62,737 bases of DNA. Source: a virus. The translations under genes and the position numbers were made by a program. Location of the stretch: positions 1-62,737 of IMG/VR virus record IMGVR_UViG_3300037752_000040; one strand, 5' to 3'. Below the pieces are notes generated by a model. It searched no databases. It was not told where the DNA came from and was given only the letters and a program-made list of their open reading frames with translations. Each line of letters begins with the position of its first letter. Positions within the stretch are counted from its first letter, which is position 1. Below, one piece after another: positions 1 to 62,737 of the stretch.

Positions 1-127
1 GGTCGCCGGTATGCTCGACCGGATGCGGGAAAGTCAGCACGCGGATCGACAAGTACTGCTCAAGGTGTTAGAACAGCAAGAGAAAATCATCGACCTGCTG
101 TCAAACATGGAGCATACTCACAAGTCG
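1..127. repeat. terminal direct repeat, copy A (identical to 62611-62737); circular closure or terminal redundancy
   Basis: Read base by base: the first 127 nt (ggtcgccggtatgctcgacc...catactcacaagtcg) are identical to the last 127 nt of the window. Confidence 0.95.
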
Positions 128-244
128 AGATTCAGCGGCTTGGCGAGCGCCGCGAGCGGACTGATCGGCAAGGGGATCGCCGTGCTGGCGCTGCTGGCGC
201 TCCAGGTGCCTCTCAAGGACATCGTTCTGGCGGTCATGCCATGA
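11..244 (+). CDS. small membrane protein spanning the assembly junction (possibly lysis-associated)
   Basis: 77-aa ORF with a C-terminal hydrophobic helix (GIAVLALLALQV). In-frame ATGs at 62585 and 62603 could extend it in the circular map. Its stop overlaps the next start (ATGA at 241-244). Confidence 0.5.
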   Translation: MLDRMRESQHADRQVLLKVLEQQEKIIDLLSNMEHTHKSRFSGLASAASGLIGKGIAVLALLALQVPLKDIVLAVMP

Positions 245-426
245 TGGACTGGGAGAAGCTGTTATCGGTCCTGATTGCGTGCCTGCTGATCTTTACGCTG
301 GTGCGAGCCAGCATCATTGCAGCGGGGAGCCAGGAGCAAGAGCCGATGTCGGCTGAGATTTCGTTTTTCGCTGCGCCGGTGCAATATGATGCGATCCCTA
401 TATGGAACGGTGTCTCGGGGCGCTAA
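241..426 (+). CDS. small single-pass membrane protein
   Basis: 61 aa with an N-terminal TM helix (LLSVLIACLLIFTLV). ATGA overlap with the preceding ORF. Confidence 0.45.
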   Translation: MMDWEKLLSVLIACLLIFTLVRASIIAAGSQEQEPMSAEISFFAAPVQYDAIPIWNGVSGR

Positions 427-439
427 GAGCGGGACGGGG

Positions 440-712
440 CTATTCGCCGGATGGCTGCGGGCGGTGTGCGTCTTTGAGCTTTTCGATTTCCCTATAGTGG
501 AATCGAGCGATGCCTTTATATTCTCGCCAACGAACGTCAGCGAATTTCTCGGGTGAGTTTCCCCAGCTACCGTAACCAGCCACCGCCGCAACAGTCAGCG
601 TCTGTCCATCACGGCGTATTTGAAATTGAGCGCCATGCTTGGCCGCGAACATGCGGGAGAGACGCTCCAGTTCTTGCTCGGATGGTTCGTATTCCTCGTC
701 AGCGTCGCTCAT
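440..712 (-). CDS. hypothetical protein
   Basis: ORF 440..727. The ATG at 712 (MSDADEEY) is preceded by GAGAGGTGGGAAG. The TTG at 727 lies inside that SD and is unlikely to be the start. Confidence 0.5.
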   Translation of the reverse strand: MSDADEEYEPSEQELERLSRMFAAKHGAQFQIRRDGQTLTVAAVAGYGSWGNSPEKFADVRWREYKGIARFHYREIEKLKDAHRPQPSGE

Positions 713-923
713 CTTCCCACCTCTCAAACTCTTCTGGCGTCAGAACCATTTGGTTGATAATATGATCTGTCGGAACTTGCGGTCCCCACGGATTGCGGAT
801 CATCGGACACCCCGGAACGCTGATGTCCCACTCCTCATTGACGACGACCTGATTTTCATCTCGGTGAACGATGTAGGTTTTCAGCAGTCCCGGCGGATTG
901 CCTCTATTCGGTAGCAGTTCCAT
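699..923 (-). CDS. hypothetical protein
   Basis: 74-aa ORF co-oriented with and closely packed against its neighbours, with non-repetitive composition. Confidence 0.45.
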   Translation of the reverse strand: MELLPNRGNPPGLLKTYIVHRDENQVVVNEEWDISVPGCPMIRNPWGPQVPTDHIINQMVLTPEEFERWEDERR

Positions 924-938
924 CTATCTTCCCTTCCA

Positions 939-1280
939 TCAGGCTGACGCCATATCCCGAGCCGGATTCGAAACGTTCTCCGGCTTCTGCTTTATCCACC
1001 AGCCCGGCGGGAAGCCTTCGCCGTCCCATGCGTCGAGCGCTTGCAAAGCATCGTTCCATCCTTCATAACAGAACCGCGTGCGGTAGCCGCTGCGATCCAT
1101 GCCGACGCATAGGCCGGTTGTCCAAAGAAACCGGAACAGCCCGGCCAGTTCGCCGTTTGGCAGTCGCCGGACATCACGATAGCCCTCGTTTTTTAGAACT
1201 TCGAGCAGTTCGTCTTCGCTCATTTCATTTTTCCTTTCCTTCCCCAGGGAGCGGGGTATAGTGTTAGGCGGCGTCTTCAT
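939..1280 (-). CDS. hypothetical protein
   Basis: 113-aa ORF. The start at 1280 forms an ATGA overlap with the stop of the upstream gene (1277). Confidence 0.5.
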   Translation of the reverse strand: MKTPPNTIPRSLGKERKNEMSEDELLEVLKNEGYRDVRRLPNGELAGLFRFLWTTGLCVGMDRSGYRTRFCYEGWNDALQALDAWDGEGFPPGWWIKQKPENVSNPARDMASA

Positions 1281-1627
1281 CGCCCGTAATCGTAAGACGT
1301 AAACTGCGGCAACGGTCTCGCATCGGCTTCGTCGATCACTTCATAAATATCGAGGCCACGTTTCACGAAACATTCCTCATCGGGACGAGCTCCGTAATAT
1401 GAATTGGTGTTGGCCGGATCGGCGGCGTCGTAGCGCAGCACCTCTTTGCCGGTCAGCCTGTCAACCCAAACCTTATCGCACATGCAATCCATCGACTCGT
1501 CATAAACAAACTCATATCGGTAGGTCTTCCCCTCCGGCATCTCGATGCGTTTGCGCTGGAGCGCTCTTTGCGCGAGGCGGTGCTCACGTGCCTCATCTTC
1601 AATAGCTTCGTCTATATCTTCCCTCAT
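1277..1627 (-). CDS. hypothetical protein
   Basis: 116-aa ORF, translationally coupled to the downstream gene. Confidence 0.5.
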   Translation of the reverse strand: MREDIDEAIEDEAREHRLAQRALQRKRIEMPEGKTYRYEFVYDESMDCMCDKVWVDRLTGKEVLRYDAADPANTNSYYGARPDEECFVKRGLDIYEVIDEADARPLPQFTSYDYGR

Positions 1628-1664
1628 CTCAGTTTCCTTTCCTCCCCCGCGTATAGAGCGTGCG

Positions 1665-2258
1665 CTAGATGCTCCATCCCTTTACGGGGTCATCCCATCC
1701 GGGACGGTTTTCGTTCAGCCAGTTCTTGCCCTCTTTGTGCAGCCGATCGCGTAGATCCCAATCGCCGATATATTTGGCTTCCCCCAAGCGATGGATTTCA
1801 ATGCCAGCGTCTTCCACGACAACTGGAAGAAACTCATTTTCTTCAAGGCGGCGGTCCTCTTTCGGGTAAAGGCTTGTAACCCTGAATCTCGGCACCAGAT
1901 GTGCGTTAGCATGACGGTCATAAAAAGCGGCCTTGTAGAAGATTGCAACACGGCGTCGGCCTTGCTCATCGAGAATATCGGAATGCATGGAGTGATCAGT
2001 CGCAGCCCGCGTCCAGCCTTCTGGAAGTTTTGCCGAGACGAATATATCGTCAACGTCATCGCCAAACTCGAATCCAAGCGCCTCGAAGGCTTCACGATTT
2101 GGGCTCATTTCCTTCGGCATGTTGGTTGACGCCACGAGCGCCTCTTGGCCGCGCTTCTCCTGCGCTTCAATGCCGCCTGGAGTCGAAGCAACTAGAAAGT
2201 TTTCAAGGTCGCCCTTTGCGAGGGCTGCAACGGCTGCTGGGTTGTGTCCTTTATTCAT
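1665..2258 (-). CDS. hypothetical protein
   Basis: 197-aa ORF with balanced composition. No motif recognised. Confidence 0.55.
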   Translation of the reverse strand: MNKGHNPAAVAALAKGDLENFLVASTPGGIEAQEKRGQEALVASTNMPKEMSPNREAFEALGFEFGDDVDDIFVSAKLPEGWTRAATDHSMHSDILDEQGRRRVAIFYKAAFYDRHANAHLVPRFRVTSLYPKEDRRLEENEFLPVVVEDAGIEIHRLGEAKYIGDWDLRDRLHKEGKNWLNENRPGWDDPVKGWSI

Positions 2259-2310
2259 CTCAATTTCCTTTCATTATCTCACGCGTATAGAGCGTGCGGG
2301 GGAATGGGTG

Positions 2311-2952
2311 TTAGGCGGCTTTCTCAAGAGATTCAACACGCTCGAACGTGAGAGCGTAGACCCACGGGTTCTGGCCCCACGAGCCAGCGCCATTGATGCT
2401 TTCCCACAGATCGCTGAATGCAGAGACTGCGGTCGGTGCATAATCAGTATCCCCACCCAAGCCGAAAACTGTGATCGGAGCCATAGTGAGCCCGGCGTTG
2501 CGCCGTTCTCTCGATTGTATCCCCTCAGCCATTGCGTCATCTTCGCTGATATCCCGTAGACGCTCGACGCGAACATCCGTAACTTTCAGGAAGATGCGGG
2601 CGAACTCTCTGGGCATGTGAATCGAGGGGAACCATCCGCCGGGCGTATCGTCATCAGCGCGGTAAACGACCTTTCCATTGAGGCTTGCCATCCGCGCATC
2701 ACTGACCTTCCAGACACCATGGCCTGTATGCCCCCATGTCTCGCGAACCCAAAGGCGATCGCCTGGCGCGCAGGGAAAGCGCGACCAACCCTTATCACTC
2801 GGGTATGTTCCGGGCGGTGGGTCACCCCACATAAGACAAGGCACCGGCTGCGGCTTCAATATCCGCCGCGTCTGCGTTTTCCGTCCCGCCAAGATCGCCT
2901 GAACCATCGGCGATGAAAATATGATTGGTCTTTCCTTCACCTCATCCTCCAT
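2311..2952 (-). CDS. ASCH/PUA-like domain protein
   Basis: The internal ATG at 2952 gives MEDEVKERPIIFSSPMVQAILAGRKTQTRR, an N-terminal signature I associate with ASCH-type prophage proteins. The 279-aa version starts in a non-coding-looking region. Confidence 0.5.
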   Translation of the reverse strand: MEDEVKERPIIFSSPMVQAILAGRKTQTRRILKPQPVPCLMWGDPPPGTYPSDKGWSRFPCAPGDRLWVRETWGHTGHGVWKVSDARMASLNGKVVYRADDDTPGGWFPSIHMPREFARIFLKVTDVRVERLRDISEDDAMAEGIQSRERRNAGLTMAPITVFGLGGDTDYAPTAVSAFSDLWESINGAGSWGQNPWVYALTFERVESLEKAA

Positions 2953-3212
2953 GGAACCGGAACGCCTGCAAAACAGGCTGTGCCGAAAGTGCGCCACAGT
3001 TCGGTTTTGCCGCCTGCAAGTTTTGGCTTCGTTCTGCAAGGCCATGTGGCCAGAACAAGAACGCCGCACTCTCAAAAATCCCTTGCCACATAAAGAAAAC
3101 CCTTGCTCTCTCCCGCCTGCTGACCTATCCCGTTTAGCGGGACACCTCACCCCAACGTGGGTAAGGGCTGGTTTTCACATTCTAGCAAAAAACTCTATAT
3201 ACAGCAACGATT

Positions 3213-3641
3213 TTAATCTACAATAGTCAGTGTACTGATTTTCAATTGAGCCCGATATGGGTCATTTTTGCCAGGTGCTCGGCAAAGGCGTTTTCGTATT
3301 TTTGCAGCTGTGTTTGCCCGTTTGGTCGCATTCAGGATGAACGGTCTGATTTCTTGCGCTGCGACGGCGAACCATTCTCCATGCATCCGTTTGTCTGAGA
3401 AAACGTCATGAAGGTATCGCTCGGCGTAGATCGCACCGCTTGTTAGAACTCTGCGCTTTATTGCGATCGTGCACGGGAACGGATTGCCCTCCCGGAACTG
3501 CTTCAGACGTGCCTCGACATTTTTTGAAATGCCAATCTTGGAAAAGCCTCCGCATTCGATCACGTACACAAACATTATTGTGTCGTTGTACGGCGGCGGT
3601 GGTTCACTGCTGTACCAAGGTGGAATATCGAAAGATCTCAT
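3213..3641 (-). CDS. GIY-YIG / T5orf172-like domain protein
   Basis: Motifs FVYVIECGGFSKIGISKNVEARLKQF...GNPFP and HGEWF. ATGA overlap with the integrase stop at 3638-3641. Visibly AT-richer than its neighbours. Confidence 0.6.
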   Translation of the reverse strand: MRSFDIPPWYSSEPPPPYNDTIMFVYVIECGGFSKIGISKNVEARLKQFREGNPFPCTIAIKRRVLTSGAIYAERYLHDVFSDKRMHGEWFAVAAQEIRPFILNATKRANTAAKIRKRLCRAPGKNDPYRAQLKISTLTIVD

Positions 3642-4657
3642 TCCTTAATGCTCCGCAAGCGCTTTTCGGTCTTCTGGCCAAATGTCCCTTCTACGAACCC
3701 GGCCATGTCTTCAGGGTGTGCATAGTGTTTCAGCAACGTCTGCGTGTCTTTCCAATTTCCGGTCTTCGCGACCATGATCACGTTCTTGCCCTGGCGCGTG
3801 ACGGCCTCCGTCGCGAACGAATGCCGGCCCGCCTCATACGGCGTCACATAGTCGATGCCGGCCAGCTTGCACGTCTTCTTCCACGGCTCGATCGGTCCCT
3901 TCAGATCGGCCCATCCGAAAATTCGCCACTCGCCTTTGTACTGCCCCTTCATGATCTTTTTCGGTGGCAGCGTCCGCAGGACGTGCGTCATCTCCGCAGT
4001 CAGCCAGAATTCGCGGCGCTCGCCATTCTTGGTCATTGTCCGGCTGACGCCATATTGCCGTTCCAGATCAAGATTGTCCGGCATCAGCATGATGGCCTCG
4101 GTCGGCCTGGCGGCGGTCGTGTGCAGAAACAGCGCATAGGCGGCAAGGTGCGGCGAGGTCGCGTGCGCCATGAAGCGATTGATCCATTCGCGGTTGATCG
4201 CCCGCTTCACCTTGGGATCGACGGACTTGAACCGCTTGATGCGGATCGGCGCGCATAGCCCGAGGTCGTGCGCGAAATTGATCACCGCGCTCACCGGAAC
4301 GACAACCTGCCGGTTCCAGGTCTGCGGCTTGCATGTCGGATAAAGCTGCTTCGCCAGCACCTTCACTTTTCCCGGCTTGATTTCGGCCAGCCTCATTTTC
4401 CCCAGGCACCGAATGATCGGCGCAAGATAATCCTTGTCCGGCGGCGCGTGGTTCAGGTATTGGACACAAGCGTCAGCGAAGGTTGCCTCGTTTTCTTCGC
4501 CGTAGATGTTGGCGCGGTCGCGGCGCGCCTCTTCTTGCGCTCGCTTAAGTTCCGCGATTTTCGGGTCGCGAGTTCCAAGGCTTTTTCGTATGCGTCCACT
4601 GCCAGATGTCCCGTGGAGGTACGCGATCCCGTTTCGCCACTTGATTTTGAGCGCCAT
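3638..4657 (-). CDS. int: tyrosine integrase
   Basis: 339 aa. Box I (TTAARPTEAI), RHSFATEA and the C-terminal LLKHYAH tyrosine motif are present. Confidence 0.85.
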   Translation of the reverse strand: MALKIKWRNGIAYLHGTSGSGRIRKSLGTRDPKIAELKRAQEEARRDRANIYGEENEATFADACVQYLNHAPPDKDYLAPIIRCLGKMRLAEIKPGKVKVLAKQLYPTCKPQTWNRQVVVPVSAVINFAHDLGLCAPIRIKRFKSVDPKVKRAINREWINRFMAHATSPHLAAYALFLHTTAARPTEAIMLMPDNLDLERQYGVSRTMTKNGERREFWLTAEMTHVLRTLPPKKIMKGQYKGEWRIFGWADLKGPIEPWKKTCKLAGIDYVTPYEAGRHSFATEAVTRQGKNVIMVAKTGNWKDTQTLLKHYAHPEDMAGFVEGTFGQKTEKRLRSIKE

Positions 4658-4830
4658 AGCTTCGTTTCCTGCAGGAGCTGTTGAAAGTCCTCAAGCTCAA
4701 GATACATCTTGCCGCCGATGACGGAACAGCATTTGTGCTCACGGATCGCCTTGCGAAGCTCGCGCTCGGAAACGCCAGGCAGAAGCTCGACCACTTCTTC
4801 GATCGTCAACGGCGCGTAGAATGTCGTCAC
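4453..4830 (-). CDS. excisionase-like HTH DNA-binding protein
   Basis: GTG start at 4830 forms a GTGA overlap with the upstream stop. The N-terminal 55 aa resemble excisionase-family HTH proteins (TIEEVVELLPGVSERELRKAIRE). The C-terminal 68 codons overlap int in another frame. Confidence 0.5.
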   Translation of the reverse strand: MTTFYAPLTIEEVVELLPGVSERELRKAIREHKCCSVIGGKMYLELEDFQQLLQETKLWRSKSSGETGSRTSTGHLAVDAYEKALELATRKSRNLSERKKRRAATAPTSTAKKTRQPSLTLVSNT

Positions 4831-4985
4831 TGATCGACTCCGGTATTGAGGTTAGAAGCGGGGGCGGGAAGCTTGCGACGGAGCCAGTCGAAAAACTCAT
4901 CGATGGCCACCCACCAGATGATTGCGATGAACGCCAGATTGATAATGGCGTAGACTGCCTTTTCTGCGATGTCATAGTCAGGCAT
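4827..4985 (-). CDS. small membrane protein (52 aa, below the ORF-track cutoff)
   Basis: Hand translation gives MPDYDIAEKAVYAIINLAFIAIIWWVAIDEFFDWLRRKLPAPASNLNTGVDQ*. TGATG overlap with the upstream stop and GTGA overlap with the downstream start. Confidence 0.45.
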   Translation of the reverse strand: MPDYDIAEKAVYAIINLAFIAIIWWVAIDEFFDWLRRKLPAPASNLNTGVDQ

Positions 4986-5281
4986 CAGCGCTCTCCCTCT
5001 ATGAGTGGAGACGGGGGAAGGGGCTTATGTGTCAGGCAAACGCCGTCACTTGCAGCGGTCATCTCATCGCCCGTGCCGGGCTCATCAATCTGGCTTTGGG
5101 CGTTTGCTGCCTTTTCGATGGGGCAAAAGCTTTCAGCAAGATCAGCGAACGTCCGCAAGCAGTTCGCCCACTCTTTGATCAGGCCGGATTTGACGGCGTA
5201 TGGGTAGTGATCGCAAAGGGCGTTCAAATAAGCGGCATTGCACTTGCTAAGGCGCGCGACTTCCTTTTCGAAATCAGCCAT
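4985..5281 (-). CDS. hypothetical protein
   Basis: ORF 4985..5299. The ATG at 5281 (MADFEKEV) overlaps the upstream stop (ATGGCTGA). Confidence 0.5.
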   Translation of the reverse strand: MADFEKEVARLSKCNAAYLNALCDHYPYAVKSGLIKEWANCLRTFADLAESFCPIEKAANAQSQIDEPGTGDEMTAASDGVCLTHKPLPPSPLIEGER

Positions 5282-5837
5282 TGTCGGTTTCCTCAGCACT
5301 TGCAGCGCTCGCAGTGTCGCCTACGCTTCGCTTGTTACGTTCACGCATGCAAGTTTTGCATCGGCGCTGCGTTCCCCTATAGATGTATAGGTTTTCACCC
5401 GAGTATGGATGGCCTTGCGGGCAATGCGTCTTAAGCAAAGCTCCTCTCAAAACATTCTCTTGATTTGTGACTGGTTCTAGATGCTGGGGATTTACACAGG
5501 ATCTCACGCGGCAACGATGGTCCAGAACCATTCCCTCCGCGACACGGCTGATCGTTTTTTCGTATATGAACTTATGTGCGGGGGCCATTTTCCCAGAAAT
5601 GCGCAAGGTGCCATACCCATCACGCAACCCGCCCATCCAAAGCCAGCATCCTGAATTTGGCTCTGGGATATACTTTTCTTCGAAACGTTCCAAATCCGTC
5701 TTCTTAGTCGCTGGGGTATAGTGGTAAGCTCTCTTGCAAAAAGGATTGCAGAACTTTTTCTTGCGCCAAGCAGATGCTTGTGATCGCTCCGCGCGCCGGA
5801 GCACGGCTTGACACTGAAGACATTTCTTTTCAGTCAT
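5274..5837 (-). CDS. HNH homing-type endonuclease
   Basis: Signature LDHRCRVRSCVNPQHLEPVTNQENV plus Cys-rich flanks. The ATG at 5837 overlaps the upstream stop (ATGACTGA). Confidence 0.7.
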   Translation of the reverse strand: MTEKKCLQCQAVLRRAERSQASAWRKKKFCNPFCKRAYHYTPATKKTDLERFEEKYIPEPNSGCWLWMGGLRDGYGTLRISGKMAPAHKFIYEKTISRVAEGMVLDHRCRVRSCVNPQHLEPVTNQENVLRGALLKTHCPQGHPYSGENLYIYRGTQRRCKTCMRERNKRSVGDTASAASAEETDNG

Positions 5838-6159
5838 CGCCGACTTCTCCTGCGCTTCGCTCCGGCTCTTCAATTTCGCTTTGGGAGCTTGCCGCCTTTT
5901 GTCTTTTGCGATACTCAACGGCCAGCGCGCGGTCTATAACCGCCATGATGTCGAGCGTATCCTCCGGTGTGATGTCGCCTTTCATCACCAGCCACCAACT
6001 CGCGCCGGGAACGACGCGCGAAGATGCCAGAACCTTCGCTCCGCCGAACGAAAGCTCATGGATCAGGACATGCTCACAGGGCGGGCTGTATCCCTTGTGC
6101 CAAGCCTCGTAATCGACTGGCGACGTGGCGTAGCGCGGCGCTGGTGGCTTCTTATCCAT
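5830..6159 (-). CDS. hypothetical protein
   Basis: 109-aa ORF coupled to its neighbours. Confidence 0.5.
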   Translation of the reverse strand: MDKKPPAPRYATSPVDYEAWHKGYSPPCEHVLIHELSFGGAKVLASSRVVPGASWWLVMKGDITPEDTLDIMAVIDRALAVEYRKRQKAASSQSEIEEPERSAGEVGDD

Positions 6160-6409
6160 CTGACATCTCCTTAAACTTGATCCCCGCCATCAATTCTGAG
6201 AATTCATCCTTGGACATCTTGCGTAGGATCTGATCCTTCGGCATTAAGACGAAGCCTGCGGATTCTATCGCGGCGCGGGCGGCTTTCGCATGATCCAAGC
6301 TCTCCTCCCAATGCCACTCTGCGAAGTCCGAAGCCTCTCCGGCCATAAGCCCGTCTTCACGGCTGATCGCTCTTGCGATCTTCTCGTCCAGTTCGTCCAT
6401 GTCAGACAT
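6152..6409 (-). CDS. hypothetical acidic protein
   Basis: 85-aa ORF with 8-nt overlaps on both sides. Confidence 0.5.
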   Translation of the reverse strand: MSDMDELDEKIARAISREDGLMAGEASDFAEWHWEESLDHAKAARAAIESAGFVLMPKDQILRKMSKDEFSELMAGIKFKEMSDG

Positions 6410-6623
6410 CGGTGTTAACCCCCAGGAAAACGCGTAGGGCTTTCATGCAGGGCAGGCGATGCCCGTGCTCGAACATCTCGCGATTGATGCGCTCCATTAT
6501 TTGCGTTGCCTCGATCAGCTTTTCCTTAAGAGCGGAGAGTTCGCGTTCAGCATCCTGTAGCGGGTCGTCAACATCGCGCGCCATCTCCTCATTCATGAAT
6601 GCTCTTTCCTCGTAATGGCTCAT
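6402..6623 (-). CDS. hypothetical coiled-coil protein
   Basis: 73-aa ORF. Confidence 0.45.
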   Translation of the reverse strand: MSHYEERAFMNEEMARDVDDPLQDAERELSALKEKLIEATQIMERINREMFEHGHRLPCMKALRVFLGVNTDV

Positions 6624-6675
6624 CTCACCCTCTCGTATTTCTCTTTCACTGCCCGGCGCTCTTCAGGAGACGGGA

Positions 6676-7113
6676 TCATGCCGCTTTCGGTTTCCCTGTC
6701 ATCGGGTCAAGCTTAGCCATTTCCGTTTCTGCTTCGCTTGGCGACCCACCGACCATCCATGATGGCGGTCTCGGAATTTCTTCATGCGTAGGCCGCCATA
6801 GATGCAGACAGTTCGGATGTTCATTGATATGATCCGATGACGGCACATGAAGCTGCATGACGGTTTCGTCGTCGCCGAAAAACAAGCGCTTCACATGAGA
6901 CATCTCGATCCAGTTCGGACAGCGGTTTACCCGTGAGACAGACACATGTTCCCAGCCGAAATCACTGGACGCCATAATGGTGAGAGTGGCCTTGTCGATC
7001 GGAGACGGGACGCGGAACGCTCCGCAGGTTTCGTCGCCCGAGTACCCGCGAAAATGTGCGGGAAGATCGCGCCCGCGAACTCGGCACGCATCTAGCAAGT
7101 GAAGGTTTCTCAT
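6676..7113 (-). CDS. conserved phage protein (family not named)
   Basis: 145 aa. The segment GWEHVSVS...CPNWIEMSHVKRLFFGDDETVMQLHVP...CLHLW resembles a prophage family I have seen widely. Confidence 0.55.
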   Translation of the reverse strand: MRNLHLLDACRVRGRDLPAHFRGYSGDETCGAFRVPSPIDKATLTIMASSDFGWEHVSVSRVNRCPNWIEMSHVKRLFFGDDETVMQLHVPSSDHINEHPNCLHLWRPTHEEIPRPPSWMVGGSPSEAETEMAKLDPMTGKPKAA

Positions 7114-7568
7114 CTCCGTTCCACCGTTCCATCCATACGTTTGCGAAATCCGCTTGCCTTCGATCCCGGAATAGGCCGGGAATATTTCTTCTCAGCCCGC
7201 GCAGCCTTCGCTACGATGCGCTTGCCCCTTGAGCGATCCGCTGAATCTGCCGATGTCTGCGGCGCATGGCAGCAGTGCCCAAGCAATTCCCCGTCTTCAG
7301 GCGTCAGACCTTCCTTGATAACCCGCTGGCGTTTTTCTTCTGTCCACGTCCAGACCGCCGGGTTATGATGGTAGTCGAAGGGCTTTCCCCCGATGGGGAG
7401 GCTGCAGCGTTCGCAGCGCAGGTTCTCTGGACCGCCCGCGCGTTTAAACATCGCGATTTTCTCGCGCTTCTTGAAGTCGAAGCGGGGATCGCGGGTTGTC
7501 CTTTTCGGGGCGATCTGGCGGACAGGTTCAGTCATAAGGGTTCGCCTTGCACTGCTCGCAGACATCAA
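7110..7568 (-). CDS. HNH nuclease-domain protein
   Basis: Pattern CERCSLPIGGKPFDYHHNP...LLGHCCHAPQT (HNH-like C..C/HH/CH). ATGA-type 4-nt overlap with the downstream gene. Confidence 0.55.
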   Translation of the reverse strand: MMSASSARRTLMTEPVRQIAPKRTTRDPRFDFKKREKIAMFKRAGGPENLRCERCSLPIGGKPFDYHHNPAVWTWTEEKRQRVIKEGLTPEDGELLGHCCHAPQTSADSADRSRGKRIVAKAARAEKKYSRPIPGSKASGFRKRMDGTVERR

Positions 7569-7716
7569 TCCACTCGTCGCCGTCCTTACGGCTTCCCCAG
7601 CCTTCGGAGCGCTTCATCTGGAGAGCCTCGTTCCAATCTTCCTCATGCGTCTCAAGCTGGTTCGTGCACCAGTCGCAACAGAAGATGATCCGTCCGAATT
7701 GTCGTTCTATGCTCAC
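7528..7716 (-). CDS. small Cys-rich (Zn-ribbon-like) protein
   Basis: GTG at 7716 forms a GTGA overlap with the upstream stop. Contains CCDWC...CEQC. Confidence 0.45.
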   Translation of the reverse strand: MSIERQFGRIIFCCDWCTNQLETHEEDWNEALQMKRSEGWGSRKDGDEWIDVCEQCKANPYD

Positions 7717-7994
7717 CGCTCCGCCCTCGAAACATTGTGATCCACGCTGGCCTCGTTCCACGCCTTGAACGCTGAATGCTCGCCATTGGGGGAAATCACG
7801 ATTATGATGAACTCGCTACCCATGCTGCGTTCCCAGCCATCGCGATTGTCCCAGTCGTATTCGCAGGCCAGTTCCGCCGCATATTCGGCGTCCGAGACCC
7901 TTTGAAAGTCGTAGATTCCGATCTCATGCGCATCGTCGGCGCTTTCGCCGTCTTCCGGGAAATAAGCTTTCCAGCCACTCGGGACTTTGCTCAC
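7713..7994 (-). CDS. hypothetical acidic protein
   Basis: 93-aa ORF. Confidence 0.5.
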   Translation of the reverse strand: MSKVPSGWKAYFPEDGESADDAHEIGIYDFQRVSDAEYAAELACEYDWDNRDGWERSMGSEFIIIVISPNGEHSAFKAWNEASVDHNVSRAER

Positions 7995-8194
7995 CGTCTA
8001 ACCCTCCTGAAAACAGCCGCCACCGGCAGAATGAAAACCAGACCGAACAGAAACCCGAGAGCCATCCCCAATCCCGTAAGGACCGTCAGCCAGCCCCATA
8101 ACGCTTCCCGTAGCCATCCACGGCGCTTCTGTGCTTCCGGGTGCATACGGGCCTGTATCTCAGCCTCAAGATCGGGGAAGGGAATATTGGACAT
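7991..8194 (-). CDS. small membrane protein
   Basis: The ATG at 8194 (MSNIPFPDL...) lies 9 nt after the stop of 8203..8394. C-terminal TM helix (LTVLTGLGMALGFLFGLVFILPVAAV). Confidence 0.45.
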   Translation of the reverse strand: MSNIPFPDLEAEIQARMHPEAQKRRGWLREALWGWLTVLTGLGMALGFLFGLVFILPVAAVFRRVRR

Positions 8195-8202
8195 TTTCGG
8201 CC

Positions 8203-8394
8203 TTATCCCTTGCCCTTGGTCGATATATGGTCGATATTTATTGGACATTCTGGCTGCTTGAGCGCTGGTTGCATTAGGCGACACCACTTGCATAACCACA
8301 TTGATCCGCGCCGCTTGTCCTTGAACGGCATGCATATCCAGTCGCACTGCGCGCTTTCGAAAAGATCGGAGAAGGGGATGGCGTGGCGGGTCAT
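8203..8394 (-). CDS. small Cys-rich protein
   Basis: 63 aa containing CDWIC...CKWC. It starts 7 nt after the upstream stop. Confidence 0.45.
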   Translation of the reverse strand: MTRHAIPFSDLFESAQCDWICMPFKDKRRGSMWLCKWCRLMQPALKQPECPINIDHISTKGKG

Positions 8395-8400
8395 GCTGCG

Positions 8401-8637
8401 TCAGCCTTCCGCATAACCGGCTGGAATTGGAATTAACCCTTGCTGCGTTTCACTCGGCTCCCAGCCGTCGCTTTCTTCGGCAATCCACTCGGCCATTACT
8501 TCGAAGCATTGCTGGAGTTGCTGGAATTCGGTACAGTTGGCCAGCGGTCCGCCGTCACACTGAAAATCATAGTGATCAAGCAGGCGTCTCATATGCTCGC
8601 GGCCATTTTCGATGGCTCCAATTGGGGGCTGTTGCAT
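8401..8637 (-). CDS. hypothetical protein
   Basis: 78-aa ORF. Confidence 0.45.
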   Translation of the reverse strand: MQQPPIGAIENGREHMRRLLDHYDFQCDGGPLANCTEFQQLQQCFEVMAEWIAEESDGWEPSETQQGLIPIPAGYAEG

Positions 8638-8649
8638 GTAATCTCCTGA

Positions 8650-8808
8650 TTAGGTTTCGTAAATCGCCTCTGTCAGGCACCACCACGCTAGCGGGTCTTC
8701 ATCCGCTAGCCAGTATGACGGCGAGCGCCTGCGTGCCTCAGCCTTGCCCATTGCCAGCCGAGCGAGAATGGCGGCGCGCTTCCAGCGCTTCATTTCCTTC
8801 GCTGTCAT
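8650..8808 (-). CDS. small hypothetical protein (52 aa, below the ORF-track cutoff)
   Basis: Hand translation gives MTAKEMKRWKRAAILARLAMGKAEARRRSPSYWLADEDPLAWWCLTEAIYET*. ATGA overlap with the stop of 8805..9284. Confidence 0.4.
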   Translation of the reverse strand: MTAKEMKRWKRAAILARLAMGKAEARRRSPSYWLADEDPLAWWCLTEAIYET

Positions 8809-9284
8809 GCTGCGCTCTCCGTCACCTTCTCGCCTACAGGCGGGCCAAATCTCTTATCTGGCGGGATCGTAAGGACCACGCCCATTTCCGCGTACTGGCG
8901 GTAAATCTGCTCCAGATATTCAGTCTTCATCTTCGTCGTCATGATCCGGGTCACGGGCAGATCGAGAGGAACCATCATGCATGCGAGCTTTTGCTCATAC
9001 GTCAGCGGACGGATGATCGTGTCGTACAGCCTGCGGAAATCGTCGTTCTGCGCTCGCAGGATCGGGACGCCTATGGTAAGCTTGCATTCGCCGCGAGCTT
9101 CTTCCGCGGTGCGGTCACCGAGCTGCTCGGCAATCTCGTTGATCCACAAGCGCTGCAATTTGTTCTGCTCGATAGACCGGACGCCACCGCGCTCCACCTT
9201 CGCCACGAAAGGAAGCTTCTGCTGCTCGATCAGCTTGATGAGCATCTTGCGGTCCTGCTCGTCTCTGATGATGCGCGTTGTCAT
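8805..9284 (-). CDS. ninB: NinB/Orf-like recombination mediator
   Basis: 159 aa. The segment RSIEQNKLQRLWINEIAEQ resembles the lambda Orf/NinB motif (RSLDQNRKLW). Confidence 0.5.
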   Translation of the reverse strand: MTTRIIRDEQDRKMLIKLIEQQKLPFVAKVERGGVRSIEQNKLQRLWINEIAEQLGDRTAEEARGECKLTIGVPILRAQNDDFRRLYDTIIRPLTYEQKLACMMVPLDLPVTRIMTTKMKTEYLEQIYRQYAEMGVVLTIPPDKRFGPPVGEKVTESAA

Positions 9285-9886
9285 GGTTCAATGTGACTCC
9301 ACGTGCTGCCATCGGCTATGAACCAGATAGTTCCCGGCCTGACGCCAAATTGATCCGCTATAGCTTTCTTGGACACGCCTTCTCTAAGTAATTCCTTGAT
9401 TTGTTTTACTTTTTCATCGGTCAACTTTGCAGATGGGGATGCTTCTCCTTTTCCGGTCTTCGGCAGCGGAGCAAGGCCAGTTCTGAAGGCGTGCGCCATG
9501 TTTTCCTGGTGAGTGCACCACTCAAGATTTTCCAAAGAAAAGTTTTTCCTGTTGCCGTCTTTGTGGTTTATTTCCGGCTTGTTATCGGGATTGGGAATGA
9601 ATATTCTGGCTAACGTTTTGTGAACAAAGAGGTAGTTGCGTTTGCCATCCACCTTCACGCTGAACATAGGATATCCAAGAGGCGATTGAGTTTTTAAATA
9701 CCGTACGGGCAGAAGTCTCTTCCCCCCACATATTGGGCTGTTGACCCAACGTGGCTTGGTTCTAATCTGGCCCATGAGGTTGATTTCGTAATAATCTTCG
9801 AAATCTGGCACGGGATGAAATTCATCCATGCTCCGCTGATAGTGGTCTTCTATGAAGCGGGTGATCTGTTTGGTGGGCTTGGTCAT
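9281..9886 (-). CDS. HNH homing endonuclease (NUMOD4-like N-terminus, HNH_3-like core, C-terminal HTH)
   Basis: Signature EINHKDGNRKNFSLENLEWCTHQENMAHA. AT-rich island relative to its flanks. Confidence 0.75.
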   Translation of the reverse strand: MTKPTKQITRFIEDHYQRSMDEFHPVPDFEDYYEINLMGQIRTKPRWVNSPICGGKRLLPVRYLKTQSPLGYPMFSVKVDGKRNYLFVHKTLARIFIPNPDNKPEINHKDGNRKNFSLENLEWCTHQENMAHAFRTGLAPLPKTGKGEASPSAKLTDEKVKQIKELLREGVSKKAIADQFGVRPGTIWFIADGSTWSHIEP

Positions 9887-10095
9887 TCCGCCACCTCTTC
9901 AAGGCTATCCTTCGGCACCGTGAAAAAAGGATAGTCACCATCTGGCCTCATCGTTACGGAGATGTGCGGCGTCCCTGTCATTCTGGTGTCGTCGCGTGCG
10001 AGTCCGTAGTCATGCTTTGCGCACGCGTACACGATGGTGCCAGCGGTTGCCTTGGGCTCAGTGGTGGCGTCTTTCTTCATGCGGTAGCGGGTCAT
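9883..10095 (-). CDS. hypothetical protein
   Basis: The ATG at 10095 (MTRYRMKKD) overlaps the upstream TGA (TGATG). Confidence 0.45.
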   Translation of the reverse strand: MTRYRMKKDATTEPKATAGTIVYACAKHDYGLARDDTRMTGTPHISVTMRPDGDYPFFTVPKDSLEEVAE

Positions 10096-10337
10096 CAGAC
10101 TTTCCTCATGCTCATTCCGGGCTTCGCATCGCGAACGAGCGTTATGAACTCGTCGCGTTCCTCGTCCGAGGTGAAGTAGAGGCAAAGCGGCAGCGTCTCT
10201 TCCAAGCGGCTATCGGCGGCCCGTCCTTGCTCGGAGATCACGAACTCCAGTAGCGTATCGACAGGGCTGTTCTGACGAAGCATTCCGTCCATCGCCATCT
10301 TGTCCAAAACCTTCTTGCATCGGTCTCGCAGGCTCAT
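10095..10337 (-). CDS. hypothetical protein
   Basis: 80-aa ORF coupled to RecT-like 10334..11257. Confidence 0.45.
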   Translation of the reverse strand: MSLRDRCKKVLDKMAMDGMLRQNSPVDTLLEFVISEQGRAADSRLEETLPLCLYFTSDEERDEFITLVRDAKPGMSMRKV

Positions 10338-11257
10338 GCCGCTTCCTCCCCTATAGCGTCATGACCGGCGAGCCGCGCCTCGTGCTTCTTGTAGATGTCG
10401 AGCGCTGCATCCCGCTGGTTCCTGTCGAGATGGTCTTCCATCGTCGCTTCGCTATGGGTCCAGCATTCGCCGAGCGCTTCAGTATCCTGGCAGGCGCAAA
10501 GCTCATCTTCGAGGTTCGCCATGAATGCGGGGACGTTGAACTCTGCCGGCGTCTGATCGATGATTGCCGGTGGTTCTGGCGGTGCAGGAGGCATCGGCGG
10601 GGCCGGTGGCTCGGCTGTGACGTGCGGAGTGATGTCACGGACTTCGCGATCTTCCTCGACTTCCTCGCGCAGATACATGCCTCTCAGCACATCCGGTACG
10701 GCGTCACGCGAACAGAAGCCGCGAGCGCGCATTTGCAGCATGCGCTCGTCGTATTTGAACCACGGGTTATCGTTCGGCTTGTTTTCCTTTTTCTTGTCGT
10801 ACTTGTTCCAGCGCTCGACGGTTTCGCGCGTATCCCAGAGGCCAGCCTTGATAGCCTGCTTGACGGAAAACTTGCGTTCAACGACCTTGCCATTATCACC
10901 GCGCTTGATCTTGCAGTGCGCAATGCGGGCGTCGCCTTCGCCTTCGATCCATTCGTCGATTTCATGGCCGTTTGACCAGATCATCGCCGGGACAAGATCG
11001 CCCCAGATCGTGCAGCGCCCATTGATGACGGCAATCTGCTGGACGGCTTGCATCGGCGGGATGCCGCATTCGAGACCCTGCATGATTGCCATAGTGGCTT
11101 GGGCGATAGATTTCGCTTCTCCGTCGGCTTCTTTTGCCGGGAACATGCCGGCCATGACGCACAGCTTGGCGATCCGCGCCACGTCATCGAACGATGTCGG
11201 CATGATCGGCGTAAGCTTACCGCCAGCGGGAATTGTCAGTACGCGTTGTTCAGTCAT
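10334..11257 (-). CDS. recT: RecT-family single-strand annealing protein
   Basis: 307 aa. The segments GIPPMQAVQQIAVINGRCTIWGD and NPWFKYDERMLQMRARGFCSRDAVPDVLRG fit RecT-like conserved blocks. Confidence 0.6.
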   Translation of the reverse strand: MTEQRVLTIPAGGKLTPIMPTSFDDVARIAKLCVMAGMFPAKEADGEAKSIAQATMAIMQGLECGIPPMQAVQQIAVINGRCTIWGDLVPAMIWSNGHEIDEWIEGEGDARIAHCKIKRGDNGKVVERKFSVKQAIKAGLWDTRETVERWNKYDKKKENKPNDNPWFKYDERMLQMRARGFCSRDAVPDVLRGMYLREEVEEDREVRDITPHVTAEPPAPPMPPAPPEPPAIIDQTPAEFNVPAFMANLEDELCACQDTEALGECWTHSEATMEDHLDRNQRDAALDIYKKHEARLAGHDAIGEEAA

Positions 11258-12234
11258 GCTGCATACTTCTCTTCTTTGAAGGTTACGCCGGGGACGGGCT
11301 TCCGCGTCCGGCTACGGGCTTCCGCATTGCAGAGACGCTCCACAGCAGTCCTGACATCCGGGTGATCTGCGAAGTGATCCAGCGCGGCGCGGTAGTCCGC
11401 AATCTCGGCAACATGCCGCGTCTTGAACCCTGTAGCCCGCCCAAGCTGGCCACCGACGCGGATCGGGCGCGGCGCTTCCGGCTCCGGGATCGGTGCGGGC
11501 GGCGGCTCCAGCGCGGCAAGTGCGATGTCCTGATCTTCCAGCGCGCGGCGTTCGGCTTCCTGCCGCATGCGCAGTTCCTCGGCGGCTTTCCGCTCGGCGG
11601 CGATGCGTTTCTGTTCTTCGGCTTCCTTCCGGCGCATGAAGCGTGTGAGCGCATCGCGGAGCAGGTTTGCAGCTCGCTCTGCCGTATCGACGATCGTCTT
11701 GTACTTGGCGTCGATTTCCTTGACCTGTCTGGCGAGCGGGTCTTTCTCTTCCTTTCGTCGAGAGTCGGCGGCCTTCTTCAGCTTGTTGAGGCTGTCGCGA
11801 TAGTTCGCGGCCGTGCTTGCGTCTCTTTCTGATTGAAAATCCTGAATCTGGCGCAGCCAATTTAGGGCTTGCTCTGCCTGATCGTTGATGTTCTCTTTCA
11901 GGAGGTCGAATTCATCCGGCGGCGCATTGTCGCCAATCCCGGCGACTTCGCCCGGCCACAGTCCCGTCTGGCGGAATTCGTCGTAAGCCTCTTTCGTGAC
12001 TGGACTTTGCCACGTGAAGTTCCACCGCTGCGCGAATTTCTCCGGCTCGACAAGCGTGTTATTGACCAGTATTTTCAGGTCTTCACCGTCTTTCCAGATC
12101 GCGACGGCTGACCACGATTTGTCCCGGTTCTTCGTGCGCCAGAAACCGCATTCGAACTTGCCGTCCTGCATCGGATAGGGGTAATCTTCCTTGAGCGCGC
12201 CGCGCCAGAAGATGTAATTGTCAGCTTGCGTCAC
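11254..12234 (-). CDS. hypothetical protein with central coiled coil
   Basis: 326-aa ORF, ATGA-coupled to the RecT-like gene. No nuclease motif seen. Confidence 0.55.
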   Translation of the reverse strand: MTQADNYIFWRGALKEDYPYPMQDGKFECGFWRTKNRDKSWSAVAIWKDGEDLKILVNNTLVEPEKFAQRWNFTWQSPVTKEAYDEFRQTGLWPGEVAGIGDNAPPDEFDLLKENINDQAEQALNWLRQIQDFQSERDASTAANYRDSLNKLKKAADSRRKEEKDPLARQVKEIDAKYKTIVDTAERAANLLRDALTRFMRRKEAEEQKRIAAERKAAEELRMRQEAERRALEDQDIALAALEPPPAPIPEPEAPRPIRVGGQLGRATGFKTRHVAEIADYRAALDHFADHPDVRTAVERLCNAEARSRTRKPVPGVTFKEEKYAA

Positions 12235-12521
12235 GACTGCTTCCTCTCTTTGATCAGTTCCCGAAGCTCCTTAAGCTCCTCCGGCGTCATGTGAAGGATC
12301 TCCATCAGGAAATCGTCACGGCCTTCAGCGTCTTCTGCGCGCTTCTCTGCTATGCGGAGACGGGCTTCTAGATCGGTGATCTGTGCGGCTTGGGCTTCTA
12401 GGGTTTTCCCGATCGTGAATAAGAGATCCCACTTTACGCTCACGTAGTCCTCGCGGACTTCGCCCTCTTCATCCGCAGTCAGATGGAAAACCTTTTTGAT
12501 GAGTTCCGAAACGTCGGTCAT
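12231..12521 (-). CDS. hypothetical coiled-coil protein
   Basis: 96-aa ORF. Confidence 0.45.
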   Translation of the reverse strand: MTDVSELIKKVFHLTADEEGEVREDYVSVKWDLLFTIGKTLEAQAAQITDLEARLRIAEKRAEDAEGRDDFLMEILHMTPEELKELRELIKERKQS

Positions 12522-12973
12522 GCTCCGCTCCCTTCAAGCTTGGTACGGGCGTTAGCCAGTTGGTCTTTGCTAAAAAGAATCCGATCAGCGGAAAGCAGTC
12601 CGTGCATCGGCTGCTCCGATGGCATGTGTTCCAATTTCTTATGAGCTTCCGCAAAAGGCTTCAGCGCTTCCCGCAGTTCTGCTATCTCCTTGAGCAATGA
12701 AAGGATCGCGTTCGGATCAGCGGTCTCGATGAATTCCGCCATCGCCCAATTGTGACCCGTCCATTCTTCATCGGTGAACTGATCTTCGACGCCGGCGAAA
12801 CTCACGTCTTGAAAGTCGCAGACTGCCAGTCCCTTATGAGGATCAGGGCTGCCGGATATGATCCAGGTTTCCTGATCCTTGCCGAGCCAAGGCGATGTTA
12901 CGGCGTACCAGTCGCGGTCCCTCGGGGGGATGGCTTCGATCTTGGCGCGTAGCCGCTCTATGAGGTCGGTCAC
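12518..12973 (-). CDS. hypothetical protein
   Basis: 151-aa ORF. Confidence 0.5.
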   Translation of the reverse strand: MTDLIERLRAKIEAIPPRDRDWYAVTSPWLGKDQETWIISGSPDPHKGLAVCDFQDVSFAGVEDQFTDEEWTGHNWAMAEFIETADPNAILSLLKEIAELREALKPFAEAHKKLEHMPSEQPMHGLLSADRILFSKDQLANARTKLEGSGA

Positions 12974-13338
12974 TCGACGATCCCTTCAGCTATCCGGTAG
13001 GTTTTGCTATGGCGGTCATAAGCCAGCGCGCTCGTCCGCTTCTGGATCACGCTGATGTCTATCGATGCTTGCGGGACGCTGACTTCCCCGATACGCTGAA
13101 TGTCGGCTCTGTTGAGCGTGCCGGTTGAAAGCAGATGCTTCATTGCGGCGGCGATGCGCGTCCGCTGCGCCAATCGCAGCCCGCGCCATGTGTTCGAGTT
13201 AGGGTCCGTCCAATCGGGCTGGGTGCTCTCGATCCGGTCGCCTGCGTTCTGCTGTGCGTGCAGACGGTTGAACTTCTCAACGTCGATCATGTCGAACCTG
13301 CGTAGGGTGTAGATGTTTATGCGGTCGAGGACTGTCAT
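12970..13338 (-). CDS. hypothetical protein (possible winged-helix C-terminus)
   Basis: The ATG at 13338 (MTVLDRINIY) forms an ATGA overlap with the upstream stop. Confidence 0.45.
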   Translation of the reverse strand: MTVLDRINIYTLRRFDMIDVEKFNRLHAQQNAGDRIESTQPDWTDPNSNTWRGLRLAQRTRIAAAMKHLLSTGTLNRADIQRIGEVSVPQASIDISVIQKRTSALAYDRHSKTYRIAEGIVE

Positions 13339-13568
13339 GCCTGCGCCATCTTCCTGTTCTGCCGGTTCATGCGTTGCACCTGCCTGCAAACTCTGATCTG
13401 ATAGCTGGTGATATCGTCGATCTGTTCATCGGTGAGCCAGTCCGACCCGTGCTGAGCGAGCATTTCCATGACCGCTTGACGGAGCGCGACTAACCCGTAG
13501 TCAGCCATGAACTTGAGCTTGCGTTCGCGTGTCGCTGAAATCCGTGGTCCTGCCATTGCGTTCATCAT
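13335..13568 (-). CDS. hypothetical protein
   Basis: 77-aa ORF. Confidence 0.45.
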   Translation of the reverse strand: MMNAMAGPRISATRERKLKFMADYGLVALRQAVMEMLAQHGSDWLTDEQIDDITSYQIRVCRQVQRMNRQNRKMAQA

Positions 13569-13825
13569 GTGCGCTCCGCTAGTTCCACTGACTCAGATTC
13601 ATCAACTCCATGAAGGTCCACGAACCTCCCCTGCTCGGTAACTCTGAGCCGTTTCTTGTTGTATTTTTCAGCAAGGCCAGCTTTAATGAGAGCGTTCCAA
13701 GTCGATCGCATGACGCCCGCGCGTTCGCCTGCTGCGGTCAGCACGCCGTTTCTGTCGAACAGGCCGTCGCCGGTATGATTGATCAGCCACTTCAGGGCGC
13801 TTTTCTGGTTCGCTGTTAAACTCAT
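13565..13825 (-). CDS. hypothetical protein
   Basis: 86-aa ORF. Confidence 0.45.
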   Translation of the reverse strand: MSLTANQKSALKWLINHTGDGLFDRNGVLTAAGERAGVMRSTWNALIKAGLAEKYNKKRLRVTEQGRFVDLHGVDESESVELAERT

Positions 13826-14163
13826 ATCCGTGCCCCCGCATCGACATGCGTTGACCCAGCATCACCGCCAGCAGGACGCCTGCTTTCATCCGTAGCGCCG
13901 CCCTGTTCTTCCGCCCATTCGCACCAGTCGCGATCAGCAACAAGAATGAGCTTGGCTTCGTCGAACCTGTCGCCGGTGAGCGTTTCGGTGAACGTCACGT
14001 GCTCAGAGCCGACGCGGACGCTGAGAATTTCGAAATCTCCCGGCATCATTCCCGGCGCGACATCCGCATACAGATCACAGGGGAACATCCCGCCCTTGTC
14101 GCTGATTGTGTAGCCGGTGCCGTCGAGAGAAATGTAGGCCTCTACTGAGGGTATGGTCATCAC
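13822..14163 (-). CDS. hypothetical protein
   Basis: 113-aa ORF. Confidence 0.45.
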   Translation of the reverse strand: MMTIPSVEAYISLDGTGYTISDKGGMFPCDLYADVAPGMMPGDFEILSVRVGSEHVTFTETLTGDRFDEAKLILVADRDWCEWAEEQGGATDESRRPAGGDAGSTHVDAGARI

Positions 14164-14723
14164 ACGGCCTCATCTGTCTTGTGAAATTGAAGAACGGCGG
14201 CGGAGGCTTCCATATTTTCCGAACATGAGATCTCCGCCGCCGCTTCCTCTGCCCCAAGGCCACCCCGTTCGGTGAGGCAAAGAAGCTTCCAGTGCATAAT
14301 GTCTTGTTCTAGATGACTGTTTTCAGCCATGAGAGCTTCGTTAAGCTCCCTGCGTCGTTCACAAAGACGCCAGAGTGCGCTATCGTTGATTTCCTTGATG
14401 CGCTCGTCGCGCTCGGTGATCTTGTCGCGGAAGCTGATGACGCCGGTCATCGCCGCAGCATAAAAGCCGATGCTGCAGGCCGTGGTCGTGATCATCCAGA
14501 ATGGGCCATGCTCCGCCGCCAGGGCGAAGACGAGAGCTGACGGGATCGCTCCGCAACCGGCGATGCCGATGACTTCCAGATCGTTGCCATGCTTCTCGAT
14601 GAAGCGGTTATAGGCACGGGCCAGCCAAGTGTTGTTCCCGTCTTCTTGTGGCTGGCCCGCGTACTGCTCCTGAGAGGAGTCCATGGAGGAGATAGCTTCA
14701 ACTCTCGGTGCAGAAAAACTCAT
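14160..14723 (-). CDS. membrane protein, first gene of the leftward early operon
   Basis: The ATG at 14723 (MSFSAPRV) is chosen because the 14834 start lies upstream of the predicted PL -10 box. Two hydrophobic helices (IGIAGCGAIPSALVFALAA and WMITTTACSIGFYAAAMTGVI). Confidence 0.5.
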   Translation of the reverse strand: MSFSAPRVEAISSMDSSQEQYAGQPQEDGNNTWLARAYNRFIEKHGNDLEVIGIAGCGAIPSALVFALAAEHGPFWMITTTACSIGFYAAAMTGVISFRDKITERDERIKEINDSALWRLCERRRELNEALMAENSHLEQDIMHWKLLCLTERGGLGAEEAAAEISCSENMEASAAVLQFHKTDEAV

Positions 14724-14824
14724 TGGCTTGACCCTTTTGCCCTGAAGGCCCAGACCTCGCTTTATGGGCAAGGCCTGGGGTTTGGAGTTCGGCGGCGACT
14801 GGGGGGAAGCCTGCCGATAGGGAC

Positions 14825-14876
14825 ATATTGCCAAATAGGCAAAAAACAGTCAATGAGAAATTTGCCAAATAGGCAA
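14825..14876 (-). promoter_or_regulatory. PL-like promoter with two operator palindromes
   Basis: On the minus strand: TTGACT (14848-14853), a 17-nt spacer, then CAATAT (14825-14830). Palindrome TTGCCAAATAGGCAA occurs at 14828-14842 (in the spacer and -10 box) and again at 14862-14876. Confidence 0.6.
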
Positions 14877-14918
14877 CATTTCAGACATGACTAAAAAGCT
14901 GTGGTAATTTTGGCGCAG

Positions 14919-15527
14919 TTAGGAGCGACCTACCCAGCGTACTGGAATGGCGCGCTTGATCTCCACATCATAGACTGGAGGCGCATTGAATGAGGTGAGG
15001 TGGTAAAGATTTGGTCCGCTACCGCGTACGATCGTTTTAATAAAGGTAAGATCGTTAGTAAGTGTTATTACGCACTCCTTGCCGATCAAATCTTCGGGAG
15101 CGCTTTTATCTCTCAAATCGAATGTAATAACATCGCCGTCATCGTAACGGGGATACAGATGGTTGCCAACGACAAGAGCCGCCTCGACTTCGCCAAGCGC
15201 AGCCGGGACAGTTGTCGTCAACCTTTGACCATTCTTCTCGCTATTGTGTACGAGTTGAACTTCGTGGTTCTGAGATATTATACATGTAATATCAGTTTCG
15301 AGCCAAGCTTTAGCAGAGTCGATTAACTCACTCGGTTTGACTCCCAACGCAGAAGCAATCCTGGGCATTATCCGTCCATTTAATGGCTGTTTCCCCGCCT
15401 CCAATTTACTTAGATAGCCAACAGATAACTCTGTCAACTCTGCTAGTTTTTCGAGTGTCATCTTCGGAACCTTAGCTTCGCGTATTTCGCGGATTCGGTT
15501 CGGGAATTTTTTCTGCGCTTTAGCCAT
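14919..15527 (-). CDS. CI-like repressor (XRE HTH plus S24/LexA-like C-terminal domain)
   Basis: 202 aa. N-terminal HTH (MTLEKLAELTELSVGYLSKLEAGK). It is divergent from a Cro-like gene and flanked by the operator palindromes. Confidence 0.75.
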   Translation of the reverse strand: MAKAQKKFPNRIREIREAKVPKMTLEKLAELTELSVGYLSKLEAGKQPLNGRIMPRIASALGVKPSELIDSAKAWLETDITCIISQNHEVQLVHNSEKNGQRLTTTVPAALGEVEAALVVGNHLYPRYDDGDVITFDLRDKSAPEDLIGKECVITLTNDLTFIKTIVRGSGPNLYHLTSFNAPPVYDVEIKRAIPVRWVGRS

Positions 15528-15584
15528 AGCGTCTTTTTATCCAAACCGATATGTCACACCAGACACAAATAGGAAAATTTTGCC

Positions 15585-15613
15585 TTGACGGAAACTTTCC
15601 AAATAGGCAAGAT
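15585..15613 (+). promoter_or_regulatory. PR-like promoter with operator in the spacer
   Basis: TTGACG (15585-15590), a 17-nt spacer, then CAAGAT (15608-15613). Operator variant TTTCCAAATAGGCAA at 15596-15610. The Cro-like ATG at 15621 would make the transcript nearly leaderless. Confidence 0.5.
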
Positions 15614-15620
15614 AGGACGC

Positions 15621-15854
15621 ATGAATATAGGTTCTCGTAAATTGGCGGCATGGCTCGAACGTGAGGGGATTAGAATGTACGTCTTCGCGGCTCGTGTCGG
15701 CGTTGGGCCATCAACCGTCACCCGGTTACTGAACGGCGACCGAAAACCGGGCTTGGAGTTGGCTGGACGCATCTTTGCTGAAACCAACGGCGATGTCACC
15801 CAGAACGATTGGATAATCCCAATCAACGAGCCATCCGAGCACGCCGCCGCCTGA
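15621..15854 (+). CDS. Cro-like HTH regulator
   Basis: The ATG at 15621 (MNIGSRKLAAWLEREGIRMYVFAARVGVGPSTVTRLLNG) gives an HTH protein divergent from the repressor. Confidence 0.6.
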   Translation: MNIGSRKLAAWLEREGIRMYVFAARVGVGPSTVTRLLNGDRKPGLELAGRIFAETNGDVTQNDWIIPINEPSEHAAA

Positions 15855-16117
15855 GTTCCCGAGTTTACCGACCGCCCCTCCTTACGGGCGACTGTACAGA
15901 GGGCGTCCGTTGCAAATGTCCAATGCGCGTTAGCGTTCAAGCGGTGGGTGGTCGCGTGCTCCGGCATGCATATTTACGCCGCTAATTGGGTAGCCCCTCG
16001 CGAGTTTCGTATGCGTCGCGTTTGTAGAGTGCGGCTCGTATCGCGTCGCCGGGAGTATCTCCTCTATGCCCAAAAGGCCGGTTTCCTCCCCCGGAGACCG
16101 GCCGCCTCTAAGACGGA

Positions 16118-16648
16118 ATGGTGACGATGGCCGCGCCGAAATGGACCGAAGCTGAAGATACGATGCTCCGAGATTTGACTGCAAAAGGATTTTCCTCTGC
16201 CCGCATCGCGCAGAGGTTACTGGACCGAGGCCGCAATGCGATCATCGGACGCCAGCACCGTCTTGGCTTGAAGGGTGGCCCGAAAAGCGGACCGAAGCCC
16301 CGCGCCAATGCGCCGTCCAGCATGCCCCTGAAACCACCGCGAGACCATCGCGACCACGCAACCATCAACGTCGCCAGATTGAACAGGCTTCGTGCAGAGA
16401 TGGAAGCCCCGGCGCCGGAACCGAAGCAGACGCCCGACGGCGCCCCGGTTCCGCTGATGATCACGCTGCTGGATCTCACCGATCAGATGTGCAGGTGGCC
16501 TGTCAATTCCCCGGAACGTGGCGGTGAATTCCTTTTCTGCGCTCACGAGAAAGGCCGCGGCTCACCCTATTGCAGCTTTCATGAGCGGATCGCATGGACC
16601 GGTCGCCCTGTTTCGCGCGCTACTCGCCCGACCAGGAGAGCAGCATGA
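16118..16648 (+). CDS. GcrA-like cell-cycle regulator homologue
   Basis: N-terminal WTEAEDTMLRDLTAKGFSSARIAQRL...RNAIIGRQHRLGL and C-terminal CRWPVN...FLFCAHEKGRGSPYCSFH match the two conserved GcrA blocks. Confidence 0.75.
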   Translation: MVTMAAPKWTEAEDTMLRDLTAKGFSSARIAQRLLDRGRNAIIGRQHRLGLKGGPKSGPKPRANAPSSMPLKPPRDHRDHATINVARLNRLRAEMEAPAPEPKQTPDGAPVPLMITLLDLTDQMCRWPVNSPERGGEFLFCAHEKGRGSPYCSFHERIAWTGRPVSRATRPTRRAA

Positions 16649-16842
16649 CCACCGATCGGCGATTGTTCAACCTGAAACACATGCTGCGCGGCAACGAGCG
16701 GGATGAAGCCCTCCGTTTATGGAACGAAGGCAACGACACCAAGCAGATTGCCTCGCTCATGGATGCGACGGAAGCGGCTGTCTATAACGGACTGCATGAG
16801 CTTCGTGGTCCGCGCAAAAGGCGCGTGAGGATCGCAGCATGA
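16645..16842 (+). CDS. small HTH protein
   Basis: The ATG at 16645 forms an ATGA overlap with the GcrA-like stop. HTH-like segment NDTKQIASLMDATEAAVYNGLHEL. Confidence 0.45.
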   Translation: MTTDRRLFNLKHMLRGNERDEALRLWNEGNDTKQIASLMDATEAAVYNGLHELRGPRKRRVRIAA

Positions 16843-17252
16843 AGAACTCCTTCGACAGGATCATCACGTCCACGCCGGTCAACAAGACCGCAGCTATCGT
16901 CACACATGGCAAAGGCGAAAATTGGGAAGCGAGACCCGGCAAATATAATGTCCACTCTGCCGAGCCGATCAAGACAAAGCCGATGCCAACGCATGACCCC
17001 AATTTCAAGGATTTGACCGGGATTGAAATCGGGCGGCTCAAGGTCATCGGTTATTACGGCACGGGAGGCAAGGGCAAGGCAGTCCGAGCACGTTGGGTCG
17101 TGCGCTGCAAATGCGGCGCACACGAGCTTCGGACCAGCACCGCGATCAAGAAATACGATCCCGAGAAGGTCGAGCGTCCGGCCATGTGTAGCGCTTGCAA
17201 TTACGCCCAGAAGATCACGCGACCTGAATATCAGAAGGGAGTTTGGGCATGA
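16839..17252 (+). CDS. hypothetical Cys-rich protein
   Basis: 137 aa with RWVVRCKCGAHELRT...CSAC, a pattern common in the N-terminal domains of phage endonuclease-associated proteins. Confidence 0.5.
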   Translation: MKNSFDRIITSTPVNKTAAIVTHGKGENWEARPGKYNVHSAEPIKTKPMPTHDPNFKDLTGIEIGRLKVIGYYGTGGKGKAVRARWVVRCKCGAHELRTSTAIKKYDPEKVERPAMCSACNYAQKITRPEYQKGVWA

Positions 17253-17437
17253 AAAAGCTCCCCCCAAACGCAGAGCGCGTCGACCTAGACGGCACGCCGT
17301 TTATCAAACACACAGACCCGGTTTCGGGAAGAGTTCGGTTTCAGGTCGACCATGCAACGGCACTCGCCCGTAAGCCTGTCTGCGCTCGCTACGCGAAGAA
17401 TAAAACGCGGGTCGCCAAGCGCGGGGAGGTCGTATGA
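17243..17437 (+). CDS. hypothetical protein
   Basis: 64-aa ORF coupled on both sides. Confidence 0.4.
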   Translation: MGMKKLPPNAERVDLDGTPFIKHTDPVSGRVRFQVDHATALARKPVCARYAKNKTRVAKRGEVV

Positions 17438-18114
17438 GCGATTGCATCTCCCTTCCCGGCAAGATGTCTTATGTCGGCGGCAAACTGACAGAACGCGTGG
17501 ACCTGCCAAAGATACGGGACCGCCTAGTGGTTAGGCATGCTTTGTGCGTTGAGTGCAATCACATTTTCACTTTCAGAAATAGAGTACGAGTACTGAGGCC
17601 GATTCCGTACAGGTTTGTCTGCAAAGGATGTCGCGGAAGTTCTAGGCCCTTGGACTTTCATGGCGAAAGTCACAGTAGAGAATACCGAGTGTACAATGGA
17701 ATGATCTCTCGGTGTGATAACGAGAAAGACGACCACTATAAAGATTATGGCGGTCGCGGAATTTCTATCTGCGATTACTGGCGCGCAGCATTCCTAAATT
17801 TTTTAAACGACATGGGGCGCTCGCCTTCTCCCGAGCATAGCATAAACCGCATTGATAATGACGGGAACTATGAACCAGGGAATTGCGAATGGGCGACGGT
17901 GACAAGTCAGAACCGCAACAAGCGCAACACTTACTGGATCACACTCTACGCCGAGACGCGATGCCTCGCAGAGTGGTGCGAACTTTTCGATTTACCCTAT
18001 TCGAGAACCTACCATCGTTTGAGACGAGGGTGGGACATCGAAACTGCCTTCTTTGAGCCCTGCATGGCTTCAGAAGGTCGACTACCTGTGGTGTTCGAAA
18101 AACCACAGTCCTAA
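17434..18114 (+). CDS. HNH-type homing endonuclease
   Basis: Signature YGGRGISICDYW...INRIDNDGNYEPGNCEWATVTSQNRNKRN. AT-rich island. Confidence 0.65.
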   Translation: MSDCISLPGKMSYVGGKLTERVDLPKIRDRLVVRHALCVECNHIFTFRNRVRVLRPIPYRFVCKGCRGSSRPLDFHGESHSREYRVYNGMISRCDNEKDDHYKDYGGRGISICDYWRAAFLNFLNDMGRSPSPEHSINRIDNDGNYEPGNCEWATVTSQNRNKRNTYWITLYAETRCLAEWCELFDLPYSRTYHRLRRGWDIETAFFEPCMASEGRLPVVFEKPQS

Positions 18115-18144
18115 TCCAAAATCAACACAAGGTTCACAATACAC

Positions 18145-18906
18145 ATGAAACGTCTCACAATCAACACAATCCCGATCCTCGCCGCGAGTTTTTTCGCTCT
18201 GGCTGCATCGGCAAACGCGACGGATATTTTCGACCAGCGCCATGAAGTCACTGCTGATCAGGCACAGGTGAACTGGACCGGGCTATGGGTCGGCGCGGTC
18301 GGCGGGATGAATTTTTTCAACACCGAGACCGACTTCACTGAACATGATCACGATGACGGCAAGCTGGAGAAACATCTGAACGTTGACGGTCTTGGCGCTG
18401 AGGGTTTTTTTGGCGAAGCGCAAATCGGTTACGACCATCAAGTTAGCAACCAGCTTGTGCTGGGTATTTTCGGTGGCCTCAATCTGAGTGATGCCGAGTT
18501 TTCGGCCACAAACACCAACATCTTCAACGAGAACAAAGAATTCAGTGTTTCCACTGATTACGAGTGGGGCAGCGTTCTCGGTGCGCGTCTCGGTCTCCTG
18601 AAGTCGCAAGACACGATGTTCTATCTCGCTGGCGGCTGGGCTCACGCCGAACTCGGCGACACGATTATCAACGGAGAGACCTTCGCATCCGGCCCCAATC
18701 TCAATGGCTGGTTCGGCGAATTGGGTATGGAAACGCGCGTCACAGGCAATGTCTACCTGACGGTCTCCGGTAGGTACACCGACTATGGTTCTGAAACCCT
18801 ATGGGACAACAACCCAGGCGACGGGGAAGATCTGGAAGCTATCGAAATCGACACGGACAGTCTCGCCGCGATGGTTGGTCTCAAGGTCAAGCTCGGCGGC
18901 TTCTAA
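18145..18906 (+). CDS. outer-membrane beta-barrel protein (Omp25/Omp31-like), moron
   Basis: Signal peptide MKRLTINTIPILAASFFALAASANA, alternating beta-strand pattern, and a C-terminal ...VGLKVKLGGF ending in Phe. Confidence 0.65.
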   Translation: MKRLTINTIPILAASFFALAASANATDIFDQRHEVTADQAQVNWTGLWVGAVGGMNFFNTETDFTEHDHDDGKLEKHLNVDGLGAEGFFGEAQIGYDHQVSNQLVLGIFGGLNLSDAEFSATNTNIFNENKEFSVSTDYEWGSVLGARLGLLKSQDTMFYLAGGWAHAELGDTIINGETFASGPNLNGWFGELGMETRVTGNVYLTVSGRYTDYGSETLWDNNPGDGEDLEAIEIDTDSLAAMVGLKVKLGGF

Positions 18907-18949
18907 TCCCCCTAACCCAAGCCCGGTGGCAATACGCTGCCGGGCGGCA

Positions 18950-19099
18950 ATGGAGAGACTGACAATGACGGAATTCCTAAAAGCCTACTGGCCCTGGATC
19001 GCGATCCTTCTGGTTATCGCTGCCATAATCTTCGGCGCTCTTGAGTATCGTGATGCAGTGGCGAGCGTGCTGCCGGCAGGCGGTGAAGGAACCGGCTGA
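18950..19099 (+). CDS. small membrane protein
   Basis: Internal ATG of ORF 18785..19099. TM helix WPWIAILLVIAAIIFGAL. Confidence 0.35.
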   Translation: MERLTMTEFLKAYWPWIAILLVIAAIIFGALEYRDAVASVLPAGGEGTG

Positions 19100-19113
19100 A
19101 AAAGCGAAAGCCG

Positions 19114-19368
19114 GTGAAAATCAAACAGGAGACGATAATGACCGATCACCAACCTATGCCCATAGCAGGGTACACGGCACAGTCCGACGATATAATCAAG
19201 ACTGTGAATGAAAACAAGCAGCTCGAAGAAACTGTTCTCAAACAGCTTGATGCTCTGAAGGCTCGTACTGACGTTGACCAGCGCTGGCTTGCCATCGGGC
19301 GCACTCACGTTGAGGAGGCTTTCATGGCCATCAATCGCGCTCTGTTCAAGCCGCAGAGACTGCCATGA
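19114..19368 (+). CDS. conserved small phage protein
   Basis: 84 aa. The segment DQRWLAIGRTHVEEAFMAINRALFKP resembles a recurrent small-phage-protein motif. Function unknown. Confidence 0.5.
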   Translation: MKIKQETIMTDHQPMPIAGYTAQSDDIIKTVNENKQLEETVLKQLDALKARTDVDQRWLAIGRTHVEEAFMAINRALFKPQRLP

Positions 19369-20189
19369 CACCGCATGGCGTGCTTGAGGACATGACGAAG
19401 GTTGAGGACGCTTTCGGCGAAAAGCTGGGCGATTTCTTCGTTCCGCAGCTTTGGCCGAATATCAAGGCGCTGCTCAAGCATGCCGTGTCGTTTGAATATG
19501 GGCAATCAGCTCCGGGCGAAGAGCATATCGAATTCGGCAATCAGCTTTTTGATCGCCAGCTTTTCGGTCTCCCGTTTCAGGCTGTCTTCATGACCGCATC
19601 CGTTTTACCGCAAACTGCAATTCTCGCCGTGGAAGACGAGATAGAGGGGCATTACGGCGTCCATATGTTCACGTTCGGGCCAACGCAGATTGGCGAAAAT
19701 GTGCGCATCAGTGGAGTGCCGTTGCTTTGGGCTCGCATGAAACACGACGACAACACCGGATGGGTCGACTGGAAATCATTGACCGCAGACGGAACGCACT
19801 GCTCACGAACTACCGGTCGCCCGTGGTCATACGATGATTTCAACATTGCTATCGAAAAGGTGATCAGCTTCACGCTCGGTGCCGCCACGCTCCTGATGTC
19901 AAAGGAGATAGAGGCAACGACCGTGCCCGCCCCGGACAGGTTGAACCGCAAGCGGGAGAAGCAAGGCCGGGAGCTAATCGGTGAACGGCGCATCATTCGG
20001 GTAAGGCCCGAATTCCGTCAGGTGCAGCGTGAAGCGGCGGAGTCATTTCGCACAAGCCCCAGAATGCACTGGCGTCGCGGCCATTTCCGCAAACTGCGGG
20101 AAGACTTTGTCGTGCCTGTAGCGCCAACGATTGTCAACGCGAGTGAAGACGTGAAGCCCTTGGCGAAGAAGTATCTCGTAAATGCCTAA
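19365..20189 (+). CDS. hypothetical protein
   Basis: 274-aa ORF, ATGA-coupled to the upstream gene. Confidence 0.55.
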   Translation: MTPHGVLEDMTKVEDAFGEKLGDFFVPQLWPNIKALLKHAVSFEYGQSAPGEEHIEFGNQLFDRQLFGLPFQAVFMTASVLPQTAILAVEDEIEGHYGVHMFTFGPTQIGENVRISGVPLLWARMKHDDNTGWVDWKSLTADGTHCSRTTGRPWSYDDFNIAIEKVISFTLGAATLLMSKEIEATTVPAPDRLNRKREKQGRELIGERRIIRVRPEFRQVQREAAESFRTSPRMHWRRGHFRKLREDFVVPVAPTIVNASEDVKPLAKKYLVNA

Positions 20190-20336
20190 AAAGCGAAAGC
20201 CGGTCATTGGCGGGCAGGCCAATCCCGGCTGTGTAACCCGCAGCTCTCATGCGGCGTATGTAACCTTTAGCGTCCTGCGTCAGTTCCCCGCGTTTAAGTG
20301 CGTCAGTCAGAATATATCCATTTGGGGAAATGTCAA

Positions 20337-21656
20337 ATGTCTGAGCGAAAAGATCTCTGGTGGGTGTTGCCGGTCTCTGCGGCATTGCTCGTTCTCATAA
20401 CCGCTTCTACCGCTGCGAACTTCATCTATGGGATGGATTTCGGCGGTCCCGTCATCGGTGGCGTGTCGGTAGCTTCTGACCTCATCAAGGTCGTGGCTCT
20501 CATCGGCGTGTTCTCGCTCTGGCGCAATGGGCACTGGTTTCAGGGCGGCGCACTCCTGCTCCTGTTCATCGGCTTTACGGTGTGGTCGATGATATCAGCC
20601 GTAGGATTCATATCGTCAAAATTCTCCACGCTTCAAGATACGCGCGGAAAAGCGGCATCAGAATGGCAGGAGCTGACGGCAGAGATCACGCGCCTGAAGG
20701 CGCAGCGTGAACAGGTTCTTGATGTCAGGCCGATGAAGACCATTCAGGCCGACATCGACGCGCTCCTGCGCATTCCCGGCATCAATGGGTGCGTCAAGAT
20801 CGATGGCCCCGTTACCGAGCAGCATTGCCCGACATTCGGCAAGCTGGAGGCAGAGATCGGCCACGCAGAGCGCGCCATGTGGCTGGACGGACAGCTTGCG
20901 CTCAAGCGTGAGGAGCTGAAGAAAACCGATCGCGTGACGGTGGTCGACCCGAGAACTAATTCGCTTTCTGCCGTCAGTGGCGTTGATGACGGATCGATTG
21001 TCCTGTTCGTCAAGATTTTCATCGCGCTGCTTGTGGAGGCGGCAACCGCCTTCGGGCTGTGGGCTGTATGGTCGCCATTCTTTGCAAGGCGTCACGTGGC
21101 GGCAAGCCGGATGCCTGCCCCCATCATACCCCGGAAGCCCTACACGCCATCCCTGACGCTTCCTGTCAAGCCTGTGACACCTACCGTCACGGAGACGCCG
21201 GAGCCACCTGCATCGACGCCCGGTCCTGACGATAGTGGAACGCCGATTTCCGAGCCGGAAACCAAGCCTGACGACACCGTACAGCCGGAGAACAACGTCG
21301 TCACGCTCTACGATCCTCCCGTCAACAAGCGGGATGAGAAACGCCGGAAGAAAGAAATTATCGACCGGCAAAACCGTGCGCTTGTCAGCTCTTACGTCGA
21401 TGAGCGGCTGGATACAGCATCACCGTCAGCCGAGATCAACTTGACGTCAAAAGGCGGCTGGAAGGCTGGTGGCACGCCGGGCGATGTCATCTACACGGAC
21501 TTCCGCAGATGGTGCCGTGACAGCAATCACCACGCTGTAGGCAGATCGCATTTCGGCAGGTTCATCGGTGAATTTGTTGACAGGGCGCGCAACTCAAAAG
21601 GCGTCGTTTACGGCGCGGTGATCCGGTCGGCAATCGCGAAACGGAAAGCCGCGTAA
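20337..21656 (+). CDS. multi-pass membrane protein with coiled coil and Pro/Thr-rich linker
   Basis: ATG at 20337 (MSERKDLWWVLPVSAALLVL). At least 4 predicted TM helices, a coiled coil and a PT-rich spacer. Confidence 0.55.
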   Translation: MSERKDLWWVLPVSAALLVLITASTAANFIYGMDFGGPVIGGVSVASDLIKVVALIGVFSLWRNGHWFQGGALLLLFIGFTVWSMISAVGFISSKFSTLQDTRGKAASEWQELTAEITRLKAQREQVLDVRPMKTIQADIDALLRIPGINGCVKIDGPVTEQHCPTFGKLEAEIGHAERAMWLDGQLALKREELKKTDRVTVVDPRTNSLSAVSGVDDGSIVLFVKIFIALLVEAATAFGLWAVWSPFFARRHVAASRMPAPIIPRKPYTPSLTLPVKPVTPTVTETPEPPASTPGPDDSGTPISEPETKPDDTVQPENNVVTLYDPPVNKRDEKRRKKEIIDRQNRALVSSYVDERLDTASPSAEINLTSKGGWKAGGTPGDVIYTDFRRWCRDSNHHAVGRSHFGRFIGEFVDRARNSKGVVYGAVIRSAIAKRKAA

Positions 21657-21663
21657 GCAGTTC

Positions 21664-21691
21664 GGTGCCCCTGTCGCTACACAGGGGCACC
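21664..21691 (+). terminator. strong hairpin closing the 18145-21656 block (terminator-like)
   Basis: An 11-bp perfect stem, GGTGCCCCTGT (21664-21674) paired with ACAGGGGCACC (21681-21691), with a 6-nt loop. A T5 run follows 12 nt later. Confidence 0.5.
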
Positions 21692-21832
21692 CGAGAAACT
21701 GGTTTTTGGAAAGAGTGACTTCTGTATCGAGCGTCAAACCCGGCTGACGATGTGATCTGGCGGATCAATCTCAGCAAACGCAAACCTCAAGAAGATGAGG
21801 TCGACTACGCATGAACCAACTACATACAGCGG

Positions 21833-22465
21833 GTGCACGAAATGACTTATAATGCCGAATTGAGGCAAGTTCAAGATAATCTTGACGCTGCCAACATCCT
21901 TACCGATGTCACGCTCGACGCCACCATCGTTCCCTCCGAGCAATACGAGCGCCGGAGCACATCAGCATGGCAGGCGAAGCTCAACGCCGCGCCGACCGCG
22001 CGTGACAACCGCCACACCATCATCCGCGACTGGCTCGATGAAATCTACGACGCCGACCACGCCATTTATCTATTCCGCCTCTTCAAGCTCCATATCGGCT
22101 CGTACAGGGGAAGTTCCTACGAGCTGATGGCACACGCCGCCGTTACCGAGTTCGGCGCTGTAGCGCTTCCTGAGCGCGTTACAGGCACTATCCCGTCTGT
22201 ATCCAGCAGTAAGCCATTCGAGCCGGTTGGCGCTTCAGCAGCTTCCAACGCGAGATGCGCATCGACATCGGCGCATATTTCATCCAGCGAAGGTCGTTCG
22301 CCTGACAACGCATCGCGCCAGTCTTCTACCTCTTCGCGTAGCGATTTGAGCAATTCCAAAGTGTCCATGTCCGAGCCTCCTGATGTGTGTGAGCAGGAGT
22401 TTCATGCCTGGACAAATCGAAGTCAAGTCGCGCCGTCCTGCAAAGCTCATGGAGGTGGAAAATGA
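21833..22465 (+). CDS. hypothetical protein (only the N-terminal half looks protein-like)
   Basis: The stop overlaps the dcm ATG (ATGA at 22462-22465). Residues after about aa 110 are Ser-rich and antisense to ORF 22117..22368. Confidence 0.4.
   Translation: MHEMTYNAELRQVQDNLDAANILTDVTLDATIVPSEQYERRSTSAWQAKLNAAPTARDNRHTIIRDWLDEIYDADHAIYLFRLFKLHIGSYRGSSYELMAHAAVTEFGAVALPERVTGTIPSVSSSKPFEPVGASAASNARCASTSAHISSSEGRSPDNASRQSSTSSRSDLSNSKVSMSEPPDVCEQEFHAWTNRSQVAPSCKAHGGGK
22117..22368 (-). CDS. small acidic protein encoded antisense inside 21833..22465
   Basis: A perfect SD (AGGAGG) lies 7 nt upstream of the ATG at 22368. N-terminus MDTLELLKSLREEVEDWRDALSGERPSLDEICADVDAHL. Confidence 0.4.
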   Translation of the reverse strand: MDTLELLKSLREEVEDWRDALSGERPSLDEICADVDAHLALEAAEAPTGSNGLLLDTDGIVPVTRSGSATAPNSVTAACAISS

Positions 22466-23211
22466 CCTATCGCGTGCTCGATCTGTTCAGCGGCCTGGGT
22501 GGTTTTTCGCTCGGTCTGGAACGTGCCGGCGACTTCGAAACGGTCGCATTTTGCGAAACCGATCCGTATTGCCAGAAAGTGCTGGCCAGACACTGGCCCG
22601 GCATCCCCTGCCACAACGAAATAGAAACCCGAGAATTCAAGGAGGGCGAGGCCGATGTTATCACGGCTGGCTTCCCGTGTCAGGACGTTTCCGAAGCAGG
22701 CAAGCGCGCCGGACTTTCCGGAGAGCGTTCAGGACTCTACCGGGAGGTGGTTCGAGCCGTTCGCGTGGTACGACCGGCAATCGCGTTGCTGGAGAACGTG
22801 GCAGCTCTGCTTAGACGAGGGCTGGGAACTGTTCTCGGAGACCTGGCCGAGCACGGGTATGACGCGGAATGGGATTGCGTGGGTGCCGATCAGATTGGAT
22901 CGTCACAACACCGAGAACGCATCTGGATACTGGCATACCCCGACGACGCGGGACGCAAAGGGCCAGTCTGGGCGGGGCAATCGCATCAAGCGCGGCCGGA
23001 ATGGCAAACTTCACATAGCGAACCTCTGCGATCAGCTTGTGGATTTTGGCCGCCAGGACCTCGTGAGGTCAACGACATTCCGCGAATGGCTGATGGGCCT
23101 CCCGATCGGGCACACCGCCTTAGAGCCATCGGCAACGCCGTCGTCCCACAAATCCCGGAAATAATCGGCAGAGCCATCCTCTCCTCTGCGAAGGGAGGCG
23201 CAAATGTCTAA
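22462..23211 (+). CDS. dcm: DNA (cytosine-5) methyltransferase, with the TRD-like segment out of frame
   Basis: In this frame: motif I DLFSGLGG, IV GFPCQD, VI ENV, VIII QHRERIW, X GNAVVP. The expected TRD blocks (WHTPTTRDAKG, FREWLMGLPIGHT) are read only in the frame of ORF 22655..23164. Confidence 0.7.
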   Translation: MTYRVLDLFSGLGGFSLGLERAGDFETVAFCETDPYCQKVLARHWPGIPCHNEIETREFKEGEADVITAGFPCQDVSEAGKRAGLSGERSGLYREVVRAVRVVRPAIALLENVAALLRRGLGTVLGDLAEHGYDAEWDCVGADQIGSSQHRERIWILAYPDDAGRKGPVWAGQSHQARPEWQTSHSEPLRSACGFWPPGPREVNDIPRMADGPPDRAHRLRAIGNAVVPQIPEIIGRAILSSAKGGANV

Positions 23212-23656
23212 GCTCACCAACATCACCGCCCCGCAGCATCGTTGCCCGACTGGCGAATGCCCTGCTGTCTACACGGATCTGACGCCAGCGGAACACAGAT
23301 GCCCCGTGGGCGATTGCCCCGCGGTTCTCAGCACTGAAGGCAGATACGTCATCATCGGAAAACGGCTTGATCCTGAAGCTGAAGGATTATCCGGAAAGGT
23401 CGGCCCCGGCGAGGAAGCCGTCGAGATCCCTGCAGAGATACTCCTGTCGGCACTTGGGGTGACAGAGCTTGTCGAAGCGGCGAAGCGCGCAGACCAGCTT
23501 ATCGCAGACCTGAACAGCCTGATGATCTTCTATCTCACCAAGAGCATGGAGAAGGACGAGTTCATATCCGAAGTCATCGGACGGTTGGACGGGCCTGATC
23601 CATACGTTTCGCTCCGATCTATCATCGATCGCATAAAGGGAGGCGTCAATGGCTAG
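23204..23656 (+). CDS. hypothetical protein with duplicated HRCP-G-CPAV motif
   Basis: 150 aa containing QHRCPTGECPAV and EHRCPVGDCPAV. Confidence 0.5.
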   Translation: MSKLTNITAPQHRCPTGECPAVYTDLTPAEHRCPVGDCPAVLSTEGRYVIIGKRLDPEAEGLSGKVGPGEEAVEIPAEILLSALGVTELVEAAKRADQLIADLNSLMIFYLTKSMEKDEFISEVIGRLDGPDPYVSLRSIIDRIKGGVNG

Positions 23657-23951
23657 GCACAATCACGGCATCCACGTTGACCGTTTCGACACCGGCCTTA
23701 TCGATCTCAAACGCAAGGAGCAGCGCGATCCGGCGCTCGTCCTCAACCATCTGGCGCAGTCCGGTGAGTTCTCGAATTTCGAGGCCACCGACAACCAGAC
23801 CATTGCCAGAACCGTCCAGCGGCTGATCGACAACGGATACATGATCGCCACCCCAAAAGCCTATCCGTGGACTGAAGTAAAGCTTACCACAAAAGGCAGT
23901 AAGTTCCTAGAAGATAACGGATATTTTGGATTGGGAGGCGTCAATGGCTGA
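23649..23951 (+). CDS. hypothetical (winged-helix-like) protein
   Basis: 100 aa. SD GGGAGG lies 7 nt upstream of the ATG. Confidence 0.5.
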   Translation: MARHNHGIHVDRFDTGLIDLKRKEQRDPALVLNHLAQSGEFSNFEATDNQTIARTVQRLIDNGYMIATPKAYPWTEVKLTTKGSKFLEDNGYFGLGGVNG

Positions 23952-24909
23952 GATAGGGCAGGGGCACAATAGCGCCACTTACGGGCAGGAGCTTTGCGCC
24001 GAGATCGAGACCGTCCTGAGCGACGAGCATAAGAAACTGTTCCATTTCGCCAAGTGGCATATCGAAGATTATCTTCTCGGCACTGAGGGAATGAAGCTGG
24101 AGCAAGAAGGCGCGTACATGCGCTTTCTGATGCGCCTCTACCAGCGCGGCAAGCCGCTTCCCGATGACGACCGCTACATGTCCACGCTGATGCGGCTTTC
24201 GATCCGGGTTTGGAAGCGCATCAAGGACTCCCTTGTCGCAATCGGAAAGATCATCGTCAAGCGCGGATGTCTGACCAACGCACGATTTGAACGGGAACGT
24301 CAAGAGCGTGCAGAGCAGCTCCGCAAGCAGGCCGAAGCCACGCGCAAACAGTGGGAGAGACAGCGCGCCGAAAAAGCGGGAAACAGCGAAGTTTCAGCGA
24401 AGTTTGAGGAAAGTTTGGACGAAGTTTCGCCGAAACTTTCTCAAAACGAAGGCGAAAAAGTAAATAAAAACAACGATCCACCAGGTGGTCAACCAGACAT
24501 AACGCGCGAACTTAAGAAAGAAGAGAAAGAAGAAGATTCAGTTCCTAACGGAACTGGCGCTGAGGCGCCCGAGAAGACCCTTCGTGAAGTGATTTGGGAC
24601 GAGGGATTGGGGTGGCTTCGAACCCGCACTCTGGTTCGGGAAGAAAAGCTCCGTCCGCGTGTCGGACGGTGGATCAGCGATTACGGCGAGGTCGCCGTCA
24701 TGAATGCGCTCGATGCAGCGCAGCAAAAAGGCGCGGTCGATCCGATGAGCTACATCGACGGCTGCTTGCGCAGGCAAGGCAGCGCCAAAGTGAACGGCAT
24801 CACCAATCTGAAACCCTGGGAACTGGAAGAGCAGCAGGCTGACCGGAACACCAGCGACGCCTTGGAAAACCTCAAGAAAAAGTACGCAAACGGATTTGTA
24901 ACGTCATGA
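23944..24909 (+). CDS. DUF1376 (YdaU-like) replication-associated protein
   Basis: The ATG at 23944 has the same GGGAGGCGTCAATGGCT context as the ATG at 23649. N-terminal FAKWHIEDYLLGTEGMKLEQEGAYMRFLMRLYQRGKPLP fits DUF1376. Confidence 0.6.
   Translation: MAEIGQGHNSATYGQELCAEIETVLSDEHKKLFHFAKWHIEDYLLGTEGMKLEQEGAYMRFLMRLYQRGKPLPDDDRYMSTLMRLSIRVWKRIKDSLVAIGKIIVKRGCLTNARFERERQERAEQLRKQAEATRKQWERQRAEKAGNSEVSAKFEESLDEVSPKLSQNEGEKVNKNNDPPGGQPDITRELKKEEKEEDSVPNGTGAEAPEKTLREVIWDEGLGWLRTRTLVREEKLRPRVGRWISDYGEVAVMNALDAAQQKGAVDPMSYIDGCLRRQGSAKVNGITNLKPWELEEQQADRNTSDALENLKKKYANGFVTS
24388..24475. repeat. ori-like iteron array plus A-rich tract inside the replication gene
   Basis: AAGTTT at 24389, 24400, 24411 and 24422 (exact 11-nt phasing). 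An inverted copy AAACTT at 24433. Then the A-rich tract tcaaaacgaaggcgaaaaagtaaataaaaacaacg. Confidence 0.5.
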
Positions 24910-25589
24910 ACAACGATGTGATTTCGAGTTTCATTGAACCAATGCGGCAGGTTTTTGAACTGCCCGCACGATGCAAGGCAACGACTAAAAATCCTGACGA
25001 CTTGAAGAAAGCGCAGGAGAACCTCGAAAAATGGTGCGAACCGTATATCCGGGTGCTCCATACGTTCGATGACCAGACGCTGAAACAGGCGGCTGAAAAC
25101 ATCATTGCCGAGCGGACGAAAAAGGACTTTCCGCTTCCAGCAGAAACCAATGCAGCCTGCAAGCAAGCCTTTGATGACATCCGCTACAATCGCCAGCGCG
25201 GCGAGCGTCCGAACAATCGCAACGAGGATCAGGCGTTTTACGACAAATACCCGGACTGGACCGAACTCCGTCGACAGCAAGCCTACTCGCTGATGCGATG
25301 CGAGATGGGCATGGAAGCGGCTGAAGATCTGTGGGTGTGCGCGCTGTTTGATTTCTGCCGTGTCAATCGAAGGTTGCCGGACAGATACGAGAAAGAAACG
25401 GTCATGAAAACCGGTGCAAAAACATTGGATGTTATTGGACTTTCAAAGGCAGACGCCAGTAATGTGAAAGACATGAGCAGATTGGGCGGACAGTTCATAC
25501 AGGATTTCTTCCGACGCCATGACGCGATCTGCAAGAAGATCGGGGCTGATCAGCATCAGCTCATGGCTATGGCAAGCTTAGGTAGTTGA
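24906..25589 (+). CDS. hypothetical protein in the replication module
   Basis: 227-aa ORF, ATGA-coupled to the DUF1376 gene. Confidence 0.55.
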   Translation: MNNDVISSFIEPMRQVFELPARCKATTKNPDDLKKAQENLEKWCEPYIRVLHTFDDQTLKQAAENIIAERTKKDFPLPAETNAACKQAFDDIRYNRQRGERPNNRNEDQAFYDKYPDWTELRRQQAYSLMRCEMGMEAAEDLWVCALFDFCRVNRRLPDRYEKETVMKTGAKTLDVIGLSKADASNVKDMSRLGGQFIQDFFRRHDAICKKIGADQHQLMAMASLGS

Positions 25590-25658
25590 GTAAAAAATAT
25601 CTCTAACAAAACCGCTACTGCGGTATCTTACGCGCTGTTGCGCAAGGAGAACAATAAA

Positions 25659-28238
25659 ATGCAGATTATACCCCACAAGCTAAGTCATCTTACGGATAGT
25701 GAATGGGAATTCATTCTTGACAGGGATCGTCGTCAATGTTCCCGCATTGACGAATGTCTCAATAATGGATGTGGTGGAGTTTGCTCTCCCAATCTTGACG
25801 TTGACCATAAACATCCGTCGGCGTTGGGTGGAGATGACAGCATTGCAAACTTAAGGTTGCTTTGCTCAATGGAGAACCGAGGTCGAGGATTGGTCCCTGA
25901 TCCGAAATGGACCGAGCGGAATTATTGGGACAACGAAATCTCGGTAAGGATTCTTCGCGAAGTTCAGCGGCTAGCTGGCTACGAAGCAATCAAGGAATTA
26001 AGCGGCTCAATACGCGACTTTGAGCAGAACGTGGACAGTGGAGGAGCGCCAAACAGTTTTCGGAAACAGCTCCTTGGTGGTCGGATCACACTTATTCCAG
26101 GCGCAACGGGGATTGGTAAGACTCTGCTTATGCAGAGCATCCTTTTCACAATGAATAAGCTCATTGGTCAGGATCGGCCGCGGGTCAAATCAGTTCTGTG
26201 GCTAGAGTCAGACCGCACTTTGCGTGATGCTGTAGCGCAGGAAATAGAAGACGAAGCCTATGCGCTTGGGCTGGTGGCTCGTGCCCCTACGGTTAATATA
26301 GCCTCTAGTTTTTCTGATCTTCTCCGCGGTCCGATGGGGGCGGCTGTAACAGTTGCTTGCCCGCAAATGCTGTGGGAGAAGGAGATGAAAAACAGATCAG
26401 ATTTGGAAAAACTTCGGGCTCTCATCCAGTACGATACTTGCATCTTTGATGAGGTGGATTGGGCAAGCGATCAGGTCCGCCACATTGCCGATCTAATGCG
26501 TCATGCGCTTTTATTTTCGATGACAGCCTCTCCGCCCGCTTTGATCGAGGGTGGAACCAAAGAACAGGCCGATCAACTACAGAAATTTGTGAAACGTTTT
26601 GTGCTCATAAGTCATGAGGCGGTAGCTGATCACACTAGAGCTGTTGAACTGGACGGGTGTCTCAAGCATCTCGGTGGCGTTATCGTGGCTGCGGAGCACG
26701 ATTCTCATGAGTTCATTAAATCTGGATATCATGGGGAAGCTGACACAAAGATGTCACCAGATCATCCGTTGTACATGTCAGCGATACTTGATGCAGTAAA
26801 ACACGCGGACAATGATGAGACCAACATGAAGGCTTTGGTTGGTGACGATTATTACTCTCCGCATGTTATGGTGGCTATGCCATCTATCAACGACATAAAG
26901 ACGATGAAGCCAAATCTTCAGGCTCAACTTGAGAGGCTTGTCGCCCATGGGCATTTGAGCAACTCAGGGTGGAGCGTGTCTGCCATTTATGGTGGCCATG
27001 AAAGGGATTCGCCACCGGACGAGCGGGACCTGTCGGCGAAGACTAGAACTGGCGCTTGGCGTCATCCTTTCATGATTGCCAAAAACAACAAAGGCAAGGC
27101 TACGGATAAATCAAAGCGGGTCTTGCTAATGTGTAAAATTGGCGAGCGGGGTATAAACTGCTGGCCCATTAACAGATTTGTTGACAATACCGAAAGGAGG
27201 GATCTGGCTAGGCTAATTCAAATGGATTTAGGCAGACCTAGTCGGTGGCCACCCCATTTATCTCAGTGGCTTGGAGATTCGCGGCTAAAAGATTTTGCGA
27301 CTGCTTATGTCTACGTGCCGTCCAGTCTGTACACTGAAGACAAGCAGAAAGCTTTGGACGAATCCTATGATTTTGTTCGCAATATGCAAACGCGCATCGC
27401 CGGGGCCGGATATCTGACTTGGGCTGATCTGCTTGATGGAAAGGATGGAGATAAAGATGTTCCCTCTGGCTTTGATCCTGTTGCCCCGCCCCTAACTCAA
27501 GTCGACAAATATAAAATTCAAGCCGGCATCGGCAAAGCGTTAATGGCGACGGGAAAATCTCCTGATATCGAGCCGCTTATCGAGCGGATGTTCCCGACAT
27601 ATGGACCGCGGCAAATTAAGAAAGCGGTCGATTATGGAACAAAGCTGATTGATTCAGGCGATTTCAGAGACGTTGAGACCAAGGCGTCTGCCTTGATTAA
27701 CGAATTTGAGTGTAGCCCGGTCAGCGTGATGGAGAAACTTAAGCCTCAAGACACTTATTCAATCGAAGCTCTCACAAGGTTCGTGAAAAGTGAGCCCTAT
27801 TACAACGGCATGTGGAATGCCTACATCGAGCGGCTGCGATCGGATCCCCCAGACGCGGTAGTCGTGCATTCCGTATCCAAGCATTTGCGCAATTTACAGC
27901 AAGAAACCTATCGATCACCGTCACGAACGCGCAAATTGCACGGTGATCGAAATGATCCCGGCGTATTGAAGGAAGTTGCGAATGAGTTGGCGAAGGCGCT
28001 CTACGATGCTGGGCAGGCACCAGACGACAGGGGCGAAGTGCCAAGAGCGGTAATCAGGGCTGCGAAAACCCTGTTTGATTTGCATGATGCTAGTGATGAC
28101 GGTCCGATGGATCAGCCTGCTTATCATATTGCCATCCTAGGGCGTTATCGGCGCGATATTCAGCAGATGGCTCGTGGCATTCTGATTAGTGAAGGCAAGC
28201 TTGGCGGAGAGCTTAGCAGTCTGGCGGACTGGATATGA
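25659..28238 (+). CDS. HNH nuclease fused to an SF2 (DEAD/ResIII-like) helicase
   Basis: The ATG at 25659 has AAGGAG 9 nt upstream. HNH: VDHKHPSALGGDDSIANLRLLC. Walker A PGATGIGKT, motif II IFDEVDW, motif III MTASP, motif VI-like QMDLGRPSR. Low-GC island. Confidence 0.75.
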   Translation: MQIIPHKLSHLTDSEWEFILDRDRRQCSRIDECLNNGCGGVCSPNLDVDHKHPSALGGDDSIANLRLLCSMENRGRGLVPDPKWTERNYWDNEISVRILREVQRLAGYEAIKELSGSIRDFEQNVDSGGAPNSFRKQLLGGRITLIPGATGIGKTLLMQSILFTMNKLIGQDRPRVKSVLWLESDRTLRDAVAQEIEDEAYALGLVARAPTVNIASSFSDLLRGPMGAAVTVACPQMLWEKEMKNRSDLEKLRALIQYDTCIFDEVDWASDQVRHIADLMRHALLFSMTASPPALIEGGTKEQADQLQKFVKRFVLISHEAVADHTRAVELDGCLKHLGGVIVAAEHDSHEFIKSGYHGEADTKMSPDHPLYMSAILDAVKHADNDETNMKALVGDDYYSPHVMVAMPSINDIKTMKPNLQAQLERLVAHGHLSNSGWSVSAIYGGHERDSPPDERDLSAKTRTGAWRHPFMIAKNNKGKATDKSKRVLLMCKIGERGINCWPINRFVDNTERRDLARLIQMDLGRPSRWPPHLSQWLGDSRLKDFATAYVYVPSSLYTEDKQKALDESYDFVRNMQTRIAGAGYLTWADLLDGKDGDKDVPSGFDPVAPPLTQVDKYKIQAGIGKALMATGKSPDIEPLIERMFPTYGPRQIKKAVDYGTKLIDSGDFRDVETKASALINEFECSPVSVMEKLKPQDTYSIEALTRFVKSEPYYNGMWNAYIERLRSDPPDAVVVHSVSKHLRNLQQETYRSPSRTRKLHGDRNDPGVLKEVANELAKALYDAGQAPDDRGEVPRAVIRAAKTLFDLHDASDDGPMDQPAYHIAILGRYRRDIQQMARGILISEGKLGGELSSLADWI

Positions 28239-28999
28239 GCTACAGCAAAAAAGCTCAATGGATGGATGTGATCGGGCCAGGTAATGAGATGGCTCGCACC
28301 ATTGGGCATATGAAGCCGCGCAAGCTGGAAGACATGCCAGAATTCGTGCCGCCAGGCGCGCGTGAAGCAGCTCTGATAACGATCTTTGCGAGGGAGCAGG
28401 ATTTCGCATTCGAGCCTGTGATGAAGGCTCTTGAAGTTCTGTCGAAGCTCGAAGACTGGTCGCATAAATTCCTCGTTGCCGACAAGCTCAACCCACATTT
28501 CAACTGGAAGGACTCTCCGTTCAAAAAATATGCCTCGTTTGCGGATTTCTACAAGCAGGAGCTTGAGGCGACTTGGGGGCCATGGACAGAGTTGCAGGCC
28601 GGATGGGCCGAGGTCGTCTCGGGGAAAAAGTCGGAGCCGCAGTTCAGGGCTGAGCACTTCCAGCGGATCGATGAGGAGACTGAGAAGAACCGGAGGCCAC
28701 ATGGTGGGGATAGGAAATCAAGTTGTATCACAGAAAGAAATGATATACAATTTGATCCGTCGCCCACTGGCACATCATCCGCCCGCGCCATGCGCGCATT
28801 GCGAGCCCACCATCCCGAGATCCACGCCAAGGTTCTCTCTGGCGAACTGACGCCTAATGGCGGCATGGTTGCTGCCGGACGCCGCAAGCCGCAGGTGCGC
28901 CCGCCAAAGAGTCCGTTTGCGGCTCTCGCCAAGAAAATCAGGGAAAAGGGACACCTGCTCACCGAAGCCGAGCGCCGCCAGCTAAAGGATCTCCTATGA
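28235..28999 (+). CDS. putative DNA-binding protein (HGGDRKS motif)
   Basis: 254 aa. ATGA overlap with the helicase stop. Contains PHGGDRKSS followed by GTSSARAMRALRAHHPEIHAKVLSGELTPN. Confidence 0.5.
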   Translation: MSYSKKAQWMDVIGPGNEMARTIGHMKPRKLEDMPEFVPPGAREAALITIFAREQDFAFEPVMKALEVLSKLEDWSHKFLVADKLNPHFNWKDSPFKKYASFADFYKQELEATWGPWTELQAGWAEVVSGKKSEPQFRAEHFQRIDEETEKNRRPHGGDRKSSCITERNDIQFDPSPTGTSSARAMRALRAHHPEIHAKVLSGELTPNGGMVAAGRRKPQVRPPKSPFAALAKKIREKGHLLTEAERRQLKDLL

Positions 29000-29202
29000 C
29001 CCCCGTCCCCACAGATCAGATCCTTTCCCAGCTATGCGAAGCCATAAACGAGGGCATGAACAGGTTCGAGCAAACCGGAAAAGCCTACGGGGATATCATC
29101 GAGGAGCACCGCGATGAAGTGGATAAAATAATTTTGGGGAAGGATGCATACAAAATCAAAATGCATAGGGCGCGGATGCGGGAAGAAGGGAAGCTGAAAT
29201 GA
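28996..29202 (+). CDS. hypothetical protein
   Basis: 68-aa ORF, coupled. Confidence 0.45.
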   Translation: MTPVPTDQILSQLCEAINEGMNRFEQTGKAYGDIIEEHRDEVDKIILGKDAYKIKMHRARMREEGKLK

Positions 29203-29426
29203 GCGAAGACATCTGGCCGGAAAACCTCGGCGGACCAAAGCATCGCATCACGGTTCTCGGTGTCCCGATGCGCGTCTGGAAGAATGGCGGCAGCGTCCTC
29301 GCGGTCGGCGACAGGGTTCCCGACCACTACGCGATCAGCGGAGACGTGCGCACTGCGGCGCAAGTGATCATCTGCCGGGAATACGAGGTTGAGATTGAGA
29401 AGAAACTTGAGAAAACGAGATCATAG
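29199..29426 (+). CDS. hypothetical protein
   Basis: 75-aa ORF, coupled. Confidence 0.45.
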   Translation: MSEDIWPENLGGPKHRITVLGVPMRVWKNGGSVLAVGDRVPDHYAISGDVRTAAQVIICREYEVEIEKKLEKTRS

Positions 29427-29429
29427 ATC

Positions 29430-29705
29430 ATGAGCGAAGACGCCGAAGTCGTTGAAGACGAAACCCTCCCCGAATTCTGGGGGCTTGTGTTGGATACCGC
29501 GGATGCCAGCAATGACGTTGACCACTTCGACGTTGACGACGATCCGATCAGACAGGCGAGGATGGAAGAACTTGAGGAAGCGCAGGACCGAGCGGCTGAA
29601 CGCTTGATCAGGTTCGTGAAAACGCATGGCGACGCGCTGCTTCTGGCACTCAACGAACAAACTGGCACTCAAAATGATTTCAGTGCCAAAAGCGAGGAAG
29701 CATGA
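29430..29705 (+). CDS. hypothetical strongly acidic protein
   Basis: 91 aa, rich in D/E. Confidence 0.45.
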   Translation: MSEDAEVVEDETLPEFWGLVLDTADASNDVDHFDVDDDPIRQARMEELEEAQDRAAERLIRFVKTHGDALLLALNEQTGTQNDFSAKSEEA

Positions 29706-29971
29706 CGACTTCAGACCTGACAGCGGCCCGTGTGCGCAGACATGAAAACTGCATGGCGACCACCTGCGAGGAACTGCTCGCTCTGGTCAAGGACGATCTT
29801 GCGAATGGTGGTTTCATCAATGCCAAGCGCATGGCGATCATCGTGGTCGATGAGGACGGCAAGGGCAATCAAAACATCAGCGCCTACCGTTGCGGCATGA
29901 ATCGCGCCGAGGAGATCGGCTATCTGGAAATGGCGAAGGACGACCGGAAGTCGGATTGGGTGATAGCATGA
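29702..29971 (+). CDS. hypothetical protein
   Basis: 89-aa ORF with ATGA overlaps on both sides. Confidence 0.45.
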   Translation: MTTSDLTAARVRRHENCMATTCEELLALVKDDLANGGFINAKRMAIIVVDEDGKGNQNISAYRCGMNRAEEIGYLEMAKDDRKSDWVIA

Positions 29972-30261
29972 CCACCTCAGAACAAAAAGCCCTCGGCGTC
30001 TGGACCGATATCGCTGACGTGCTCCAATATTCGTTCGCCAGCGAGCAAGTTCGCGCCTGCGTTTCCGCCATAGCCGCCGCTCTTGAAGCTGCAAGGCTGG
30101 AGGAACGAAAGGCGTGTGCGAAGATCCTCATGCAGCACAGCGGTCGATTTCTACGCCAGTTCCATGAGGCTGACAGGATTTCTCTGGAACTCGGAAGAGT
30201 TGTGGCTGAAGTCAGAAATTGGGCCGCCGCTATTCGTAGCAGGGAGACAGACAATGAGTGA
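29968..30261 (+). CDS. hypothetical protein
   Basis: The ATG at 29968 (MTTSEQKALGVW) forms an ATGA overlap with the upstream stop. Confidence 0.45.
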   Translation: MTTSEQKALGVWTDIADVLQYSFASEQVRACVSAIAAALEAARLEERKACAKILMQHSGRFLRQFHEADRISLELGRVVAEVRNWAAAIRSRETDNE

Positions 30262-31039
30262 GAAACCGATGTTTGAAGATTGCACTACAGGCCTGACTTG
30301 TAGTGCAATCGAAGCCGAAATGCGGGACCGCCTCGCCGCCAAGGACGCGCGGATAGCTGAGCTTTCATCCGCAGTCGCGGGAAAAGTCCAGCTTATTGAA
30401 CCCGATCCAGAAACCATCGCATGGGCGGAAGGCGTTTTTGCGGCAGAAGATGACAAGAACGCCACCATCGAAGACCTGAGCAGGAAGCTGGAAGCCTCCC
30501 GGCATCGGGTGGCGGAACTGGAAGAGGAATTGAAGCAAGAGCGGCTTTGGAAACTCACGCCAGACGAACATCGTGACTATCTGGAAGCTCGCTATAAGTC
30601 GATAGCCCATGATCTTGAACTTGCGACGGAACGCGAAGCCGCCAAGGACGCCAGAATAGCAGCACTGGAAGCTGGAGGAAGGGAAATGTGGGCAGTCTGG
30701 AATTCCTGCAACGGCGTTTTCGAGGTCACGAACTGGCGGAAGGACGCTCTTGATGTGATAGCGGAAGCTTACAGCGAGCATGAAACGGTGGTTCCCGTCC
30801 GTGTATTTGTCGAAGACGAAGACCGCCACGGGCTGCGCCATGCCCACGAGGACGAACGCGAAGTTCTTTGGCGCGCCCGCTCCACTCTCGAAGGGAAACA
30901 GGATGCCACCGGGCAAGCTCTCGTAGATCTTTTGCAGGGTTCACCATTGCAGGATGTGAAGATCGAAAGGGATGCCGCTCAGGATGACGCTACAGCCCCG
31001 GAAGGTTCAGGGGGTATCAGTAGACCTAAATCAGACTAA
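30254..31039 (+). CDS. coiled-coil protein
   Basis: ATG at 30254 (MSEKPMFEDC). Repeated AAKDARIA(E/A)L segments. Confidence 0.5.
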   Translation: MSEKPMFEDCTTGLTCSAIEAEMRDRLAAKDARIAELSSAVAGKVQLIEPDPETIAWAEGVFAAEDDKNATIEDLSRKLEASRHRVAELEEELKQERLWKLTPDEHRDYLEARYKSIAHDLELATEREAAKDARIAALEAGGREMWAVWNSCNGVFEVTNWRKDALDVIAEAYSEHETVVPVRVFVEDEDRHGLRHAHEDEREVLWRARSTLEGKQDATGQALVDLLQGSPLQDVKIERDAAQDDATAPEGSGGISRPKSD

Positions 31040-31082
31040 CAGCCGTGTGCGGCGATCCTAGCAGGCTACAGGGGCATTCAGA

Positions 31083-31322
31083 ATGGCCAAGTCAAAGATC
31101 ATAACCGGACTGAAGGAAGCCGTAAGACACGCGAGGGAGATGAATAGGTTGCCCATCGAATGCTGCGAATGCGGGATCAAGCAGGATGAATGGTATGATT
31201 GGGCAGGCGGGAGCTTCGCGAATATTTACGAGCGTCGAGGCAAGCCTTACTGCGACAGCCATCTGATGGATACCCCCGAAAAGCGTGCGTATGAGCGTTG
31301 GTTTGTTGATCCTAATTCATGA
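31083..31322 (+). CDS. hypothetical small Cys-containing protein
   Basis: 79-aa ORF. Confidence 0.45.
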   Translation: MAKSKIITGLKEAVRHAREMNRLPIECCECGIKQDEWYDWAGGSFANIYERRGKPYCDSHLMDTPEKRAYERWFVDPNS

Positions 31323-31329
31323 GGCCAGA

Positions 31330-31893
31330 ATGAGCAAGCGCACGACCGCCAAGCAGAACCAAACTGTCTACAAGGAATTTACCGATCTCACCGTCATGAA
31401 GCGGATCGACATGACGGCGGTAGCGATCTACGAAGTCCACCGGAAGCTTGAGGCGGAGGCGGCATTCGAGCCAAAGCCAAATACGCAGCTCCACCGCATC
31501 TGGAAGCTCAAGAAGTTCGACATGACCCAGCAGCGCGGTTGGATCGCCTTCAGACGGGAGGCTCAAGAAGCCTTTGGCAAGTCCGGTCCGGTCACATCGT
31601 CTTACGGAGAATTCACGGACGGTGGTGATGGTGACGGCTTCCGAGTGCCGAAAGCTTTCGTCAACGACGCGCACCGCAACATCGAATACCTCATGCGCTA
31701 CTATCTGATTTACGACGAAGCTTTGCTTCTCCGAGACCTTATCAAGGACGACGTTCAAAATCACGAGAATTTCAATATAGAGTTGATCGGCTTCATGAAA
31801 GCCGGATACAAGAAGGAAGAAACGGCGCGCGCGAATGGTATAGGCCACATTCAGTGTTTGCTGACGCGGCTCGGACGTTTTTATCGCTTCTGA
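31330..31893 (+). CDS. putative regulator with C-terminal HTH (candidate late-gene activator)
   Basis: The ATG at 31330 follows GAGG. It is the last gene before the largest intergenic gap. The C-terminus GYKKEETARANGIGHIQCLLTRLGRF is HTH-like. Confidence 0.35.
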   Translation: MSKRTTAKQNQTVYKEFTDLTVMKRIDMTAVAIYEVHRKLEAEAAFEPKPNTQLHRIWKLKKFDMTQQRGWIAFRREAQEAFGKSGPVTSSYGEFTDGGDGDGFRVPKAFVNDAHRNIEYLMRYYLIYDEALLLRDLIKDDVQNHENFNIELIGFMKAGYKKEETARANGIGHIQCLLTRLGRFYRF

Positions 31894-32164
31894 AAAAATA
31901 TTTGTGTCAAGCGAAAAAGTGCTTGCGCCCGCGTTTTTTTTCTGATACGGCTTATATTTAACTGGCCCGAATTGCGCCTACTCAGCAACCGCAACATCAG
32001 TCTTTCCCTTCAAAAACCTTGAAAATCAACGACTTTGGCTTGCGCCGATGCTGAAAAAGTGATTCTTGCTCGCGAGCGGTTTCCGGCAGTGGATTGATTT
32101 CCGCCGATGCCGCGCCGCCTTGGCTGAGGAAAGAGCGGGGAAGTTTACTAAATAGGAGGCACAC
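31894..32164 (+). promoter_or_regulatory. 271-nt intergenic region preceding the late operon
   Basis: Largest non-coding gap in the genome. A CAAGC/GCTTG hairpin plus a T8 tract at about 31909-31942. Repeated GAAAAAGTG (31913 and 32053) and CGCCGATGC (32043 and 32102). A strong SD (AGGAGG) precedes the ATG at 32165. Confidence 0.4.
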
Positions 32165-32443
32165 ATGAAATCAACCCATGTCAGCCCCGCCCCCGACATG
32201 AGGGGGAAGAAATCTTATGCGTTCAGATGTGGCTGCTGCGATGCGTATGATCTGCGGGACAAGGTCAAGGCCCGCGAGGCTGAAAACGAAATGCAGCAAG
32301 CCAGACGCGGTCTGGATGCATGGGATGATCAGGCTCTGGCCGATTGGCATGAGATGGAAGATTTCAACCATTTCCATGACGAGCAGCTTGAGCGCGATTT
32401 CACCAATGTGCGGAAAGCGCATTTTGCTCCACGAGGGAATTGA
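32165..32443 (+). CDS. hypothetical protein
   Basis: 92 aa. SD AGGAGG lies 5 nt upstream of the ATG. Confidence 0.55.
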   Translation: MKSTHVSPAPDMRGKKSYAFRCGCCDAYDLRDKVKAREAENEMQQARRGLDAWDDQALADWHEMEDFNHFHDEQLERDFTNVRKAHFAPRGN

Positions 32444-32534
32444 AATGCGCGGTCCTGTATTTCCTGATTAGCGCGAAAGCCTTCAAGGGAACGACCAGTA
32501 AAGGCCGTCCCGAGAAGGGAGGGGCCGAAGCCCC

Positions 32535-32738
32535 TTAGTTGGCGCGTAGCATGAGTTTCATGCTCTTGAGAACTTTCGTGTATCCGCCCATGCGGCTCCG
32601 GCCATCGTTGAGCTGGAACACCCAAGTACCGTTAGATGACCAGAAATCTCCTGTAACTTCCTGCTTGTAGCAGTCGATGATGCGGAAGCTGGTTTCGCCG
32701 TTTGATTCCAATCCGTAGCGTGCGTTGATCTTTTCCAT
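32535..32738 (-). CDS. small hypothetical protein, divergent from an XRE-type gene
   Basis: The ATG at 32738 (MEKINARYGL) has GGGGA upstream. Its own TTGACA-17-TATATT promoter lies upstream. Confidence 0.5.
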   Translation of the reverse strand: MEKINARYGLESNGETSFRIIDCYKQEVTGDFWSSNGTWVFQLNDGRSRMGGYTKVLKSMKLMLRAN

Positions 32739-32763
32739 GTCCGTTCCCCTTGCTGATAGACTT

Positions 32764-32852
32764 AATATAGGCGTATCGCCTAGTTCTGTCAATAGACAAA
32801 ATGCGCATCGCCTATATTTTTATTGACTGGATAGCCGCAAATCGCCTATTAT
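32764..32852. promoter_or_regulatory. divergent sigma70-like promoters with three ATCGCCTA repeats
   Basis: Minus strand: TTGACA (32787-32792), 17-nt spacer, TATATT (32764-32769). Plus strand: TTGACT (32823-32828), 18-nt spacer, TATTAT (32847-32852). ATCGCCTA at 32775, 32807 and 32841. Confidence 0.6.
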
Positions 32853-32873
32853 CCCGATATAAAGGGGATAATA

Positions 32874-33062
32874 ATGGATCACACGGAATTTCGCGCCGCG
32901 CTTGATGAGCTTGGAATATCTCAGCATCAGTTTGCCAAGGAAATCTCAATGGATGTAACATCGGTGAATCGCTGGGCGAACGACAAGGCCGATATCCCCG
33001 GCATCGCCGCCGTGTATGTCCGCTTGATCCTCTCCATACACCGGGCAAGGAGCAGTAGATGA
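32874..33062 (+). CDS. XRE-family HTH regulator
   Basis: 62 aa. HTH segment FRAALDELGISQHQFAKEISMDVTSVNRWAND. Confidence 0.65.
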   Translation: MDHTEFRAALDELGISQHQFAKEISMDVTSVNRWANDKADIPGIAAVYVRLILSIHRARSSR

Positions 33063-33319
33063 GCGAGCTACAAGACCTCGCTACGGACGGGGAAAAGAAG
33101 CTTGGGTGCCTCGGTCGCTTCGCTGTCGATCAAGACGGCGATCGCGTCACGCTTTATGAAGCGTGGAACTTGGCGGCTGAAGGCTGTCCGTTTGTCAGGA
33201 TGGTTCCCCGCGATGGCGATGATTTCTACGAGCGCGAGATTATCATGAGTGCCGCTGAATTTGCGCTCCGATTTCCGCCCGCGCCAAGCTCAAGGAGCTT
33301 AACAGATGACCTTGCGTGA
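33059..33319 (+). CDS. hypothetical protein
   Basis: 86-aa ORF, ATGA-coupled. Confidence 0.45.
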   Translation: MSELQDLATDGEKKLGCLGRFAVDQDGDRVTLYEAWNLAAEGCPFVRMVPRDGDDFYEREIIMSAAEFALRFPPAPSSRSLTDDLA

Positions 33320-33596
33320 CCATCACTGGCCATCGAACAAGCAGCACAGCTTCATCGAAGGCCGTTGCACTGGATGCGGCACAGTCCCACGAGATGACGG
33401 CAGGTTCTATCCTTGCGGCAGCCATCCGGTGAGCTTCAACACGCCACAAGGCTGGATCACTGGCGGCATTACCGAGGACGGAGGCTTTGCTGTTCTCGAA
33501 TGGCCGGACACTCTCACTGAGGCAAAGGCGCAATCTGCGCTGGATGAGTTCATGGCCCAGCGACAAACCGCGTTCAGAGAGCGTCCACTGAAATGA
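33306..33596 (+). CDS. hypothetical protein
   Basis: 96-aa ORF. Confidence 0.45.
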   Translation: MTLRDHHWPSNKQHSFIEGRCTGCGTVPRDDGRFYPCGSHPVSFNTPQGWITGGITEDGGFAVLEWPDTLTEAKAQSALDEFMAQRQTAFRERPLK

Positions 33597-33602
33597 CCCC
33601 GC

Positions 33603-34094
33603 GTGAAGAGAAGTTCGCCCGCTGACATGACGACGCTCGGCAATTCGCGTCACGAGGCATTCGCCCGTGGTCTCGCCCTCGGCAAAACAGCAGATAAAGC
33701 CTACGAAGATGCTGGATATAAGCGCAATCGCTTCAACGCCTCAAGGCTGAGAACAAATGAACACGTCTTGAGGAGGGTTCAGGAATTGAACGGGAAAGCT
33801 TCAGAAAAGGCAGTGCTCGACAAAGCATGGGTGCTTGAGCGCCTGATGAAAAACGCTCGCATTGCTATGGGCGAAGAGAAGATCACGCTGAGCACAAAAG
33901 ACGGTGAAGAGGTCGCAACGATCGACCGCGACGTGTCAGGCGCGAACAGGGCGCTCGAACTGCTCGGCAAGGAACTTGGCATGTTCATTGAACGCTCTGA
34001 GAACCTGAACACCAACTACAACATCTCCGACAAGCCTATGGATGAAGACGACTGGGCAGAAGAATACGCCGAAAGCTCGGACGCCGTTCACTAG
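33603..34094 (+). CDS. terS: terminase small subunit (P27/Terminase_2-like)
   Basis: 163 aa. The segment NSRHEAFARGLALGKTADKAYEDAGYKRNRFNASRL resembles the small-terminase N-terminus. It sits immediately upstream of the large terminase. Confidence 0.7.
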   Translation: MKRSSPADMTTLGNSRHEAFARGLALGKTADKAYEDAGYKRNRFNASRLRTNEHVLRRVQELNGKASEKAVLDKAWVLERLMKNARIAMGEEKITLSTKDGEEVATIDRDVSGANRALELLGKELGMFIERSENLNTNYNISDKPMDEDDWAEEYAESSDAVH

Positions 34095-34097
34095 CGT

Positions 34098-35555
34098 ATG
34101 AAGCGCAAGCTCTTATGGGCACCCCAAGCAGGACCACAGCAAGCGCTGGTTGACTGTCCGTTTCAGGAGGTGTTCTTCGGCGGCGCGCGTGGCGGGGGCA
34201 AGACGGATGGCGTTCTCGGTCGCTGGGCGATCAAGGAAAAGCGCTACGGCAAGCACTTCAACGCCATCATGTTCCGCCGCACGACTGTCTCGTCAGAAGA
34301 TGCGATTGAGCGCAGCAAGGAAATATATGGCCCGCTCGGCGCGAAGTTCAACGAAACCAAGACGCTCTGGCGCATGCCGAACGGGGGGCGCGTCAGCTTT
34401 CGCTATCTTGAGAGCGAGCAGGACGCAAACGAGTGGCAGGGCCGCAACGTCACTGACGCTTGGGTAGAAGAAGCCGGGCATTACGTGACATCATCGCCGA
34501 TCGACCGGCTTTTCGGTGTACTCCGGTCAGCTCAAGGCGTGCCGACACAGCTTATTCTGACGGCAAACCCCGGCGGCGCTGGTCAGCATTGGTTACGAGA
34601 GCGTTATCATCTCTCGCCATTCCCGAAGCGGCCGCAGGTGCACTCCAGGCTGTTGCCAAACGGCGCAACTCACCGTTACGCGACAATACCATCACGGATC
34701 ACTGACAACAAGATCCTGATGACCAGCGATCCGGGATATATCAACCGGCTTTACATGGTTGGGTCTGCTGAGCTGGTGCGAGGCTGGCTCGAAGGCGACT
34801 GGACAGCAATACAAGGGGCGTTCTTCGATTGCTGGCGGGAAAGTCGCCATGTGCATGAGCCGTTTGTCGTGCCGGCAGACTGGATGCGCTTTCGCTCAAT
34901 GGACTGGGGATCTGCCTCACCAAGCTCGATTGGCTGGTGGGCCGTGGTGTCAGACACGTTCCAGACGCCTGAAGGCAAGACCCTTCCGCGCGGTTTCCTG
35001 CTTCGCTATCGCGAGTGGTACACATCCAAACCGAAGGACTATGCGCGCGGTTTAAAGCTGACGGCAGAGCAGATCGCTGACGGCATCAAGGAACGTGATG
35101 ACGGTGACGCCATCTCCTATGGAGTGCTCGACCCGGCAGCTTTCGCTGAAGACGGCGGGCCTTCGCATGCTGAACGCATGAATGGGCGCGGCGTGTATTT
35201 CAAGAAGGCTGACAACAAGCGCGTTACGACGGGATCAGGCAACAAATCACGCGGCGCTATGGGCGGCTGGGACATGATGCGCCAGCGCCTGATCGGTGAT
35301 GAAGACGATAGGGCCATGATCGGCTGCTTCAAGACCTGCACAGCCTCGATCACGACGATTCCGACGCTTCAGCATGACGAAAAGCGCCCCGAAGACCTCG
35401 ATACGAACAGCATCGACCATGCCGCGGACGATTGGCGCTACGCCTGCATGTCGCGGCCCTGGGCCAGGCCGTTGGCCGATGCGACACAAGACAACCTTGG
35501 AGATTATCGAAGCACCGATGACAGCGAAAGCGCAGATGAATGGCGAGTGATATGA
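34098..35555 (+). CDS. terL: terminase large subunit
   Basis: 485 aa. Walker A GGARGGGKTD, Walker B-like DAWVEEAG, C-terminal nuclease block DHAADDWRYACM. Confidence 0.85.
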   Translation: MKRKLLWAPQAGPQQALVDCPFQEVFFGGARGGGKTDGVLGRWAIKEKRYGKHFNAIMFRRTTVSSEDAIERSKEIYGPLGAKFNETKTLWRMPNGGRVSFRYLESEQDANEWQGRNVTDAWVEEAGHYVTSSPIDRLFGVLRSAQGVPTQLILTANPGGAGQHWLRERYHLSPFPKRPQVHSRLLPNGATHRYATIPSRITDNKILMTSDPGYINRLYMVGSAELVRGWLEGDWTAIQGAFFDCWRESRHVHEPFVVPADWMRFRSMDWGSASPSSIGWWAVVSDTFQTPEGKTLPRGFLLRYREWYTSKPKDYARGLKLTAEQIADGIKERDDGDAISYGVLDPAAFAEDGGPSHAERMNGRGVYFKKADNKRVTTGSGNKSRGAMGGWDMMRQRLIGDEDDRAMIGCFKTCTASITTIPTLQHDEKRPEDLDTNSIDHAADDWRYACMSRPWARPLADATQDNLGDYRSTDDSESADEWRVI

Positions 35556-37702
35556 TGCTCGGCTATCATGACATGCAGCCGCGCCAGGCGTTCGAGAACT
35601 TCATCTCCCCCGATGAAGTGATGATCACGCCCGAAAAGGCCATCATGAGCGGGCAGGTTCAGCTTGAGCACCTGCCGCAGCCGCAGACGACGCCCCAGCT
35701 TTCCCCACGCCTTGATGGTGATAGCCTCGACAGGAAATATCAGGCATGGGAAGACGCCAAGCGGCAGACCGGCGAGATCGACGAGCAGTTCAAATGCTCC
35801 CGCTACTATCACAGCAAGCAGTGGACTGACGCTGAACTGCGCGAGCTGAAGCGCCGCAAGCAGCCGCCGACTACGAAGAACCGCATCAAGCGCAAGGTTG
35901 ATTTCCTTGTCGGCGTCGAGCAGCGGTTGCGCCGCGATCCGAAGTGCTACCCGCGCACACCCGCCGCGGACAAGGCGGCTTATGTGAGCACCGCCGCGCT
36001 GCGCTGCATCGAGGATGAAACCAAGTGGACGCAACTGTCGTCAGCCGCGACGAAGGATGCGCTCATTCGCGGCATCGGCGTTGTCTGGCAGGGCATCAAG
36101 ATCAGGCGCAACAAGCCTGAGATCTGCAAGACTCACGTCCCCTCTGACAGGTTCTTTTACGATCCGGCGTCCGAAGCGTGGGATTTTGCCGACGCCCGCT
36201 ATCTGGGGGAATGGCAGTGGCTCGACATGGACCAGGCCATCGAGATGATGCCGTTCTCGGCCCAGATCATCAACGAGCTTGCCCGCGTCGGCAATAGCGG
36301 CGCAATGTCAACCTTGCCGCAGGAATTCGCCAAGATCCATAACAGATCGACGTGGATGGACAGCCGCAAGCGTTTGATCCGCGTCACCCACATCTGGTAT
36401 AAATACGCTGGTGACTGGATGTTCGACTACCTCACCGGTCCAATCAGCCTGTGCCCTGAAGATTACGACTGCAAGTCGCCTTACCAGAATGAAGACGAGC
36501 AGACCGTTCACCCCTATAACGCATGGTCGCCTTATGTCGATGAATCCGGCGTGCGTTACGGCGTCGTGCGCGACATGATATCGCTCCAGGACGGCATCAA
36601 CAAGCGCTCCAGCAAGATGCTGCACTTGTTGAACCAGCGCCAGACGATGGGGAAAACCGGCGCCGTCCCTGATGTAGACAAGATGAAGCGGGAAGCCGCG
36701 CGGCCTGACGGCCATATCGAGGTCAACGGCAATATCGGCGAGGATTTCCAGTTCGTCGATCAGAGCGCACAGACGGCCGGCCAGTTCGAGCTGCTGCAGG
36801 AGGACAAGGCCGAGATCGAGAACCTTGGCCCGAACCCCGGCCTGATCGGACGCGGCGTCGAGAACCAGTCCGGACGCGCGATCCTTGCACAGCAGAATTC
36901 CGGCATGACGGAGCTGTCCCCCGTCTTCGAAATGAAGCGAGAATGGGAGCTTTCGGTCTATCACAAGGATTGGGATCTGGCCCAGCAGTTCTGGACTGGC
37001 GAGCGTTACATCCGCATTACGTCCGACCCGAAAGCCGTGGAGTTCCTGAACATCAACAGGATAGTTGAAGACCCGGAAACAGGTCAGGTGACGGTCGAAA
37101 ACTCCATGATGGACATGGATGTCGATGTTCTGCTCGATCAGGGGCCGGACACGGTAACGATGCGCGAGGAACTGATCCAGGCCATCGCTGATCGCCCCGA
37201 TGTCCCGCTTGAGATCATCCTTGAATTGTCCACCTTGCCGGACAAGGACATCATTCTCAAGCGCCTTGCCGAGTCCAAGCAGCCGCCGCCTGGCGTTCAG
37301 GAGCTTGCCGAGCGTATGGCCAAGCTCGAAGCGATGAACAAGGCGGCCGACGTTGATACGAAGGTCGCGAACGCTGAAAAGAGCCGCGCCGAAGCGTACA
37401 GCAAGATTGTCGAGGTCACGGCAACCACTGGCATTCCGCCGCAAGCGATGAACGGCATGTTCCCGATGCATTACCGGGAGCCTACATTCATGGAGCGGCT
37501 CATGCTGGCGGCACAGAAGGAAGGCGAATTGCAGGATCAGCAGCCGCCTCAGAACGCCATGATGCCACAGGCAGGCCCGGAAGGCGTATCAGGTTCTCCC
37601 GGCTCTCCTATGGCTTTGGGAGGCCCTCAGCAGGCGATGCCGGGAGAGGAACCGCAGCTTGATCAGGCTGGGGGGCTTCCGATGGGGCCGGGGGTTGGGT
37701 GA
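35540..37702 (+). CDS. portal protein (size and position like the P22-type portal)
   Basis: 720 aa directly after terL. An alternative ATG at 35552 forms an ATGA overlap with the terL stop. Confidence 0.75.
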   Translation: MASDMMLGYHDMQPRQAFENFISPDEVMITPEKAIMSGQVQLEHLPQPQTTPQLSPRLDGDSLDRKYQAWEDAKRQTGEIDEQFKCSRYYHSKQWTDAELRELKRRKQPPTTKNRIKRKVDFLVGVEQRLRRDPKCYPRTPAADKAAYVSTAALRCIEDETKWTQLSSAATKDALIRGIGVVWQGIKIRRNKPEICKTHVPSDRFFYDPASEAWDFADARYLGEWQWLDMDQAIEMMPFSAQIINELARVGNSGAMSTLPQEFAKIHNRSTWMDSRKRLIRVTHIWYKYAGDWMFDYLTGPISLCPEDYDCKSPYQNEDEQTVHPYNAWSPYVDESGVRYGVVRDMISLQDGINKRSSKMLHLLNQRQTMGKTGAVPDVDKMKREAARPDGHIEVNGNIGEDFQFVDQSAQTAGQFELLQEDKAEIENLGPNPGLIGRGVENQSGRAILAQQNSGMTELSPVFEMKREWELSVYHKDWDLAQQFWTGERYIRITSDPKAVEFLNINRIVEDPETGQVTVENSMMDMDVDVLLDQGPDTVTMREELIQAIADRPDVPLEIILELSTLPDKDIILKRLAESKQPPPGVQELAERMAKLEAMNKAADVDTKVANAEKSRAEAYSKIVEVTATTGIPPQAMNGMFPMHYREPTFMERLMLAAQKEGELQDQQPPQNAMMPQAGPEGVSGSPGSPMALGGPQQAMPGEEPQLDQAGGLPMGPGVG

Positions 37703-37853
37703 AAACGGGGATTTGTATTTCGCAAGTATAGCAGACCTTAAGATCGCGAGATGTGCTGAAGCGATCTTTGCAAAGAAAATCCCATTTGTGGATACCCAAT
37801 GCGCAAAGCAGAAGTTCCAGCCTAATTGATCGTGAGTCAAACTGCCATTTCAT
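37608..37853 (-). CDS. small Zn-ribbon-like protein on the opposite strand between portal and scaffold
   Basis: LCALGIHKWDFLC...VCYTC resembles the small prophage C..G.HKW...C..C motif. The AT-rich 5' part lies in the gap, and the 3' end runs about 95 nt antisense into the portal gene. Confidence 0.4.
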   Translation of the reverse strand: MKWQFDSRSIRLELLLCALGIHKWDFLCKDRFSTSRDLKVCYTCEIQIPVFTQPPAPSEAPQPDQAAVPLPASPAEGLPKP

Positions 37854-37888
37854 AACTTAGTTTCTTATCAGTAATTTGCGTCAAAACC

Positions 37889-37918
37889 AAGCCCGCTCTC
37901 GCTCGAAGCGGGCTTTTT
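37889..37918 (+). terminator. rho-independent-type terminator hairpin
   Basis: A 9-bp stem, AAGCCCGCT (37889-37897) paired with AGCGGGCTT (37907-37915), followed by a T run to 37918. Flanked by CAAAACC on the other side, so it is potentially bidirectional. Confidence 0.6.
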
Positions 37919-38033
37919 CGTGCGCGTCAGGGCGTTTCGGTTCAGCACCGTCATCCGCTGTCATTCGGCCCTCGTTCGAAGCCGTAAATTCGACGGTTCG
38001 TCACTTTCCATACGAAAATTGGAGATCCACGCT

Positions 38034-38849
38034 ATGAGCACCGAAAGTGCTGAGACAAGCATTTCGCATCTGTTTGCGCCCCAAAATGCAGCGCCGTCTA
38101 CGGAACAGGCCAATCCGTCGCCCAGCGAGCAGCCGACGCCTCCAGATGTGGAGCCTTTCGCTCAGCCAGTAACCGAGGCAAATCAGCCGCAACAGCAGCA
38201 GCCCGTTCCCGGCCAGGAACAGCCGCCTGCCCAGCAGCAACAGCCTCAACAGCATCAGGTGCCTCTTGGCGAGCTGATCGATGAGCGTAAGCGCCGCCAG
38301 CAAGCTGAAGATTTACAGCGTAATCAGCAGCGGGAAATCGATCAGTTGAAGCAGATGATGGCTCGGTTCAGCCAGCCTCCGCAACAGCCACAACCCCGGA
38401 TCGATCCTCTTGAAGATCCGGACGCCTTTGTTCAATCCATCGAAAACCGGATGGAACAGCGTTTCCTGAACATGACCCTCAACGAGTCAGAGCGCCGTGC
38501 GCGCGATGCTCATGGGGCAGACGCCGTTGAAGCCGCACTTGAGGCGGCTCAGCGGTCAGGATTCGCACAAGCCTTCGTCAGCAAGCCGGACGCCTATGGC
38601 GAAATGGTGCGTTGGCACAAGGCTCAGCAGCTCCAGGAGACGATCGGAGAAGATCCGAACGCCTACAAGGAAAGGCTGAAGGCAGAAGTAAAGCAGCAGT
38701 TGCTTGCGGAAATGAGGCAGGGCACGCCGCCGCCATCGAACATCACTCCTCCCTTGTCGTCAGCCACGCGCGCAGACCCTAACCAGCCTGCCGCGATTGG
38801 CTCTGACAAGGACTTTTTCAACGACATGATGAATCGCAAGCGAGGCTAG
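38034..38849 (+). CDS. scaffolding protein
   Basis: The ATG at 38034 follows GGAG. Q/P-rich and helical, positioned between portal and capsid. Confidence 0.55.
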   Translation: MSTESAETSISHLFAPQNAAPSTEQANPSPSEQPTPPDVEPFAQPVTEANQPQQQQPVPGQEQPPAQQQQPQQHQVPLGELIDERKRRQQAEDLQRNQQREIDQLKQMMARFSQPPQQPQPRIDPLEDPDAFVQSIENRMEQRFLNMTLNESERRARDAHGADAVEAALEAAQRSGFAQAFVSKPDAYGEMVRWHKAQQLQETIGEDPNAYKERLKAEVKQQLLAEMRQGTPPPSNITPPLSSATRADPNQPAAIGSDKDFFNDMMNRKRG

Positions 38850-38853
38850 TTCA

Positions 38854-40038
38854 ATGGCTACGACCACGACCCCGACCGACCTGATTGAGATCAGGTATCG
38901 GCGGGAATACTGGCGCGAATATGTGCGCCAGTCCGGCTTCATGCCCTATATGGGCGGGGGGAATGAGGGCATCAAATCCATCATCCACACCGCCTACGAA
39001 ATGACGACCAGCGGCAAGTCGCTGACGATCCCGTTGGTCTCCGCCCTGAGCGGCGGCGGCGTTCGCGGTAATACGCGTCTGTCCGGTCAGGAAGAACAGC
39101 TCGGCAAGCACAGTCACAGCGTCGCGGTGCAGATCGCCCGCCACGGTGTCGAGCTTTCCGAGCAGGACGAGCATTATGATTTCTCCAATGCTCGCGAGGC
39201 GGTGCGCCCGCTGCTTCAGGAATGGTCCCGTGTGCTTCTGCGTGACCGCATCATCGATGCGCTCGGCACGGTCGCTTATTCCTCAGTCAGCGCTCCGTCG
39301 TGCTCGACGTTCTTCGATCCCTTGAACTTCAAGGAGAACGTTGCGGCAAGCACGGCCCAGAAGGACACATGGACCGTCAACAACGTTGATCGTGTTCTGT
39401 TTGGGTCGGCGAAGTCAAACTATAATGCGACTTTCGCGACAGCGACAGCGAACATCGACAACACAGCCGACAAGCTGGATGCCGATCTCGTCTCGCTGCT
39501 CAAGGAAATCGCCAAGGATACTGCCACGAACGCCCGCACGAACGGCACGCCCGCCATTCGCCCGGTCCTCGACCAGTATTCCGAGAATGGCCGTGAGTAT
39601 TTCGTGCTGTTCTGCGGCTCCCGCCCGTTCCGTGACCTGAAAACGGACTCGACCATCCGCCAGGCCAATCGCGAGGCTCGCGCTCGTGAAGCTAGCGGCA
39701 TGGACAAGAACCCGATCTTCCAGGACGGCGATCTGATCTGGGATGGCGTGATCATTCGCGAAATCCCGGAAATCCCGGTCATGGAAGCTCAGGGTGCAGG
39801 CACCGCTGCGATCGACATCGCACCGGTCTTCCTGTGCGGCTGTCAGGCGGTCAGCGTTGGCTGGGGCAACATGCCCGAATTCCGCGCCAAGAAGGAAGAT
39901 GACTATGGCCAGTTCACTGGCATCGGCATCTCCGAAATGGCAGGGGCCAACAAGATCCAGCGCAAGGACGGCGTGTCCGGCACGCAGTACGACAATGGCA
40001 TGGTGACAGGTTTTGTCGCAGCCGTTGCTTCGGCATAA
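38854..40038 (+). CDS. major capsid protein
   Basis: 394 aa after the scaffold gene. N-terminal block EYWREYVRQSGFMPYMG resembles DUF4043-type podovirus capsid proteins. Confidence 0.7.
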   Translation: MATTTTPTDLIEIRYRREYWREYVRQSGFMPYMGGGNEGIKSIIHTAYEMTTSGKSLTIPLVSALSGGGVRGNTRLSGQEEQLGKHSHSVAVQIARHGVELSEQDEHYDFSNAREAVRPLLQEWSRVLLRDRIIDALGTVAYSSVSAPSCSTFFDPLNFKENVAASTAQKDTWTVNNVDRVLFGSAKSNYNATFATATANIDNTADKLDADLVSLLKEIAKDTATNARTNGTPAIRPVLDQYSENGREYFVLFCGSRPFRDLKTDSTIRQANREARAREASGMDKNPIFQDGDLIWDGVIIREIPEIPVMEAQGAGTAAIDIAPVFLCGCQAVSVGWGNMPEFRAKKEDDYGQFTGIGISEMAGANKIQRKDGVSGTQYDNGMVTGFVAAVASA

Positions 40039-40062
40039 CCGAGCCAGGAAAGGAAAACTGAA

Positions 40063-40521
40063 ATGGCTACGTATGAAACTATCCTTTCCGGTCGCCGTGG
40101 CGAGGTCATGGGACCCGGTTGGGGACGCGAGGAGATTGTCGTCACAGCGATCGTCGCTCTTCCGTCTGCGGCGGTCAGCAATGCCGATGATGACACTGGC
40201 CTGTTTTATGTGCCGGCTGGCTTCGTTGTGACCGGCATTACGGCTTCCGCCACCGATCTTGACGGCGCCACGACCAATGCTCTGCGTATCGACATTGGCG
40301 ATGCCGACGATGAAAATCGTCTTATGGCGGCAGCGGATCTGTCGTCTGCAATCAGCTCGACCTTGGCCCTCGCCGGGCATCTCTACAAATACACGGTGAA
40401 GACGCAGATCCGTGCTTATGTAGAGACCGCTGCAACCACGGCAGCCGCCGGAACGCTGAAGGTGTCCCTGAAGGGCTTCGTCGATCCGGACTTCAGCACA
40501 ACTGCTATCACGGCCGCATAA
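40063..40521 (+). CDS. head decoration / cement-like protein
   Basis: 152 aa immediately after the capsid gene. Ala/Thr/Ser-rich C-terminus. Confidence 0.4.
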   Translation: MATYETILSGRRGEVMGPGWGREEIVVTAIVALPSAAVSNADDDTGLFYVPAGFVVTGITASATDLDGATTNALRIDIGDADDENRLMAAADLSSAISSTLALAGHLYKYTVKTQIRAYVETAATTAAAGTLKVSLKGFVDPDFSTTAITAA

Positions 40522-40529
40522 GCCTGAGT

Positions 40530-41156
40530 GTGCTTCAAACAGTAACGCCGCGGTGGCGCAGTTGCATCATCGCGGCGTCCGGCCCGTCCATGTGTCAGGA
40601 CGTGGCCGATCAGTGCAGGGGCCGCAATGTGATCGCGGTCAACGACACATACAAGCTGCATCCATGGGCCGATGTGCTTTATTGCGGCGATGGCGAGTGG
40701 TGGCATGTGCATAAGGGTGCGCCAGAGTTTGAAGGCGAGCGCTGGGCGGCTTATAATGACAAATATCGCCCCGAAGAGATGCGGAAGGCTGCCGAGCTTT
40801 ACGATATAAAGCTGATTTACGCGATGTATGGCGACGGATTTTCGCCAAAGCCGGACACACTGCACTACGGGGCGAATTCGGGCTATGCGGCCGTGAACCT
40901 AGCGCTGCATTTCGGGTGCAAGACGATCGTTCTGACCGGCTTCGACATGCGCTATATCGATGGCAAGTGTCACTGGTTCGGGCTTCATGCCTTCGGGAGC
41001 AATCCGAAGAGCGATTTTACCGACTGGCTGACTCGCTTTGAGGGCGCAGCCGCGACAGTGCCGGACGATGTGCGGATCGTGAACGCGACGCCGGGCAGTG
41101 CGCTGAGATGTTTCGAGATGATGGACCTGAAAGACGCATTGGAGTTGATTGATTGA
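40530..41156 (+). CDS. DUF115 / MptE-like (Maf-type) putative glycosyltransferase
   Basis: GTG start. IIAASGPSM and GANSGYAAVNLALHFGCKTIVLTGFDMRY match the two conserved DUF115 blocks. Confidence 0.6.
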   Translation: MLQTVTPRWRSCIIAASGPSMCQDVADQCRGRNVIAVNDTYKLHPWADVLYCGDGEWWHVHKGAPEFEGERWAAYNDKYRPEEMRKAAELYDIKLIYAMYGDGFSPKPDTLHYGANSGYAAVNLALHFGCKTIVLTGFDMRYIDGKCHWFGLHAFGSNPKSDFTDWLTRFEGAAATVPDDVRIVNATPGSALRCFEMMDLKDALELID

Positions 41157-42211
41157 TGTTCGCTAAGCGGTTCCAGCATTTAGGCGAGATCGAGCGCAAG
41201 CGTATCGTGATGCCGGACAATACGCGAATGCGCCTCAACCGGCTGGAGCGTCCGCAGCCTTGGGAAGATGAACTGCAACGCCGGATCGTTGAGACATTCC
41301 GGCCCGATCAGATCCAGCAATACCCGAATTATCAGCCATTTTACGAGCGGCTTGCCGAGTTTGCCGGTTGCGGCACGGACGAACTTGTCGTTGGTGCGGG
41401 GATCGAGGAATTCATCCGCAATCTGTTCATGCTCTGCATCGAACCGGGCGACAAGGTGGCCTACCTCTGGCCGACATGCGCGATGTTCGATGTCTATGCG
41501 CGGGTGTTTCAGGCCGAGCCGGTGCGGATCGTGACAGATCCGAGGAAAACGTTCAACGGCTTCGACTTGGCCTTGAGCCTGCCGGAGGATCTGAAGCTGT
41601 TGATCCTCACCCAGCCGGGCCAGCCTGTCGATGCGATGCTCCAGCCGCATGATATCAGAAAGCTTGCGGACCTGTGCAAGGAACGCGGCGCGGTGTTGGC
41701 GCTTGATGAAGCCTATCATGGGTTCGGAGCTTTGACGGATGTATCCCGGCCGCGATATGACGATCATGTCGTCAGTTTGCGGACCTTCTCCAAGGCGTTC
41801 GGAGCAGCTTCCATCCGCCTAGGCTATGCTACAGGCAACGGCCGGATCATCCACGCCTTGAATGCCGTCAGGCAGTCCGGCGAGGTCAGCGCATTCTCGA
41901 TGCATGCCGCCACGGTGCTCATGGACCATCACGAAAGCCATGTGAAGCCTGCCATCAGGGACATCTGTGACGGCAGGGACTGGCTTCGCAACATGGTGCA
42001 GGAAGAACTCGGCCTTCGGGCATGGGGCCATCACGCCAACCATGTCCTGATCGAGATGTCGAACGCGGCGGAAGTGGCCAAGCGCCTTGCCGGCAAGGGC
42101 GTGCTGGTGAAAGCAGGCTTTCCGGCCCCGATCGACAGCCACATGCTCGTCACCTGCGGCGATCGCGACCTGATGACAACCTTCTGCGCGGAGTTGATGG
42201 CAGCCCTATGA
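41153..42211 (+). CDS. class I/II PLP-dependent aminotransferase (HisC/CobD-like)
   Basis: 352 aa. LALDEAYHGF and the PLP-lysine block LRTFSKAFGAASIRLGY. ATGA overlaps at both ends. Confidence 0.75.
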   Translation: MMFAKRFQHLGEIERKRIVMPDNTRMRLNRLERPQPWEDELQRRIVETFRPDQIQQYPNYQPFYERLAEFAGCGTDELVVGAGIEEFIRNLFMLCIEPGDKVAYLWPTCAMFDVYARVFQAEPVRIVTDPRKTFNGFDLALSLPEDLKLLILTQPGQPVDAMLQPHDIRKLADLCKERGAVLALDEAYHGFGALTDVSRPRYDDHVVSLRTFSKAFGAASIRLGYATGNGRIIHALNAVRQSGEVSAFSMHAATVLMDHHESHVKPAIRDICDGRDWLRNMVQEELGLRAWGHHANHVLIEMSNAAEVAKRLAGKGVLVKAGFPAPIDSHMLVTCGDRDLMTTFCAELMAAL

Positions 42212-42873
42212 GCGAGCATGTATTCACCGAGACAGACGGCAAACTGGAGTTCGTCGGTAATTTCGACGCGCTTTACCTTGAGGAAGATGACCCTTGGGGG
42301 CAGAGCGCCGAAGGCGGCGACATGGCGACTTATTACACAGCCAGTCGTACCAATTTGTACAGGGCAATCCTCGCAAACACCAGATCCATGATCGTTGCCG
42401 GACTTGATATTGGCTGTGGTCACGGTTGGTCAACGGATCATCTTGCCAAGACCGGCGGCACGTGGGCAGGATTAGACATTTCGTTCGAGGCAATCGAGGC
42501 GGCGCTGGAAATACATCCGCTCCATGATTATTTTCACGGCGATATCCGCAACTATGACTGTCTCCCGCGCCATCATGAGAACTTCTACGATGTTGTCGTG
42601 CTCTCGGAAATCCTCTGGTACGTTCTGGACCGGCTGGACGATGCAATGGCCAATGCCGCACGCTTCTGCGCTCCTGGCGGACTCCTGTGCGTCTCACAGG
42701 CGTTCCTGAAAGGCGAGCAGCGCTACGGTGCCGAGATCGCCAACGGCTTCCACGGAGCCTTGAAGCTGTTTCTGGAGCGCTTCCCGTCATTGACGCTGGT
42801 CGAAGCGACATACGATGACAGCAACAGCCTTGCCCACAATCACGGGCTGATGATTTTCAGGAAGCCTGCCTGA
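42208..42873 (+). CDS. class I SAM-dependent methyltransferase (NodS-like N-terminus)
   Basis: The ATG at 42208 forms an ATGA overlap. DPW motif followed by motif I GLDIGCGHGWST. Confidence 0.7.
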   Translation: MSEHVFTETDGKLEFVGNFDALYLEEDDPWGQSAEGGDMATYYTASRTNLYRAILANTRSMIVAGLDIGCGHGWSTDHLAKTGGTWAGLDISFEAIEAALEIHPLHDYFHGDIRNYDCLPRHHENFYDVVVLSEILWYVLDRLDDAMANAARFCAPGGLLCVSQAFLKGEQRYGAEIANGFHGALKLFLERFPSLTLVEATYDDSNSLAHNHGLMIFRKPA

Positions 42874-43736
42874 TGCTCACCGAAGCCACGAAGGCCAATC
42901 TACGGCGCAAGGCAGCTTTCGTCGATCGGGTGCAGATGCGTGATGGCGTTCCGATGCCGTCATTGATTGAGCTGAATCTGACCGAGCTATGCAATCGCAA
43001 ATGCGTATTCTGCCCGCGTGTCGACGGCAATGTTTACCCAAATCAGGCGCTGCACATGTCGCTCGATCTGGCCAGGAAGATTGCAGACGATCTGCGCGGC
43101 ATCGAATACCGCGGCACCGTGACCTTGTGCGGGTACGGCGAGCCGATGCTGCACCCGAAATTACCGGAACTGGTTGCCTTGTTCGGTGATATTCGCGTCG
43201 AGATCGTCACCAATGGCGATTTCCTTGATGCCAACCGCATCCGGCAGCTTGCCGAGGCCGGCATCGATTATTTCATCGTCAGCATGTATGACGGCCCCGA
43301 GCAGATCGAGAAGTTCGAGGCAGCATTCGCCGAGGCGGAATGCACAAATTACCTGCTTCGCGACCGCTGGCATACCGAGGCTGACGAATTCGGGCTGAAG
43401 CTGACGAACCGTGCCGGCAGCGTCGATATCGGGCCGCAGGAACCCGTCGATCAGTCGCGAGCCTGTTTCTACCCATCATATCAGATGATGATCGACTGGA
43501 ACGGCGACGTTCTCTTGTGCCCGCAAGACTGGTCGAAATTGCATCGTCACGGCTCGCTGGCGTTCCAGACCGTAATGGAAGTCTGGACATCCAAAGCGCT
43601 CCACAAGCGCCGCATGCAGCTTGTCGCTGGTCGCCGATGCACCGCGCCGTGCAATGGCTGCAATACGGACGGCCAGCTTCACGGCTTCGTGCATGCCGAC
43701 ATCTGGAACGCCAGCGGATCGCGGCAGGTTGCCTGA
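42873..43736 (+). CDS. radical SAM enzyme with C-terminal Cys-rich (SPASM/twitch-like) region
   Basis: CX3CX2C motif (CNRKCVFC). C-terminal cysteines CFYPS...LLCPQDW...CTAPCNGC. Confidence 0.75.
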   Translation: MLTEATKANLRRKAAFVDRVQMRDGVPMPSLIELNLTELCNRKCVFCPRVDGNVYPNQALHMSLDLARKIADDLRGIEYRGTVTLCGYGEPMLHPKLPELVALFGDIRVEIVTNGDFLDANRIRQLAEAGIDYFIVSMYDGPEQIEKFEAAFAEAECTNYLLRDRWHTEADEFGLKLTNRAGSVDIGPQEPVDQSRACFYPSYQMMIDWNGDVLLCPQDWSKLHRHGSLAFQTVMEVWTSKALHKRRMQLVAGRRCTAPCNGCNTDGQLHGFVHADIWNASGSRQVA

Positions 43737-44462
43737 GTGATCATCAGTAATGCAATCCCGAAGGCGGGGGGGCATCTTCTTTACGCTTATCTCGGCGCGT
43801 GCGGGTTGAAGAAAGAGCCAGGCGAATTGTATGCCGATGTCGATGTTGATGGTGATGGCCATGCATGCCGCCGAGAAGTCACGGGCAGCCAGAAAGACAT
43901 CTGGGACGGGATTGCCGTTCGCGATCCCGAGACCATGCTGGCGGACATGGAACGCAAGGCCGTCATCAACGCGCATGTGCATGATAAGATCGATCTTTCC
44001 GGACATGCCGTCGCGTTCATGTATAGGAACCCGCGCAACCTGCTGTACTCCTATGCGCGTTTTTCCGCTGCCGATTTCAACTGGAATCCTCCGGTCAGGG
44101 AGCCGAGCGACAAGGCGGTGCGCTCGCGCATGCAGCCGTCTTACATGCGACAGATCGTTGGACAGTGCCGTTGCTTTCACGGATGGCTTTCAAAATCCGA
44201 TATCGCGGTCAGGTTCGAGGATTTCATCGCCGATCCGGACACGACGGGCAAGGCGATCGCCGCTGCGCTCGGCATCGGTTTCGCCGATCCGTCCAAGGTC
44301 ATTGGAGAGTCGACGCCCTGGGTAACGTTGAGATATCGCGGAACATGGTCAGGCCAACTCAGCGACTGGCGACAGGTCTGGAACGATAGGCTTGACGCAC
44401 AGTGGAGGGCCGCAGGCGGTTACGAAGTCGAAGCGGGCTACGGATATAAAAATAAATGCTGA
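43737..44462 (+). CDS. sulfotransferase-like protein
   Basis: The GTG start directly follows the upstream TGA. 5'-PSB-like IPKAGGH, 3'-PB-like YRNPRNLLYSYARF, and VRFEDFIADP. Confidence 0.6.
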   Translation: MIISNAIPKAGGHLLYAYLGACGLKKEPGELYADVDVDGDGHACRREVTGSQKDIWDGIAVRDPETMLADMERKAVINAHVHDKIDLSGHAVAFMYRNPRNLLYSYARFSAADFNWNPPVREPSDKAVRSRMQPSYMRQIVGQCRCFHGWLSKSDIAVRFEDFIADPDTTGKAIAAALGIGFADPSKVIGESTPWVTLRYRGTWSGQLSDWRQVWNDRLDAQWRAAGGYEVEAGYGYKNKC

Positions 44463-45481
44463 CCGTTGTTGTGGGTCACGGCCGATCCACCGAGGGCCAG
44501 GGCTGGGGACCGCTGATCGACAGCGCTGATCGCGTCGTCCGGATGTGGAACTGGCACTGGTGCGACATGAAAGATTACGGCACCCGCTACGATTGGGGTC
44601 TGATCGAAATCCATCCTTGTCTCACACAATGGAAACAGCACAACAAGTGCCAGCCGAGCCAGGGGTGGGTCGCATCGCTGCTGATGGAAGATCGGGATTA
44701 TCGGTTTCCTGACAACACCTCGATCATAGACCAGTGCGAATTCTTGAACTCCATTCCGGAGCAGTTCCAGGGGTGCGGCGAGACCGGCACATGGCAGTTG
44801 ACCCGCGGAGGAGTGGCGGCGTGCTGGGCGATCTCGACGGCACAGGAAGGCGACAGCCTGATCCTTGTCGGCTTTGACGTGATCAAGGATGGCGTTGCAA
44901 TGGCGGTCGATGAAGCCTTCAGCCCTGAATACATGGCGTCGGAAGGCTTTTTTGGCATCAGCACTTTCAAGGAAGGCGCGACCAAGGAAGGCAACCACGA
45001 CTATCCCGCCGAGCGCTATCTGATCGAGACGATGGGGAAATGCGCCGGCGTTGCCGTGGTCTTTGCAGAAGACGAATGGCCTTTGAATATCAAGCGCGTT
45101 CCAAAGCAGAAATTCATCAAGCGAATTTTGACCGGAGATAATGAATCCATGAAGTTCCGTTATATCGGCGTGTACCCGGCCGGGCAACAGGAGATCACGG
45201 CGTATGGCTGCAAGTTCACGCCATTTACCGAGGTTGAAGTGCCCGAGCAATGGCTGGAAAAGTTCACCGGAAACAGGTTTTTCGAGCTTGTCGTGGACTA
45301 TGAACTCGTTCCGGTAGAGCCGGAACCGGAAGAGGAACCGCGCAATCGCCTGCTCGATGCAATGCCTTCGGATAAGGATGATCTCATTGCCCTGGCAGGA
45401 GAACGCGGCGTCAAGATCGATAAGCGATGGAATGCCGACAAGATCGCCGCCGCCATCGTGGACGCTGAAAATGGCGAATGA
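44456..45481 (+). CDS. sialyltransferase-like / second DUF115-like glycosyltransferase with C-terminal HeH-like motif
   Basis: VVVGHGRS...DRVVRMWNW and TRGGVAACWAI...LILVGFDV resemble the CstII/GT42 or DUF115 layout. The C-terminus DDLIALAGERGVKIDKRWNADKIAAAI is SAP/HeH-like. Confidence 0.5.
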   Translation: MLTVVVGHGRSTEGQGWGPLIDSADRVVRMWNWHWCDMKDYGTRYDWGLIEIHPCLTQWKQHNKCQPSQGWVASLLMEDRDYRFPDNTSIIDQCEFLNSIPEQFQGCGETGTWQLTRGGVAACWAISTAQEGDSLILVGFDVIKDGVAMAVDEAFSPEYMASEGFFGISTFKEGATKEGNHDYPAERYLIETMGKCAGVAVVFAEDEWPLNIKRVPKQKFIKRILTGDNESMKFRYIGVYPAGQQEITAYGCKFTPFTEVEVPEQWLEKFTGNRFFELVVDYELVPVEPEPEEEPRNRLLDAMPSDKDDLIALAGERGVKIDKRWNADKIAAAIVDAENGE

Positions 45482-45662
45482 GCTTCGTCTGGTCCCCGAT
45501 CAGGCCGCGGCCTCGATCGCCGCACGGATCAAGGTCATTGAGAACTGTAAGACCATGATCCGCGAGACGGTCAAGCGCTACGACGGTCTGAAAGCCTTCG
45601 AAGATCAGCTTTCAGGGCTTGGCGTCAAGGATGCCGTAGACCGGCTCATGAAAGAGGATTGA
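45471..45662 (+). CDS. hypothetical small protein
   Basis: ATG at 45471 (MANELRLVPD), 63 aa. Confidence 0.4.
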   Translation: MANELRLVPDQAAASIAARIKVIENCKTMIRETVKRYDGLKAFEDQLSGLGVKDAVDRLMKED

Positions 45663-45666
45663 GCCG

Positions 45667-46074
45667 ATGGCGATACAGTATTCTGATGGAGTGAGAAACG
45701 CAAAGCTTGACGCCATCGAAACCACGATCAGCACATCGCCGATCATGCGTATTCGCACCGGCACGCCGCCTGCGGACTGCGCAACGGCTGACAGCGGGAC
45801 TGTGTTGGCAACGCTCCCACTGCCGTCAGACTGGATGGCGGCTGCATCAGGCGGATCGAAGGCAAAATCAGGCACATGGCAGGATGCATCAGCGGATGCA
45901 GCGGGAACGGCTGGGCATTTTCGCATCTACGATTCAGGCGATACGACCTGCCACATGCAAGGCACGGTCGGTGCGACCGGAAGCGGCGCAGACATGGAAG
46001 TTGATAACGCTGTCTTCGCATCCGGCCAGCAATTCACAGTTACGACATTCAGCATTGCCGATAATAACGGTTGA
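45667..46074 (+). CDS. virion-associated hypothetical protein
   Basis: 135-aa ORF in the structural operon. Confidence 0.5.
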   Translation: MAIQYSDGVRNAKLDAIETTISTSPIMRIRTGTPPADCATADSGTVLATLPLPSDWMAAASGGSKAKSGTWQDASADAAGTAGHFRIYDSGDTTCHMQGTVGATGSGADMEVDNAVFASGQQFTVTTFSIADNNG

Positions 46075-46080
46075 TCATAA

Positions 46081-46563
46081 GTGCTCGGCTTTGCCCCTCT
46101 CGCAGCGCTTCCTCTTGCAGATGACACCACCGGGCGCATTGCATCGGCAGCCATCACCGAGGCAGCAGATACGCTGGCCTCGACTGCTGTCCTGTCGATT
46201 ACTGGCGCAGCGTCTATCACGGAAGCGGCAGATACTCTCTCCGCAACCGCGGCTCTCCAGATATTGGCCGATGCTGCAATCACTGAAGCGGCAGACACGC
46301 TTTCCTCAACCGCTACCAAAGAAATCTTCGGCGTTGCGGTCATCACCGAAGCGGCTGATACGCTCAGCGCTACGGCGCTCAAGGTCATCAGGGGGCGCAT
46401 TCGAGGCGTTACGAGCGGAGCAACGCGGGCAGATGGGTCATTTGGCGGCGCTGTGCGAGCCGCTGGCGTCGCCGGGGGCGGCAACAGATCGGCCGGCTCG
46501 ACCGGTGGTGGTGTGCGCGCCGGAGGCACGACGGGCGGCGGTAGAAGGGCATATGGAAACTGA
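46081..46563 (+). CDS. virion protein with four ITEAADTL repeats and a Gly-rich tail
   Basis: GTG start, 160 aa. Four 21-22-aa repeats. Confidence 0.5.
   Translation: MLGFAPLAALPLADDTTGRIASAAITEAADTLASTAVLSITGAASITEAADTLSATAALQILADAAITEAADTLSSTATKEIFGVAVITEAADTLSATALKVIRGRIRGVTSGATRADGSFGGAVRAAGVAGGGNRSAGSTGGGVRAGGTTGGGRRAYGN
46153..46392 (+). repeat. four tandem repeats of about 63 nt, coding
   Basis: The ITEAADTL(A/S)(S/A)TA units begin atcaccgaggcagcagatacgctg, atcacggaagcggcagatactctc, atcactgaagcggcagacacgctt and atcaccgaagcggctgatacgctc. The differences are synonymous. Confidence 0.8.
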
Positions 46564-46892
46564 TGCTTGAACCTGGAATAATCTATGTCGAAACGGAGCT
46601 TCGGCTTACGGCCGCATTTACCGATAGCGATGGAACGGCAATCGATCCTGATACGGTGACTTTCAGCATATTCTCGCCTTCCGGCGGTGAGACGGCATAT
46701 GTCTACGGCACTGATGATGAAGTGCAGAAGGCGTCAACGGGAAATTATACAGCAGATATCGTCCCTGACGAAGCAGGCCGTTGGCATTTCCGTTGGAAAA
46801 CCACAGGAACCGGCAAGGTGATCGCGCTTGAGGGCAATTTCATCGTCAGAAAGTCAGCCTTTTTTGACGATCCATTCACGGATTATTGCTGA
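46563..46892 (+). CDS. structural-module hypothetical protein
   Basis: 109 aa, ATGA-type overlap. Confidence 0.5.
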   Translation: MLEPGIIYVETELRLTAAFTDSDGTAIDPDTVTFSIFSPSGGETAYVYGTDDEVQKASTGNYTADIVPDEAGRWHFRWKTTGTGKVIALEGNFIVRKSAFFDDPFTDYC

Positions 46893-47263
46893 TGTCGAGA
46901 ACCACGACGGAACTTGCAACCGAAGTCATGCGGTTGCCGAACTGGATCTCCCAGGACGAGACGCCGGATTCAGCGGATGACGCGCATATCAAGAGAATTT
47001 ATTCCGACTGGTTCGCCTATGCGCAGATGCAGGAACGCGAAATCGTCTATTGGTCGGAAGACACGATCCCGAACGAAGCCTTTCTTGCCATCGTCCGGAT
47101 CATAGCGGATATGGTCGGCCCGTCATTTGGCGATCCCGCGCCGGTCGAGATCGATGTGGAGACCGGAATGCAGGTTTCAATGGGCAAGAAGGGCTGGAAC
47201 ATGCTGCGCCGACTGACCGCGCGGGAATCGTCCGGTCTCAGCGCTCCGGGGACTTATTTCTGA
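46886..47263 (+). CDS. possible head-tail adaptor
   Basis: 125 aa directly upstream of the gp10-like gene. The call is by position only. Confidence 0.35.
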   Translation: MLMSRTTTELATEVMRLPNWISQDETPDSADDAHIKRIYSDWFAYAQMQEREIVYWSEDTIPNEAFLAIVRIIADMVGPSFGDPAPVEIDVETGMQVSMGKKGWNMLRRLTARESSGLSAPGTYF

Positions 47264-48696
47264 TGGGGGAGCCGGTCTCGATTTCGCTTGGTCTGCGCAC
47301 CAATCCGGCCCGCAACAGGCAGGCAGGCTTTGCCCAGCTCATAAACTGTTTTGCGGAGGAAATCGGGCAGGATGGCAAAACGACGGTTGCCATTTATGGC
47401 ACAGAGGGATTGACCAACTTCGGATCGGCTTTGTCTGGCGGCGGCATCAGGGCCATGATCGATGTGGACGGCACGTTGTATGCTGTCGCCGGGCGTAACA
47501 TTTACGCTGTAAACAGTTCTGGCGTCGGCACCCTTATTGGAGGCGTGCCGACAGACGGACCTGTTTACATGGCTAAGAATCGTCGAGTTCCCGCGCAAAT
47601 TGGCTTGGTCTCTGATGGCCTTTATCTCGTTATCGACACGCTCGCCAACTCCGTCACGGAAATCAGTGATCCGGATTTGCCAAGCCCGGTCTCGTTTTCG
47701 ACGTTGGACGGGTATGGCGTCATACCCGTTGTCGGCGGGGAATTCTATCTTACGGGATTGGATGACTTCACAACGATCGATGGTCTCGATTCTGCGAGTG
47801 CAGAGGCTTATCCAGACGCCATATTGCGATCAATGGTTCTTGAGCGTGAGTTGGTTCTGCTCGGTGAAGACAGTTTAGAGTTTTTCCAGAACACAGGCGA
47901 TCCCGACTTTCCCTTCACGCGAACCCACGCAACTGAAACTGGTTGCTTGGCTGGTGATAGCGCTGCGCTTGTCGATACCCCGTCTGGCAAAACGATCCTC
48001 TGGGTTGCTCCTGACCACACGGTTCGCCAGATGCGCGGGTACTCGGGAGAGGTTGTCAGCACCAACGAGATCGAGAAATTGATCCGCGAGTTGGATGAAG
48101 CCGGAAATGCCTCTCAGTTGAAGGGGTTCGGATGGGCGTCAGCGGGTAGATTTTTCTATTGCCTGACAAGCGGAAGTTTTTCCAGAGTTCTAGACGGCAA
48201 AACAGGGCATTGGCACAAGCGAGAGTCCTACGGCTTAGATCGCTGGCGCGTCAGCGCTGTCACTCGATTTGGTAACAAGATTGTAGCGGGCGATTACGAA
48301 TCCGGCCAGCTCTACACGATGGATTTCAGCACCCATAAAGAGGGGAGCAACCATTTGGTGCGGGAATTGATCACTCCGACCGTTCATGCATTCCCGTACG
48401 GGATTAAGGTCAATGGGCTTTATATCGATGCTGCGACTGGCGTGGGTCTGAACTCCACAGACAGCCATGATGGCAATCCGAAGCTCTTGATCTCAACATC
48501 TCGCGATTCAGGCTATTCCTGGTCAACCGAGCGCGAAAGAGAACTCGGAACGACTGCGCAATATCGGCGTATCAAGCCGATATACCGGCTCGGTCGATTT
48601 GGCCACAAGGGAATGCTGGTGCGGGTAAGGATGTCCGCACCAGTCGAGAGCGTTATGATTCAGATGGCCGTCGATTTCGATCAGTTGGCTGCGTGA
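47263..48696 (+). CDS. tail hub / packaged-DNA stabilisation (P22 gp10-like) protein
   Basis: The ATG at 47263 overlaps the upstream TGA. 477 aa, similar in size and position to P22 gp10. Beta-rich. Confidence 0.4.
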   Translation: MGEPVSISLGLRTNPARNRQAGFAQLINCFAEEIGQDGKTTVAIYGTEGLTNFGSALSGGGIRAMIDVDGTLYAVAGRNIYAVNSSGVGTLIGGVPTDGPVYMAKNRRVPAQIGLVSDGLYLVIDTLANSVTEISDPDLPSPVSFSTLDGYGVIPVVGGEFYLTGLDDFTTIDGLDSASAEAYPDAILRSMVLERELVLLGEDSLEFFQNTGDPDFPFTRTHATETGCLAGDSAALVDTPSGKTILWVAPDHTVRQMRGYSGEVVSTNEIEKLIRELDEAGNASQLKGFGWASAGRFFYCLTSGSFSRVLDGKTGHWHKRESYGLDRWRVSAVTRFGNKIVAGDYESGQLYTMDFSTHKEGSNHLVRELITPTVHAFPYGIKVNGLYIDAATGVGLNSTDSHDGNPKLLISTSRDSGYSWSTERERELGTTAQYRRIKPIYRLGRFGHKGMLVRVRMSAPVESVMIQMAVDFDQLAA

Positions 48697-48697
48697 C

Positions 48698-49387
48698 TTA
48701 AATACGTTTCCATGTTTTGCGGTTTAGAATGCACCAAATCGTACATTTTGATACGTGGAAACGGCCCGCAAGTTCAGGAATGCTCAATGCGCCTTCCAGG
48801 CTGCGAATTTCCAGCACGTCGTTAACTGACAGCTTCGCCCTTACAGTTCCGTGCTGAAGTTTGTCTGATTCATTTTCGACGGGGGTCGCCCATCGCAAGT
48901 GATTAGCTGTACAGCACAGTGGATTTCGTAAGCACGAATGAGCAACCTGATGATCAGGTGATGGCGGCGGGCCGTGCCTATGCTCGCAGACTATGCGCAT
49001 AACATAGCAATTTTTCCCGTCCACCTTAAGAGAAGCATAGTCTCCTGATTTATTGAATGGCCAGACTAAGCATTCGTCGCCGTTGTAAGGCAGAACGACT
49101 TGCTTTAAATAGTCGAGAGCGGTTCCAGGTGGGTTTCTGGTCGCAGTGACCGCGCCAGTCCGTAACAGGCGACTGTAATGGATGTCGCAATAGCCTTTTG
49201 CGGTATGAGGTTCGCCACAATTTGGGTAGGTGCATGTTCCTCGTGCTTTGCGTATTCGAGGTATGAGCGGGTCGCCATGTTTACGCCAAGCATCGTAATG
49301 CTTAGTGCACCACCCTCTCGCAATACGAGGCTTGTCACAGCCTTCGACAGAGCATAAACGTTCGGCGGGCATATCGGACCTCCACAA
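48698..49387 (-). CDS. HNH homing endonuclease inserted in the structural operon
   Basis: Repeated C..C/H Zn-finger modules (CSVEGCDKP...GWCTKHY; CTYPNCGEP...GYCDIHY) and the HNH core HQVAHSC...CCTANHLRWATPVENESDK. AT-rich and on the opposite strand. Confidence 0.7.
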   Translation of the reverse strand: MWRSDMPAERLCSVEGCDKPRIARGWCTKHYDAWRKHGDPLIPRIRKARGTCTYPNCGEPHTAKGYCDIHYSRLLRTGAVTATRNPPGTALDYLKQVVLPYNGDECLVWPFNKSGDYASLKVDGKNCYVMRIVCEHRHGPPPSPDHQVAHSCLRNPLCCTANHLRWATPVENESDKLQHGTVRAKLSVNDVLEIRSLEGALSIPELAGRFHVSKCTIWCILNRKTWKRI

Positions 49388-49481
49388 TAGGTTCGGTTGT
49401 CAAGAACGCGCCCGGTGTTGCAAGCATCGTGGCGCGTTCGTCATATCTAATCACAAGTATTCACCAAATCAAGGACAAGAT

Positions 49482-49658
49482 ATGGCAACCCTCACATTGC
49501 CCTCAGCAAACGTGCCTATTGGAACTGCCACGGTGAATATCGAAGGCAAAGAATACAATGTAGAGATTAAGATGTCTCAGCCGTGGCTACAGCAGTTCCT
49601 AAAACTTCTGGGTCAAGTGAACCAGAATACAACCAACATCTCTGATCTTACCCCGTAG
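49482..49658 (+). CDS. small hypothetical protein
   Basis: ATG at 49482 (MATLTLPSANV), 58 aa. Confidence 0.35.
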   Translation: MATLTLPSANVPIGTATVNIEGKEYNVEIKMSQPWLQQFLKLLGQVNQNTTNISDLTP

Positions 49659-49667
49659 GAGGCCGAA

Positions 49668-50474
49668 TTGGGCTTTTTTCAAGACTTTTTTGGTTCTTCG
49701 GCCAAGAAGGATCTCCGCAGCGCAAAAGCGTCTTCCGACCAGAAGTTGCAGGCCGGATATGACGAAGCGCAGCCGTTCTATAATGAAGCCTTCGATCTGT
49801 TCACGCCCTATGCCCAGCAAGGGCAGCAGGCAAATGAGATGTACGGCCATGCCATCGGGCTGGGGACGGATGAACAGCGATCGGCTGCACAGGGTAGATA
49901 CTTCTCGGACCCTGCCATGTCGGCGATTCTCGACCAATCGTCGAACCGGCTTCTACGGCAGATGAACGCGCGGGGCAACACCTATGGTGGCAAGGCAGCG
50001 CTTGCGGGCGCTCGTGTCGGGCTTGAAGGCTACGAGGGGTGGTTGAACCGGCTTTCCGGTCAAGGCCAGCAGGGCGGGCAGTACGCCGGGCAGCAGGCGG
50101 CTATCCGTAGCGGACAAGGGGATATGCGGTACGGCTTCGGAGCCACACAGGCCGGCAACGATATCAATTTCGGCAACGCGATGGCGCAGAACCGTTCCAC
50201 GGGCGTGAACAATTTGCTCAATCTCGCGGGAACGGTCGGGAAGGCTGTAGGAACGGCGGCATCAGCCGGAGCTTTCTCGGATATTCGCCTGAAGCGCGAC
50301 ATTGAGCGCGTTGGCGAACTTCCATCCGGCCTGCCCGTGTATGATTTCCGCTACTTGTGGAGCGATGAGCCTTACCGTGGTGTCATGGCGCACGAAGCGG
50401 CCGAGATTTTCCCGGCTGCCGTCTCTGCCCATGAGAGCGGATATTTGATGGTCGACTATTCAAGGATCAACTGA
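49668..50474 (+). CDS. virion protein with C-terminal S74-type intramolecular chaperone domain
   Basis: The TTG start has AGGAGG upstream. The C-terminus SDIRLKRDIERVGELPSGLPVYDFRYLW...GVMAHEAAEIFPAAV...GYLMVDYSRI matches Peptidase_S74 blocks. Confidence 0.6.
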   Translation: MGFFQDFFGSSAKKDLRSAKASSDQKLQAGYDEAQPFYNEAFDLFTPYAQQGQQANEMYGHAIGLGTDEQRSAAQGRYFSDPAMSAILDQSSNRLLRQMNARGNTYGGKAALAGARVGLEGYEGWLNRLSGQGQQGGQYAGQQAAIRSGQGDMRYGFGATQAGNDINFGNAMAQNRSTGVNNLLNLAGTVGKAVGTAASAGAFSDIRLKRDIERVGELPSGLPVYDFRYLWSDEPYRGVMAHEAAEIFPAAVSAHESGYLMVDYSRIN

Positions 50475-50477
50475 GCG

Positions 50478-51680
50478 ATGGCATCAGGATACGTCAATCT
50501 TCCGGCTTTCCGAGCACCTGGCCCGCTTGATTTCGGCGGCTTGAATGAAGGCATCGATGCTTTAGGGCAAGGCTTCGAGAAAAACCGCCTGCTCGATCAG
50601 TCCAAACAGATCGGCTCCGCGATCCAGTCCGGCGATTACAGCGGCGGCGCAAAAGCCGCATTTGGATTTGGAGACCTGAATACCGGGCTAAACCTCGCCA
50701 ACACACAGCGCCAGATCGAGCAGGACGCATTCAACCGCAACCGGCTCATGACGCAGGACCGCCGCGCCGCCGGGGCGGATGCGCGCTCGCAGGAATTGCA
50801 CGGGCTGAACGTGCAGTCAACGCGGGATGACATCCAGACGAAGCTGACCGGCCGCGTCGCAGGCGTCGCCCAGATGATCCGCAACGAGCCGGACCCGGAA
50901 CGCAAGGCGATGATGACGCAGACGTTCCTCAACGCCAATCCACGCATGAAACAACTGCTTGAGAGTTACGGCTTCGACGCGAATAATCCCGATGCGACTT
51001 ATGATATGATCATTGCCGAGGCGAAGGGACTGACCGGGACTGACAAGCCCCAATATGAGTTCACGAAATATGGGGTCGGGAACAAAAATACGGGAGAGGT
51101 GCAACCCTATGCACAAGGCGTTGGGGCTACGGCTGAAGATGCTCCATCCGGCTACCGCTATGCACAGGATGGGCAAGCGCTTGAAGCTATTCCTGGCGGG
51201 CCTGCAACGAAGCTTCCGGGCGACATGGCTGGACGCGTCGCGGCGCTGCAAACCGCCAAAGAGAGCTTCGCGGATGTCCGCAACTTCTATGAGGGACAGG
51301 ACTGGGGAGATCGCGCGAGCCAGCTTATTAACAGCGGGAGCGCCGGACGCGTTGAACGTAATGTAAGACTAGCGATTGAAGCGGCGCTGCGCGCGATGAC
51401 CGGCGCAGCCGCTCCCGAGAGCGAGGTCGAGAATTATCTGAATATCTTCGGACCGTCCGCGCTCGATACGCAGGCGACGATCAAGGATAAACTTGACCGT
51501 CTTCAAAGCTTCATGGGTAACGTTGAGGCGAACATTGCGCAAGGGCGCAGTGCTGCCCCTGGTGCGCCGCCTCCCGCAAGCGGAGGCAATGCGTCAGGCC
51601 GTCCGAGAGCGACAAATCCCCAAACGGGCGAAGTGGTAGAATTCAATGAGCAGACCGGCCAATGGGAGCCAGCCCAATAA
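50478..51680 (+). CDS. internal virion / ejection-type protein
   Basis: 400 aa. Called by position and composition only. Confidence 0.4.
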   Translation: MASGYVNLPAFRAPGPLDFGGLNEGIDALGQGFEKNRLLDQSKQIGSAIQSGDYSGGAKAAFGFGDLNTGLNLANTQRQIEQDAFNRNRLMTQDRRAAGADARSQELHGLNVQSTRDDIQTKLTGRVAGVAQMIRNEPDPERKAMMTQTFLNANPRMKQLLESYGFDANNPDATYDMIIAEAKGLTGTDKPQYEFTKYGVGNKNTGEVQPYAQGVGATAEDAPSGYRYAQDGQALEAIPGGPATKLPGDMAGRVAALQTAKESFADVRNFYEGQDWGDRASQLINSGSAGRVERNVRLAIEAALRAMTGAAAPESEVENYLNIFGPSALDTQATIKDKLDRLQSFMGNVEANIAQGRSAAPGAPPPASGGNASGRPRATNPQTGEVVEFNEQTGQWEPAQ

Positions 51681-54082
51681 TGGCGCAGAACATGCCGCCC
51701 CCTCCGCCTGGTTTTCAGCTTGAGCAGCCGCGGAGCAATATCCCGCCGCCCCCGCCGGGCTTTGAGATGGCTGCACCGCTTCGTGATCGGCTGTTTGAGA
51801 AACCAGAAGACGAAGCTCTATACAAGTCAGAACTGACGAAAATCCAGGAAGATCGCGCAAAGCCGCGCGCGCCAACGCCTGACGACGAATTTTCACCGGA
51901 AGATCTGGCGAAAAACCGCGTCATGCAGCTTCGTGGCCGTGAGCTGGGAGAACAGCAGTTCGAGGAATCCAGAACGCCGATGAAGCGTGTTCAGGATACC
52001 GCGGCGTTCGTTGCATCGGCTCCTGTACGTGCCCTCACGCGCGGAGAATACGGCATCGGTGATGTGGTTGGAGCAGCCTCGGAAAGCGAAGGACAAGCCT
52101 TAACCGAGGCCGAAGGCAGTTTCGCCCGGGCGAACCGCGGCTGGCTGGAGCCTGTTGCGCAAGTCGGCGAAGCGGCGATCGGCATTCCCTTCTTGAACAC
52201 AATGGGCGCTGTGCCGGGGCAGATGATGCGCACGGCTGGAGCGGCGACAAAGCAGTTCACGCAGCCGGTCACGAACAGGTTGTTGCGAACCGCTCCCGCA
52301 CCGACGCAGGTGGCCACGCCAGCACAAGCCTATGGACCCGTACAGCGCATCATGGACCGTCAGGCGTTCGTTGACGAGGGTATTCCCGAATTCGCCCCGG
52401 CGTTCGGATCGAAGGGCCTCGCCCGCACCGGCCGGACAATCGAGGAAGTTCCGCTTGTCGGGGGAACGGTCAAGGTGCCGAAAACCGCCGTTGAGCAGGC
52501 TATGCTCGAAAGGCAGCGCAATATCGCCTCACAGGCGGGCGCTGCGGCCAGTCAGGAAGAAGTCGGACGGATATCGCAGGGCGGGCTTTCGCGCTTCCGT
52601 GGGGCAAATCTGGAGGATCTGGAGCGGTCCCGCGTGCAGGGCTTGGGATTGACGCCAGATCGGCCACCAATGGCACGCGGCGGCAATGTGTCTATTGACC
52701 GGCCCAGCCAGCTCAATACGGCACAGATGACCGACGATCAGTTGAAGGCGGCTGCTTCGTCGCGTGTCGATCTTCCTGGCTCCAAGCGTTCACGGGTTGA
52801 GGATTTGACGCCGCAGGAGGTCCAGAGGATCGTATCGCTTCCAGCGCGGGAGACCAGCTTCGCAACGAAGGCGTCAGCGCTGTACAAGCAGGCCGAAGAC
52901 GCGGTTCCGGCACTGATGAAGTCGAATGCGGCAGTCAATCCCGGATTGATTGCGACAAGAAATGCTGGCCGCGTTGCGCAAGGGCTGCTCTCTCAGGAAA
53001 AATCGGCGCGCGTCAGTGGGGGCGTTCTGCAGGGGCGTTTTGGCAATCTCGTTCAGGATTTGAAGAATTCGAAGAGCAATTTCACTCTCGACCATTTGCG
53101 AGCCGCCAGAACAGAAATAGGAAGGGCGCTGGACAGCTTCGGCCAGTTCGAGACCGGTTTGGACCGCAAGCAACTGAAGGCCCTTTACGGTTCGATATCG
53201 GATGACTATCAGTCCGGCCTTGTCGCACTTGCCGCCAGAGCCAGAACGGTTGCGCGCGCTGATCCTGGCAACAAGAGTGCGCTGGCAACGGCCAATGCGG
53301 CCGACAAGGCCCTGCATCGCTATCGTGTAGCAGATCGCTATTATCGCAACGGCGTGGAGCGCATGGATCGCTTCATGAACGTTCTCGGTGCTGACACGCT
53401 GGAACAGGCATCAAAGCGCATTGCGTCCTATCTCAAGGAGAACACGCAGAACATCCGATCACTGGAAAGCATGGCGTCGTCACTGCGGCCAGAGGAATGG
53501 CGCGCGGTACTCGGCAATGTCGTTGAACAGATCGGGAGACTGACGCCCGGCGCGCGTGAGGCGGAACGCATCTTCTCGTTCGAACGCTACGCTACGGACT
53601 GGGCGAAGATCAGTCAGAACCCGCGTGTCATAGCGCTGTTCCGTCGCTCGCTGGGCGATGAGACCGTCCGGTCGCTTGAGAACATGGGCCGCATCGCCGA
53701 ACGGATGAAATATTACGAATCCACGAAGAACTATAGCGGATCGGCTTACACGGCAGGGGCGGGGGCTGGTATGGCAGCGCTTCTCACGCCGGGCGCTTGG
53801 CCGTTGCTGATTGCCGGTATCGCAGGCCCCGGCGTTGTCGGTAAGGTCATCACCAGCAAGGCGTTCGCCTCATGGGTCAATTCGCTCAACCGCGCTCAGG
53901 TGCAGGTAGGCTCTTCCGTGGTGGCGACAAGGCAGGCGGCTCGTCCGCATATCCAGCGGCTGATTTCATTGGCGAAGAGAGAGCCTGATCCAGAAATCGC
54001 CGGAGCCATGTCGGCCCTTGCTCTTGCCCTTGATCAGCAGCTAGAGGCAGCCAGTCGTCAACAAGCCAGCCCAGTACAATGA
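51680..54082 (+). CDS. large internal virion / ejection-type protein
   Basis: The ATG at 51680 overlaps the upstream TAA (TAATG). 800 aa. Confidence 0.45.
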   Translation: MAQNMPPPPPGFQLEQPRSNIPPPPPGFEMAAPLRDRLFEKPEDEALYKSELTKIQEDRAKPRAPTPDDEFSPEDLAKNRVMQLRGRELGEQQFEESRTPMKRVQDTAAFVASAPVRALTRGEYGIGDVVGAASESEGQALTEAEGSFARANRGWLEPVAQVGEAAIGIPFLNTMGAVPGQMMRTAGAATKQFTQPVTNRLLRTAPAPTQVATPAQAYGPVQRIMDRQAFVDEGIPEFAPAFGSKGLARTGRTIEEVPLVGGTVKVPKTAVEQAMLERQRNIASQAGAAASQEEVGRISQGGLSRFRGANLEDLERSRVQGLGLTPDRPPMARGGNVSIDRPSQLNTAQMTDDQLKAAASSRVDLPGSKRSRVEDLTPQEVQRIVSLPARETSFATKASALYKQAEDAVPALMKSNAAVNPGLIATRNAGRVAQGLLSQEKSARVSGGVLQGRFGNLVQDLKNSKSNFTLDHLRAARTEIGRALDSFGQFETGLDRKQLKALYGSISDDYQSGLVALAARARTVARADPGNKSALATANAADKALHRYRVADRYYRNGVERMDRFMNVLGADTLEQASKRIASYLKENTQNIRSLESMASSLRPEEWRAVLGNVVEQIGRLTPGAREAERIFSFERYATDWAKISQNPRVIALFRRSLGDETVRSLENMGRIAERMKYYESTKNYSGSAYTAGAGAGMAALLTPGAWPLLIAGIAGPGVVGKVITSKAFASWVNSLNRAQVQVGSSVVATRQAARPHIQRLISLAKREPDPEIAGAMSALALALDQQLEAASRQQASPVQ

Positions 54083-54338
54083 CCGCCCCGAAGCACCATG
54101 AAGCCTCAAGAATGAACGTCATGATGTGGTACGGGATTTCGTGAACGGCATACCAGACCGGGGCAAGGACATAGGCGATCGGGATCGAAACCAGCGCCCC
54201 GAACACGCTCATTGCGTAGATGCGTAGGAGCGTGATTGCCAAGCTCACGTTAGCCACGTCTCGATTGCAACCGATAGCGCCCAAAGGTTGCCAAGAAGAC
54301 AGCCTGCGATAATCACGTCCGGCATGCGACTGACCCAC
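53886..54338 (-). CDS. small two-TM membrane protein on the opposite strand (true extent uncertain)
   Basis: It fills the 331-nt gap 54083-54413. Hydrophobic helices SVFGALVSIPIAYVLAPVWY and IMTFILEASWCFGAVIVLGWLV. There is no stop until 53886, so the 3' end is antisense to the 800-aa gene. Confidence 0.35.
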   Translation of the reverse strand: MGQSHAGRDYRRLSSWQPLGAIGCNRDVANVSLAITLLRIYAMSVFGALVSIPIAYVLAPVWYAVHEIPYHIMTFILEASWCFGAVIVLGWLVDDWLPLAADQGQEQGPTWLRRFLDQALSSPMKSAAGYADEPPALSPPRKSLPAPERG

Positions 54339-54413
54339 GTTTTCTCGGGCGGTCTCTCTATTCCGTAACAGCCCGGCCCAATCTCAACCAGATCAATAAG
54401 GTTTTTCTGAAAC

Positions 54414-56135
54414 ATGGACCCTCGCGAACAGCTTTTGCAGAACCTAATGCAGCAGCTCGAAAGCTACGAGCTACCAGAGCGCTATGATCAGGCCCAAAAA
54501 GACCAGATCATGAAAGGGCGGAAAGGCCAAGCCGAAATTGACGAAGGCCGTCGCGCCATTTCCGAGAATGAACGAGCATATCAGGACGCGATTACGGCGC
54601 GCAAGAGCCTTTCTGATCAGGTGCAGTCGGTTCAGAATGAACTCAGCACTGCTCAGGAAACGCAGCAGGCCAACAGCCCATATGAGCAGACCCGTCAAGC
54701 ATTGCTGTTCGGAGCGCCCCTAGCCGCAGGCGTTCCGTTTGGCATCTGGAAAGGGACGGCATCGACAGCAAGCGCCAAGAATGTTCTGGGTGAACGTGCA
54801 AATAAGCTTACTGAACTTGCTAAGGACGTTCGCTCTGGTGATGTTCCGCGAGGCGACGCTAACCGCACCGCGCGAAGCATGGGTCTTCTCAAGACACGCC
54901 CCGGCTCCGGTCCTCTTGTGGCTGGCGGTGCGCTTATGGCAACTGGAGCGCTGCATAGGGCTGGCGCTCCCTATCTTGCAGAAAGTGAGATGGGGCAGGA
55001 TGTCAATAGGGCATTCGGGGGGTTCGAGGCCGGCATTGGAACGGGACTGGTCGGTCAGCAGCTTGTCGGCGGCAGGAACGTCCCACCGTATGCCAGCGCA
55101 TCAGACGTTGCGACAATCACCGGCAAGGGGCCGGAAGGAGAGACAAACCGCCTCTTGAGGGGGCAGCCGCAGGCCGCGCCAGCGCTTCCCCCACAGCAGC
55201 CGGCACCGGCGGCGGCGCAACCACAACCTGGCCCAGCCATGCGCCATAGCGACCGGCTCAAGCAGACGGTGACTGCCGCAGGGGCCAAGCCAGGGAAGAA
55301 CAAGACCGCTAATGTCGATGCCATCAAGAGAAACCTCTCGGCGGATAATATGCCCGATGTGGCGGAGTCGCTCAATCTGCCACGCACAGCAAATCGCTCG
55401 ACAATCCTGCAAAGATTGCGGGAGATTTCAAAAGTCGGCGGCCGATATGTCTGGCCGGTGACTGCGGGGCTTGTTGCCTATGATGCTGTTACGGGCGACG
55501 CTGAGGCCAGCAATCAGCCCGAGGTTGAGGCCGGAACGGGCAACGTCTCGGGCGGCGGCGTTACGAACGCTGATCGCATGCGGGGTGCCGTAACAGGGAC
55601 AGCAGCCGGGGCCGCGACATACGGCGGAAACCGTCTGCTTCAGGCTATCCCCCAATCCGTAAAGACTGCCTTCTCCGCTGGAGCGCCCATGCTCGCCCCT
55701 CAAATGGGCGCAGACATGACCGACTACACGCCGGAGGAAACCGCACAGCTTCGCAACTGGACGGCGCGCAATCTCCCGGCAGTATCGCAATTCGTCGGCG
55801 GGTATCCCGAGGAAGCCTACGACATGGCGCAAGTCCCGGAGAAGAACCCGGCGCGCGTCTATGAAAACGCATATCGGCCCGGCGGCCAGCCCGGAACGCA
55901 CACCATGCCGGACGGCAGCCCAATGGCCGATAGCGCGATGCAAGGCCAAGCCGGACAGCAGCAGCAACAGCAGCCGCAAGATTTCGAAGCGCAAATGGCT
56001 GAGCTTCAGCAGCTCCTGATGGAAGTCGAACGCCAGAGCGCCCCACAACGCCGCCCCATGCCGCAAATGCCAGCCGCGCCTGCGATGGCACCGGATCAAC
56101 AGAACCGGCTCCTGCAAGGGGCTACGGGCTACTGA
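54414..56135 (+). CDS. internal virion / ejection-type protein (Q/P-rich C-terminus)
   Basis: 573-aa ORF. Confidence 0.45.
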   Translation: MDPREQLLQNLMQQLESYELPERYDQAQKDQIMKGRKGQAEIDEGRRAISENERAYQDAITARKSLSDQVQSVQNELSTAQETQQANSPYEQTRQALLFGAPLAAGVPFGIWKGTASTASAKNVLGERANKLTELAKDVRSGDVPRGDANRTARSMGLLKTRPGSGPLVAGGALMATGALHRAGAPYLAESEMGQDVNRAFGGFEAGIGTGLVGQQLVGGRNVPPYASASDVATITGKGPEGETNRLLRGQPQAAPALPPQQPAPAAAQPQPGPAMRHSDRLKQTVTAAGAKPGKNKTANVDAIKRNLSADNMPDVAESLNLPRTANRSTILQRLREISKVGGRYVWPVTAGLVAYDAVTGDAEASNQPEVEAGTGNVSGGGVTNADRMRGAVTGTAAGAATYGGNRLLQAIPQSVKTAFSAGAPMLAPQMGADMTDYTPEETAQLRNWTARNLPAVSQFVGGYPEEAYDMAQVPEKNPARVYENAYRPGGQPGTHTMPDGSPMADSAMQGQAGQQQQQQPQDFEAQMAELQQLLMEVERQSAPQRRPMPQMPAAPAMAPDQQNRLLQGATGY

Positions 56136-56164
56136 CGACATATCCCAGATAAGGTAAAAGCTAA

Positions 56165-57826
56165 ATGCCTGATTCAGTCGCTATCCTGCCGCCTGGCTGG
56201 CGTGCTCTTGACGCTAACGGCGATCCCTTCACGGATGCCGTTTTGTCGTTTTTCGACGCCGGCACGTCGGACACCCTTGAAGTCTTTTCGGATTCTGGAT
56301 TATCCACGTCCCTCGGGGTAACGGTAGACTGCAACGCAGGCGGCGAGCCGGTCACGAGCGGCAATGTCCCGACGTTGATTTACACCGGGACAGACCCGTA
56401 CAAGATTACGATTTCGTCGACCATCGGCGGCTTTACGCGAACCTTCGATAACGTCAAGGGCGCGCTCGATACATCAGCGTTTCTGACATCTGCCGCCGTT
56501 GCCGACCAGTCCGTCGTCAATATCTCCGCTAACCGTTCCATCTTAGCCGCAGACAAGGGCAAGCTGATCAACGTGAACTGCTCCGGCGGCGCGTTGACGA
56601 TGACGCTCGCAGACGCCGCGACGCTCGGCGACGGGTTTTTCGTCGGCATCCGGCATGCTGGCACGGCAAATCAGGTCAAGATCACCGGAGACGGCACAGA
56701 CACATTCGCCATTCCCGGAGCCAGCCCGATAGGGTTCTCGCTTACCGGCCTCGGCCATACCGTCTGGTTAGCCTGCGACGCCACGAACTTCAAGATCCAT
56801 TCCGAGTGCCCGCCGCTGATCGGTGGCACGATCGGCGTTATCGTCATTGCGGACCGGCTGTCAACGCCGCCAGGATCGCCAACGCCCGGCGCGCGGTATA
56901 TCGTTGGGTCGTCCCCAACGGGCGACTGGTCTGGTTTTGCTCAGCACGACATTGCCGAGGCGGACGGGTTCGGCACATGGTTCAATTACACCCCCGCAAC
57001 AGATAGCGGTTGGATCGCCTACGTACAGGATGAAGATCTGAGTTATCAGTTCAACGGGTCGTCATGGCGTCCGATGGTTGCCTCCATCGGGGCCGCAAAC
57101 GGACTGGTTATCGTCAACAACTCCGGCACCCCGACGACCTCGATTGATGTTGACGCAACCGAAGCAGTCCTGACGGATTCACAGGGGATCGGCATCAGGG
57201 TCAGTTCAATCGACCTCACGGTTGCTTGTGCGGGAACTGGTGCAAACGGCCTCGACGCTGGATCGCTTGCGAATAATACATGGTATCATTTTTATATCAT
57301 CAGCGACGGCGCAACGACGGCCGGACTCGCGAGTACATCGGCAACGTTGGCGACGTTGCCGAGCGGGTATACTTATAAATACCGGGTCGGGGCGATCAGG
57401 ACTGGCGGCAGCGCGACGTTCACTCGGATCAGACAGGTCGGCAACCGGGCGCAGTACGTGGTTGTAACAAGTTCTACGACGCCAAACGCGCCGATCATGG
57501 ACACAGGTATAGCCGGAAGCACCACCGTCCCCACATGGGAAGCGGTGGCGACGGGCGCATATGTTCCGCCGACCGCCACATGCATCACAGGGTTCGTCTC
57601 GTCTACAACAGGAGACGATGATTTTATCGTTGCTCCAAATAATAGTTACGGGGCGATAGCCTCTGCAACCAATCCGTCGCCCGTGCAAAATCAAGGAGTA
57701 GCTGGATATAACATAACCATTCCGTTCGATTTTGTCCTGGAGAGTTCCGATATCTATTGGGCGGCCAATACAGCAGACGTGCTTATCGCATGCACAGGCT
57801 GGGTCGATGCAGTGAATGCGAATTAG
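56165..57826 (+). CDS. tail fibre / tailspike
   Basis: 553 aa. The N-terminus ILPPGWRALDANGDPFTDAVLSFFDAGTSDTLEVFSD resembles the conserved podovirus tail-fibre N-terminal domain. Confidence 0.6.
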   Translation: MPDSVAILPPGWRALDANGDPFTDAVLSFFDAGTSDTLEVFSDSGLSTSLGVTVDCNAGGEPVTSGNVPTLIYTGTDPYKITISSTIGGFTRTFDNVKGALDTSAFLTSAAVADQSVVNISANRSILAADKGKLINVNCSGGALTMTLADAATLGDGFFVGIRHAGTANQVKITGDGTDTFAIPGASPIGFSLTGLGHTVWLACDATNFKIHSECPPLIGGTIGVIVIADRLSTPPGSPTPGARYIVGSSPTGDWSGFAQHDIAEADGFGTWFNYTPATDSGWIAYVQDEDLSYQFNGSSWRPMVASIGAANGLVIVNNSGTPTTSIDVDATEAVLTDSQGIGIRVSSIDLTVACAGTGANGLDAGSLANNTWYHFYIISDGATTAGLASTSATLATLPSGYTYKYRVGAIRTGGSATFTRIRQVGNRAQYVVVTSSTTPNAPIMDTGIAGSTTVPTWEAVATGAYVPPTATCITGFVSSTTGDDDFIVAPNNSYGAIASATNPSPVQNQGVAGYNITIPFDFVLESSDIYWAANTADVLIACTGWVDAVNAN

Positions 57827-58518
57827 GCGGTTACAGCATAAGCCAGTCTTCTGGCTGAATCCTTGAACTGCGTCAGCTTTCCGCCCTTCCAGAGTTCATG
57901 ACGGGGCTGGATCGCATTGATGGATGATGCATGCAATACGTTGTGAATTACCGGCTCTGGCCAGACGCCAAGCGTTCTGACCTTGTGCTCCCAAACTCTG
58001 GCCAGGTCAAAATCAATGGGAGCTGTGCGCTGCGTCTTCCATTCGATGAACCGCCGCGCACCCGCAGGCGTGATCAGGTAAGATCCCGTATTCATGGGGA
58101 TGCGCAGATAGCGGACGACTTTATAGCCTCCTGACAAATCCGCCTGAGTGAGAATAATGCGTTTCTTGCGGATCGAGCTTATCCGCAAAATATCGAAAGG
58201 CAGGTCGAGACTGAGGATTTCTTCCAGCAGATCGGGGAATTCCGGCTTGAGCCGCTCGTCATCTTCAAAGACAAGCCCCGGCTTGCCGCTCAATTCAACC
58301 TGCCTCATGACGCTGAGGTGGCTTGCGTAGCAGCCTATTTCTCCCCGGCTTAGGTCCGAGCCGGTAAAATATGGCGCGAGCCAATCAGGCAGATCTTTGC
58401 CACGTATTGCTGAGAACCGCTCATACGCAATTCCCAGATCCTTGAACTGACTATCCATGAATTCGAGACGGTCTTTGTCAGCATCAAGATTAATTAAATA
58501 GACCGGAATGTTTTTCAT
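57823..58518 (-). CDS. glycosyltransferase family 25-like (LPS/LOS modification), moron
   Basis: ATG at 58518 (MKNIPVYLINLDADKDRLEFMDSQF...) and GEIGCYASHLSVM match GT25 blocks. AT-rich, opposite strand, between the two fibre genes. Confidence 0.65.
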   Translation of the reverse strand: MKNIPVYLINLDADKDRLEFMDSQFKDLGIAYERFSAIRGKDLPDWLAPYFTGSDLSRGEIGCYASHLSVMRQVELSGKPGLVFEDDERLKPEFPDLLEEILSLDLPFDILRISSIRKKRIILTQADLSGGYKVVRYLRIPMNTGSYLITPAGARRFIEWKTQRTAPIDFDLARVWEHKVRTLGVWPEPVIHNVLHASSINAIQPRHELWKGGKLTQFKDSARRLAYAVTA

Positions 58519-58588
58519 CTGAAATCCCCTCAATATACCCAGAAACAACCTTACAAACCTCTCCCCATGAAAGCAAGCATCAGATAAA

Positions 58589-59878
58589 ATGGCCAGTCTT
58601 TACAACCGCGCTTTTGTGACAACGGCGACAACAGGCACTGGGACAATTACGCTCGGCGCTGCTGTTTCGGATGCCTATTTTACATTCGCCGAAGCGGGCG
58701 TGCAAGATGCTGATGTTGTTCCTTATTGCATTCAAGACGGCAACGACTTCGAGGTCGGTACGGGGACTTACACCGCATCCGGGACGACGCTGACCCGCAC
58801 TGTGACCGAATCAAAGATCGGTGGTGTGGCAGGCACTAGCGCGATCAATCTGTCTGGCAATGCGACGGTCTTCATCACGGCACGGGCGGAAGACTTGCTG
58901 ACGCTTAACAGCGATGGCGGCTTAGACCTATCGACCAACGATGGCATTGACATCAATCCAGGCTCTGATGTTGATGCGGATCTGCTGACGGTAGGCGTTA
59001 CCGGAGCGCCGACTTTTTCATGGGATGAAAGCGCCGATGCCTTCCGGTCAAACAAGCCTCTCGTCATATCGGACGACGGAAACGGAGATGTCACGCACAC
59101 AGTTGCGGGTGCGGCGGTTGTCTCGCAAATGGAGTTGCACTCTTCGGGGTCATCTGCGCTTGGCGGGCTGACAATACACCGTCACTCAGACGCCAGCGGA
59201 CTAGGCGGTCACCTGCTCTTCCTCAAGAGCGCGGGCACGCATTCATCACCGACCGTTCCGGCTGATCAGTCCGTCATCATGGGGCTCTATGGCGCACTTT
59301 TTGATGGCACGGATTACGAGCTGGCCGCTGCAATACAGTTCTATGTGGATGGTACTGCCGGGAATAATGATGCGCCCGGCGGCATGCGGTTCTTCACCAA
59401 CGCAGGCTCTCAGTTGCTTGTCGAGTGGCTTGAAGTCGGTGCAGATCAGATTGCCATTTTTGCCAATACGCCGCTGGTCGGGGCAAATGCGGTTCTTGAT
59501 GCTGGTGATATTGGCGTCAGCATTGAAGCTGCCGATGCGGATATCCTGAAAGCCGATACTCCTGACACGCTGACGGCAGGCTTTGCCCATACGCCGGATA
59601 ATGACGGCACGCAGTCATCAGGAACCTACACGCCGGATCAAGATGGCGGCAATATGAAACGCATCGTCAATGGCGGCGCTTTCACGCTTGCGCCTCCGAC
59701 AGACGATTGCTGCATCATCGTTCAGATCACCAATAACGCATCGGCTGGTGCAATCACGACATCCGGCTTTACCGGCGTCTTCGGCGATGCGTTCACGACC
59801 ACCGATGGCGACGACTTTATCTGCACCATCATAAAGATCAATGGGTTCTCGTCTCTCACCGTGCAGGATGTGAGCTGA
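58589..59878 (+). CDS. tail fibre-like protein
   Basis: 429 aa. N-terminus TTATTGTGTITLGAAVSDAYFTFAEAGVQDADVVPYCIQDGNDFEVGTGTY, a fibre-like conserved module. Confidence 0.5.
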   Translation: MASLYNRAFVTTATTGTGTITLGAAVSDAYFTFAEAGVQDADVVPYCIQDGNDFEVGTGTYTASGTTLTRTVTESKIGGVAGTSAINLSGNATVFITARAEDLLTLNSDGGLDLSTNDGIDINPGSDVDADLLTVGVTGAPTFSWDESADAFRSNKPLVISDDGNGDVTHTVAGAAVVSQMELHSSGSSALGGLTIHRHSDASGLGGHLLFLKSAGTHSSPTVPADQSVIMGLYGALFDGTDYELAAAIQFYVDGTAGNNDAPGGMRFFTNAGSQLLVEWLEVGADQIAIFANTPLVGANAVLDAGDIGVSIEAADADILKADTPDTLTAGFAHTPDNDGTQSSGTYTPDQDGGNMKRIVNGGAFTLAPPTDDCCIIVQITNNASAGAITTSGFTGVFGDAFTTTDGDDFICTIIKINGFSSLTVQDVS

Positions 59879-60513
59879 TGTTTGCGGTGTTTCCTGCGCC
59901 CTATGTCGCTGCTGGTGGTGCAGCTGTAACATCCCTAGCATTTCATGATGATGCCTATAGTACAGTGGCCGATATAACGGTTCCCGCAGGAGTACAGGCT
60001 GGGGATCTGATGGTTTTATCGGATTTTGCCATCGATAGTGGTGGCCCAACGCTCGTTACACCTACTGATTTCACGAACTGGATAAATATCAATCTCAATC
60101 AGGGTAGACTTGCTGTTTCGTACAAGATCGCCACAGGAAGTGAAACAACGCTCACCGGAATGGATGGTGATTTGGGCGATGATAAAATCCTGGCTGTTTT
60201 CCGCCCCGACGCCGCCATATCGACCATCACGGCATCGACGCCAACCGGTTTGGCGACCACCGGCAATCCGATATTGCAAAGCATAACGGCAACCGCTGGA
60301 ACCTTACCGCTCATAGCCTTTGGCTTTTATACTTCGTTCAGCGCTATAGATCCGCGGACTTTTTCACCAGCCGCGACTGCTGAACTTAACTCCAGTACTA
60401 TACATTATTTCAAATATCAGCTGCAAAATGCTTCTCTGGCGGATGCATCAATAGATATGGATGATGAAGGCAGCTTCAATGCTCTTGCCGGTGGCTATCT
60501 ATGGGCCGCCTGA
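59878..60513 (+). CDS. hypothetical tail-associated protein
   Basis: 211 aa, ATGA-coupled to the fibre gene. Confidence 0.45.
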   Translation: MFAVFPAPYVAAGGAAVTSLAFHDDAYSTVADITVPAGVQAGDLMVLSDFAIDSGGPTLVTPTDFTNWININLNQGRLAVSYKIATGSETTLTGMDGDLGDDKILAVFRPDAAISTITASTPTGLATTGNPILQSITATAGTLPLIAFGFYTSFSAIDPRTFSPAATAELNSSTIHYFKYQLQNASLADASIDMDDEGSFNALAGGYLWAA

Positions 60514-60538
60514 CGCCCACTCCCGCAATCTCAAATCC

Positions 60539-60564
60539 AGCCCCTGAGAAGGGGCTTTTTCTTT
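60539..60564 (+). terminator. rho-independent terminator after the tail genes
   Basis: AGCCCC (60539-60544), loop TGAGAA, GGGGCT (60551-60556), then TTTTTCTTT. Confidence 0.65.
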
Positions 60565-60594
60565 GTCAGAAAGCCTTTAGCGAAAGGATAGCTT

Positions 60595-61353
60595 ATGCAA
60601 TGGCTGATTGACCTTATCAAAGCGATCTTTGCCGCTATATTCGGCGGGAAGGCGACGACGGTTCCGAAGCCGGAGAAATCGGCAGATGAGCCGGTGTCCG
60701 GCGAGCCGAAGTGGATGAAACTCGCGCGCGCCGAACTTGGTCAAGCGGAGATACCGGGCGCGGCAAACAATCCCCGAATCATCTCCTATTATGCAAAGGC
60801 CGGGTTCGCGGGCATTCGCGATGAGACCGTCCCTTGGTGCGCCGGGTTTGCGAACGCCATGCTTGAAAGCGCGGGCGTCCCCGGATCGAAATCGCTGACA
60901 GCGCGTGAGTTCCTGACGTGGGGCAGCGAAGTGAAGAAACCCTATCCAGGATGCATCGTCGTTCTGTGGCGCAATTCCCCTGAGAGCTGGGAAGGTCACA
61001 CCGGTTTCTACGTCGGTGAAACCTCTACTCACATCAGCATACTCGCTGGGAATCAAGGGAACAAGGTCAGCATAGACCAACACCCGAAATATCAACTGCT
61101 CGGGTATCGGGAACCGTTCAAGCCATCAAAGAGCCGCATCATGAAAGCATCGACGGGGCAAATGGCGCTGCTCGGACTTGACGGTGCCGTGATCCTCGAA
61201 AGCCAGAGCGAGCTAAGCGCCATCGGCCAGCTTATCGGCCAGATGGGCGCAACGATTCCGCAATTCCTCATTGCGTCCTTCATCCTGAAAATCCTGCTGG
61301 TGTGCCTTGTGATTTACGCCAGAACCGATGACGCATCGAAAAAAGGCACATGA
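60595..61353 (+). CDS. endolysin (TIGR02594 / NlpC-P60-CHAP-like peptidase) with hydrophobic N- and C-termini
   Basis: VPWCAGFANAML (Cys) and EGHTGFYVG (His) blocks. N-terminal LIDLIKAIFAAIFGG and C-terminal FLIASFILKILLVCLVIYA hydrophobic segments. Confidence 0.7.
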   Translation: MQWLIDLIKAIFAAIFGGKATTVPKPEKSADEPVSGEPKWMKLARAELGQAEIPGAANNPRIISYYAKAGFAGIRDETVPWCAGFANAMLESAGVPGSKSLTAREFLTWGSEVKKPYPGCIVVLWRNSPESWEGHTGFYVGETSTHISILAGNQGNKVSIDQHPKYQLLGYREPFKPSKSRIMKASTGQMALLGLDGAVILESQSELSAIGQLIGQMGATIPQFLIASFILKILLVCLVIYARTDDASKKGT

Positions 61354-61354
61354 C

Positions 61355-61681
61355 ATGCTGGCGCTTATCGGGAAATTCGTAAGTACTGCGATCGGCTGGG
61401 CGCTGCCGGGCCTCTCCGCCTCCACGCTCTACATAGTCGCTGGCTTGCTAGCCGTGGGTGTTCCAACGGCATGGGCCTATCACAAAGGTTCAGAAGGCAA
61501 ATCCGCCGCCGTGGCGACCGAAAAGGCTCAATGCGAGATAAGGCTTGCCCGGATGGAAACCGCCGCGGAGCGCACCATTGCGGACATTCTGAGCAGCGTT
61601 GACGAAGCAACAGACGCCTCGGTAAATGTCGCTGAGTATTGCGCCAAGCATCCGACGCTTTGCCGAACGGAGGGCGAATGA
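61355..61681 (+). CDS. lysis membrane protein (holin or i-spanin)
   Basis: The ATG at 61355 lies 2 nt after the endolysin stop. Two hydrophobic segments followed by a charged periplasmic-type tail. Confidence 0.5.
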   Translation: MLALIGKFVSTAIGWALPGLSASTLYIVAGLLAVGVPTAWAYHKGSEGKSAAVATEKAQCEIRLARMETAAERTIADILSSVDEATDASVNVAEYCAKHPTLCRTEGE

Positions 61682-61941
61682 TGGCACGATCTGAAAAAGT
61701 GGCGCGGTGGCTTCTGCTGGCTGGCATCATCATCCTGATTGCATGGGCGCTCGGCGGCTGCGCTCAAGAGCCGAAAATCATCCGCGAAACGGTGCCGGTG
61801 ATTTCGTCGAAACCGTACAGATACCTGAAGCCGCATCCTACGGAAGACAAGCTATCGGCCGACACCCTTTCGCAGATTGCACGGCACAACACCGCTCACG
61901 CGCTCGTGAAGAAGAAGGAAGCCGAGGCGGCGAAGCAGTGA
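61678..61941 (+). CDS. o-spanin-like lipoprotein
   Basis: The ATG at 61678/61681 overlaps the upstream stop. Lipobox-like LLLAGIIILIAWALGGC. Confidence 0.55.
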   Translation: MMARSEKVARWLLLAGIIILIAWALGGCAQEPKIIRETVPVISSKPYRYLKPHPTEDKLSADTLSQIARHNTAHALVKKKEAEAAKQ

Positions 61942-62006
61942 ATCCGCCCGGTTAAACGTCCGGCAAAAGGACGTTTACTGGCTCGCGACAGAAAAATGAC
62001 GGGAAG

Positions 62007-62094
62007 GGCCGGGGCGGGACTCGAACCCGCTCTACCTCCGGAATCGAACCGTTTGACAGCGCTCATGCGCTGCGGCGACCAACGCTCCCCGACC
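62007..62094 (-). other. 88-nt tRNA-like element (non-canonical; possible attP core or degenerate tRNA)
   Basis: On the minus strand: a 7-bp acceptor-type stem GGTCGGG/CCCGGCC (one G-U pair) and a canonical T arm GCGGG-TTCGAGT-CCCGC. A second T-loop-like motif GGTTCGATTCC lies 22 nt upstream. I could not fold a 5-bp stem with a 7-nt anticodon loop, and no CCA is encoded. Confidence 0.4.
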
Positions 62095-62365
62095 GCAGAT
62101 ACTCTACCAAATCCAGCGATTTAAGTACAGTGTGATCATGGCCGTGACATGATCGGCGTTCCTGCATCGTCGGGCCATAGTACTTCCGCTGATTGCCGCA
62201 ACCCAAGCAACTGCAAATCTGAGGCTGCTCTTTGAACCGAGCCATTGCCCGAGGATCGTGCCAGCAAGCACAAGTCAGATCGTCGTAATGCTGGTTACGA
62301 TCTTCCTTCAAACGGCGCATCATCTTCGTGTACGCCTTGTGACGGCGAAACGCGCGTCCTCTCAT
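62063..62365 (-). CDS. basic Cys/His-rich hypothetical protein
   Basis: 100 aa containing CACWH...CSCLGCGNQRKYYG...CHGHDH. The last 10 codons and the stop lie inside the tRNA-like element. Confidence 0.45.
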   Translation of the reverse strand: MRGRAFRRHKAYTKMMRRLKEDRNQHYDDLTCACWHDPRAMARFKEQPQICSCLGCGNQRKYYGPTMQERRSCHGHDHTVLKSLDLVEYLRSGSVGRRSA

Positions 62366-62610
62366 CGATCATCTCCTTGGAAACGGGCGCTACCCGCGTG
62401 GACATGATCATGAGAGTTTCCTTAACCGATTGAATCATCCGTAGATAATACCACAGACTTAAGCAGCGGGCAAACGCCGATGGTTGAGATCGACGCCTGC
62501 CCTACCACCAAGCGAAAGAGGTTCGCCAGATGGCTTCCAATAACATCAAGTAAAATTGGGATTGAACTATGGCAGCTACTACAAATGCGGAGCAGGGTGC
62601 AAATGGATTG

Positions 62611-62737
62611 GGTCGCCGGTATGCTCGACCGGATGCGGGAAAGTCAGCACGCGGATCGACAAGTACTGCTCAAGGTGTTAGAACAGCAAGAGAAAATCAT
62701 CGACCTGCTGTCAAACATGGAGCATACTCACAAGTCG
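62611..62737. repeat. terminal direct repeat, copy B (identical to 1-127)
   Basis: Exact 127-nt identity with 1-127. The unique genome unit is therefore 62,610 bp. Confidence 0.95.

What the first reader, a model, noticed from the sequence alone, without database searches (positions are those of the whole stretch)
40530..45481. Six-enzyme modification cassette wedged between head and tail genes: candidate virion glycan / post-translational modification system
Six co-oriented genes lie directly after the capsid and decoration genes and before the tail genes. They are joined by 4-nt overlaps or by a GTG start directly following a TGA, so they should be co-expressed with virion proteins.

Motif-level calls:
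- DUF115/MptE(Maf)-like enzyme (IIAASGPSM; GANSGYAAVNLALHFGCKTIVLTGFDMRY)
- HisC-like PLP aminotransferase (LRTFSKAFGAASIRLGY)
- NodS-like SAM methyltransferase (DPW; GLDIGCGHGWST)
- radical SAM enzyme (CNRKCVFC) with a C-terminal Cys cluster
- sulfotransferase-like enzyme (IPKAGGH; YRNPRNLLYSYARF)
- a second Rossmann-type sialyltransferase/DUF115-like enzyme

Maf/DUF115 proteins are known for attaching nonulosonic acids to flagellin. An aminotransferase, N-methyltransferase and sulfotransferase together fit tailoring of an amino-sugar-type adduct. Virion glycosylation cassettes downstream of capsid genes are described for some actinophages. I know of no described equivalent with this enzyme set in alphaproteobacterial phages.

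A DNA hypermodification role is the main alternative. It is less favoured because I see no hydroxymethylase, DNA kinase, DpdA/TGT or glucosyltransferase-type partner.
Basis: partly seen in the sequence, partly recalled or inferred. Interest (0 to 1): 0.85.

Follow-up and report, generated by a model that had tools for sequence, protein, structure and literature searches.

The report
Mobile glycan-tailoring cassette in phage head genes
A temperate alphaproteobacterial phage carries six tightly packed enzyme genes inside its head-gene operon; they most likely build and tailor a sugar coat on virion proteins, and the same cassette recurs in several unrelated phage lineages but has never been studied.

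Summary
Six co-oriented, abutting or overlapping genes (40530-45481) follow the capsid gene and a putative decoration gene.

All six motif calls survive testing:
- g1 is GT42/DUF115-like.
- g2 has a HisC-type PLP fold, but the C-terminal substrate arginine is missing.
- g3 is a NodS-like SAM methyltransferase.
- g4 is a BtrN-type radical-SAM dehydrogenase (E 4e-21, all cluster cysteines aligned).
- g5 has a PAPS-sulfotransferase fold.
- g6 has a sialyltransferase-fold domain fused to a small LEM/YqbF-like protein.

The core g2-g3-g4-g6N is a mobile unit. All 13 IMG/VR contigs with a close g4 homologue carry it in the same order. Every phage copy with readable flanks lies inside a head-morphogenesis module, across five different head types.

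Sister phages that are about 89-94% identical in flanking DNA carry a classical cassette at the same slot: two glycosyltransferases, a methyltransferase and a nucleotide-sugar enzyme. That cassette is swapped together with the decoration gene.

A g3-g4 pair also sits beside flagellin genes in Paraglaciecola. No DNA-hypermodification partner was found.

Best reading (about 0.55): late-expressed glycosylation and tailoring of virion proteins, converting OH to C=O to NH2 to NHMe, plus sulfation. The target and the sugar are inferred, not shown.

This is a new variant of a known kind.

The parts
38854..40038 (+). Major capsid protein. It is a candidate acceptor. DNA homology to the sister phage L007 ends exactly at its 3' end.
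   Evidence: PF13252 3e-38 and PHROG 334 5.5e-60. Homology to L007 stops at 40038. The 63 amino-acid differences from L007 cluster at residues ~140-220 and ~300-320.
40063..40521 (+). Putative head decoration or auxiliary protein (152 aa). It is exchanged together with the enzyme cassette and is the favoured candidate acceptor.
   Evidence: No Pfam or PHROG hit. The L007 counterparts are two Thr-rich paralogues, 39% identical over 132 aa to the window protein by tblastn, with a weak PHROG 8455 'virion structural' hit. It lies inside the swapped segment 40039-45317.
40530..41156 (+). g1: GT42/DUF115 (CstII/Maf)-like putative glycosyltransferase that would use a CMP-activated ulosonic acid.
   Evidence: PHROG 4603 'alpha-2,3-sialyltransferase' 3.7e-41. 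PF01973 scores 26.5 bits, below its cut-off. In a profile search of PDB the eight best hits are all CstII/CstI; the E-value is weak (0.3), but the GPS and SG..A..LG...L.G.D motifs align. Homologues stand next to head-tail adaptor genes in D3/PMG1.
41153..42211 (+). g2: class I/II PLP aminotransferase with a HisC-like fold and divergent substrate pocket.
   Evidence: PF00155 5.8e-32. TIGR01141 scores 173 bits against a cut-off of 276. Best PDB hits are HisC, at 5e-20. The PLP lysine in TFSKAFG is invariant. The residue aligned to the HisC 'LRIT' arginine is never Arg in 10 family members.
42208..42873 (+). g3: class I SAM methyltransferase, NodS-like (putative N-methyltransferase).
   Evidence: Methyltransf_11 2.2e-14. 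NodS scores 23.2 bits against a cut-off of 24. NCBIfam NodS 3.7e-9 is far below its cut-off. NodS is listed for homologues in L013, L014, L015, L022 and L046.
42873..43736 (+). g4: BtrN-type radical-SAM dehydrogenase with one auxiliary Fe-S cluster domain.
   Evidence: Radical_SAM 8.8e-14 and SPASM 2.7e-11. It matches BtrN (4m7t) at E 3.7e-21 over residues 29-265. The motifs CNRxCxxC, YGEP and TNGDFL align, as do the four auxiliary-cluster cysteines.
43737..44462 (+). g5: PAPS-type sulfotransferase-fold enzyme. It is a recurrent accessory that stands directly after g4.
   Evidence: Sulfotransfer_3 reaches only E 0.0019. The AF2 model has pLDDT 88. Foldseek finds 60 PDB hits at E<=1e-3, and the 50 listed are all sulfotransferase-fold proteins, 49 of them sulfotransferases. 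K9 in PKxGG and R97/S105 are invariant. The gene occupies the same slot in two other phage lineages.
44456..45100 (+). g6N: sialyltransferase-fold (GT29/GT42-like) domain, residues ~1-215 of g6.
   Evidence: No Pfam or PHROG hit. The AF2 model has pLDDT 88. Foldseek against PDB gives ST6GALNAC2, ST8SiaIII, ST3Gal and CstII at E 8.5e-6 to 1e-2. Foldseek against viral models gives GT29 and DUF115 proteins. H181 (nearly invariant, >=90%) and invariant E186 form an H-x4-E motif. The family has only 44 clusters, most of 211-217 aa.
45146..45481 (+). g6C: small LEM/HeH- and YqbF-like domain. It is a free-standing 103-aa gene in sister phages. An internal ATG with an upstream GGAG could also give a free form.
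   Evidence: 60% identical by tblastn (63% in the locus scan) to the stand-alone 103-aa ORFs of L006-L008. There are weak fold matches to YqbF 2hjq (E 0.044) and to viral LEM/HeH proteins. The fusion is conserved in 7 clusters. DNA homology to L007 resumes at 45318. The internal start context was read.

Best explanation
The cassette is most likely a late-expressed, horizontally mobile system that glycosylates exposed virion proteins and then tailors the glycan. The steps below are inferred from enzyme families.

1. The two sialyltransferase-fold proteins (g1 and g6N) transfer a CMP-activated ulosonic acid from the host pool to an acceptor. The phage encodes no sugar-nucleotide pathway, so CMP-Kdo or a nonulosonic acid is the likely donor. 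The acceptor is most likely the co-swapped decoration protein and/or surface loops of the capsid protein.
2. g4, a BtrN-type radical-SAM dehydrogenase, oxidises a sugar hydroxyl to a carbonyl.
3. g2, the PLP aminotransferase, converts the carbonyl to an amine.
4. g3, the NodS-like methyltransferase, N-methylates the amine.
5. g5 adds sulfate from PAPS.
6. The C-terminal LEM/YqbF-like domain of g6 may dock the enzyme at the assembling head.

The following points are shown by tool results:
- the enzyme families and folds;
- the tight packing of the genes inside the head operon;
- strict co-occurrence and conserved order of g2-g3-g4-g6N;
- a location inside the head module in five head-module types;
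- replacement by a classical glycosyltransferase cassette in sister phages.

The following points are only inferred:
- the acceptor;
- the donor sugar;
- the order of the steps;
- whether tailoring happens on the protein-bound glycan or on the donor.
For: **Enzyme identities.**

**Expression.** The junctions are translationally coupled and no promoter or terminator signal exceeds chance.

**Co-occurrence.**
- All 13 IMG/VR loci whose g4 is at least 53% identical carry g2 upstream of g4.
- Twelve of the 13 also show g3 and g6N in the same order. L029 has g2 directly abutting g4 and its contig ends inside g4.
- Loci with g4 at 39% identity or less carry none of the partners apart from one weak g1-like hit in L045.

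**Location in head modules.**
- The window type.
- HK97-like phages, between the capsid or adaptor gene and the head-closure gene.
- Mu-like phages, between the portal and Mu F.
- Terminase_6/DUF4055-portal phages (with a Gp13-like capsid where that gene is in view).
- A Mesorhizobium loti prophage, between the portal and the scaffold.

**Swap with a classical cassette.**
- Sister phages L006-L008 carry GT + GT4 + methyltransferase + nucleotide-sugar SDR at the same slot.
- In L007 the replaced segment begins exactly after the capsid gene and ends inside the g6C homologue, so it includes the decoration gene(s).

**Further links.**
- Fusion proteins tie g6N to g1 (P0034) and to the small head-region protein.
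- A g3-g4 pair (37% and 55% identity), with a different class of aminotransferase, lies beside flagellin and FleQ genes in Paraglaciecola aquimarina.
- The variable slot after g4 holds other tailoring enzymes: methyltransferases, a 2OG-Fe oxygenase, an FkbM methyltransferase or the sulfotransferase.
- The phage has a separate GT25 LPS glycosyltransferase on the opposite strand among its tail-fibre genes. That is the usual arrangement for lysogenic conversion.
Against: - There is no direct evidence for any glycan or for the acceptor.
- No sugar-nucleotide synthesis gene was found in the window.
- g1 and g6N are only remote relatives of sialyltransferases. The sequence E-value is 0.3 and the fold TM-scores are 0.36-0.45. 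The DUF115 superfamily also includes a pyrophosphokinase (MptE).
- g2 is not of the DegT type usually used for keto-sugars.
- Head modules of the Mu-like relatives also hold a non-structural counter-defence gene (Acb1). Position alone therefore does not prove a virion role.
- The HeH/LEM-type motif of g6C could bind DNA rather than capsid.
- The decoration protein is only 52% identical in L001, which carries the same cassette.
Confidence: 0.55

Rival explanations
1. The cassette remodels a host surface glycan such as flagellin glycan, LPS or capsule. This could serve lysogenic conversion or superinfection exclusion. It could also mask receptors late in infection so that progeny are not trapped on debris.
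For: - The phage is temperate: it has an integrase, a CI-like repressor and RecT.
- g3-g4 homologues sit in a bacterial flagellin-associated island.
- Sialyltransferase-fold and sulfotransferase enzymes are typical of surface-glycan pathways.
Against: - The genes are translationally coupled inside the late head operon and have no promoter of their own.
- The phage already has a GT25 LPS gene in the classical moron position, on the opposite strand.
- No flippase, polymerase or membrane component was seen.
- The position inside the head module is conserved across five lineages.
- One enzyme is fused to a small head-region protein.
Confidence: 0.15
2. The cassette carries out a post-replicative DNA hypermodification, at or before packaging, that protects the genome from restriction.
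For: - Radical-SAM and PLP enzymes take part in known thymidine hypermodification pathways (own knowledge: Lee et al. 2018 PNAS).
- The phage encodes a C5-cytosine methyltransferase.
- Some relatives add a 2OG-Fe oxygenase.
- g6C has a HeH/LEM-like motif.
- The cassette lies next to the packaging genes.
Against: - No thymidylate-synthase-like hydroxymethylase, 5-HMUDK-type kinase, aGPT-Pplase, DpdA/TGT, TET/JBP or DNA polymerase was found in the ORFs of at least 190 aa that were scanned.
- The oxygenases in the relatives are of the prolyl-hydroxylase type (2OG-FeII_Oxy_3), and the window has none.
- g4 is BtrN-like rather than a relative of a DNA or nucleoside enzyme.
- The preprint on DNA glycosylation never mentions radical SAM, aminotransferase, sialyltransferase or sulfotransferase.
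- The alternative cassette in the sister phages is a standard protein or polysaccharide glycosylation set.
Confidence: 0.1
3. The cassette is an auxiliary biosynthetic pathway for a free small molecule made during infection. An N-methylated aminocyclitol or amino sugar (inosamine-like) is one possibility.
For: - BtrN acts on a free aminocyclitol, and the trio dehydrogenase + aminotransferase + methyltransferase is the logic of aminocyclitol biosynthesis (own knowledge).
- g4 matches BtrN over its full length.
- The one cultured host is a rhizobium.
Against: - The core is strictly linked to sialyltransferase-fold proteins and placed in head modules.
- One enzyme is fused to a head-region protein.
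- The cassette is interchangeable with a glycosyltransferase cassette.
- No exporter or resistance gene was seen.
Confidence: 0.08
4. The cassette modifies amino-acid side chains of a virion protein directly, without a glycan. For example, a Ser/Thr hydroxyl would be oxidised as by anSME, then transaminated, methylated and sulfated.
For: - Radical-SAM enzymes with SPASM or twitch domains include protein-modifying dehydrogenases such as anSME (own knowledge).
- The cassette lies in the head operon.
Against: - The best match of g4 is BtrN, not anSME or a peptide maturase, and it has no RRE domain.
- Two or more sialyltransferase-fold proteins would be left without a role.
- Relatives add further GT-like proteins.
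Confidence: 0.07

Closest known systems
Virion glycosylation cassettes of actinobacteriophages (Freeman et al. 2023, Cell Host Microbe; cited as ref. 80 in PMC12582341; see also PMC11256854)
   Same: - Enzyme genes sit next to capsid genes in the late operon and include methyltransferases.
- The presumed product is a glycan on capsid or tail proteins.
- The sister phages L006-L008 carry just such a GT + GT + methyltransferase set at the same slot.
   Different: - The hosts are alphaproteobacterial or marine Gram-negative bacteria.
- The window has no GT-A or GT-B glycosyltransferase. It has sialyltransferase-fold proteins, a radical-SAM dehydrogenase, a PLP aminotransferase and a sulfotransferase instead.
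- No biochemical proof exists here.
Flagellin O-glycosylation islands with Maf/DUF115 transferases (Campylobacter, Helicobacter, Aeromonas, Magnetospirillum)
   Same: - A DUF115/GT42-like transferase is combined with tailoring enzymes.
- The acceptor is a surface-exposed, self-assembling structural protein.
- g3-g4 homologues lie beside flagellin in Paraglaciecola.
   Different: - g1 is 208 aa, against roughly 600 aa for Maf (own knowledge), and falls below the PF01973 cut-off.
- The ORFs scanned contain no nonulosonic-acid biosynthesis genes.
- The presumed acceptor is a virion protein, not flagellin.
BtrN / BtrS step of butirosin (2-deoxystreptamine) biosynthesis
   Same: - A radical-SAM dehydrogenase with one auxiliary cluster is followed by a transamination that turns a secondary alcohol into an amine.
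- g4 aligns with BtrN over its full length, including all cluster cysteines.
   Different: - The partner aminotransferase is of the HisC type, not the DegT type.
- The genes sit in a phage head operon alongside glycosyltransferase-like proteins.
- The substrate is unknown.
Kdo8N formation (KdnB/KdnA, Shewanella) and Cj1437-type HisC-like aminotransferases of Campylobacter capsule tailoring (own knowledge)
   Same: Oxidation followed by transamination puts an amino group on an ulosonic acid or on a glycan substituent. HisC-fold aminotransferases do occur in glycan tailoring.
   Different: - The oxidant here is a radical-SAM enzyme, not a metal-dependent alcohol dehydrogenase.
- No sequence relationship to these enzymes was tested.
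Thymidine hypermodification clusters of phages ViI, M6, SP10 and PhiW-14 (Lee et al. 2018; own knowledge)
   Same: A phage gene cluster contains both radical-SAM and PLP enzymes.
   Different: - Those clusters need a dUMP hydroxymethylase, a 5-hmdU DNA kinase and aGPT-Pplase. They lie in replication modules of lytic phages.
- None of these partners was found here.

Membership tests
GT42 / DUF115 (CstII, Maf, MptE-like; PF01973), for g1 | Score above the Pfam gathering threshold for PF01973 | tested here: not met
   26.5 bits against a cut-off of 34.6; only residues 110-144 match.
GT42 / DUF115 (CstII, Maf, MptE-like; PF01973), for g1 | N-terminal G-x-G-P-S nucleotide-binding strand and central S-G...A..L-G....L.G.D motif, as in CstII | tested here: met
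   Both motifs are invariant in 7 family members. Both align to CstII (IIAGNGPSL; SGVYMCAVAIALGYKEIYLSGIDF). The eight best PDB hits are all CstII/CstI, but the E-value is only 0.3. PHROG 4603 scores 3.7e-41.
GT42 / DUF115 (CstII, Maf, MptE-like; PF01973), for g1 | Transfer from a CMP-activated ulosonic acid | not testable with these tools
   This needs an enzyme assay.
GT29-like sialyltransferase fold, for g6N | Structural similarity to solved GT29/GT42 enzymes | tested here: met
   Foldseek matches ST6GALNAC2 at E 8.5e-6, and also ST8SiaIII, ST3Gal and CstII, all at probability 0.98-1.0. TM-scores are only 0.34-0.45. Viral GT29 and DUF115 models also match.
GT29-like sialyltransferase fold, for g6N | Sequence membership (PF00777) and the full set of sialylmotifs L, S, III and VS | tested here: not met
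   The window protein has no Pfam hit. The M. loti homologue reaches only E 0.022. Only an H-x4-E motif resembling motif VS is conserved (the motif definition is from memory).
BtrN-type radical-SAM dehydrogenase, for g4 | CX3CX2C radical-SAM cluster motif | tested here: met
   CNRKCVFC aligns to BtrN CNRTCWYC. PF04055 scores 8.8e-14.
BtrN-type radical-SAM dehydrogenase, for g4 | A single auxiliary 4Fe-4S cluster with four cysteine ligands in a short C-terminal domain | tested here: met
   The four cysteines align with those of BtrN (C-x18-C ... C-x2-C). The match runs over the full length at E 3.7e-21. These cysteines are invariant in 25 homologues.
BtrN-type radical-SAM dehydrogenase, for g4 | Oxidation of a secondary alcohol of a cyclitol or sugar | not testable with these tools
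   This needs reconstitution with SAM and a reductant, plus candidate substrates.
Histidinol-phosphate aminotransferase HisC (TIGR01141), for g2 | Score above the curated equivalog cut-off | tested here: not met
   173.1 bits against a cut-off of 276.55.
Histidinol-phosphate aminotransferase HisC (TIGR01141), for g2 | PLP-binding lysine in the S-K-x-F motif | tested here: met
   TFSKAFG aligns to HisC TLSKAFA, and K214 is invariant.
Histidinol-phosphate aminotransferase HisC (TIGR01141), for g2 | C-terminal arginine that binds the substrate phosphate or carboxylate (the 'LRIT' Arg; role and numbering from memory) | tested here: not met
   The aligned residue is Leu in the window protein and Leu, His or Met in the other 9 family members.
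NodS N-methyltransferase, for g3 | Score above the Pfam or NCBIfam cut-off | tested here: not met
   PF05401 scores 23.2 against 24. NF041650 scores 36.5 against 300. The generic class I SAM methyltransferase domains are clearly met (Methyltransf_11, 54 bits).
PAPS-dependent sulfotransferase, for g5 | Sulfotransferase fold | tested here: met
   Foldseek finds 60 PDB hits at E<=1e-3. The 50 listed are all sulfotransferase-fold proteins, 49 of them sulfotransferases, with TM-scores of about 0.45-0.60.
PAPS-dependent sulfotransferase, for g5 | 5'-PSB loop (PKxG) and 3'-PB Arg/Ser pair | tested here: met
   In 9 sequences P8-K9-x-G11 and R97...S105 (R-x7-S) are invariant, as are H80 and H90. The motif definitions are from memory.
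PAPS-dependent sulfotransferase, for g5 | Score above the Pfam cut-off (PF13469) | tested here: not met
   19 bits against 27. Three homologues carry a precomputed PF13469 hit.
Phage virion glycosylation system (actinophage type) | Glycosylation genes embedded next to capsid genes in the late operon | tested here: met
Phage virion glycosylation system (actinophage type) | GT-A or GT-B glycosyltransferases | tested here: not met
   The window cassette has none. They are present in the alternative cassette of the sister phages L006-L008.
Phage virion glycosylation system (actinophage type) | Glycan demonstrated on capsid or tail proteins | not testable with these tools
   This needs virion mass spectrometry or glycoprotein staining.
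Phage DNA hypermodification cluster | A source of 5-hydroxymethylpyrimidine (TS-like hydroxymethylase, or methyltransferase + TET) together with a DNA kinase, transferase or DpdA | tested here: not met
   The only relevant hit among the ORFs scanned is a C5 DNA methyltransferase. No hydroxymethylase, TET/JBP, kinase, DpdA or DNA polymerase was found. ORFs shorter than about 150 aa were not all scanned.

The most novel reading that the evidence does not exclude
Tailed phages of alphaproteobacteria and marine bacteria coat their heads with an ulosonic-acid-based glycan. The glycan is aminated, N-methylated and in some phages sulfated, by a mobile head-module cassette. The key step is a radical-SAM dehydrogenase acting on a glycan already attached to protein. 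That would be the first radical-SAM-dependent glycan tailoring on a virus particle. It would also be the first defined virion glycosylation system in phages of Gram-negative hosts. Interchangeable cassettes would act as a 'serotype switch' for the capsid surface.
Probability: 0.35. Interest if true: 0.85.

Novelty: new variant of a known kind. Interest (0 to 1): 0.7.

Why it matters
- Virion glycosylation is established experimentally only for actinobacteriophages and some giant viruses. In actinobacteriophages it changes immune recognition.
- If this cassette glycosylates virions, capsid-surface chemistry would be a horizontally exchangeable trait in many uncultured phages of alphaproteobacteria and marine bacteria.
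- Such a trait could affect adsorption, stability, grazing or antibody recognition, and phage engineering.
- The cassette also offers a compact set of enzymes for OH to NHMe conversion and sulfation on a displayed scaffold: a BtrN-like dehydrogenase, an atypical HisC-fold aminotransferase, a NodS-like methyltransferase, a small sulfotransferase and minimal sialyltransferase-fold proteins.
- One cultured carrier, Mesorhizobium loti DSM 2626, makes the idea directly testable.

Tried and rejected
- **Near-identity DNA search against 50,697 GenBank phages.** It found nothing. The capsid has only distant relatives, at 27-40% identity.
- **Cultured phages.** A protein search with g4 against the phage collection found no close homologue. 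The only hits are Campylobacter phage 'BtrN' proteins at 26% identity, which lie in an unrelated context.
- **Single-sequence PDB searches.** g1 and g5 gave nothing useful. Fold or profile methods were needed.
- **Profile comparison of g1 with g6N.** The result is weak: probability 26% over one motif. I do not claim they are paralogues, only that both have a sialyltransferase-like core.
- **Distant g4 relatives (32-39% identity) in marine viral contigs.** They lack the partner genes. A Pfam scan of one neighbourhood was uninformative. I therefore exclude them from the cassette.
- **Solo g4 homologue in a Rhodospirillaceae MAG.** It has no partner genes.
- **Tandem Repeats Finder on the repeat-containing ORF.** It found nothing. 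The repeat finder did find the repeats.
- **Literature.** Searches for sialyltransferase with capsid or head-tail, for PmgO, for BtrN with bacteriophage, and for flagellin glycosylation with radical SAM gave nothing relevant. The Freeman 2023 paper is not held.
- **Recent foreign insertion.** I considered and rejected this, because the GC and GC3 of the cassette match the structural genes.

Full report

Yes. The region 40530-45481 holds six + strand ORFs of 208, 352, 221, 287, 241 and 341 aa.

The junctions, read from the sequence:
- g1/g2 is TGATG.
- g2/g3 is ATGA.
- g3/g4 is TGATG.
- In g4/g5 a TGA is followed at once by GTG.
- g5/g6 overlap by 7 nt.
- g6 overlaps the next gene by 11 nt.
- g1 starts 8 nt after the stop of the preceding 152-aa ORF.

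Promoter-like and terminator-like sites are no more frequent than in shuffled sequence, and none separates the cassette from the head genes. GC and GC3 of the six genes match the portal and capsid genes.

Upstream lie terminase, portal, scaffold, the major capsid protein (PF13252 3e-38; PHROG 334 5.5e-60) and the 152-aa ORF. That ORF has no family hit and is called 'decoration' by position only. Downstream lie a PHROG 3758 virion structural protein, three small ORFs and a head-closure Hc3 protein. The cassette therefore sits between head-shell genes and connector genes, rather than directly before tail genes.

**2. What are the six proteins?**

g1 (208 aa)
- It matches PHROG 4603 ('alpha-2,3-sialyltransferase') at 3.7e-41. 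It matches PF01973 (MptE-like/DUF115) only below threshold.
- A profile of seven family members finds CstII/CstI (GT42) as its eight best PDB hits. The E-value is weak (0.3), but both hallmark motifs align.

g2 (352 aa)
- It is a class I/II aminotransferase (PF00155 5.8e-32). It is closest to HisC but well below the hisC equivalog cut-off.
- The PLP lysine is conserved.
- The residue that aligns with the C-terminal HisC arginine is never arginine in ten family members. It has the HisC fold but is not a bona fide HisC.

g3 (221 aa)
- It is a class I SAM methyltransferase. It scores just below the NodS cut-off (23.2 against 24 bits).
- NodS is listed among the precomputed Pfam hits of several homologues.

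g4 (287 aa)
- It is the most informative protein. Besides Radical_SAM and SPASM domains, it matches the radical-SAM dehydrogenase BtrN over its full length (E 3.7e-21).
- The CX3CX2C motif, YGEP, TNGDFL and all four auxiliary-cluster cysteines align.

g5 (241 aa)
- Its Pfam hint is weak (Sulfotransfer_3, E 0.0019).
- The AlphaFold model is confident (pLDDT 88). Foldseek returns 60 PDB hits at E<=1e-3, and the 50 listed are all sulfotransferase-fold proteins, 49 of them sulfotransferases.
- The PKxG loop and an R-x7-S pair are invariant in the family.

g6 (341 aa)
- It has no Pfam or PHROG hit. The model has pLDDT 88.
- Residues ~1-215 match GT29 and GT42 sialyltransferases (E 8.5e-6 to 1e-2). 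They also match viral GT29 and DUF115 models.
- H181 (nearly invariant) and invariant E186 form an H-x4-E motif.
- Residues ~230-341 form a separate small domain that weakly resembles YqbF and phage LEM/HeH proteins.
- In sister phages this domain is a free-standing 103-aa gene. The fusion is conserved in seven protein clusters, and one relative fuses g6N to a g1-like domain instead.

**3. What kind of phage is this?**

The window is a 62.7-kb contig.
- It is temperate: it has an integrase, a CI-like repressor and RecT.
- It encodes GcrA, a regulator typical of alphaproteobacteria.
- It has a C5 DNA methyltransferase and a helicase.
- Among the ORFs scanned there is no DNA polymerase, thymidylate-synthase-like hydroxymethylase, DNA kinase, TET/JBP or DpdA.
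- A GT25 LPS glycosyltransferase lies on the opposite strand among the tail-fibre genes. That is the classical arrangement of a lysogenic-conversion gene and contrasts with the operon-embedded cassette.

**4. The cassette is a mobile, conserved unit tied to head genes**

- *Family sizes.* g6N is rare: 44 clusters among 5.8 billion proteins. g5 has 8 clusters. g4 has more than 2,300 relatives.
- *Co-occurrence.*
  - In IMG/VR, all 13 loci whose g4 is at least 53% identical carry g2 upstream of g4.
  - Twelve of the 13 also show g3 and g6N in the same order. L029 has g2 directly abutting g4 and its contig ends inside g4.
  - The cassette often has g1 upstream, and a second g1-like gene plus a ~276-aa GT-like gene downstream.
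  - Loci with g4 at 39% identity or less lack the partners apart from one weak g1-like hit in L045.
- *Location.* Every phage copy whose flanks could be read lies inside a head module:
  - HK97-like siphophages have capsid - small ORF - g1 - gp6-like adaptor - g2-g3-g4-g6N - ... - head closure.
  - Mu-like phages place it between Portal_Mu and Mu F.
  - Terminase_6/DUF4055-portal phages carry it in the head module; where the capsid gene is in view it is Gp13-like.
  - In the only cultured genome found among 185,579 species representatives, a prophage of Mesorhizobium loti DSM 2626 has it between the portal and the scaffold.
- *Variable slot.* The position after g4 holds the sulfotransferase (the window and two other lineages), extra methyltransferases, or a 2OG-Fe oxygenase plus an FkbM methyltransferase.
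- *g1 alone.* g1-like genes alone are common next to head-tail adaptor genes, for example in Pseudomonas phages D3 and PMG1 and as P1 PmgO.

**5. The module swap**

- *Flanking similarity.* Sister contigs L006-L008 share the flanking genes with the window. L007 spans both flanks and matches at 94% (portal) and 89% (scaffold-capsid and the g6C-downstream stretch) DNA identity.
- *Replacement cassette.* Between the capsid gene and the g6C homologue L007 carries two Thr-rich decoration paralogues, an 80-aa ORF, a 231-aa GT-like protein, a GT4-type glycosyltransferase, a methyltransferase and a nucleotide-sugar epimerase/dehydratase-type SDR. L006 and L008 carry the same enzyme set.
- *Breakpoints.* DNA homology to L007 stops at 40038, the end of the capsid gene. 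It resumes at 45318, inside g6C. The exchanged unit is therefore decoration gene(s) plus enzymes.
- *Capsid differences.* The capsid differences between the two types cluster in two internal stretches.
- *Meaning.* A textbook glycosylation set and the window cassette are thus alternatives at one locus. This is the strongest single argument that the window cassette also makes a glycan linked to the head surface.

**6. Bacterial counterpart**

In Paraglaciecola aquimarina, g3 and g4 homologues (37% and 55% identical) lie a few genes from flagellin and FleQ. With them are a class III aminotransferase, more methyltransferases, a carbamoyltransferase and other genes. The same dehydrogenase-methyltransferase pair therefore occurs with a non-homologous aminotransferase. 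That supports the oxidise-transaminate-methylate logic. The setting looks like a flagellin glycosylation island.

**7. Most likely mechanism (confidence about 0.55)**

- Expression is late, together with the head proteins. This is inferred from the gene packing.
- g1 and g6N transfer a CMP-activated ulosonic acid to a virion protein. The phage has no sugar-nucleotide genes, so the donor would come from the host; CMP-Kdo is the only one universal in Gram-negative bacteria. Both fold families use CMP-sugars. Weak Capsule_synth and GT29 hits in relatives point the same way.
- g4 oxidises a hydroxyl, g2 transaminates the carbonyl, g3 N-methylates the amine, and g5 sulfates.
- g6C may tether the enzyme to the assembling head.
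- The acceptor, the sugar and the order of steps are all inferred.

**8. Rivals**

- *Host-surface remodelling (0.15).* This is weakened by the late-operon embedding and by the separate GT25 moron.
- *DNA hypermodification (0.10).* This is weakened by the missing partner enzymes and by the nature of the alternative cassette. Three points keep it alive: the HeH-like motif of g6C, the C5 methyltransferase, and the oxygenases in some relatives.
- *Free small-molecule synthesis (0.08).*
- *Direct side-chain modification (0.07).*

One caveat applies to the location argument. Mu-like relatives also carry Acb1, a counter-defence gene, within the head module. Position alone is therefore not proof.

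**9. Comparison with known systems and novelty**

It works like actinophage virion glycosylation and like Maf-type flagellin glycosylation, with a BtrN/aminotransferase step borrowed from aminocyclitol chemistry. It fails curated membership thresholds for HisC, NodS, PF01973 and PF13469. It lacks the GT-A/GT-B enzymes of the actinophage systems.

No cultured phage in the GenBank collection has a close g4 homologue, and the literature searches found no description. I rate it a new variant of a known kind. Interest is 0.7: the system is widespread, chemically unusual and testable in a cultured rhizobium, but everything about the product is still inference.

Noticed in passing
window 46081-46563 (+): A 160-aa ORF just downstream of the cassette contains four tandem 63-nt (21-aa) repeats with the motif ITEAADTL(S/A)xTA. 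In L007 its homologue aligns over a 63-nt (one repeat) shorter stretch at 74% identity, whereas L006 and L008 keep the window's length at 97%. It is Ser/Thr-rich and could be a fibre-like or acceptor protein. It is 97% identical in L006 and L008, which carry the other cassette type, so it does not co-vary cleanly with the cassette.
   Followed up: partly
window 57823-58548 (-): A GT25-family LPS glycosyltransferase (PF01755 4.3e-24) lies on the opposite strand among the tail-fibre-like genes. It is probably a lysogenic-conversion moron that is independent of the cassette.
   Followed up: partly
window 48698-49387 (-), 5274-5918 (-), 9281-9886 (-): There are three HNH endonuclease genes. One is inserted on the opposite strand between the head-closure gene and the next virion gene.
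   Followed up: no
window 62006-62094 (-): ARAGORN reports a tRNA-like gene with a four-base anticodon (gtca) near the contig end. It could be an attachment-site remnant or an odd tRNA.
   Followed up: no
window 16118-16648 (+) and 18145-18906 (+): The early region encodes a GcrA cell-cycle regulator homologue (3.8e-27). It also encodes a protein with a borderline, sub-threshold match to outer-membrane beta-barrel domains (OMP_b-brl, 27.0 bits against a 28.7 cut-off). GcrA points to an alphaproteobacterial host.
   Followed up: no
L013 (Paraglaciecola aquimarina JAKGAS010000004) 10559-15570: Next to the g3-g4 homologues and flagellin lie an APS-kinase-like gene, a PPDK_N/PEP-utiliser protein, a C26 glutamine amidotransferase and an NTP_transf_3 gene. 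From memory this set resembles the Campylobacter Cj1415-Cj1418 phosphoramidate (MeOPN) pathway, so the flagellin glycan there may carry a phosphoramidate.
   Followed up: no
L014 17741-18721; L020 16499-17344: Mu-like phages that carry the cassette also have an Acb1 (anti-CBASS) homologue between Mu F and the capsid genes. Head modules in this group therefore do accept non-structural genes.
   Followed up: no
P0034 (460 aa; metagenomic): This is a natural fusion of a g6N domain with a g1-like domain in one polypeptide. It suggests that the two sialyltransferase-fold proteins act together.
   Followed up: partly
L021 (Pseudomonas phage PMG1) 4962-8341: D3-like phages have a g1-like gene between the capsid and head-tail adaptor genes. 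Three further genes, including a methyltransferase, lie between the head-closure and gp10-like genes. This may be a minimal relative of the system in a well-studied phage group. BLAST found no similarity between its 276-aa ORF and the cassette's ~276-aa family.
   Followed up: partly
window 37898-37913 (+): The only terminator-like hairpin in the head region that is directly followed by a run of five T's lies between the portal and scaffold genes.
   Followed up: no

Follow-up and report, generated by a model that had tools for sequence, protein, structure and literature searches.

The 62,737-nucleotide stretch of viral DNA analysed here (IMG/VR record IMGVR_UViG_3300037752_000040, hereafter the window) carries a cassette of six genes (40530-45481) in the head-gene operon of a temperate phage. 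The product of this cassette is most likely an aminated, N-methylated and sulfated acidic sugar that becomes attached to a target, which is probably the virus particle. We regard the assignment of the enzymes as solid, and infer substrate and target. The genes of the cassette, in order, and the two open reading frames preceding them are:

38854-40038, plus strand: major capsid protein (Pfam Phage_capsid_3, 3e-38); context, 5′ of the cassette
40063-40521, plus strand: 152-aa open reading frame just 5′ of the cassette; context only
40530-41156, plus strand: first cassette gene, 208-aa sialyltransferase-like protein (MptE-like/DUF115, GT42-like; phrog_4603)
41153-42211, plus strand: 352-aa PLP-dependent class I/II aminotransferase, HisC-like (Pfam Aminotran_1_2, 5.8e-32)
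42208-42873, plus strand: 221-aa class I SAM methyltransferase with a DPW N-terminal extension (Methyltransf_11, 2e-14)
42873-43736, plus strand: 287-aa BtrN-like twitch radical SAM enzyme, predicted sugar alcohol dehydrogenase (PDB match to BtrN)
43737-44462, plus strand: 241-aa divergent PAPS-type sulfotransferase (motifs, predicted fold and profile relatives)
44456-45481, plus strand: 341-aa protein with a sialyltransferase fold in its N-terminal ~210 aa (AlphaFold/Foldseek)

Position of the cassette in the head operon

The genes for terminase, a P22-like portal protein, a scaffold and the capsid protein lie 5′ of the cassette, and those for a virion structural protein and a head-closure protein lie 3′ of it, in agreement with a preliminary description that had placed a methyltransferase, a radical SAM enzyme and a PAPS sulfotransferase in a phage late operon. 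All three enzyme classes are present, and the coordinates given for them (42208-44462) are exact: the ORF list contains three plus-strand reading frames there, whose ends abut or overlap. The interval was nevertheless too narrow, as the aminotransferase and the two sialyltransferase-fold proteins (40530-42211 and 44456-45481) had been missed. Neighbouring cassette genes overlap as well (41153/41156, 42208/42211 and 44456/44462). Promoter-like and terminator-like sites inside the cassette did not exceed the number expected by chance, and the cassette and the late head genes of this P22-portal-type phage are apparently transcribed together. Comparison with a 95%-related contig revealed purifying selection on all cassette genes tested, with dN/dS values of 0.075 (radical SAM gene) and 0.027 (sulfotransferase gene).

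The 152-aa reading frame had no family match in Pfam, NCBIfam or PHROG scans; together with the capsid protein it is a candidate acceptor. An integrase and a repressor were found, and the phage is temperate. A gene for a GtrB-like glucosyltransferase, located elsewhere in the window on the strand opposite to the cassette, is likely the lysogenic-conversion gene of the phage.

Assignment of the cassette enzymes

The radical SAM protein scored above the Pfam cut-offs for both Radical_SAM (8.8e-14) and SPASM (2.7e-11, 44 bits). In PDB searches the best match was BtrN, found with the single sequence at 3.7e-21 (residues 29-265 against 25-257) and with the family profile at 3.2e-32 over almost the full length. 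The second-best match, BlsE, was partial (7e-6), DesII was marginal (E 0.19) and the peptide maturase SkfB reached E 0.42. The cysteines of the CX3CX2C site (C40, C44 and C47) do not vary among 21 family members and align with CNRTCWYC of BtrN, while some homologues display CX9CX2C. Among the five cysteines in the C-terminal half, C198, C216, C260 and C263 are invariant and C256 is not conserved. The four invariant residues align with four cysteine positions of BtrN, which we take to be its auxiliary-cluster ligands. Furthermore, the invariant family motif LTNR(A/G)G aligns with LSNRGG of BtrN, and the length of 287 aa compares with ~250 aa for BtrN. The auxiliary cluster of BtrN is bound by four cysteine ligands (PMC9012708). 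The seven-cysteine SPASM motif was absent from the radical SAM family, which has only four invariant C-terminal cysteines. By sequence the protein belongs to the BtrN-type twitch enzymes, with a single auxiliary cluster of four cysteines, and is not a SPASM maturase. Of the earlier designation as SPASM-type with extra C-terminal cysteines, the additional cysteines were confirmed and the class was not. The proposed radical rearrangement or deoxygenation was not borne out, given the marginal DesII match and an aminotransferase partner that is conserved and points to alcohol dehydrogenation followed by transamination. The predicted reaction is a two-electron oxidation of a sugar alcohol, the product of which would then be transaminated. 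The enzyme has more than 2300 homologues, and relatives are encoded on 408 IMG/VR stretches.

The aminotransferase scored 173 bits against the NCBIfam hisC model, below its cut-off of 276. Its best PDB matches were histidinol-phosphate aminotransferases (5e-20), and it carries an SKAFG lysine motif.

The methyltransferase N-terminus reads EEDDPWGQ and hence contains the DPW motif noted before, next to a class I SAM-binding fold. Pfam NodS was matched with 23.2 bits, just short of the 24-bit cut-off, and the NCBIfam NodS equivalog with 36.5 bits at a cut-off of 300. The best PDB matches were UbiG (1.8e-7) and then NodS (3ofj, 6.6e-6, residues 25-174), and the sugar N,N-dimethyltransferases DesVI and TylM1 followed at ~7e-5. 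As UbiG is an O-methyltransferase, the cassette enzyme is only presumed to methylate nitrogen. It is NodS-like only loosely and not an orthologue of NodS.

The sulfotransferase taken alone reached only E 0.0019 and 19 bits against Sulfotransfer_3 (cut-off 27). Among 55 distant relatives detected by profile search, 42 matched Sulfotransfer_1 and 16 matched Sulfotransfer_3 in Pfam. The PAPS-type signature was confirmed by two conserved motifs, PK(A/S)GG(H/T) and YR(N/H)PR(N/D)xLxS, which provide both PAPS sites, the 5′-phosphosulfate-binding loop (PKxGxT) and the 3′-phosphate-binding motif (RxPxDxxxS). P8, K9, G11, R97, P99, R100 and S105 are invariant in the close homologues; in the 55 distant relatives G11, H80, R97 and S105 are invariant and P8, K9 and T12 are conserved in at least 90%. 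The AlphaFold model (pLDDT 88) retrieved PAPS sulfotransferases as all of the best 50 Foldseek matches in the PDB, each with a probability of 1.0 and with TM-scores of 0.41-0.59. The protein is rare, with 8 close homologues among 5.8 billion clusters. It had no NCBIfam match at E ≤0.01, in a library that may not hold a NodH model.

The 208-aa protein matched phrog_4603, annotated as alpha-2,3-sialyltransferase, at 3.7e-41, and Pfam MptE-like at 6.6e-6, which is below the cut-off. Its family profile matched Campylobacter CstII (1.3e-5) and CstI (1.4e-3) in the PDB, in alignments that end before the catalytic histidine of CstII. Homologues occur in 77 isolated phages, among the matches listed often beside head-tail adaptor or connector genes. 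The N-terminal domain of the 341-aa protein is followed by a beta-rich middle part and a helical tail weakly similar to LEM/HeH. The best PDB matches of its AlphaFold model (pLDDT 88) in Foldseek were ST6GALNAC2 (3e-6), ST3Gal-I, ST8SiaIII and CstII; in BFVD they were viral GT29, DUF115 and sialyltransferase proteins, the tail being LEM-like at E 0.028. In related phage cassettes the N-terminal domain exists as a stand-alone protein of ~212 aa. Profile comparison gave no significant sequence relationship among the two phage transferases and a 330-aa protein from a bacterial neighbourhood. In sequence or predicted fold, both phage transferases resemble CMP-sialic-acid transferases.

Gene linkage, proposed pathway and alternatives

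Gene neighbourhoods were surveyed in 148 loci with a radical SAM homologue, including 67 bacterial and 15 close phage loci. The radical SAM gene has an aminotransferase gene nearby in 50 of the bacterial and 14 of the close phage loci, and in the latter the aminotransferase gene always stands 5′ of the methyltransferase and radical SAM genes. A methyltransferase of the same sequence cluster accompanies the radical SAM gene in 18 bacterial loci and in 11 of the close phage loci. In the other phages examined, the sulfotransferase homologue always lies directly 3′ of the radical SAM gene. The three genes recognized initially thus form a functionally linked set. Most cassettes lack the sulfotransferase, which is an accessory tailoring gene outside the conserved core. 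Several unrelated phage backbones have the core of aminotransferase, methyltransferase and radical SAM genes in their head modules. In six backbones other than the present one the cassette is located between the portal gene and Mu-F or capsid genes, and the tailoring genes vary around this constant core across related cassettes. Head modules are common insertion sites of unrelated 'moron' genes, which counts against a virion target.

Bacterial copies of the core lie in surface-glycan clusters, many of them with Kdo or nonulosonic-acid genes. Genes for NeuB, a CTP_transf_3 cytidylyltransferase, or KdsA-like, KpsF-like or NeuC-like proteins were present in 26 of the 67 bacterial loci and in 20 of the 43 of at least 15 kb, so that the ulosonic-acid association is limited to ~40-47% of bacterial loci; the others contain generic deoxy-sugar genes (epimerase/dehydratase, DegT, GT2). 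In some loci KdsA-, KdsB- and KpsF-like genes adjoin the pair of radical SAM and aminotransferase genes. One locus adjoins flagellin and FleQ genes, and in Paraglaciecola homologous methyltransferase-radical SAM pairs are found beside flagellin genes. The bacterial aminotransferase partners are mostly class III, whereas the phage enzyme is class I/II. An FMN oxidoreductase gene follows the radical SAM gene closely on its 3′ side in 23 bacterial loci, at a median offset of +862 bp. This arrangement hints at a different reaction outcome in some members of the radical SAM family.

Family and fold of the enzymes, their cofactor-binding residues, the conserved linkage and the position in the head module are matters of observation, from which we infer the order of the reactions, the identity of the sugar, the timing of tailoring before or after transfer, and the acceptor. 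The BtrN-like enzyme would oxidize a sugar at a secondary or primary alcohol, giving a carbonyl. This sugar would most plausibly be a host-made 2-keto-3-deoxy (ulosonic) acid, for example Kdo or a nonulosonic acid of the pseudaminic or legionaminic type. The HisC-like aminotransferase would convert the carbonyl into an amine, which the NodS-like enzyme would N-methylate, and the sulfotransferase would add sulfate from host PAPS. Finally, the two sialyltransferase-fold proteins may transfer the CMP-activated sugar to the acceptor. As neither an ulosonic-acid synthase nor a cytidylyltransferase was found in the window, the donor must be supplied by the host. The gene position suggests a head protein or another virion protein as acceptor. 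An N-methylated, sulfated sugar-type adduct, as suggested in the preliminary description, is a reasonable product given the enzyme classes and the gene linkage. We tentatively favour the complete reading, in which an ulosonic acid of host origin is aminated, N-methylated, sulfated and placed on a virion component, and rate it somewhat short of probable. It is rather doubtful whether many uncultured temperate phages share a variable head-module 'glyco-island' that decorates the particle with a radical-SAM-aminated, N-methylated and, in the present lineage, sulfated acidic sugar. If true, this would to our knowledge be the first example of a phage particle that carries a sulfated glycan. It would also bring to light a route to amino-ulosonic acids that uses a radical SAM enzyme, is independent of oxygen and is shared with SAR11, Prochlorococcus and flagellin glycosylation islands.

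The surface-glycan and flagellin-linked setting of the bacterial homologues would also suit a modification of the host surface. Here the cassette would remodel LPS core Kdo, the capsule or a flagellin glycan late in infection and not the virion, which could block re-adsorption of progeny to debris or exclude other phages. A temperate phage that brings no donor synthesis of its own fits this idea. We nevertheless regard it as unlikely, because the cassette is part of the late head operon, its genes overlap at their ends and promoter-like or terminator-like sites are only at chance level, because it recurs specifically between portal and capsid genes of unrelated phages, and because the GtrB-like conversion gene is separate.

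Oxidation, transamination and methylation are typical of aminocyclitol chemistry. A small N-methylated and sulfated metabolite of the aminocyclitol or aminoglycoside kind, released or packaged but not attached to a macromolecule, might thus be considered, all the more so as BtrN, the only close characterized relative, works on an aminocyclitol (PMC9012708). Such a product is improbable: inosose and 2-deoxy-inosose synthase families were absent among the annotated neighbour families, the two sialyltransferase-fold transferases are conserved in phage cassettes, and the genes next to the bacterial homologues serve glycan assembly (GT2, NeuB, cytidylyltransferases).

A sugar-like, aminated and methylated base adduct, introduced into phage DNA before or during packaging, is a quite improbable product as well. 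Thymidine hypermodification in phages does include aminotransferases and radical SAM enzymes, the cassette adjoins packaging and head genes, and a weak resemblance to a LEM/HeH DNA-binding motif is seen in the tail of the 341-aa protein. However, PHROG comparison of the larger reading frames of the window detected only an ordinary DNA methyltransferase and no hydroxymethylase, base-exchange or DNA glycosyltransferase family, and the bacterial homologues sit in glycan clusters. We know of no sialyltransferase-fold enzyme that acts on DNA.

A SPASM/anSME-like maturase that oxidizes a serine or cysteine side chain of a head protein for subsequent amination and methylation would be in keeping with the Pfam SPASM match and the head-module position, and anSME-type enzymes are also radical SAM dehydrogenases. 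It is very improbable in view of four invariant auxiliary cysteines in place of seven, the BtrN-like length and full-length similarity, the poor SkfB match, and bacterial neighbours that are sugar genes and not precursor peptides.

Least credible is a NodS/NodH-like pair acting on a Nod-factor-like chito-oligosaccharide adduct with a SPASM rearrangement or deoxygenation: the DPW N-terminus, the NodS structure match, the presence of a sulfotransferase and a closest bacterial locus that is a Mesorhizobium prophage speak for it, but both curated NodS cut-offs were missed, no NodH-type match was obtained (from a library in which this model is unconfirmed), family scans found no nodABC-like families in the window or related loci, most cassettes have no sulfotransferase, and the radical SAM enzyme resembles BtrN and has an aminotransferase as its conserved partner. 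Read as homology, the earlier comparison with NodS and NodH is not supported.

Comparison with known systems

The cassette enzymes share their superfamilies with NodS and NodH: the methyltransferase is of class I and carries DPW at its N-terminus, the sulfotransferase is of the PAPS type, and the amine of a sugar is the proposed site of N-methylation. The cassette enzymes differ in the missed cut-offs, the lack of a nod context and a sulfotransferase that is optional in the cassette.

The radical SAM enzyme shares full-length similarity (E 3e-32), the CX3CX2C site and four auxiliary cysteine positions with BtrN of the BtrN/BtrS pair from Bacillus circulans (butirosin/2-deoxystreptamine). In the butirosin pathway the BtrN product is carried onward by an aminotransferase, and the linkage of the radical SAM gene to an aminotransferase gene fits this logic from alcohol to ketone to amine. 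BtrS is a DegT-type aminotransferase, whereas the partners here are HisC-like class I/II (phages) or class III enzymes (bacteria). Moreover, aminocyclitol synthesis genes are missing, and the setting is that of glycan clusters and phage head modules.

In the Kdo8N pathway a transaminase acts after an oxidase. PMC5125639, citing Gattis 2013, describes formation of Kdo8N from Kdo via an oxidase, and the Shewanella enzymes KdnB (oxidase) and KdnA (aminotransferase) embody the same idea of an ulosonic-acid hydroxyl that is oxidized and then transaminated. According to the same paper KdnB belongs to the iron-dependent alcohol dehydrogenase family, whereas the oxidase here is a radical SAM enzyme; no homology is implied, and the link to Kdo comes from the gene neighbourhood only.

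The MptE-like or GT42-like transferases recall Maf flagellin islands and Campylobacter CstI/CstII. In contrast to flagellin glycosylation islands, the genes lie in a phage head operon, and the window contains no flagellin or nonulosonic-acid synthesis genes.

Mycobacteriophage systems, from phages of Actinobacteria, use ordinary glycosyltransferases of the GT-A/GT2 type, whereas the present cassette encodes sialyltransferase-fold transferases plus a radical SAM enzyme, an aminotransferase and a sulfotransferase. The reported glycosylation of mycobacteriophage virions by phage enzymes (Freeman et al. 2023, as cited in PMC12582341) is comparable in that sugar-transfer and tailoring genes are phage-encoded; in the present phage they would modify a virion component. 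As in phage virion glycosylation systems, transferase and tailoring genes are found inside a structural operon, both in the window and in the six other backbones.

Enzymes of the cassette

The three genes at 42208-44462, previously described as encoding a NodS-like methyltransferase, a radical-SAM/SPASM-like enzyme and a NodH-like sulfotransferase, are present as reported, on the plus strand and with abutting or overlapping ends. The three genes are real, but the unit to which they belong is larger, with two further genes upstream and one downstream. All six genes abut or overlap.

Genes of the cassette (window coordinates)
40530-41156, plus strand: 208-aa sialyltransferase-like protein, directly upstream of the next gene; phrog_4603 'alpha-2,3-sialyltransferase' (3.7e-41), Pfam MptE-like below cut-off
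41153-42211, plus strand: 352-aa HisC-like class I/II aminotransferase, directly upstream of the methyltransferase
42208-42873, plus strand: 221-aa class I SAM methyltransferase; Pfam Methyltransf_11 (2e-14)
42873-43736, plus strand: 287-aa radical SAM enzyme; Pfam Radical_SAM and SPASM, both above cut-offs
43737-44462, plus strand: 241-aa sulfotransferase; Sulfotransfer_3 score sub-threshold
44456-45481, plus strand: 341-aa protein without family match, directly downstream of the sulfotransferase; AlphaFold model with pLDDT 88

By far the closest solved relative of the radical SAM enzyme was BtrN, which matched over nearly the full length with E-values of 3.7e-21 (single sequence) and 3.2e-32 (21-member family profile). 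Lesser PDB matches were BlsE (7e-6, partial) and then MoaA, while DesII was marginal (E 0.19). Seven cysteines are invariant in the family. C40, C44 and C47 form the CX3CX2C motif, and C198, C216, C260 and C263 align with four cysteine positions of BtrN and are taken to be ligands of an auxiliary cluster. A fifth C-terminal cysteine of the window protein is unconserved. BtrN, a twitch-domain dehydrogenase of the radical SAM type, oxidises 2-deoxy-scyllo-inosamine to amino-inosose, and four cysteines coordinate its auxiliary cluster (PMC9012708). The invariant LTNR(A/G)G motif of the family aligns with LSNRGG of BtrN, and the invariant Arg180 matches the position of BtrN Arg152. Arg152, the arginine of LSNRGG, is the proposed base of BtrN. 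Because of the full-length match, the CX3CX2C motif and the four aligned auxiliary cysteines, the protein is classified as a BtrN-type enzyme, which replaces the earlier SPASM-type label; it is not a seven-cysteine SPASM peptide maturase.

An N-terminal DDPW motif was found in the methyltransferase, in agreement with the DPW of the preliminary description. A PDB search matched the NodS crystal structure (6.6e-6) at a rank between UbiG and DesVI/TylM1, the latter being sugar N,N-dimethyltransferases. Both NodS model cut-offs were missed, that of Pfam slightly and that of NCBIfam by far.

A PDB search with the single sulfotransferase sequence gave no useful match, and only eight close homologues were detected among 5.8 billion protein clusters. 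All eight keep a PK(A/S)GG(H/T) loop (residues 8-13) and the motif YR(N/H)PR(N/D)xLxS (residues 96-105). An AlphaFold model calculated from the close-homologue alignment reached a pLDDT of 88, and its best 50 Foldseek matches in the PDB were without exception PAPS-dependent sulfotransferases (probability 1.0). When 1.84 billion representatives were searched exhaustively with a profile, 6 relatives had E-values below 1e-30, 52 below 1e-10 and 480 below 1e-3. G11, H80, R97 and S105 are invariant in an alignment of the window protein with 54 of these relatives; Pfam Sulfotransfer_1 is matched by 42 and Sulfotransfer_3 by 16 of the 55 sequences. Motifs, Foldseek matches and profile relatives place the 241-aa protein, although divergent, firmly in the PAPS sulfotransferase superfamily. 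None of these results ties it specifically to NodH.

The family profile of the 208-aa protein matched Campylobacter CstII in the PDB (1.3e-5), while PDB searches with its single sequence and with the 341-aa family profile returned no useful match. The N-terminal domain of the 341-aa protein showed its best PDB structural matches to ST6GALNAC2 (3e-6), followed by ST3Gal-I, ST8SiaIII and CstII, and viral structural matches to GT29 and DUF115 proteins. Its C-terminal tail weakly resembles LEM/HeH-type motifs. BLASTP did not match the 208-aa and 341-aa window proteins to each other, and profile-profile comparisons of the two phage transferase families and a bacterial 330-aa neighbour were not significant; homology among these three is not claimed. 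Homologues of the 208-aa protein stand alone in 77 cultured phages, e.g. D3, PMG1, PAJU2 and CcrColossus. In the listed records of D3-like Pseudomonas phages the match overlaps or adjoins head-tail adaptor/connector genes; it is annotated 'PmgO' in two records.

Genomic setting

The element is a temperate phage carrying an integrase, a CI-like repressor, RecT with an exonuclease, and a DNA methyltransferase. The cassette is flanked by the capsid gene and a 152-aa ORF on one side and by the genes of one virion structural protein and one head-closure protein on the other. Terminase, P22-like portal and scaffold genes are found farther upstream. A promoter and terminator scan of cassette and flanks revealed no excess of sites over shuffled sequence. 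Neither a synthase nor a cytidylyltransferase for ulosonic-type sugars was found in the window. Several features outside the cassette were recorded in addition.

Further features of the window
46081-46563, plus strand: 160-aa protein just 3' of the cassette; partial phrog_38872 match
57823-58548, minus strand: 241-aa protein near the right end; phrog_2835 'glucosyltransferase' (moron/AMG category, 1.2e-21)
5274-5918, minus strand: HNH-type gene
9281-9886, minus strand: HNH-type gene
17434-18114, plus strand: HNH-type gene
25638-28238, plus strand: HNH-type gene (N-terminus)
48698-49387, minus strand: HNH-type gene
62006-62094, minus strand: tRNA-like gene with four-base anticodon 'gtca', given no amino-acid identity by ARAGORN

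The 160-aa protein contains four imperfect Ser/Thr-rich repeats, ITEAADTL(A/S)(S/A)TA, beneath which Tandem Repeats Finder detected no DNA-level tandem repeat. This protein could be exposed on the surface and accept O-linked modification. The minus-strand 241-aa protein looks like the product of a GtrB-type lysogenic-conversion gene, apart from the head-module cassette. At least five HNH-type endonuclease genes are unusually many for one window, and one sits on the opposite strand amid the late structural operon. In a Mesorhizobium prophage, the cassette is split between aminotransferase and methyltransferase by an ORF that faintly matches HNH_5. The tRNA-like gene could represent a tRNA fragment at the attachment site of this element, which bears an integrase, or a frameshift-suppressor-like tRNA.

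Relatives in phages and bacteria

More than 2300 radical SAM homologues were obtained at E <=1e-5, and 408 matching stretches on IMG/VR contigs code for relatives. When 38000-48000 was compared with GenBank phages by Megablast, there was no match. In isolated GenBank phages, protein searches gave radical SAM relatives such as the Campylobacter CP220-type 'BtrN protein' at only about 26% identity, with none above about 27%; the 341-aa protein had no homologue there. By these searches, the cassette is absent from cultured relatives.

In the closest viral loci (53-95% identity) the aminotransferase, methyltransferase and radical SAM genes keep this order. Next comes a homologue of the sialyltransferase-fold domain that stands alone, and the core often has one or two 208-aa family members at its sides. 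Among the variable genes between the core genes are those of FkbM-type methyltransferases, small ORFs, an HNH gene, rarely a sulfotransferase, and a recurrent family without Pfam match, at whose position a neighbour in one locus weakly matched a 2OG-Fe(II) oxygenase. Six other phage backbones were compared, four reached via radical SAM homologues (L001, L084, L085, L086) and two via sulfotransferase homologues (P0124, P0127). Each of the six has its cassette between the portal gene and Mu-F or capsid genes. Their terminases (Terminase_6N/6C or Terminase_3) and portals (DUF4055 or Portal_Mu) are of different types. The sulfotransferase homologues of P0124 and P0127 (55% and 45% identical) each directly follow the radical SAM gene.

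Compared with the 95%-related viral contig L004, the cassette genes have dN/dS values of 0.03-0.21. The methyltransferases (L004 3922-4575, window 42208-42873) are only 58% identical, while the contig is otherwise 83-99% identical; the 152-aa ORF reaches 52%, compared with 98% for the capsid protein, 95% for the radical SAM enzyme and 99% for the sulfotransferase. The divergence of methyltransferase and 152-aa ORF looks like mosaic allele replacement within the cassette. A distant viral branch of 65 IMG/VR loci (L019-L083) encodes radical SAM proteins of 37-45% identity beside T4-type RNase H, DUF6433 and 159-aa and 193-aa proteins without assigned family. An aminotransferase is nearby in only 18 of them. 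Marine phages probably use the enzyme differently in this branch, which was left out of functional inference.

A scan of one genome per species revealed 73 bacterial loci with radical SAM relatives, many in Pelagibacteraceae and Prochlorococcus, others in Paraglaciecola, Pseudoalteromonas, Nisaea, Nitrospina, Leptospira, Planctomycetota and Verrucomicrobiota. For 148 loci, 67 of them bacterial, ORFs were clustered and representatives annotated. Of the 67 bacterial loci, 50 had an aminotransferase close to the radical SAM gene (class III in 45 of the 50), and 18 had the methyltransferase family of the window. At least one ulosonic-acid pathway gene (NeuB, CTP_transf_3 cytidylyltransferase, KdsA-like DAHP_synth_1, KpsF-like SIS+CBS or NeuC-like epimerase) occurred in 26/67 loci, and in 20/43 of those of at least 15 kb. 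Generic sugar genes (epimerase/dehydratase, DegT aminotransferase, GT2) were common too. In a Paraglaciecola genome the methyltransferase-radical SAM pair adjoins flagellin and FleQ genes, and three marine gammaproteobacterial loci also contain a Pfam-positive sulfotransferase. In 23 bacterial loci (including L108, L101 and L130), an Old-Yellow-Enzyme-type FMN oxidoreductase lies close 3' of the radical SAM gene (median offset +862 bp), in some together with a class III aminotransferase. This linkage points to another reaction outcome for some family members, e.g. dehydration followed by enone reduction.

Proposed pathway and its possible target

The enzyme classes are assigned with high confidence. 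Since the conserved pairing of a BtrN-like enzyme with an aminotransferase repeats the logic of the butirosin pathway, oxidation followed by amination, we propose that the two proteins would convert an alcohol via a ketone to an amine. Likewise, in the formation of Kdo8N a transaminase acts after an oxidase, and oxidation precedes transamination as proposed here. The oxidase step is described in PMC5125639, citing Gattis 2013. In the simplest reading the methyltransferase, co-conserved and similar to NodS and the TylM1/DesVI sugar-amine N-methyltransferases, would N-methylate the new amine. The sulfotransferase would add sulfate from host PAPS, and the two proteins of sialyltransferase fold would act as transferases for a CMP-activated acidic sugar. 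We have moderate confidence that oxidation, amination and methylation act on a sugar, and moderate to low confidence that this sugar is an ulosonic acid.

A virion component is the favoured acceptor, because the cassette lies within head operons of unrelated phages; as the target the virion is put forward tentatively, as a possibility somewhat short of probable. The operon position speaks against the main alternative, modification of the host surface, as does the separate GtrB-like gene, encoded on the other strand towards the right end of the window. DNA hypermodification ranks low, as PHROG scans of the larger ORFs of the window revealed no base-modifying pathway. Specific evidence argues against small-molecule aminocyclitol synthesis, peptide maturation by the radical SAM enzyme and the Nod-factor analogy.

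Each enzyme class and phage virion glycosylation are already known, and literature searches found no published description of a BtrN-like/aminotransferase/methyltransferase module. Not known before are the enzyme combination, the proposed amination by a radical SAM route and a sulfotransferase within a phage head module. If correct, the proposal defines a widespread uncharacterised module of these three enzymes, extending over SAR11, Prochlorococcus, flagellin-linked loci of marine gammaproteobacteria and more than 400 viral contig stretches; the module would probably make amino sugars or amino-ulosonic acids by a new route. It would provide six concrete, testable genes for in vitro reconstitution, and a charged, sulfated coat could alter adsorption, stability or immune recognition. 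Should the enzyme assignments alone hold, they still usefully correct the Nod-factor analogy. Virion glycosylation has its precedent in mycobacteriophages (Freeman 2023, as cited in PMC12582341) and, if the full reading is right, would be extended to phages of probably Gram-negative hosts. In contrast to the mycobacteriophage system, the enzymology here would be quite different, combining sialyltransferase-fold transferases with a sulfotransferase.
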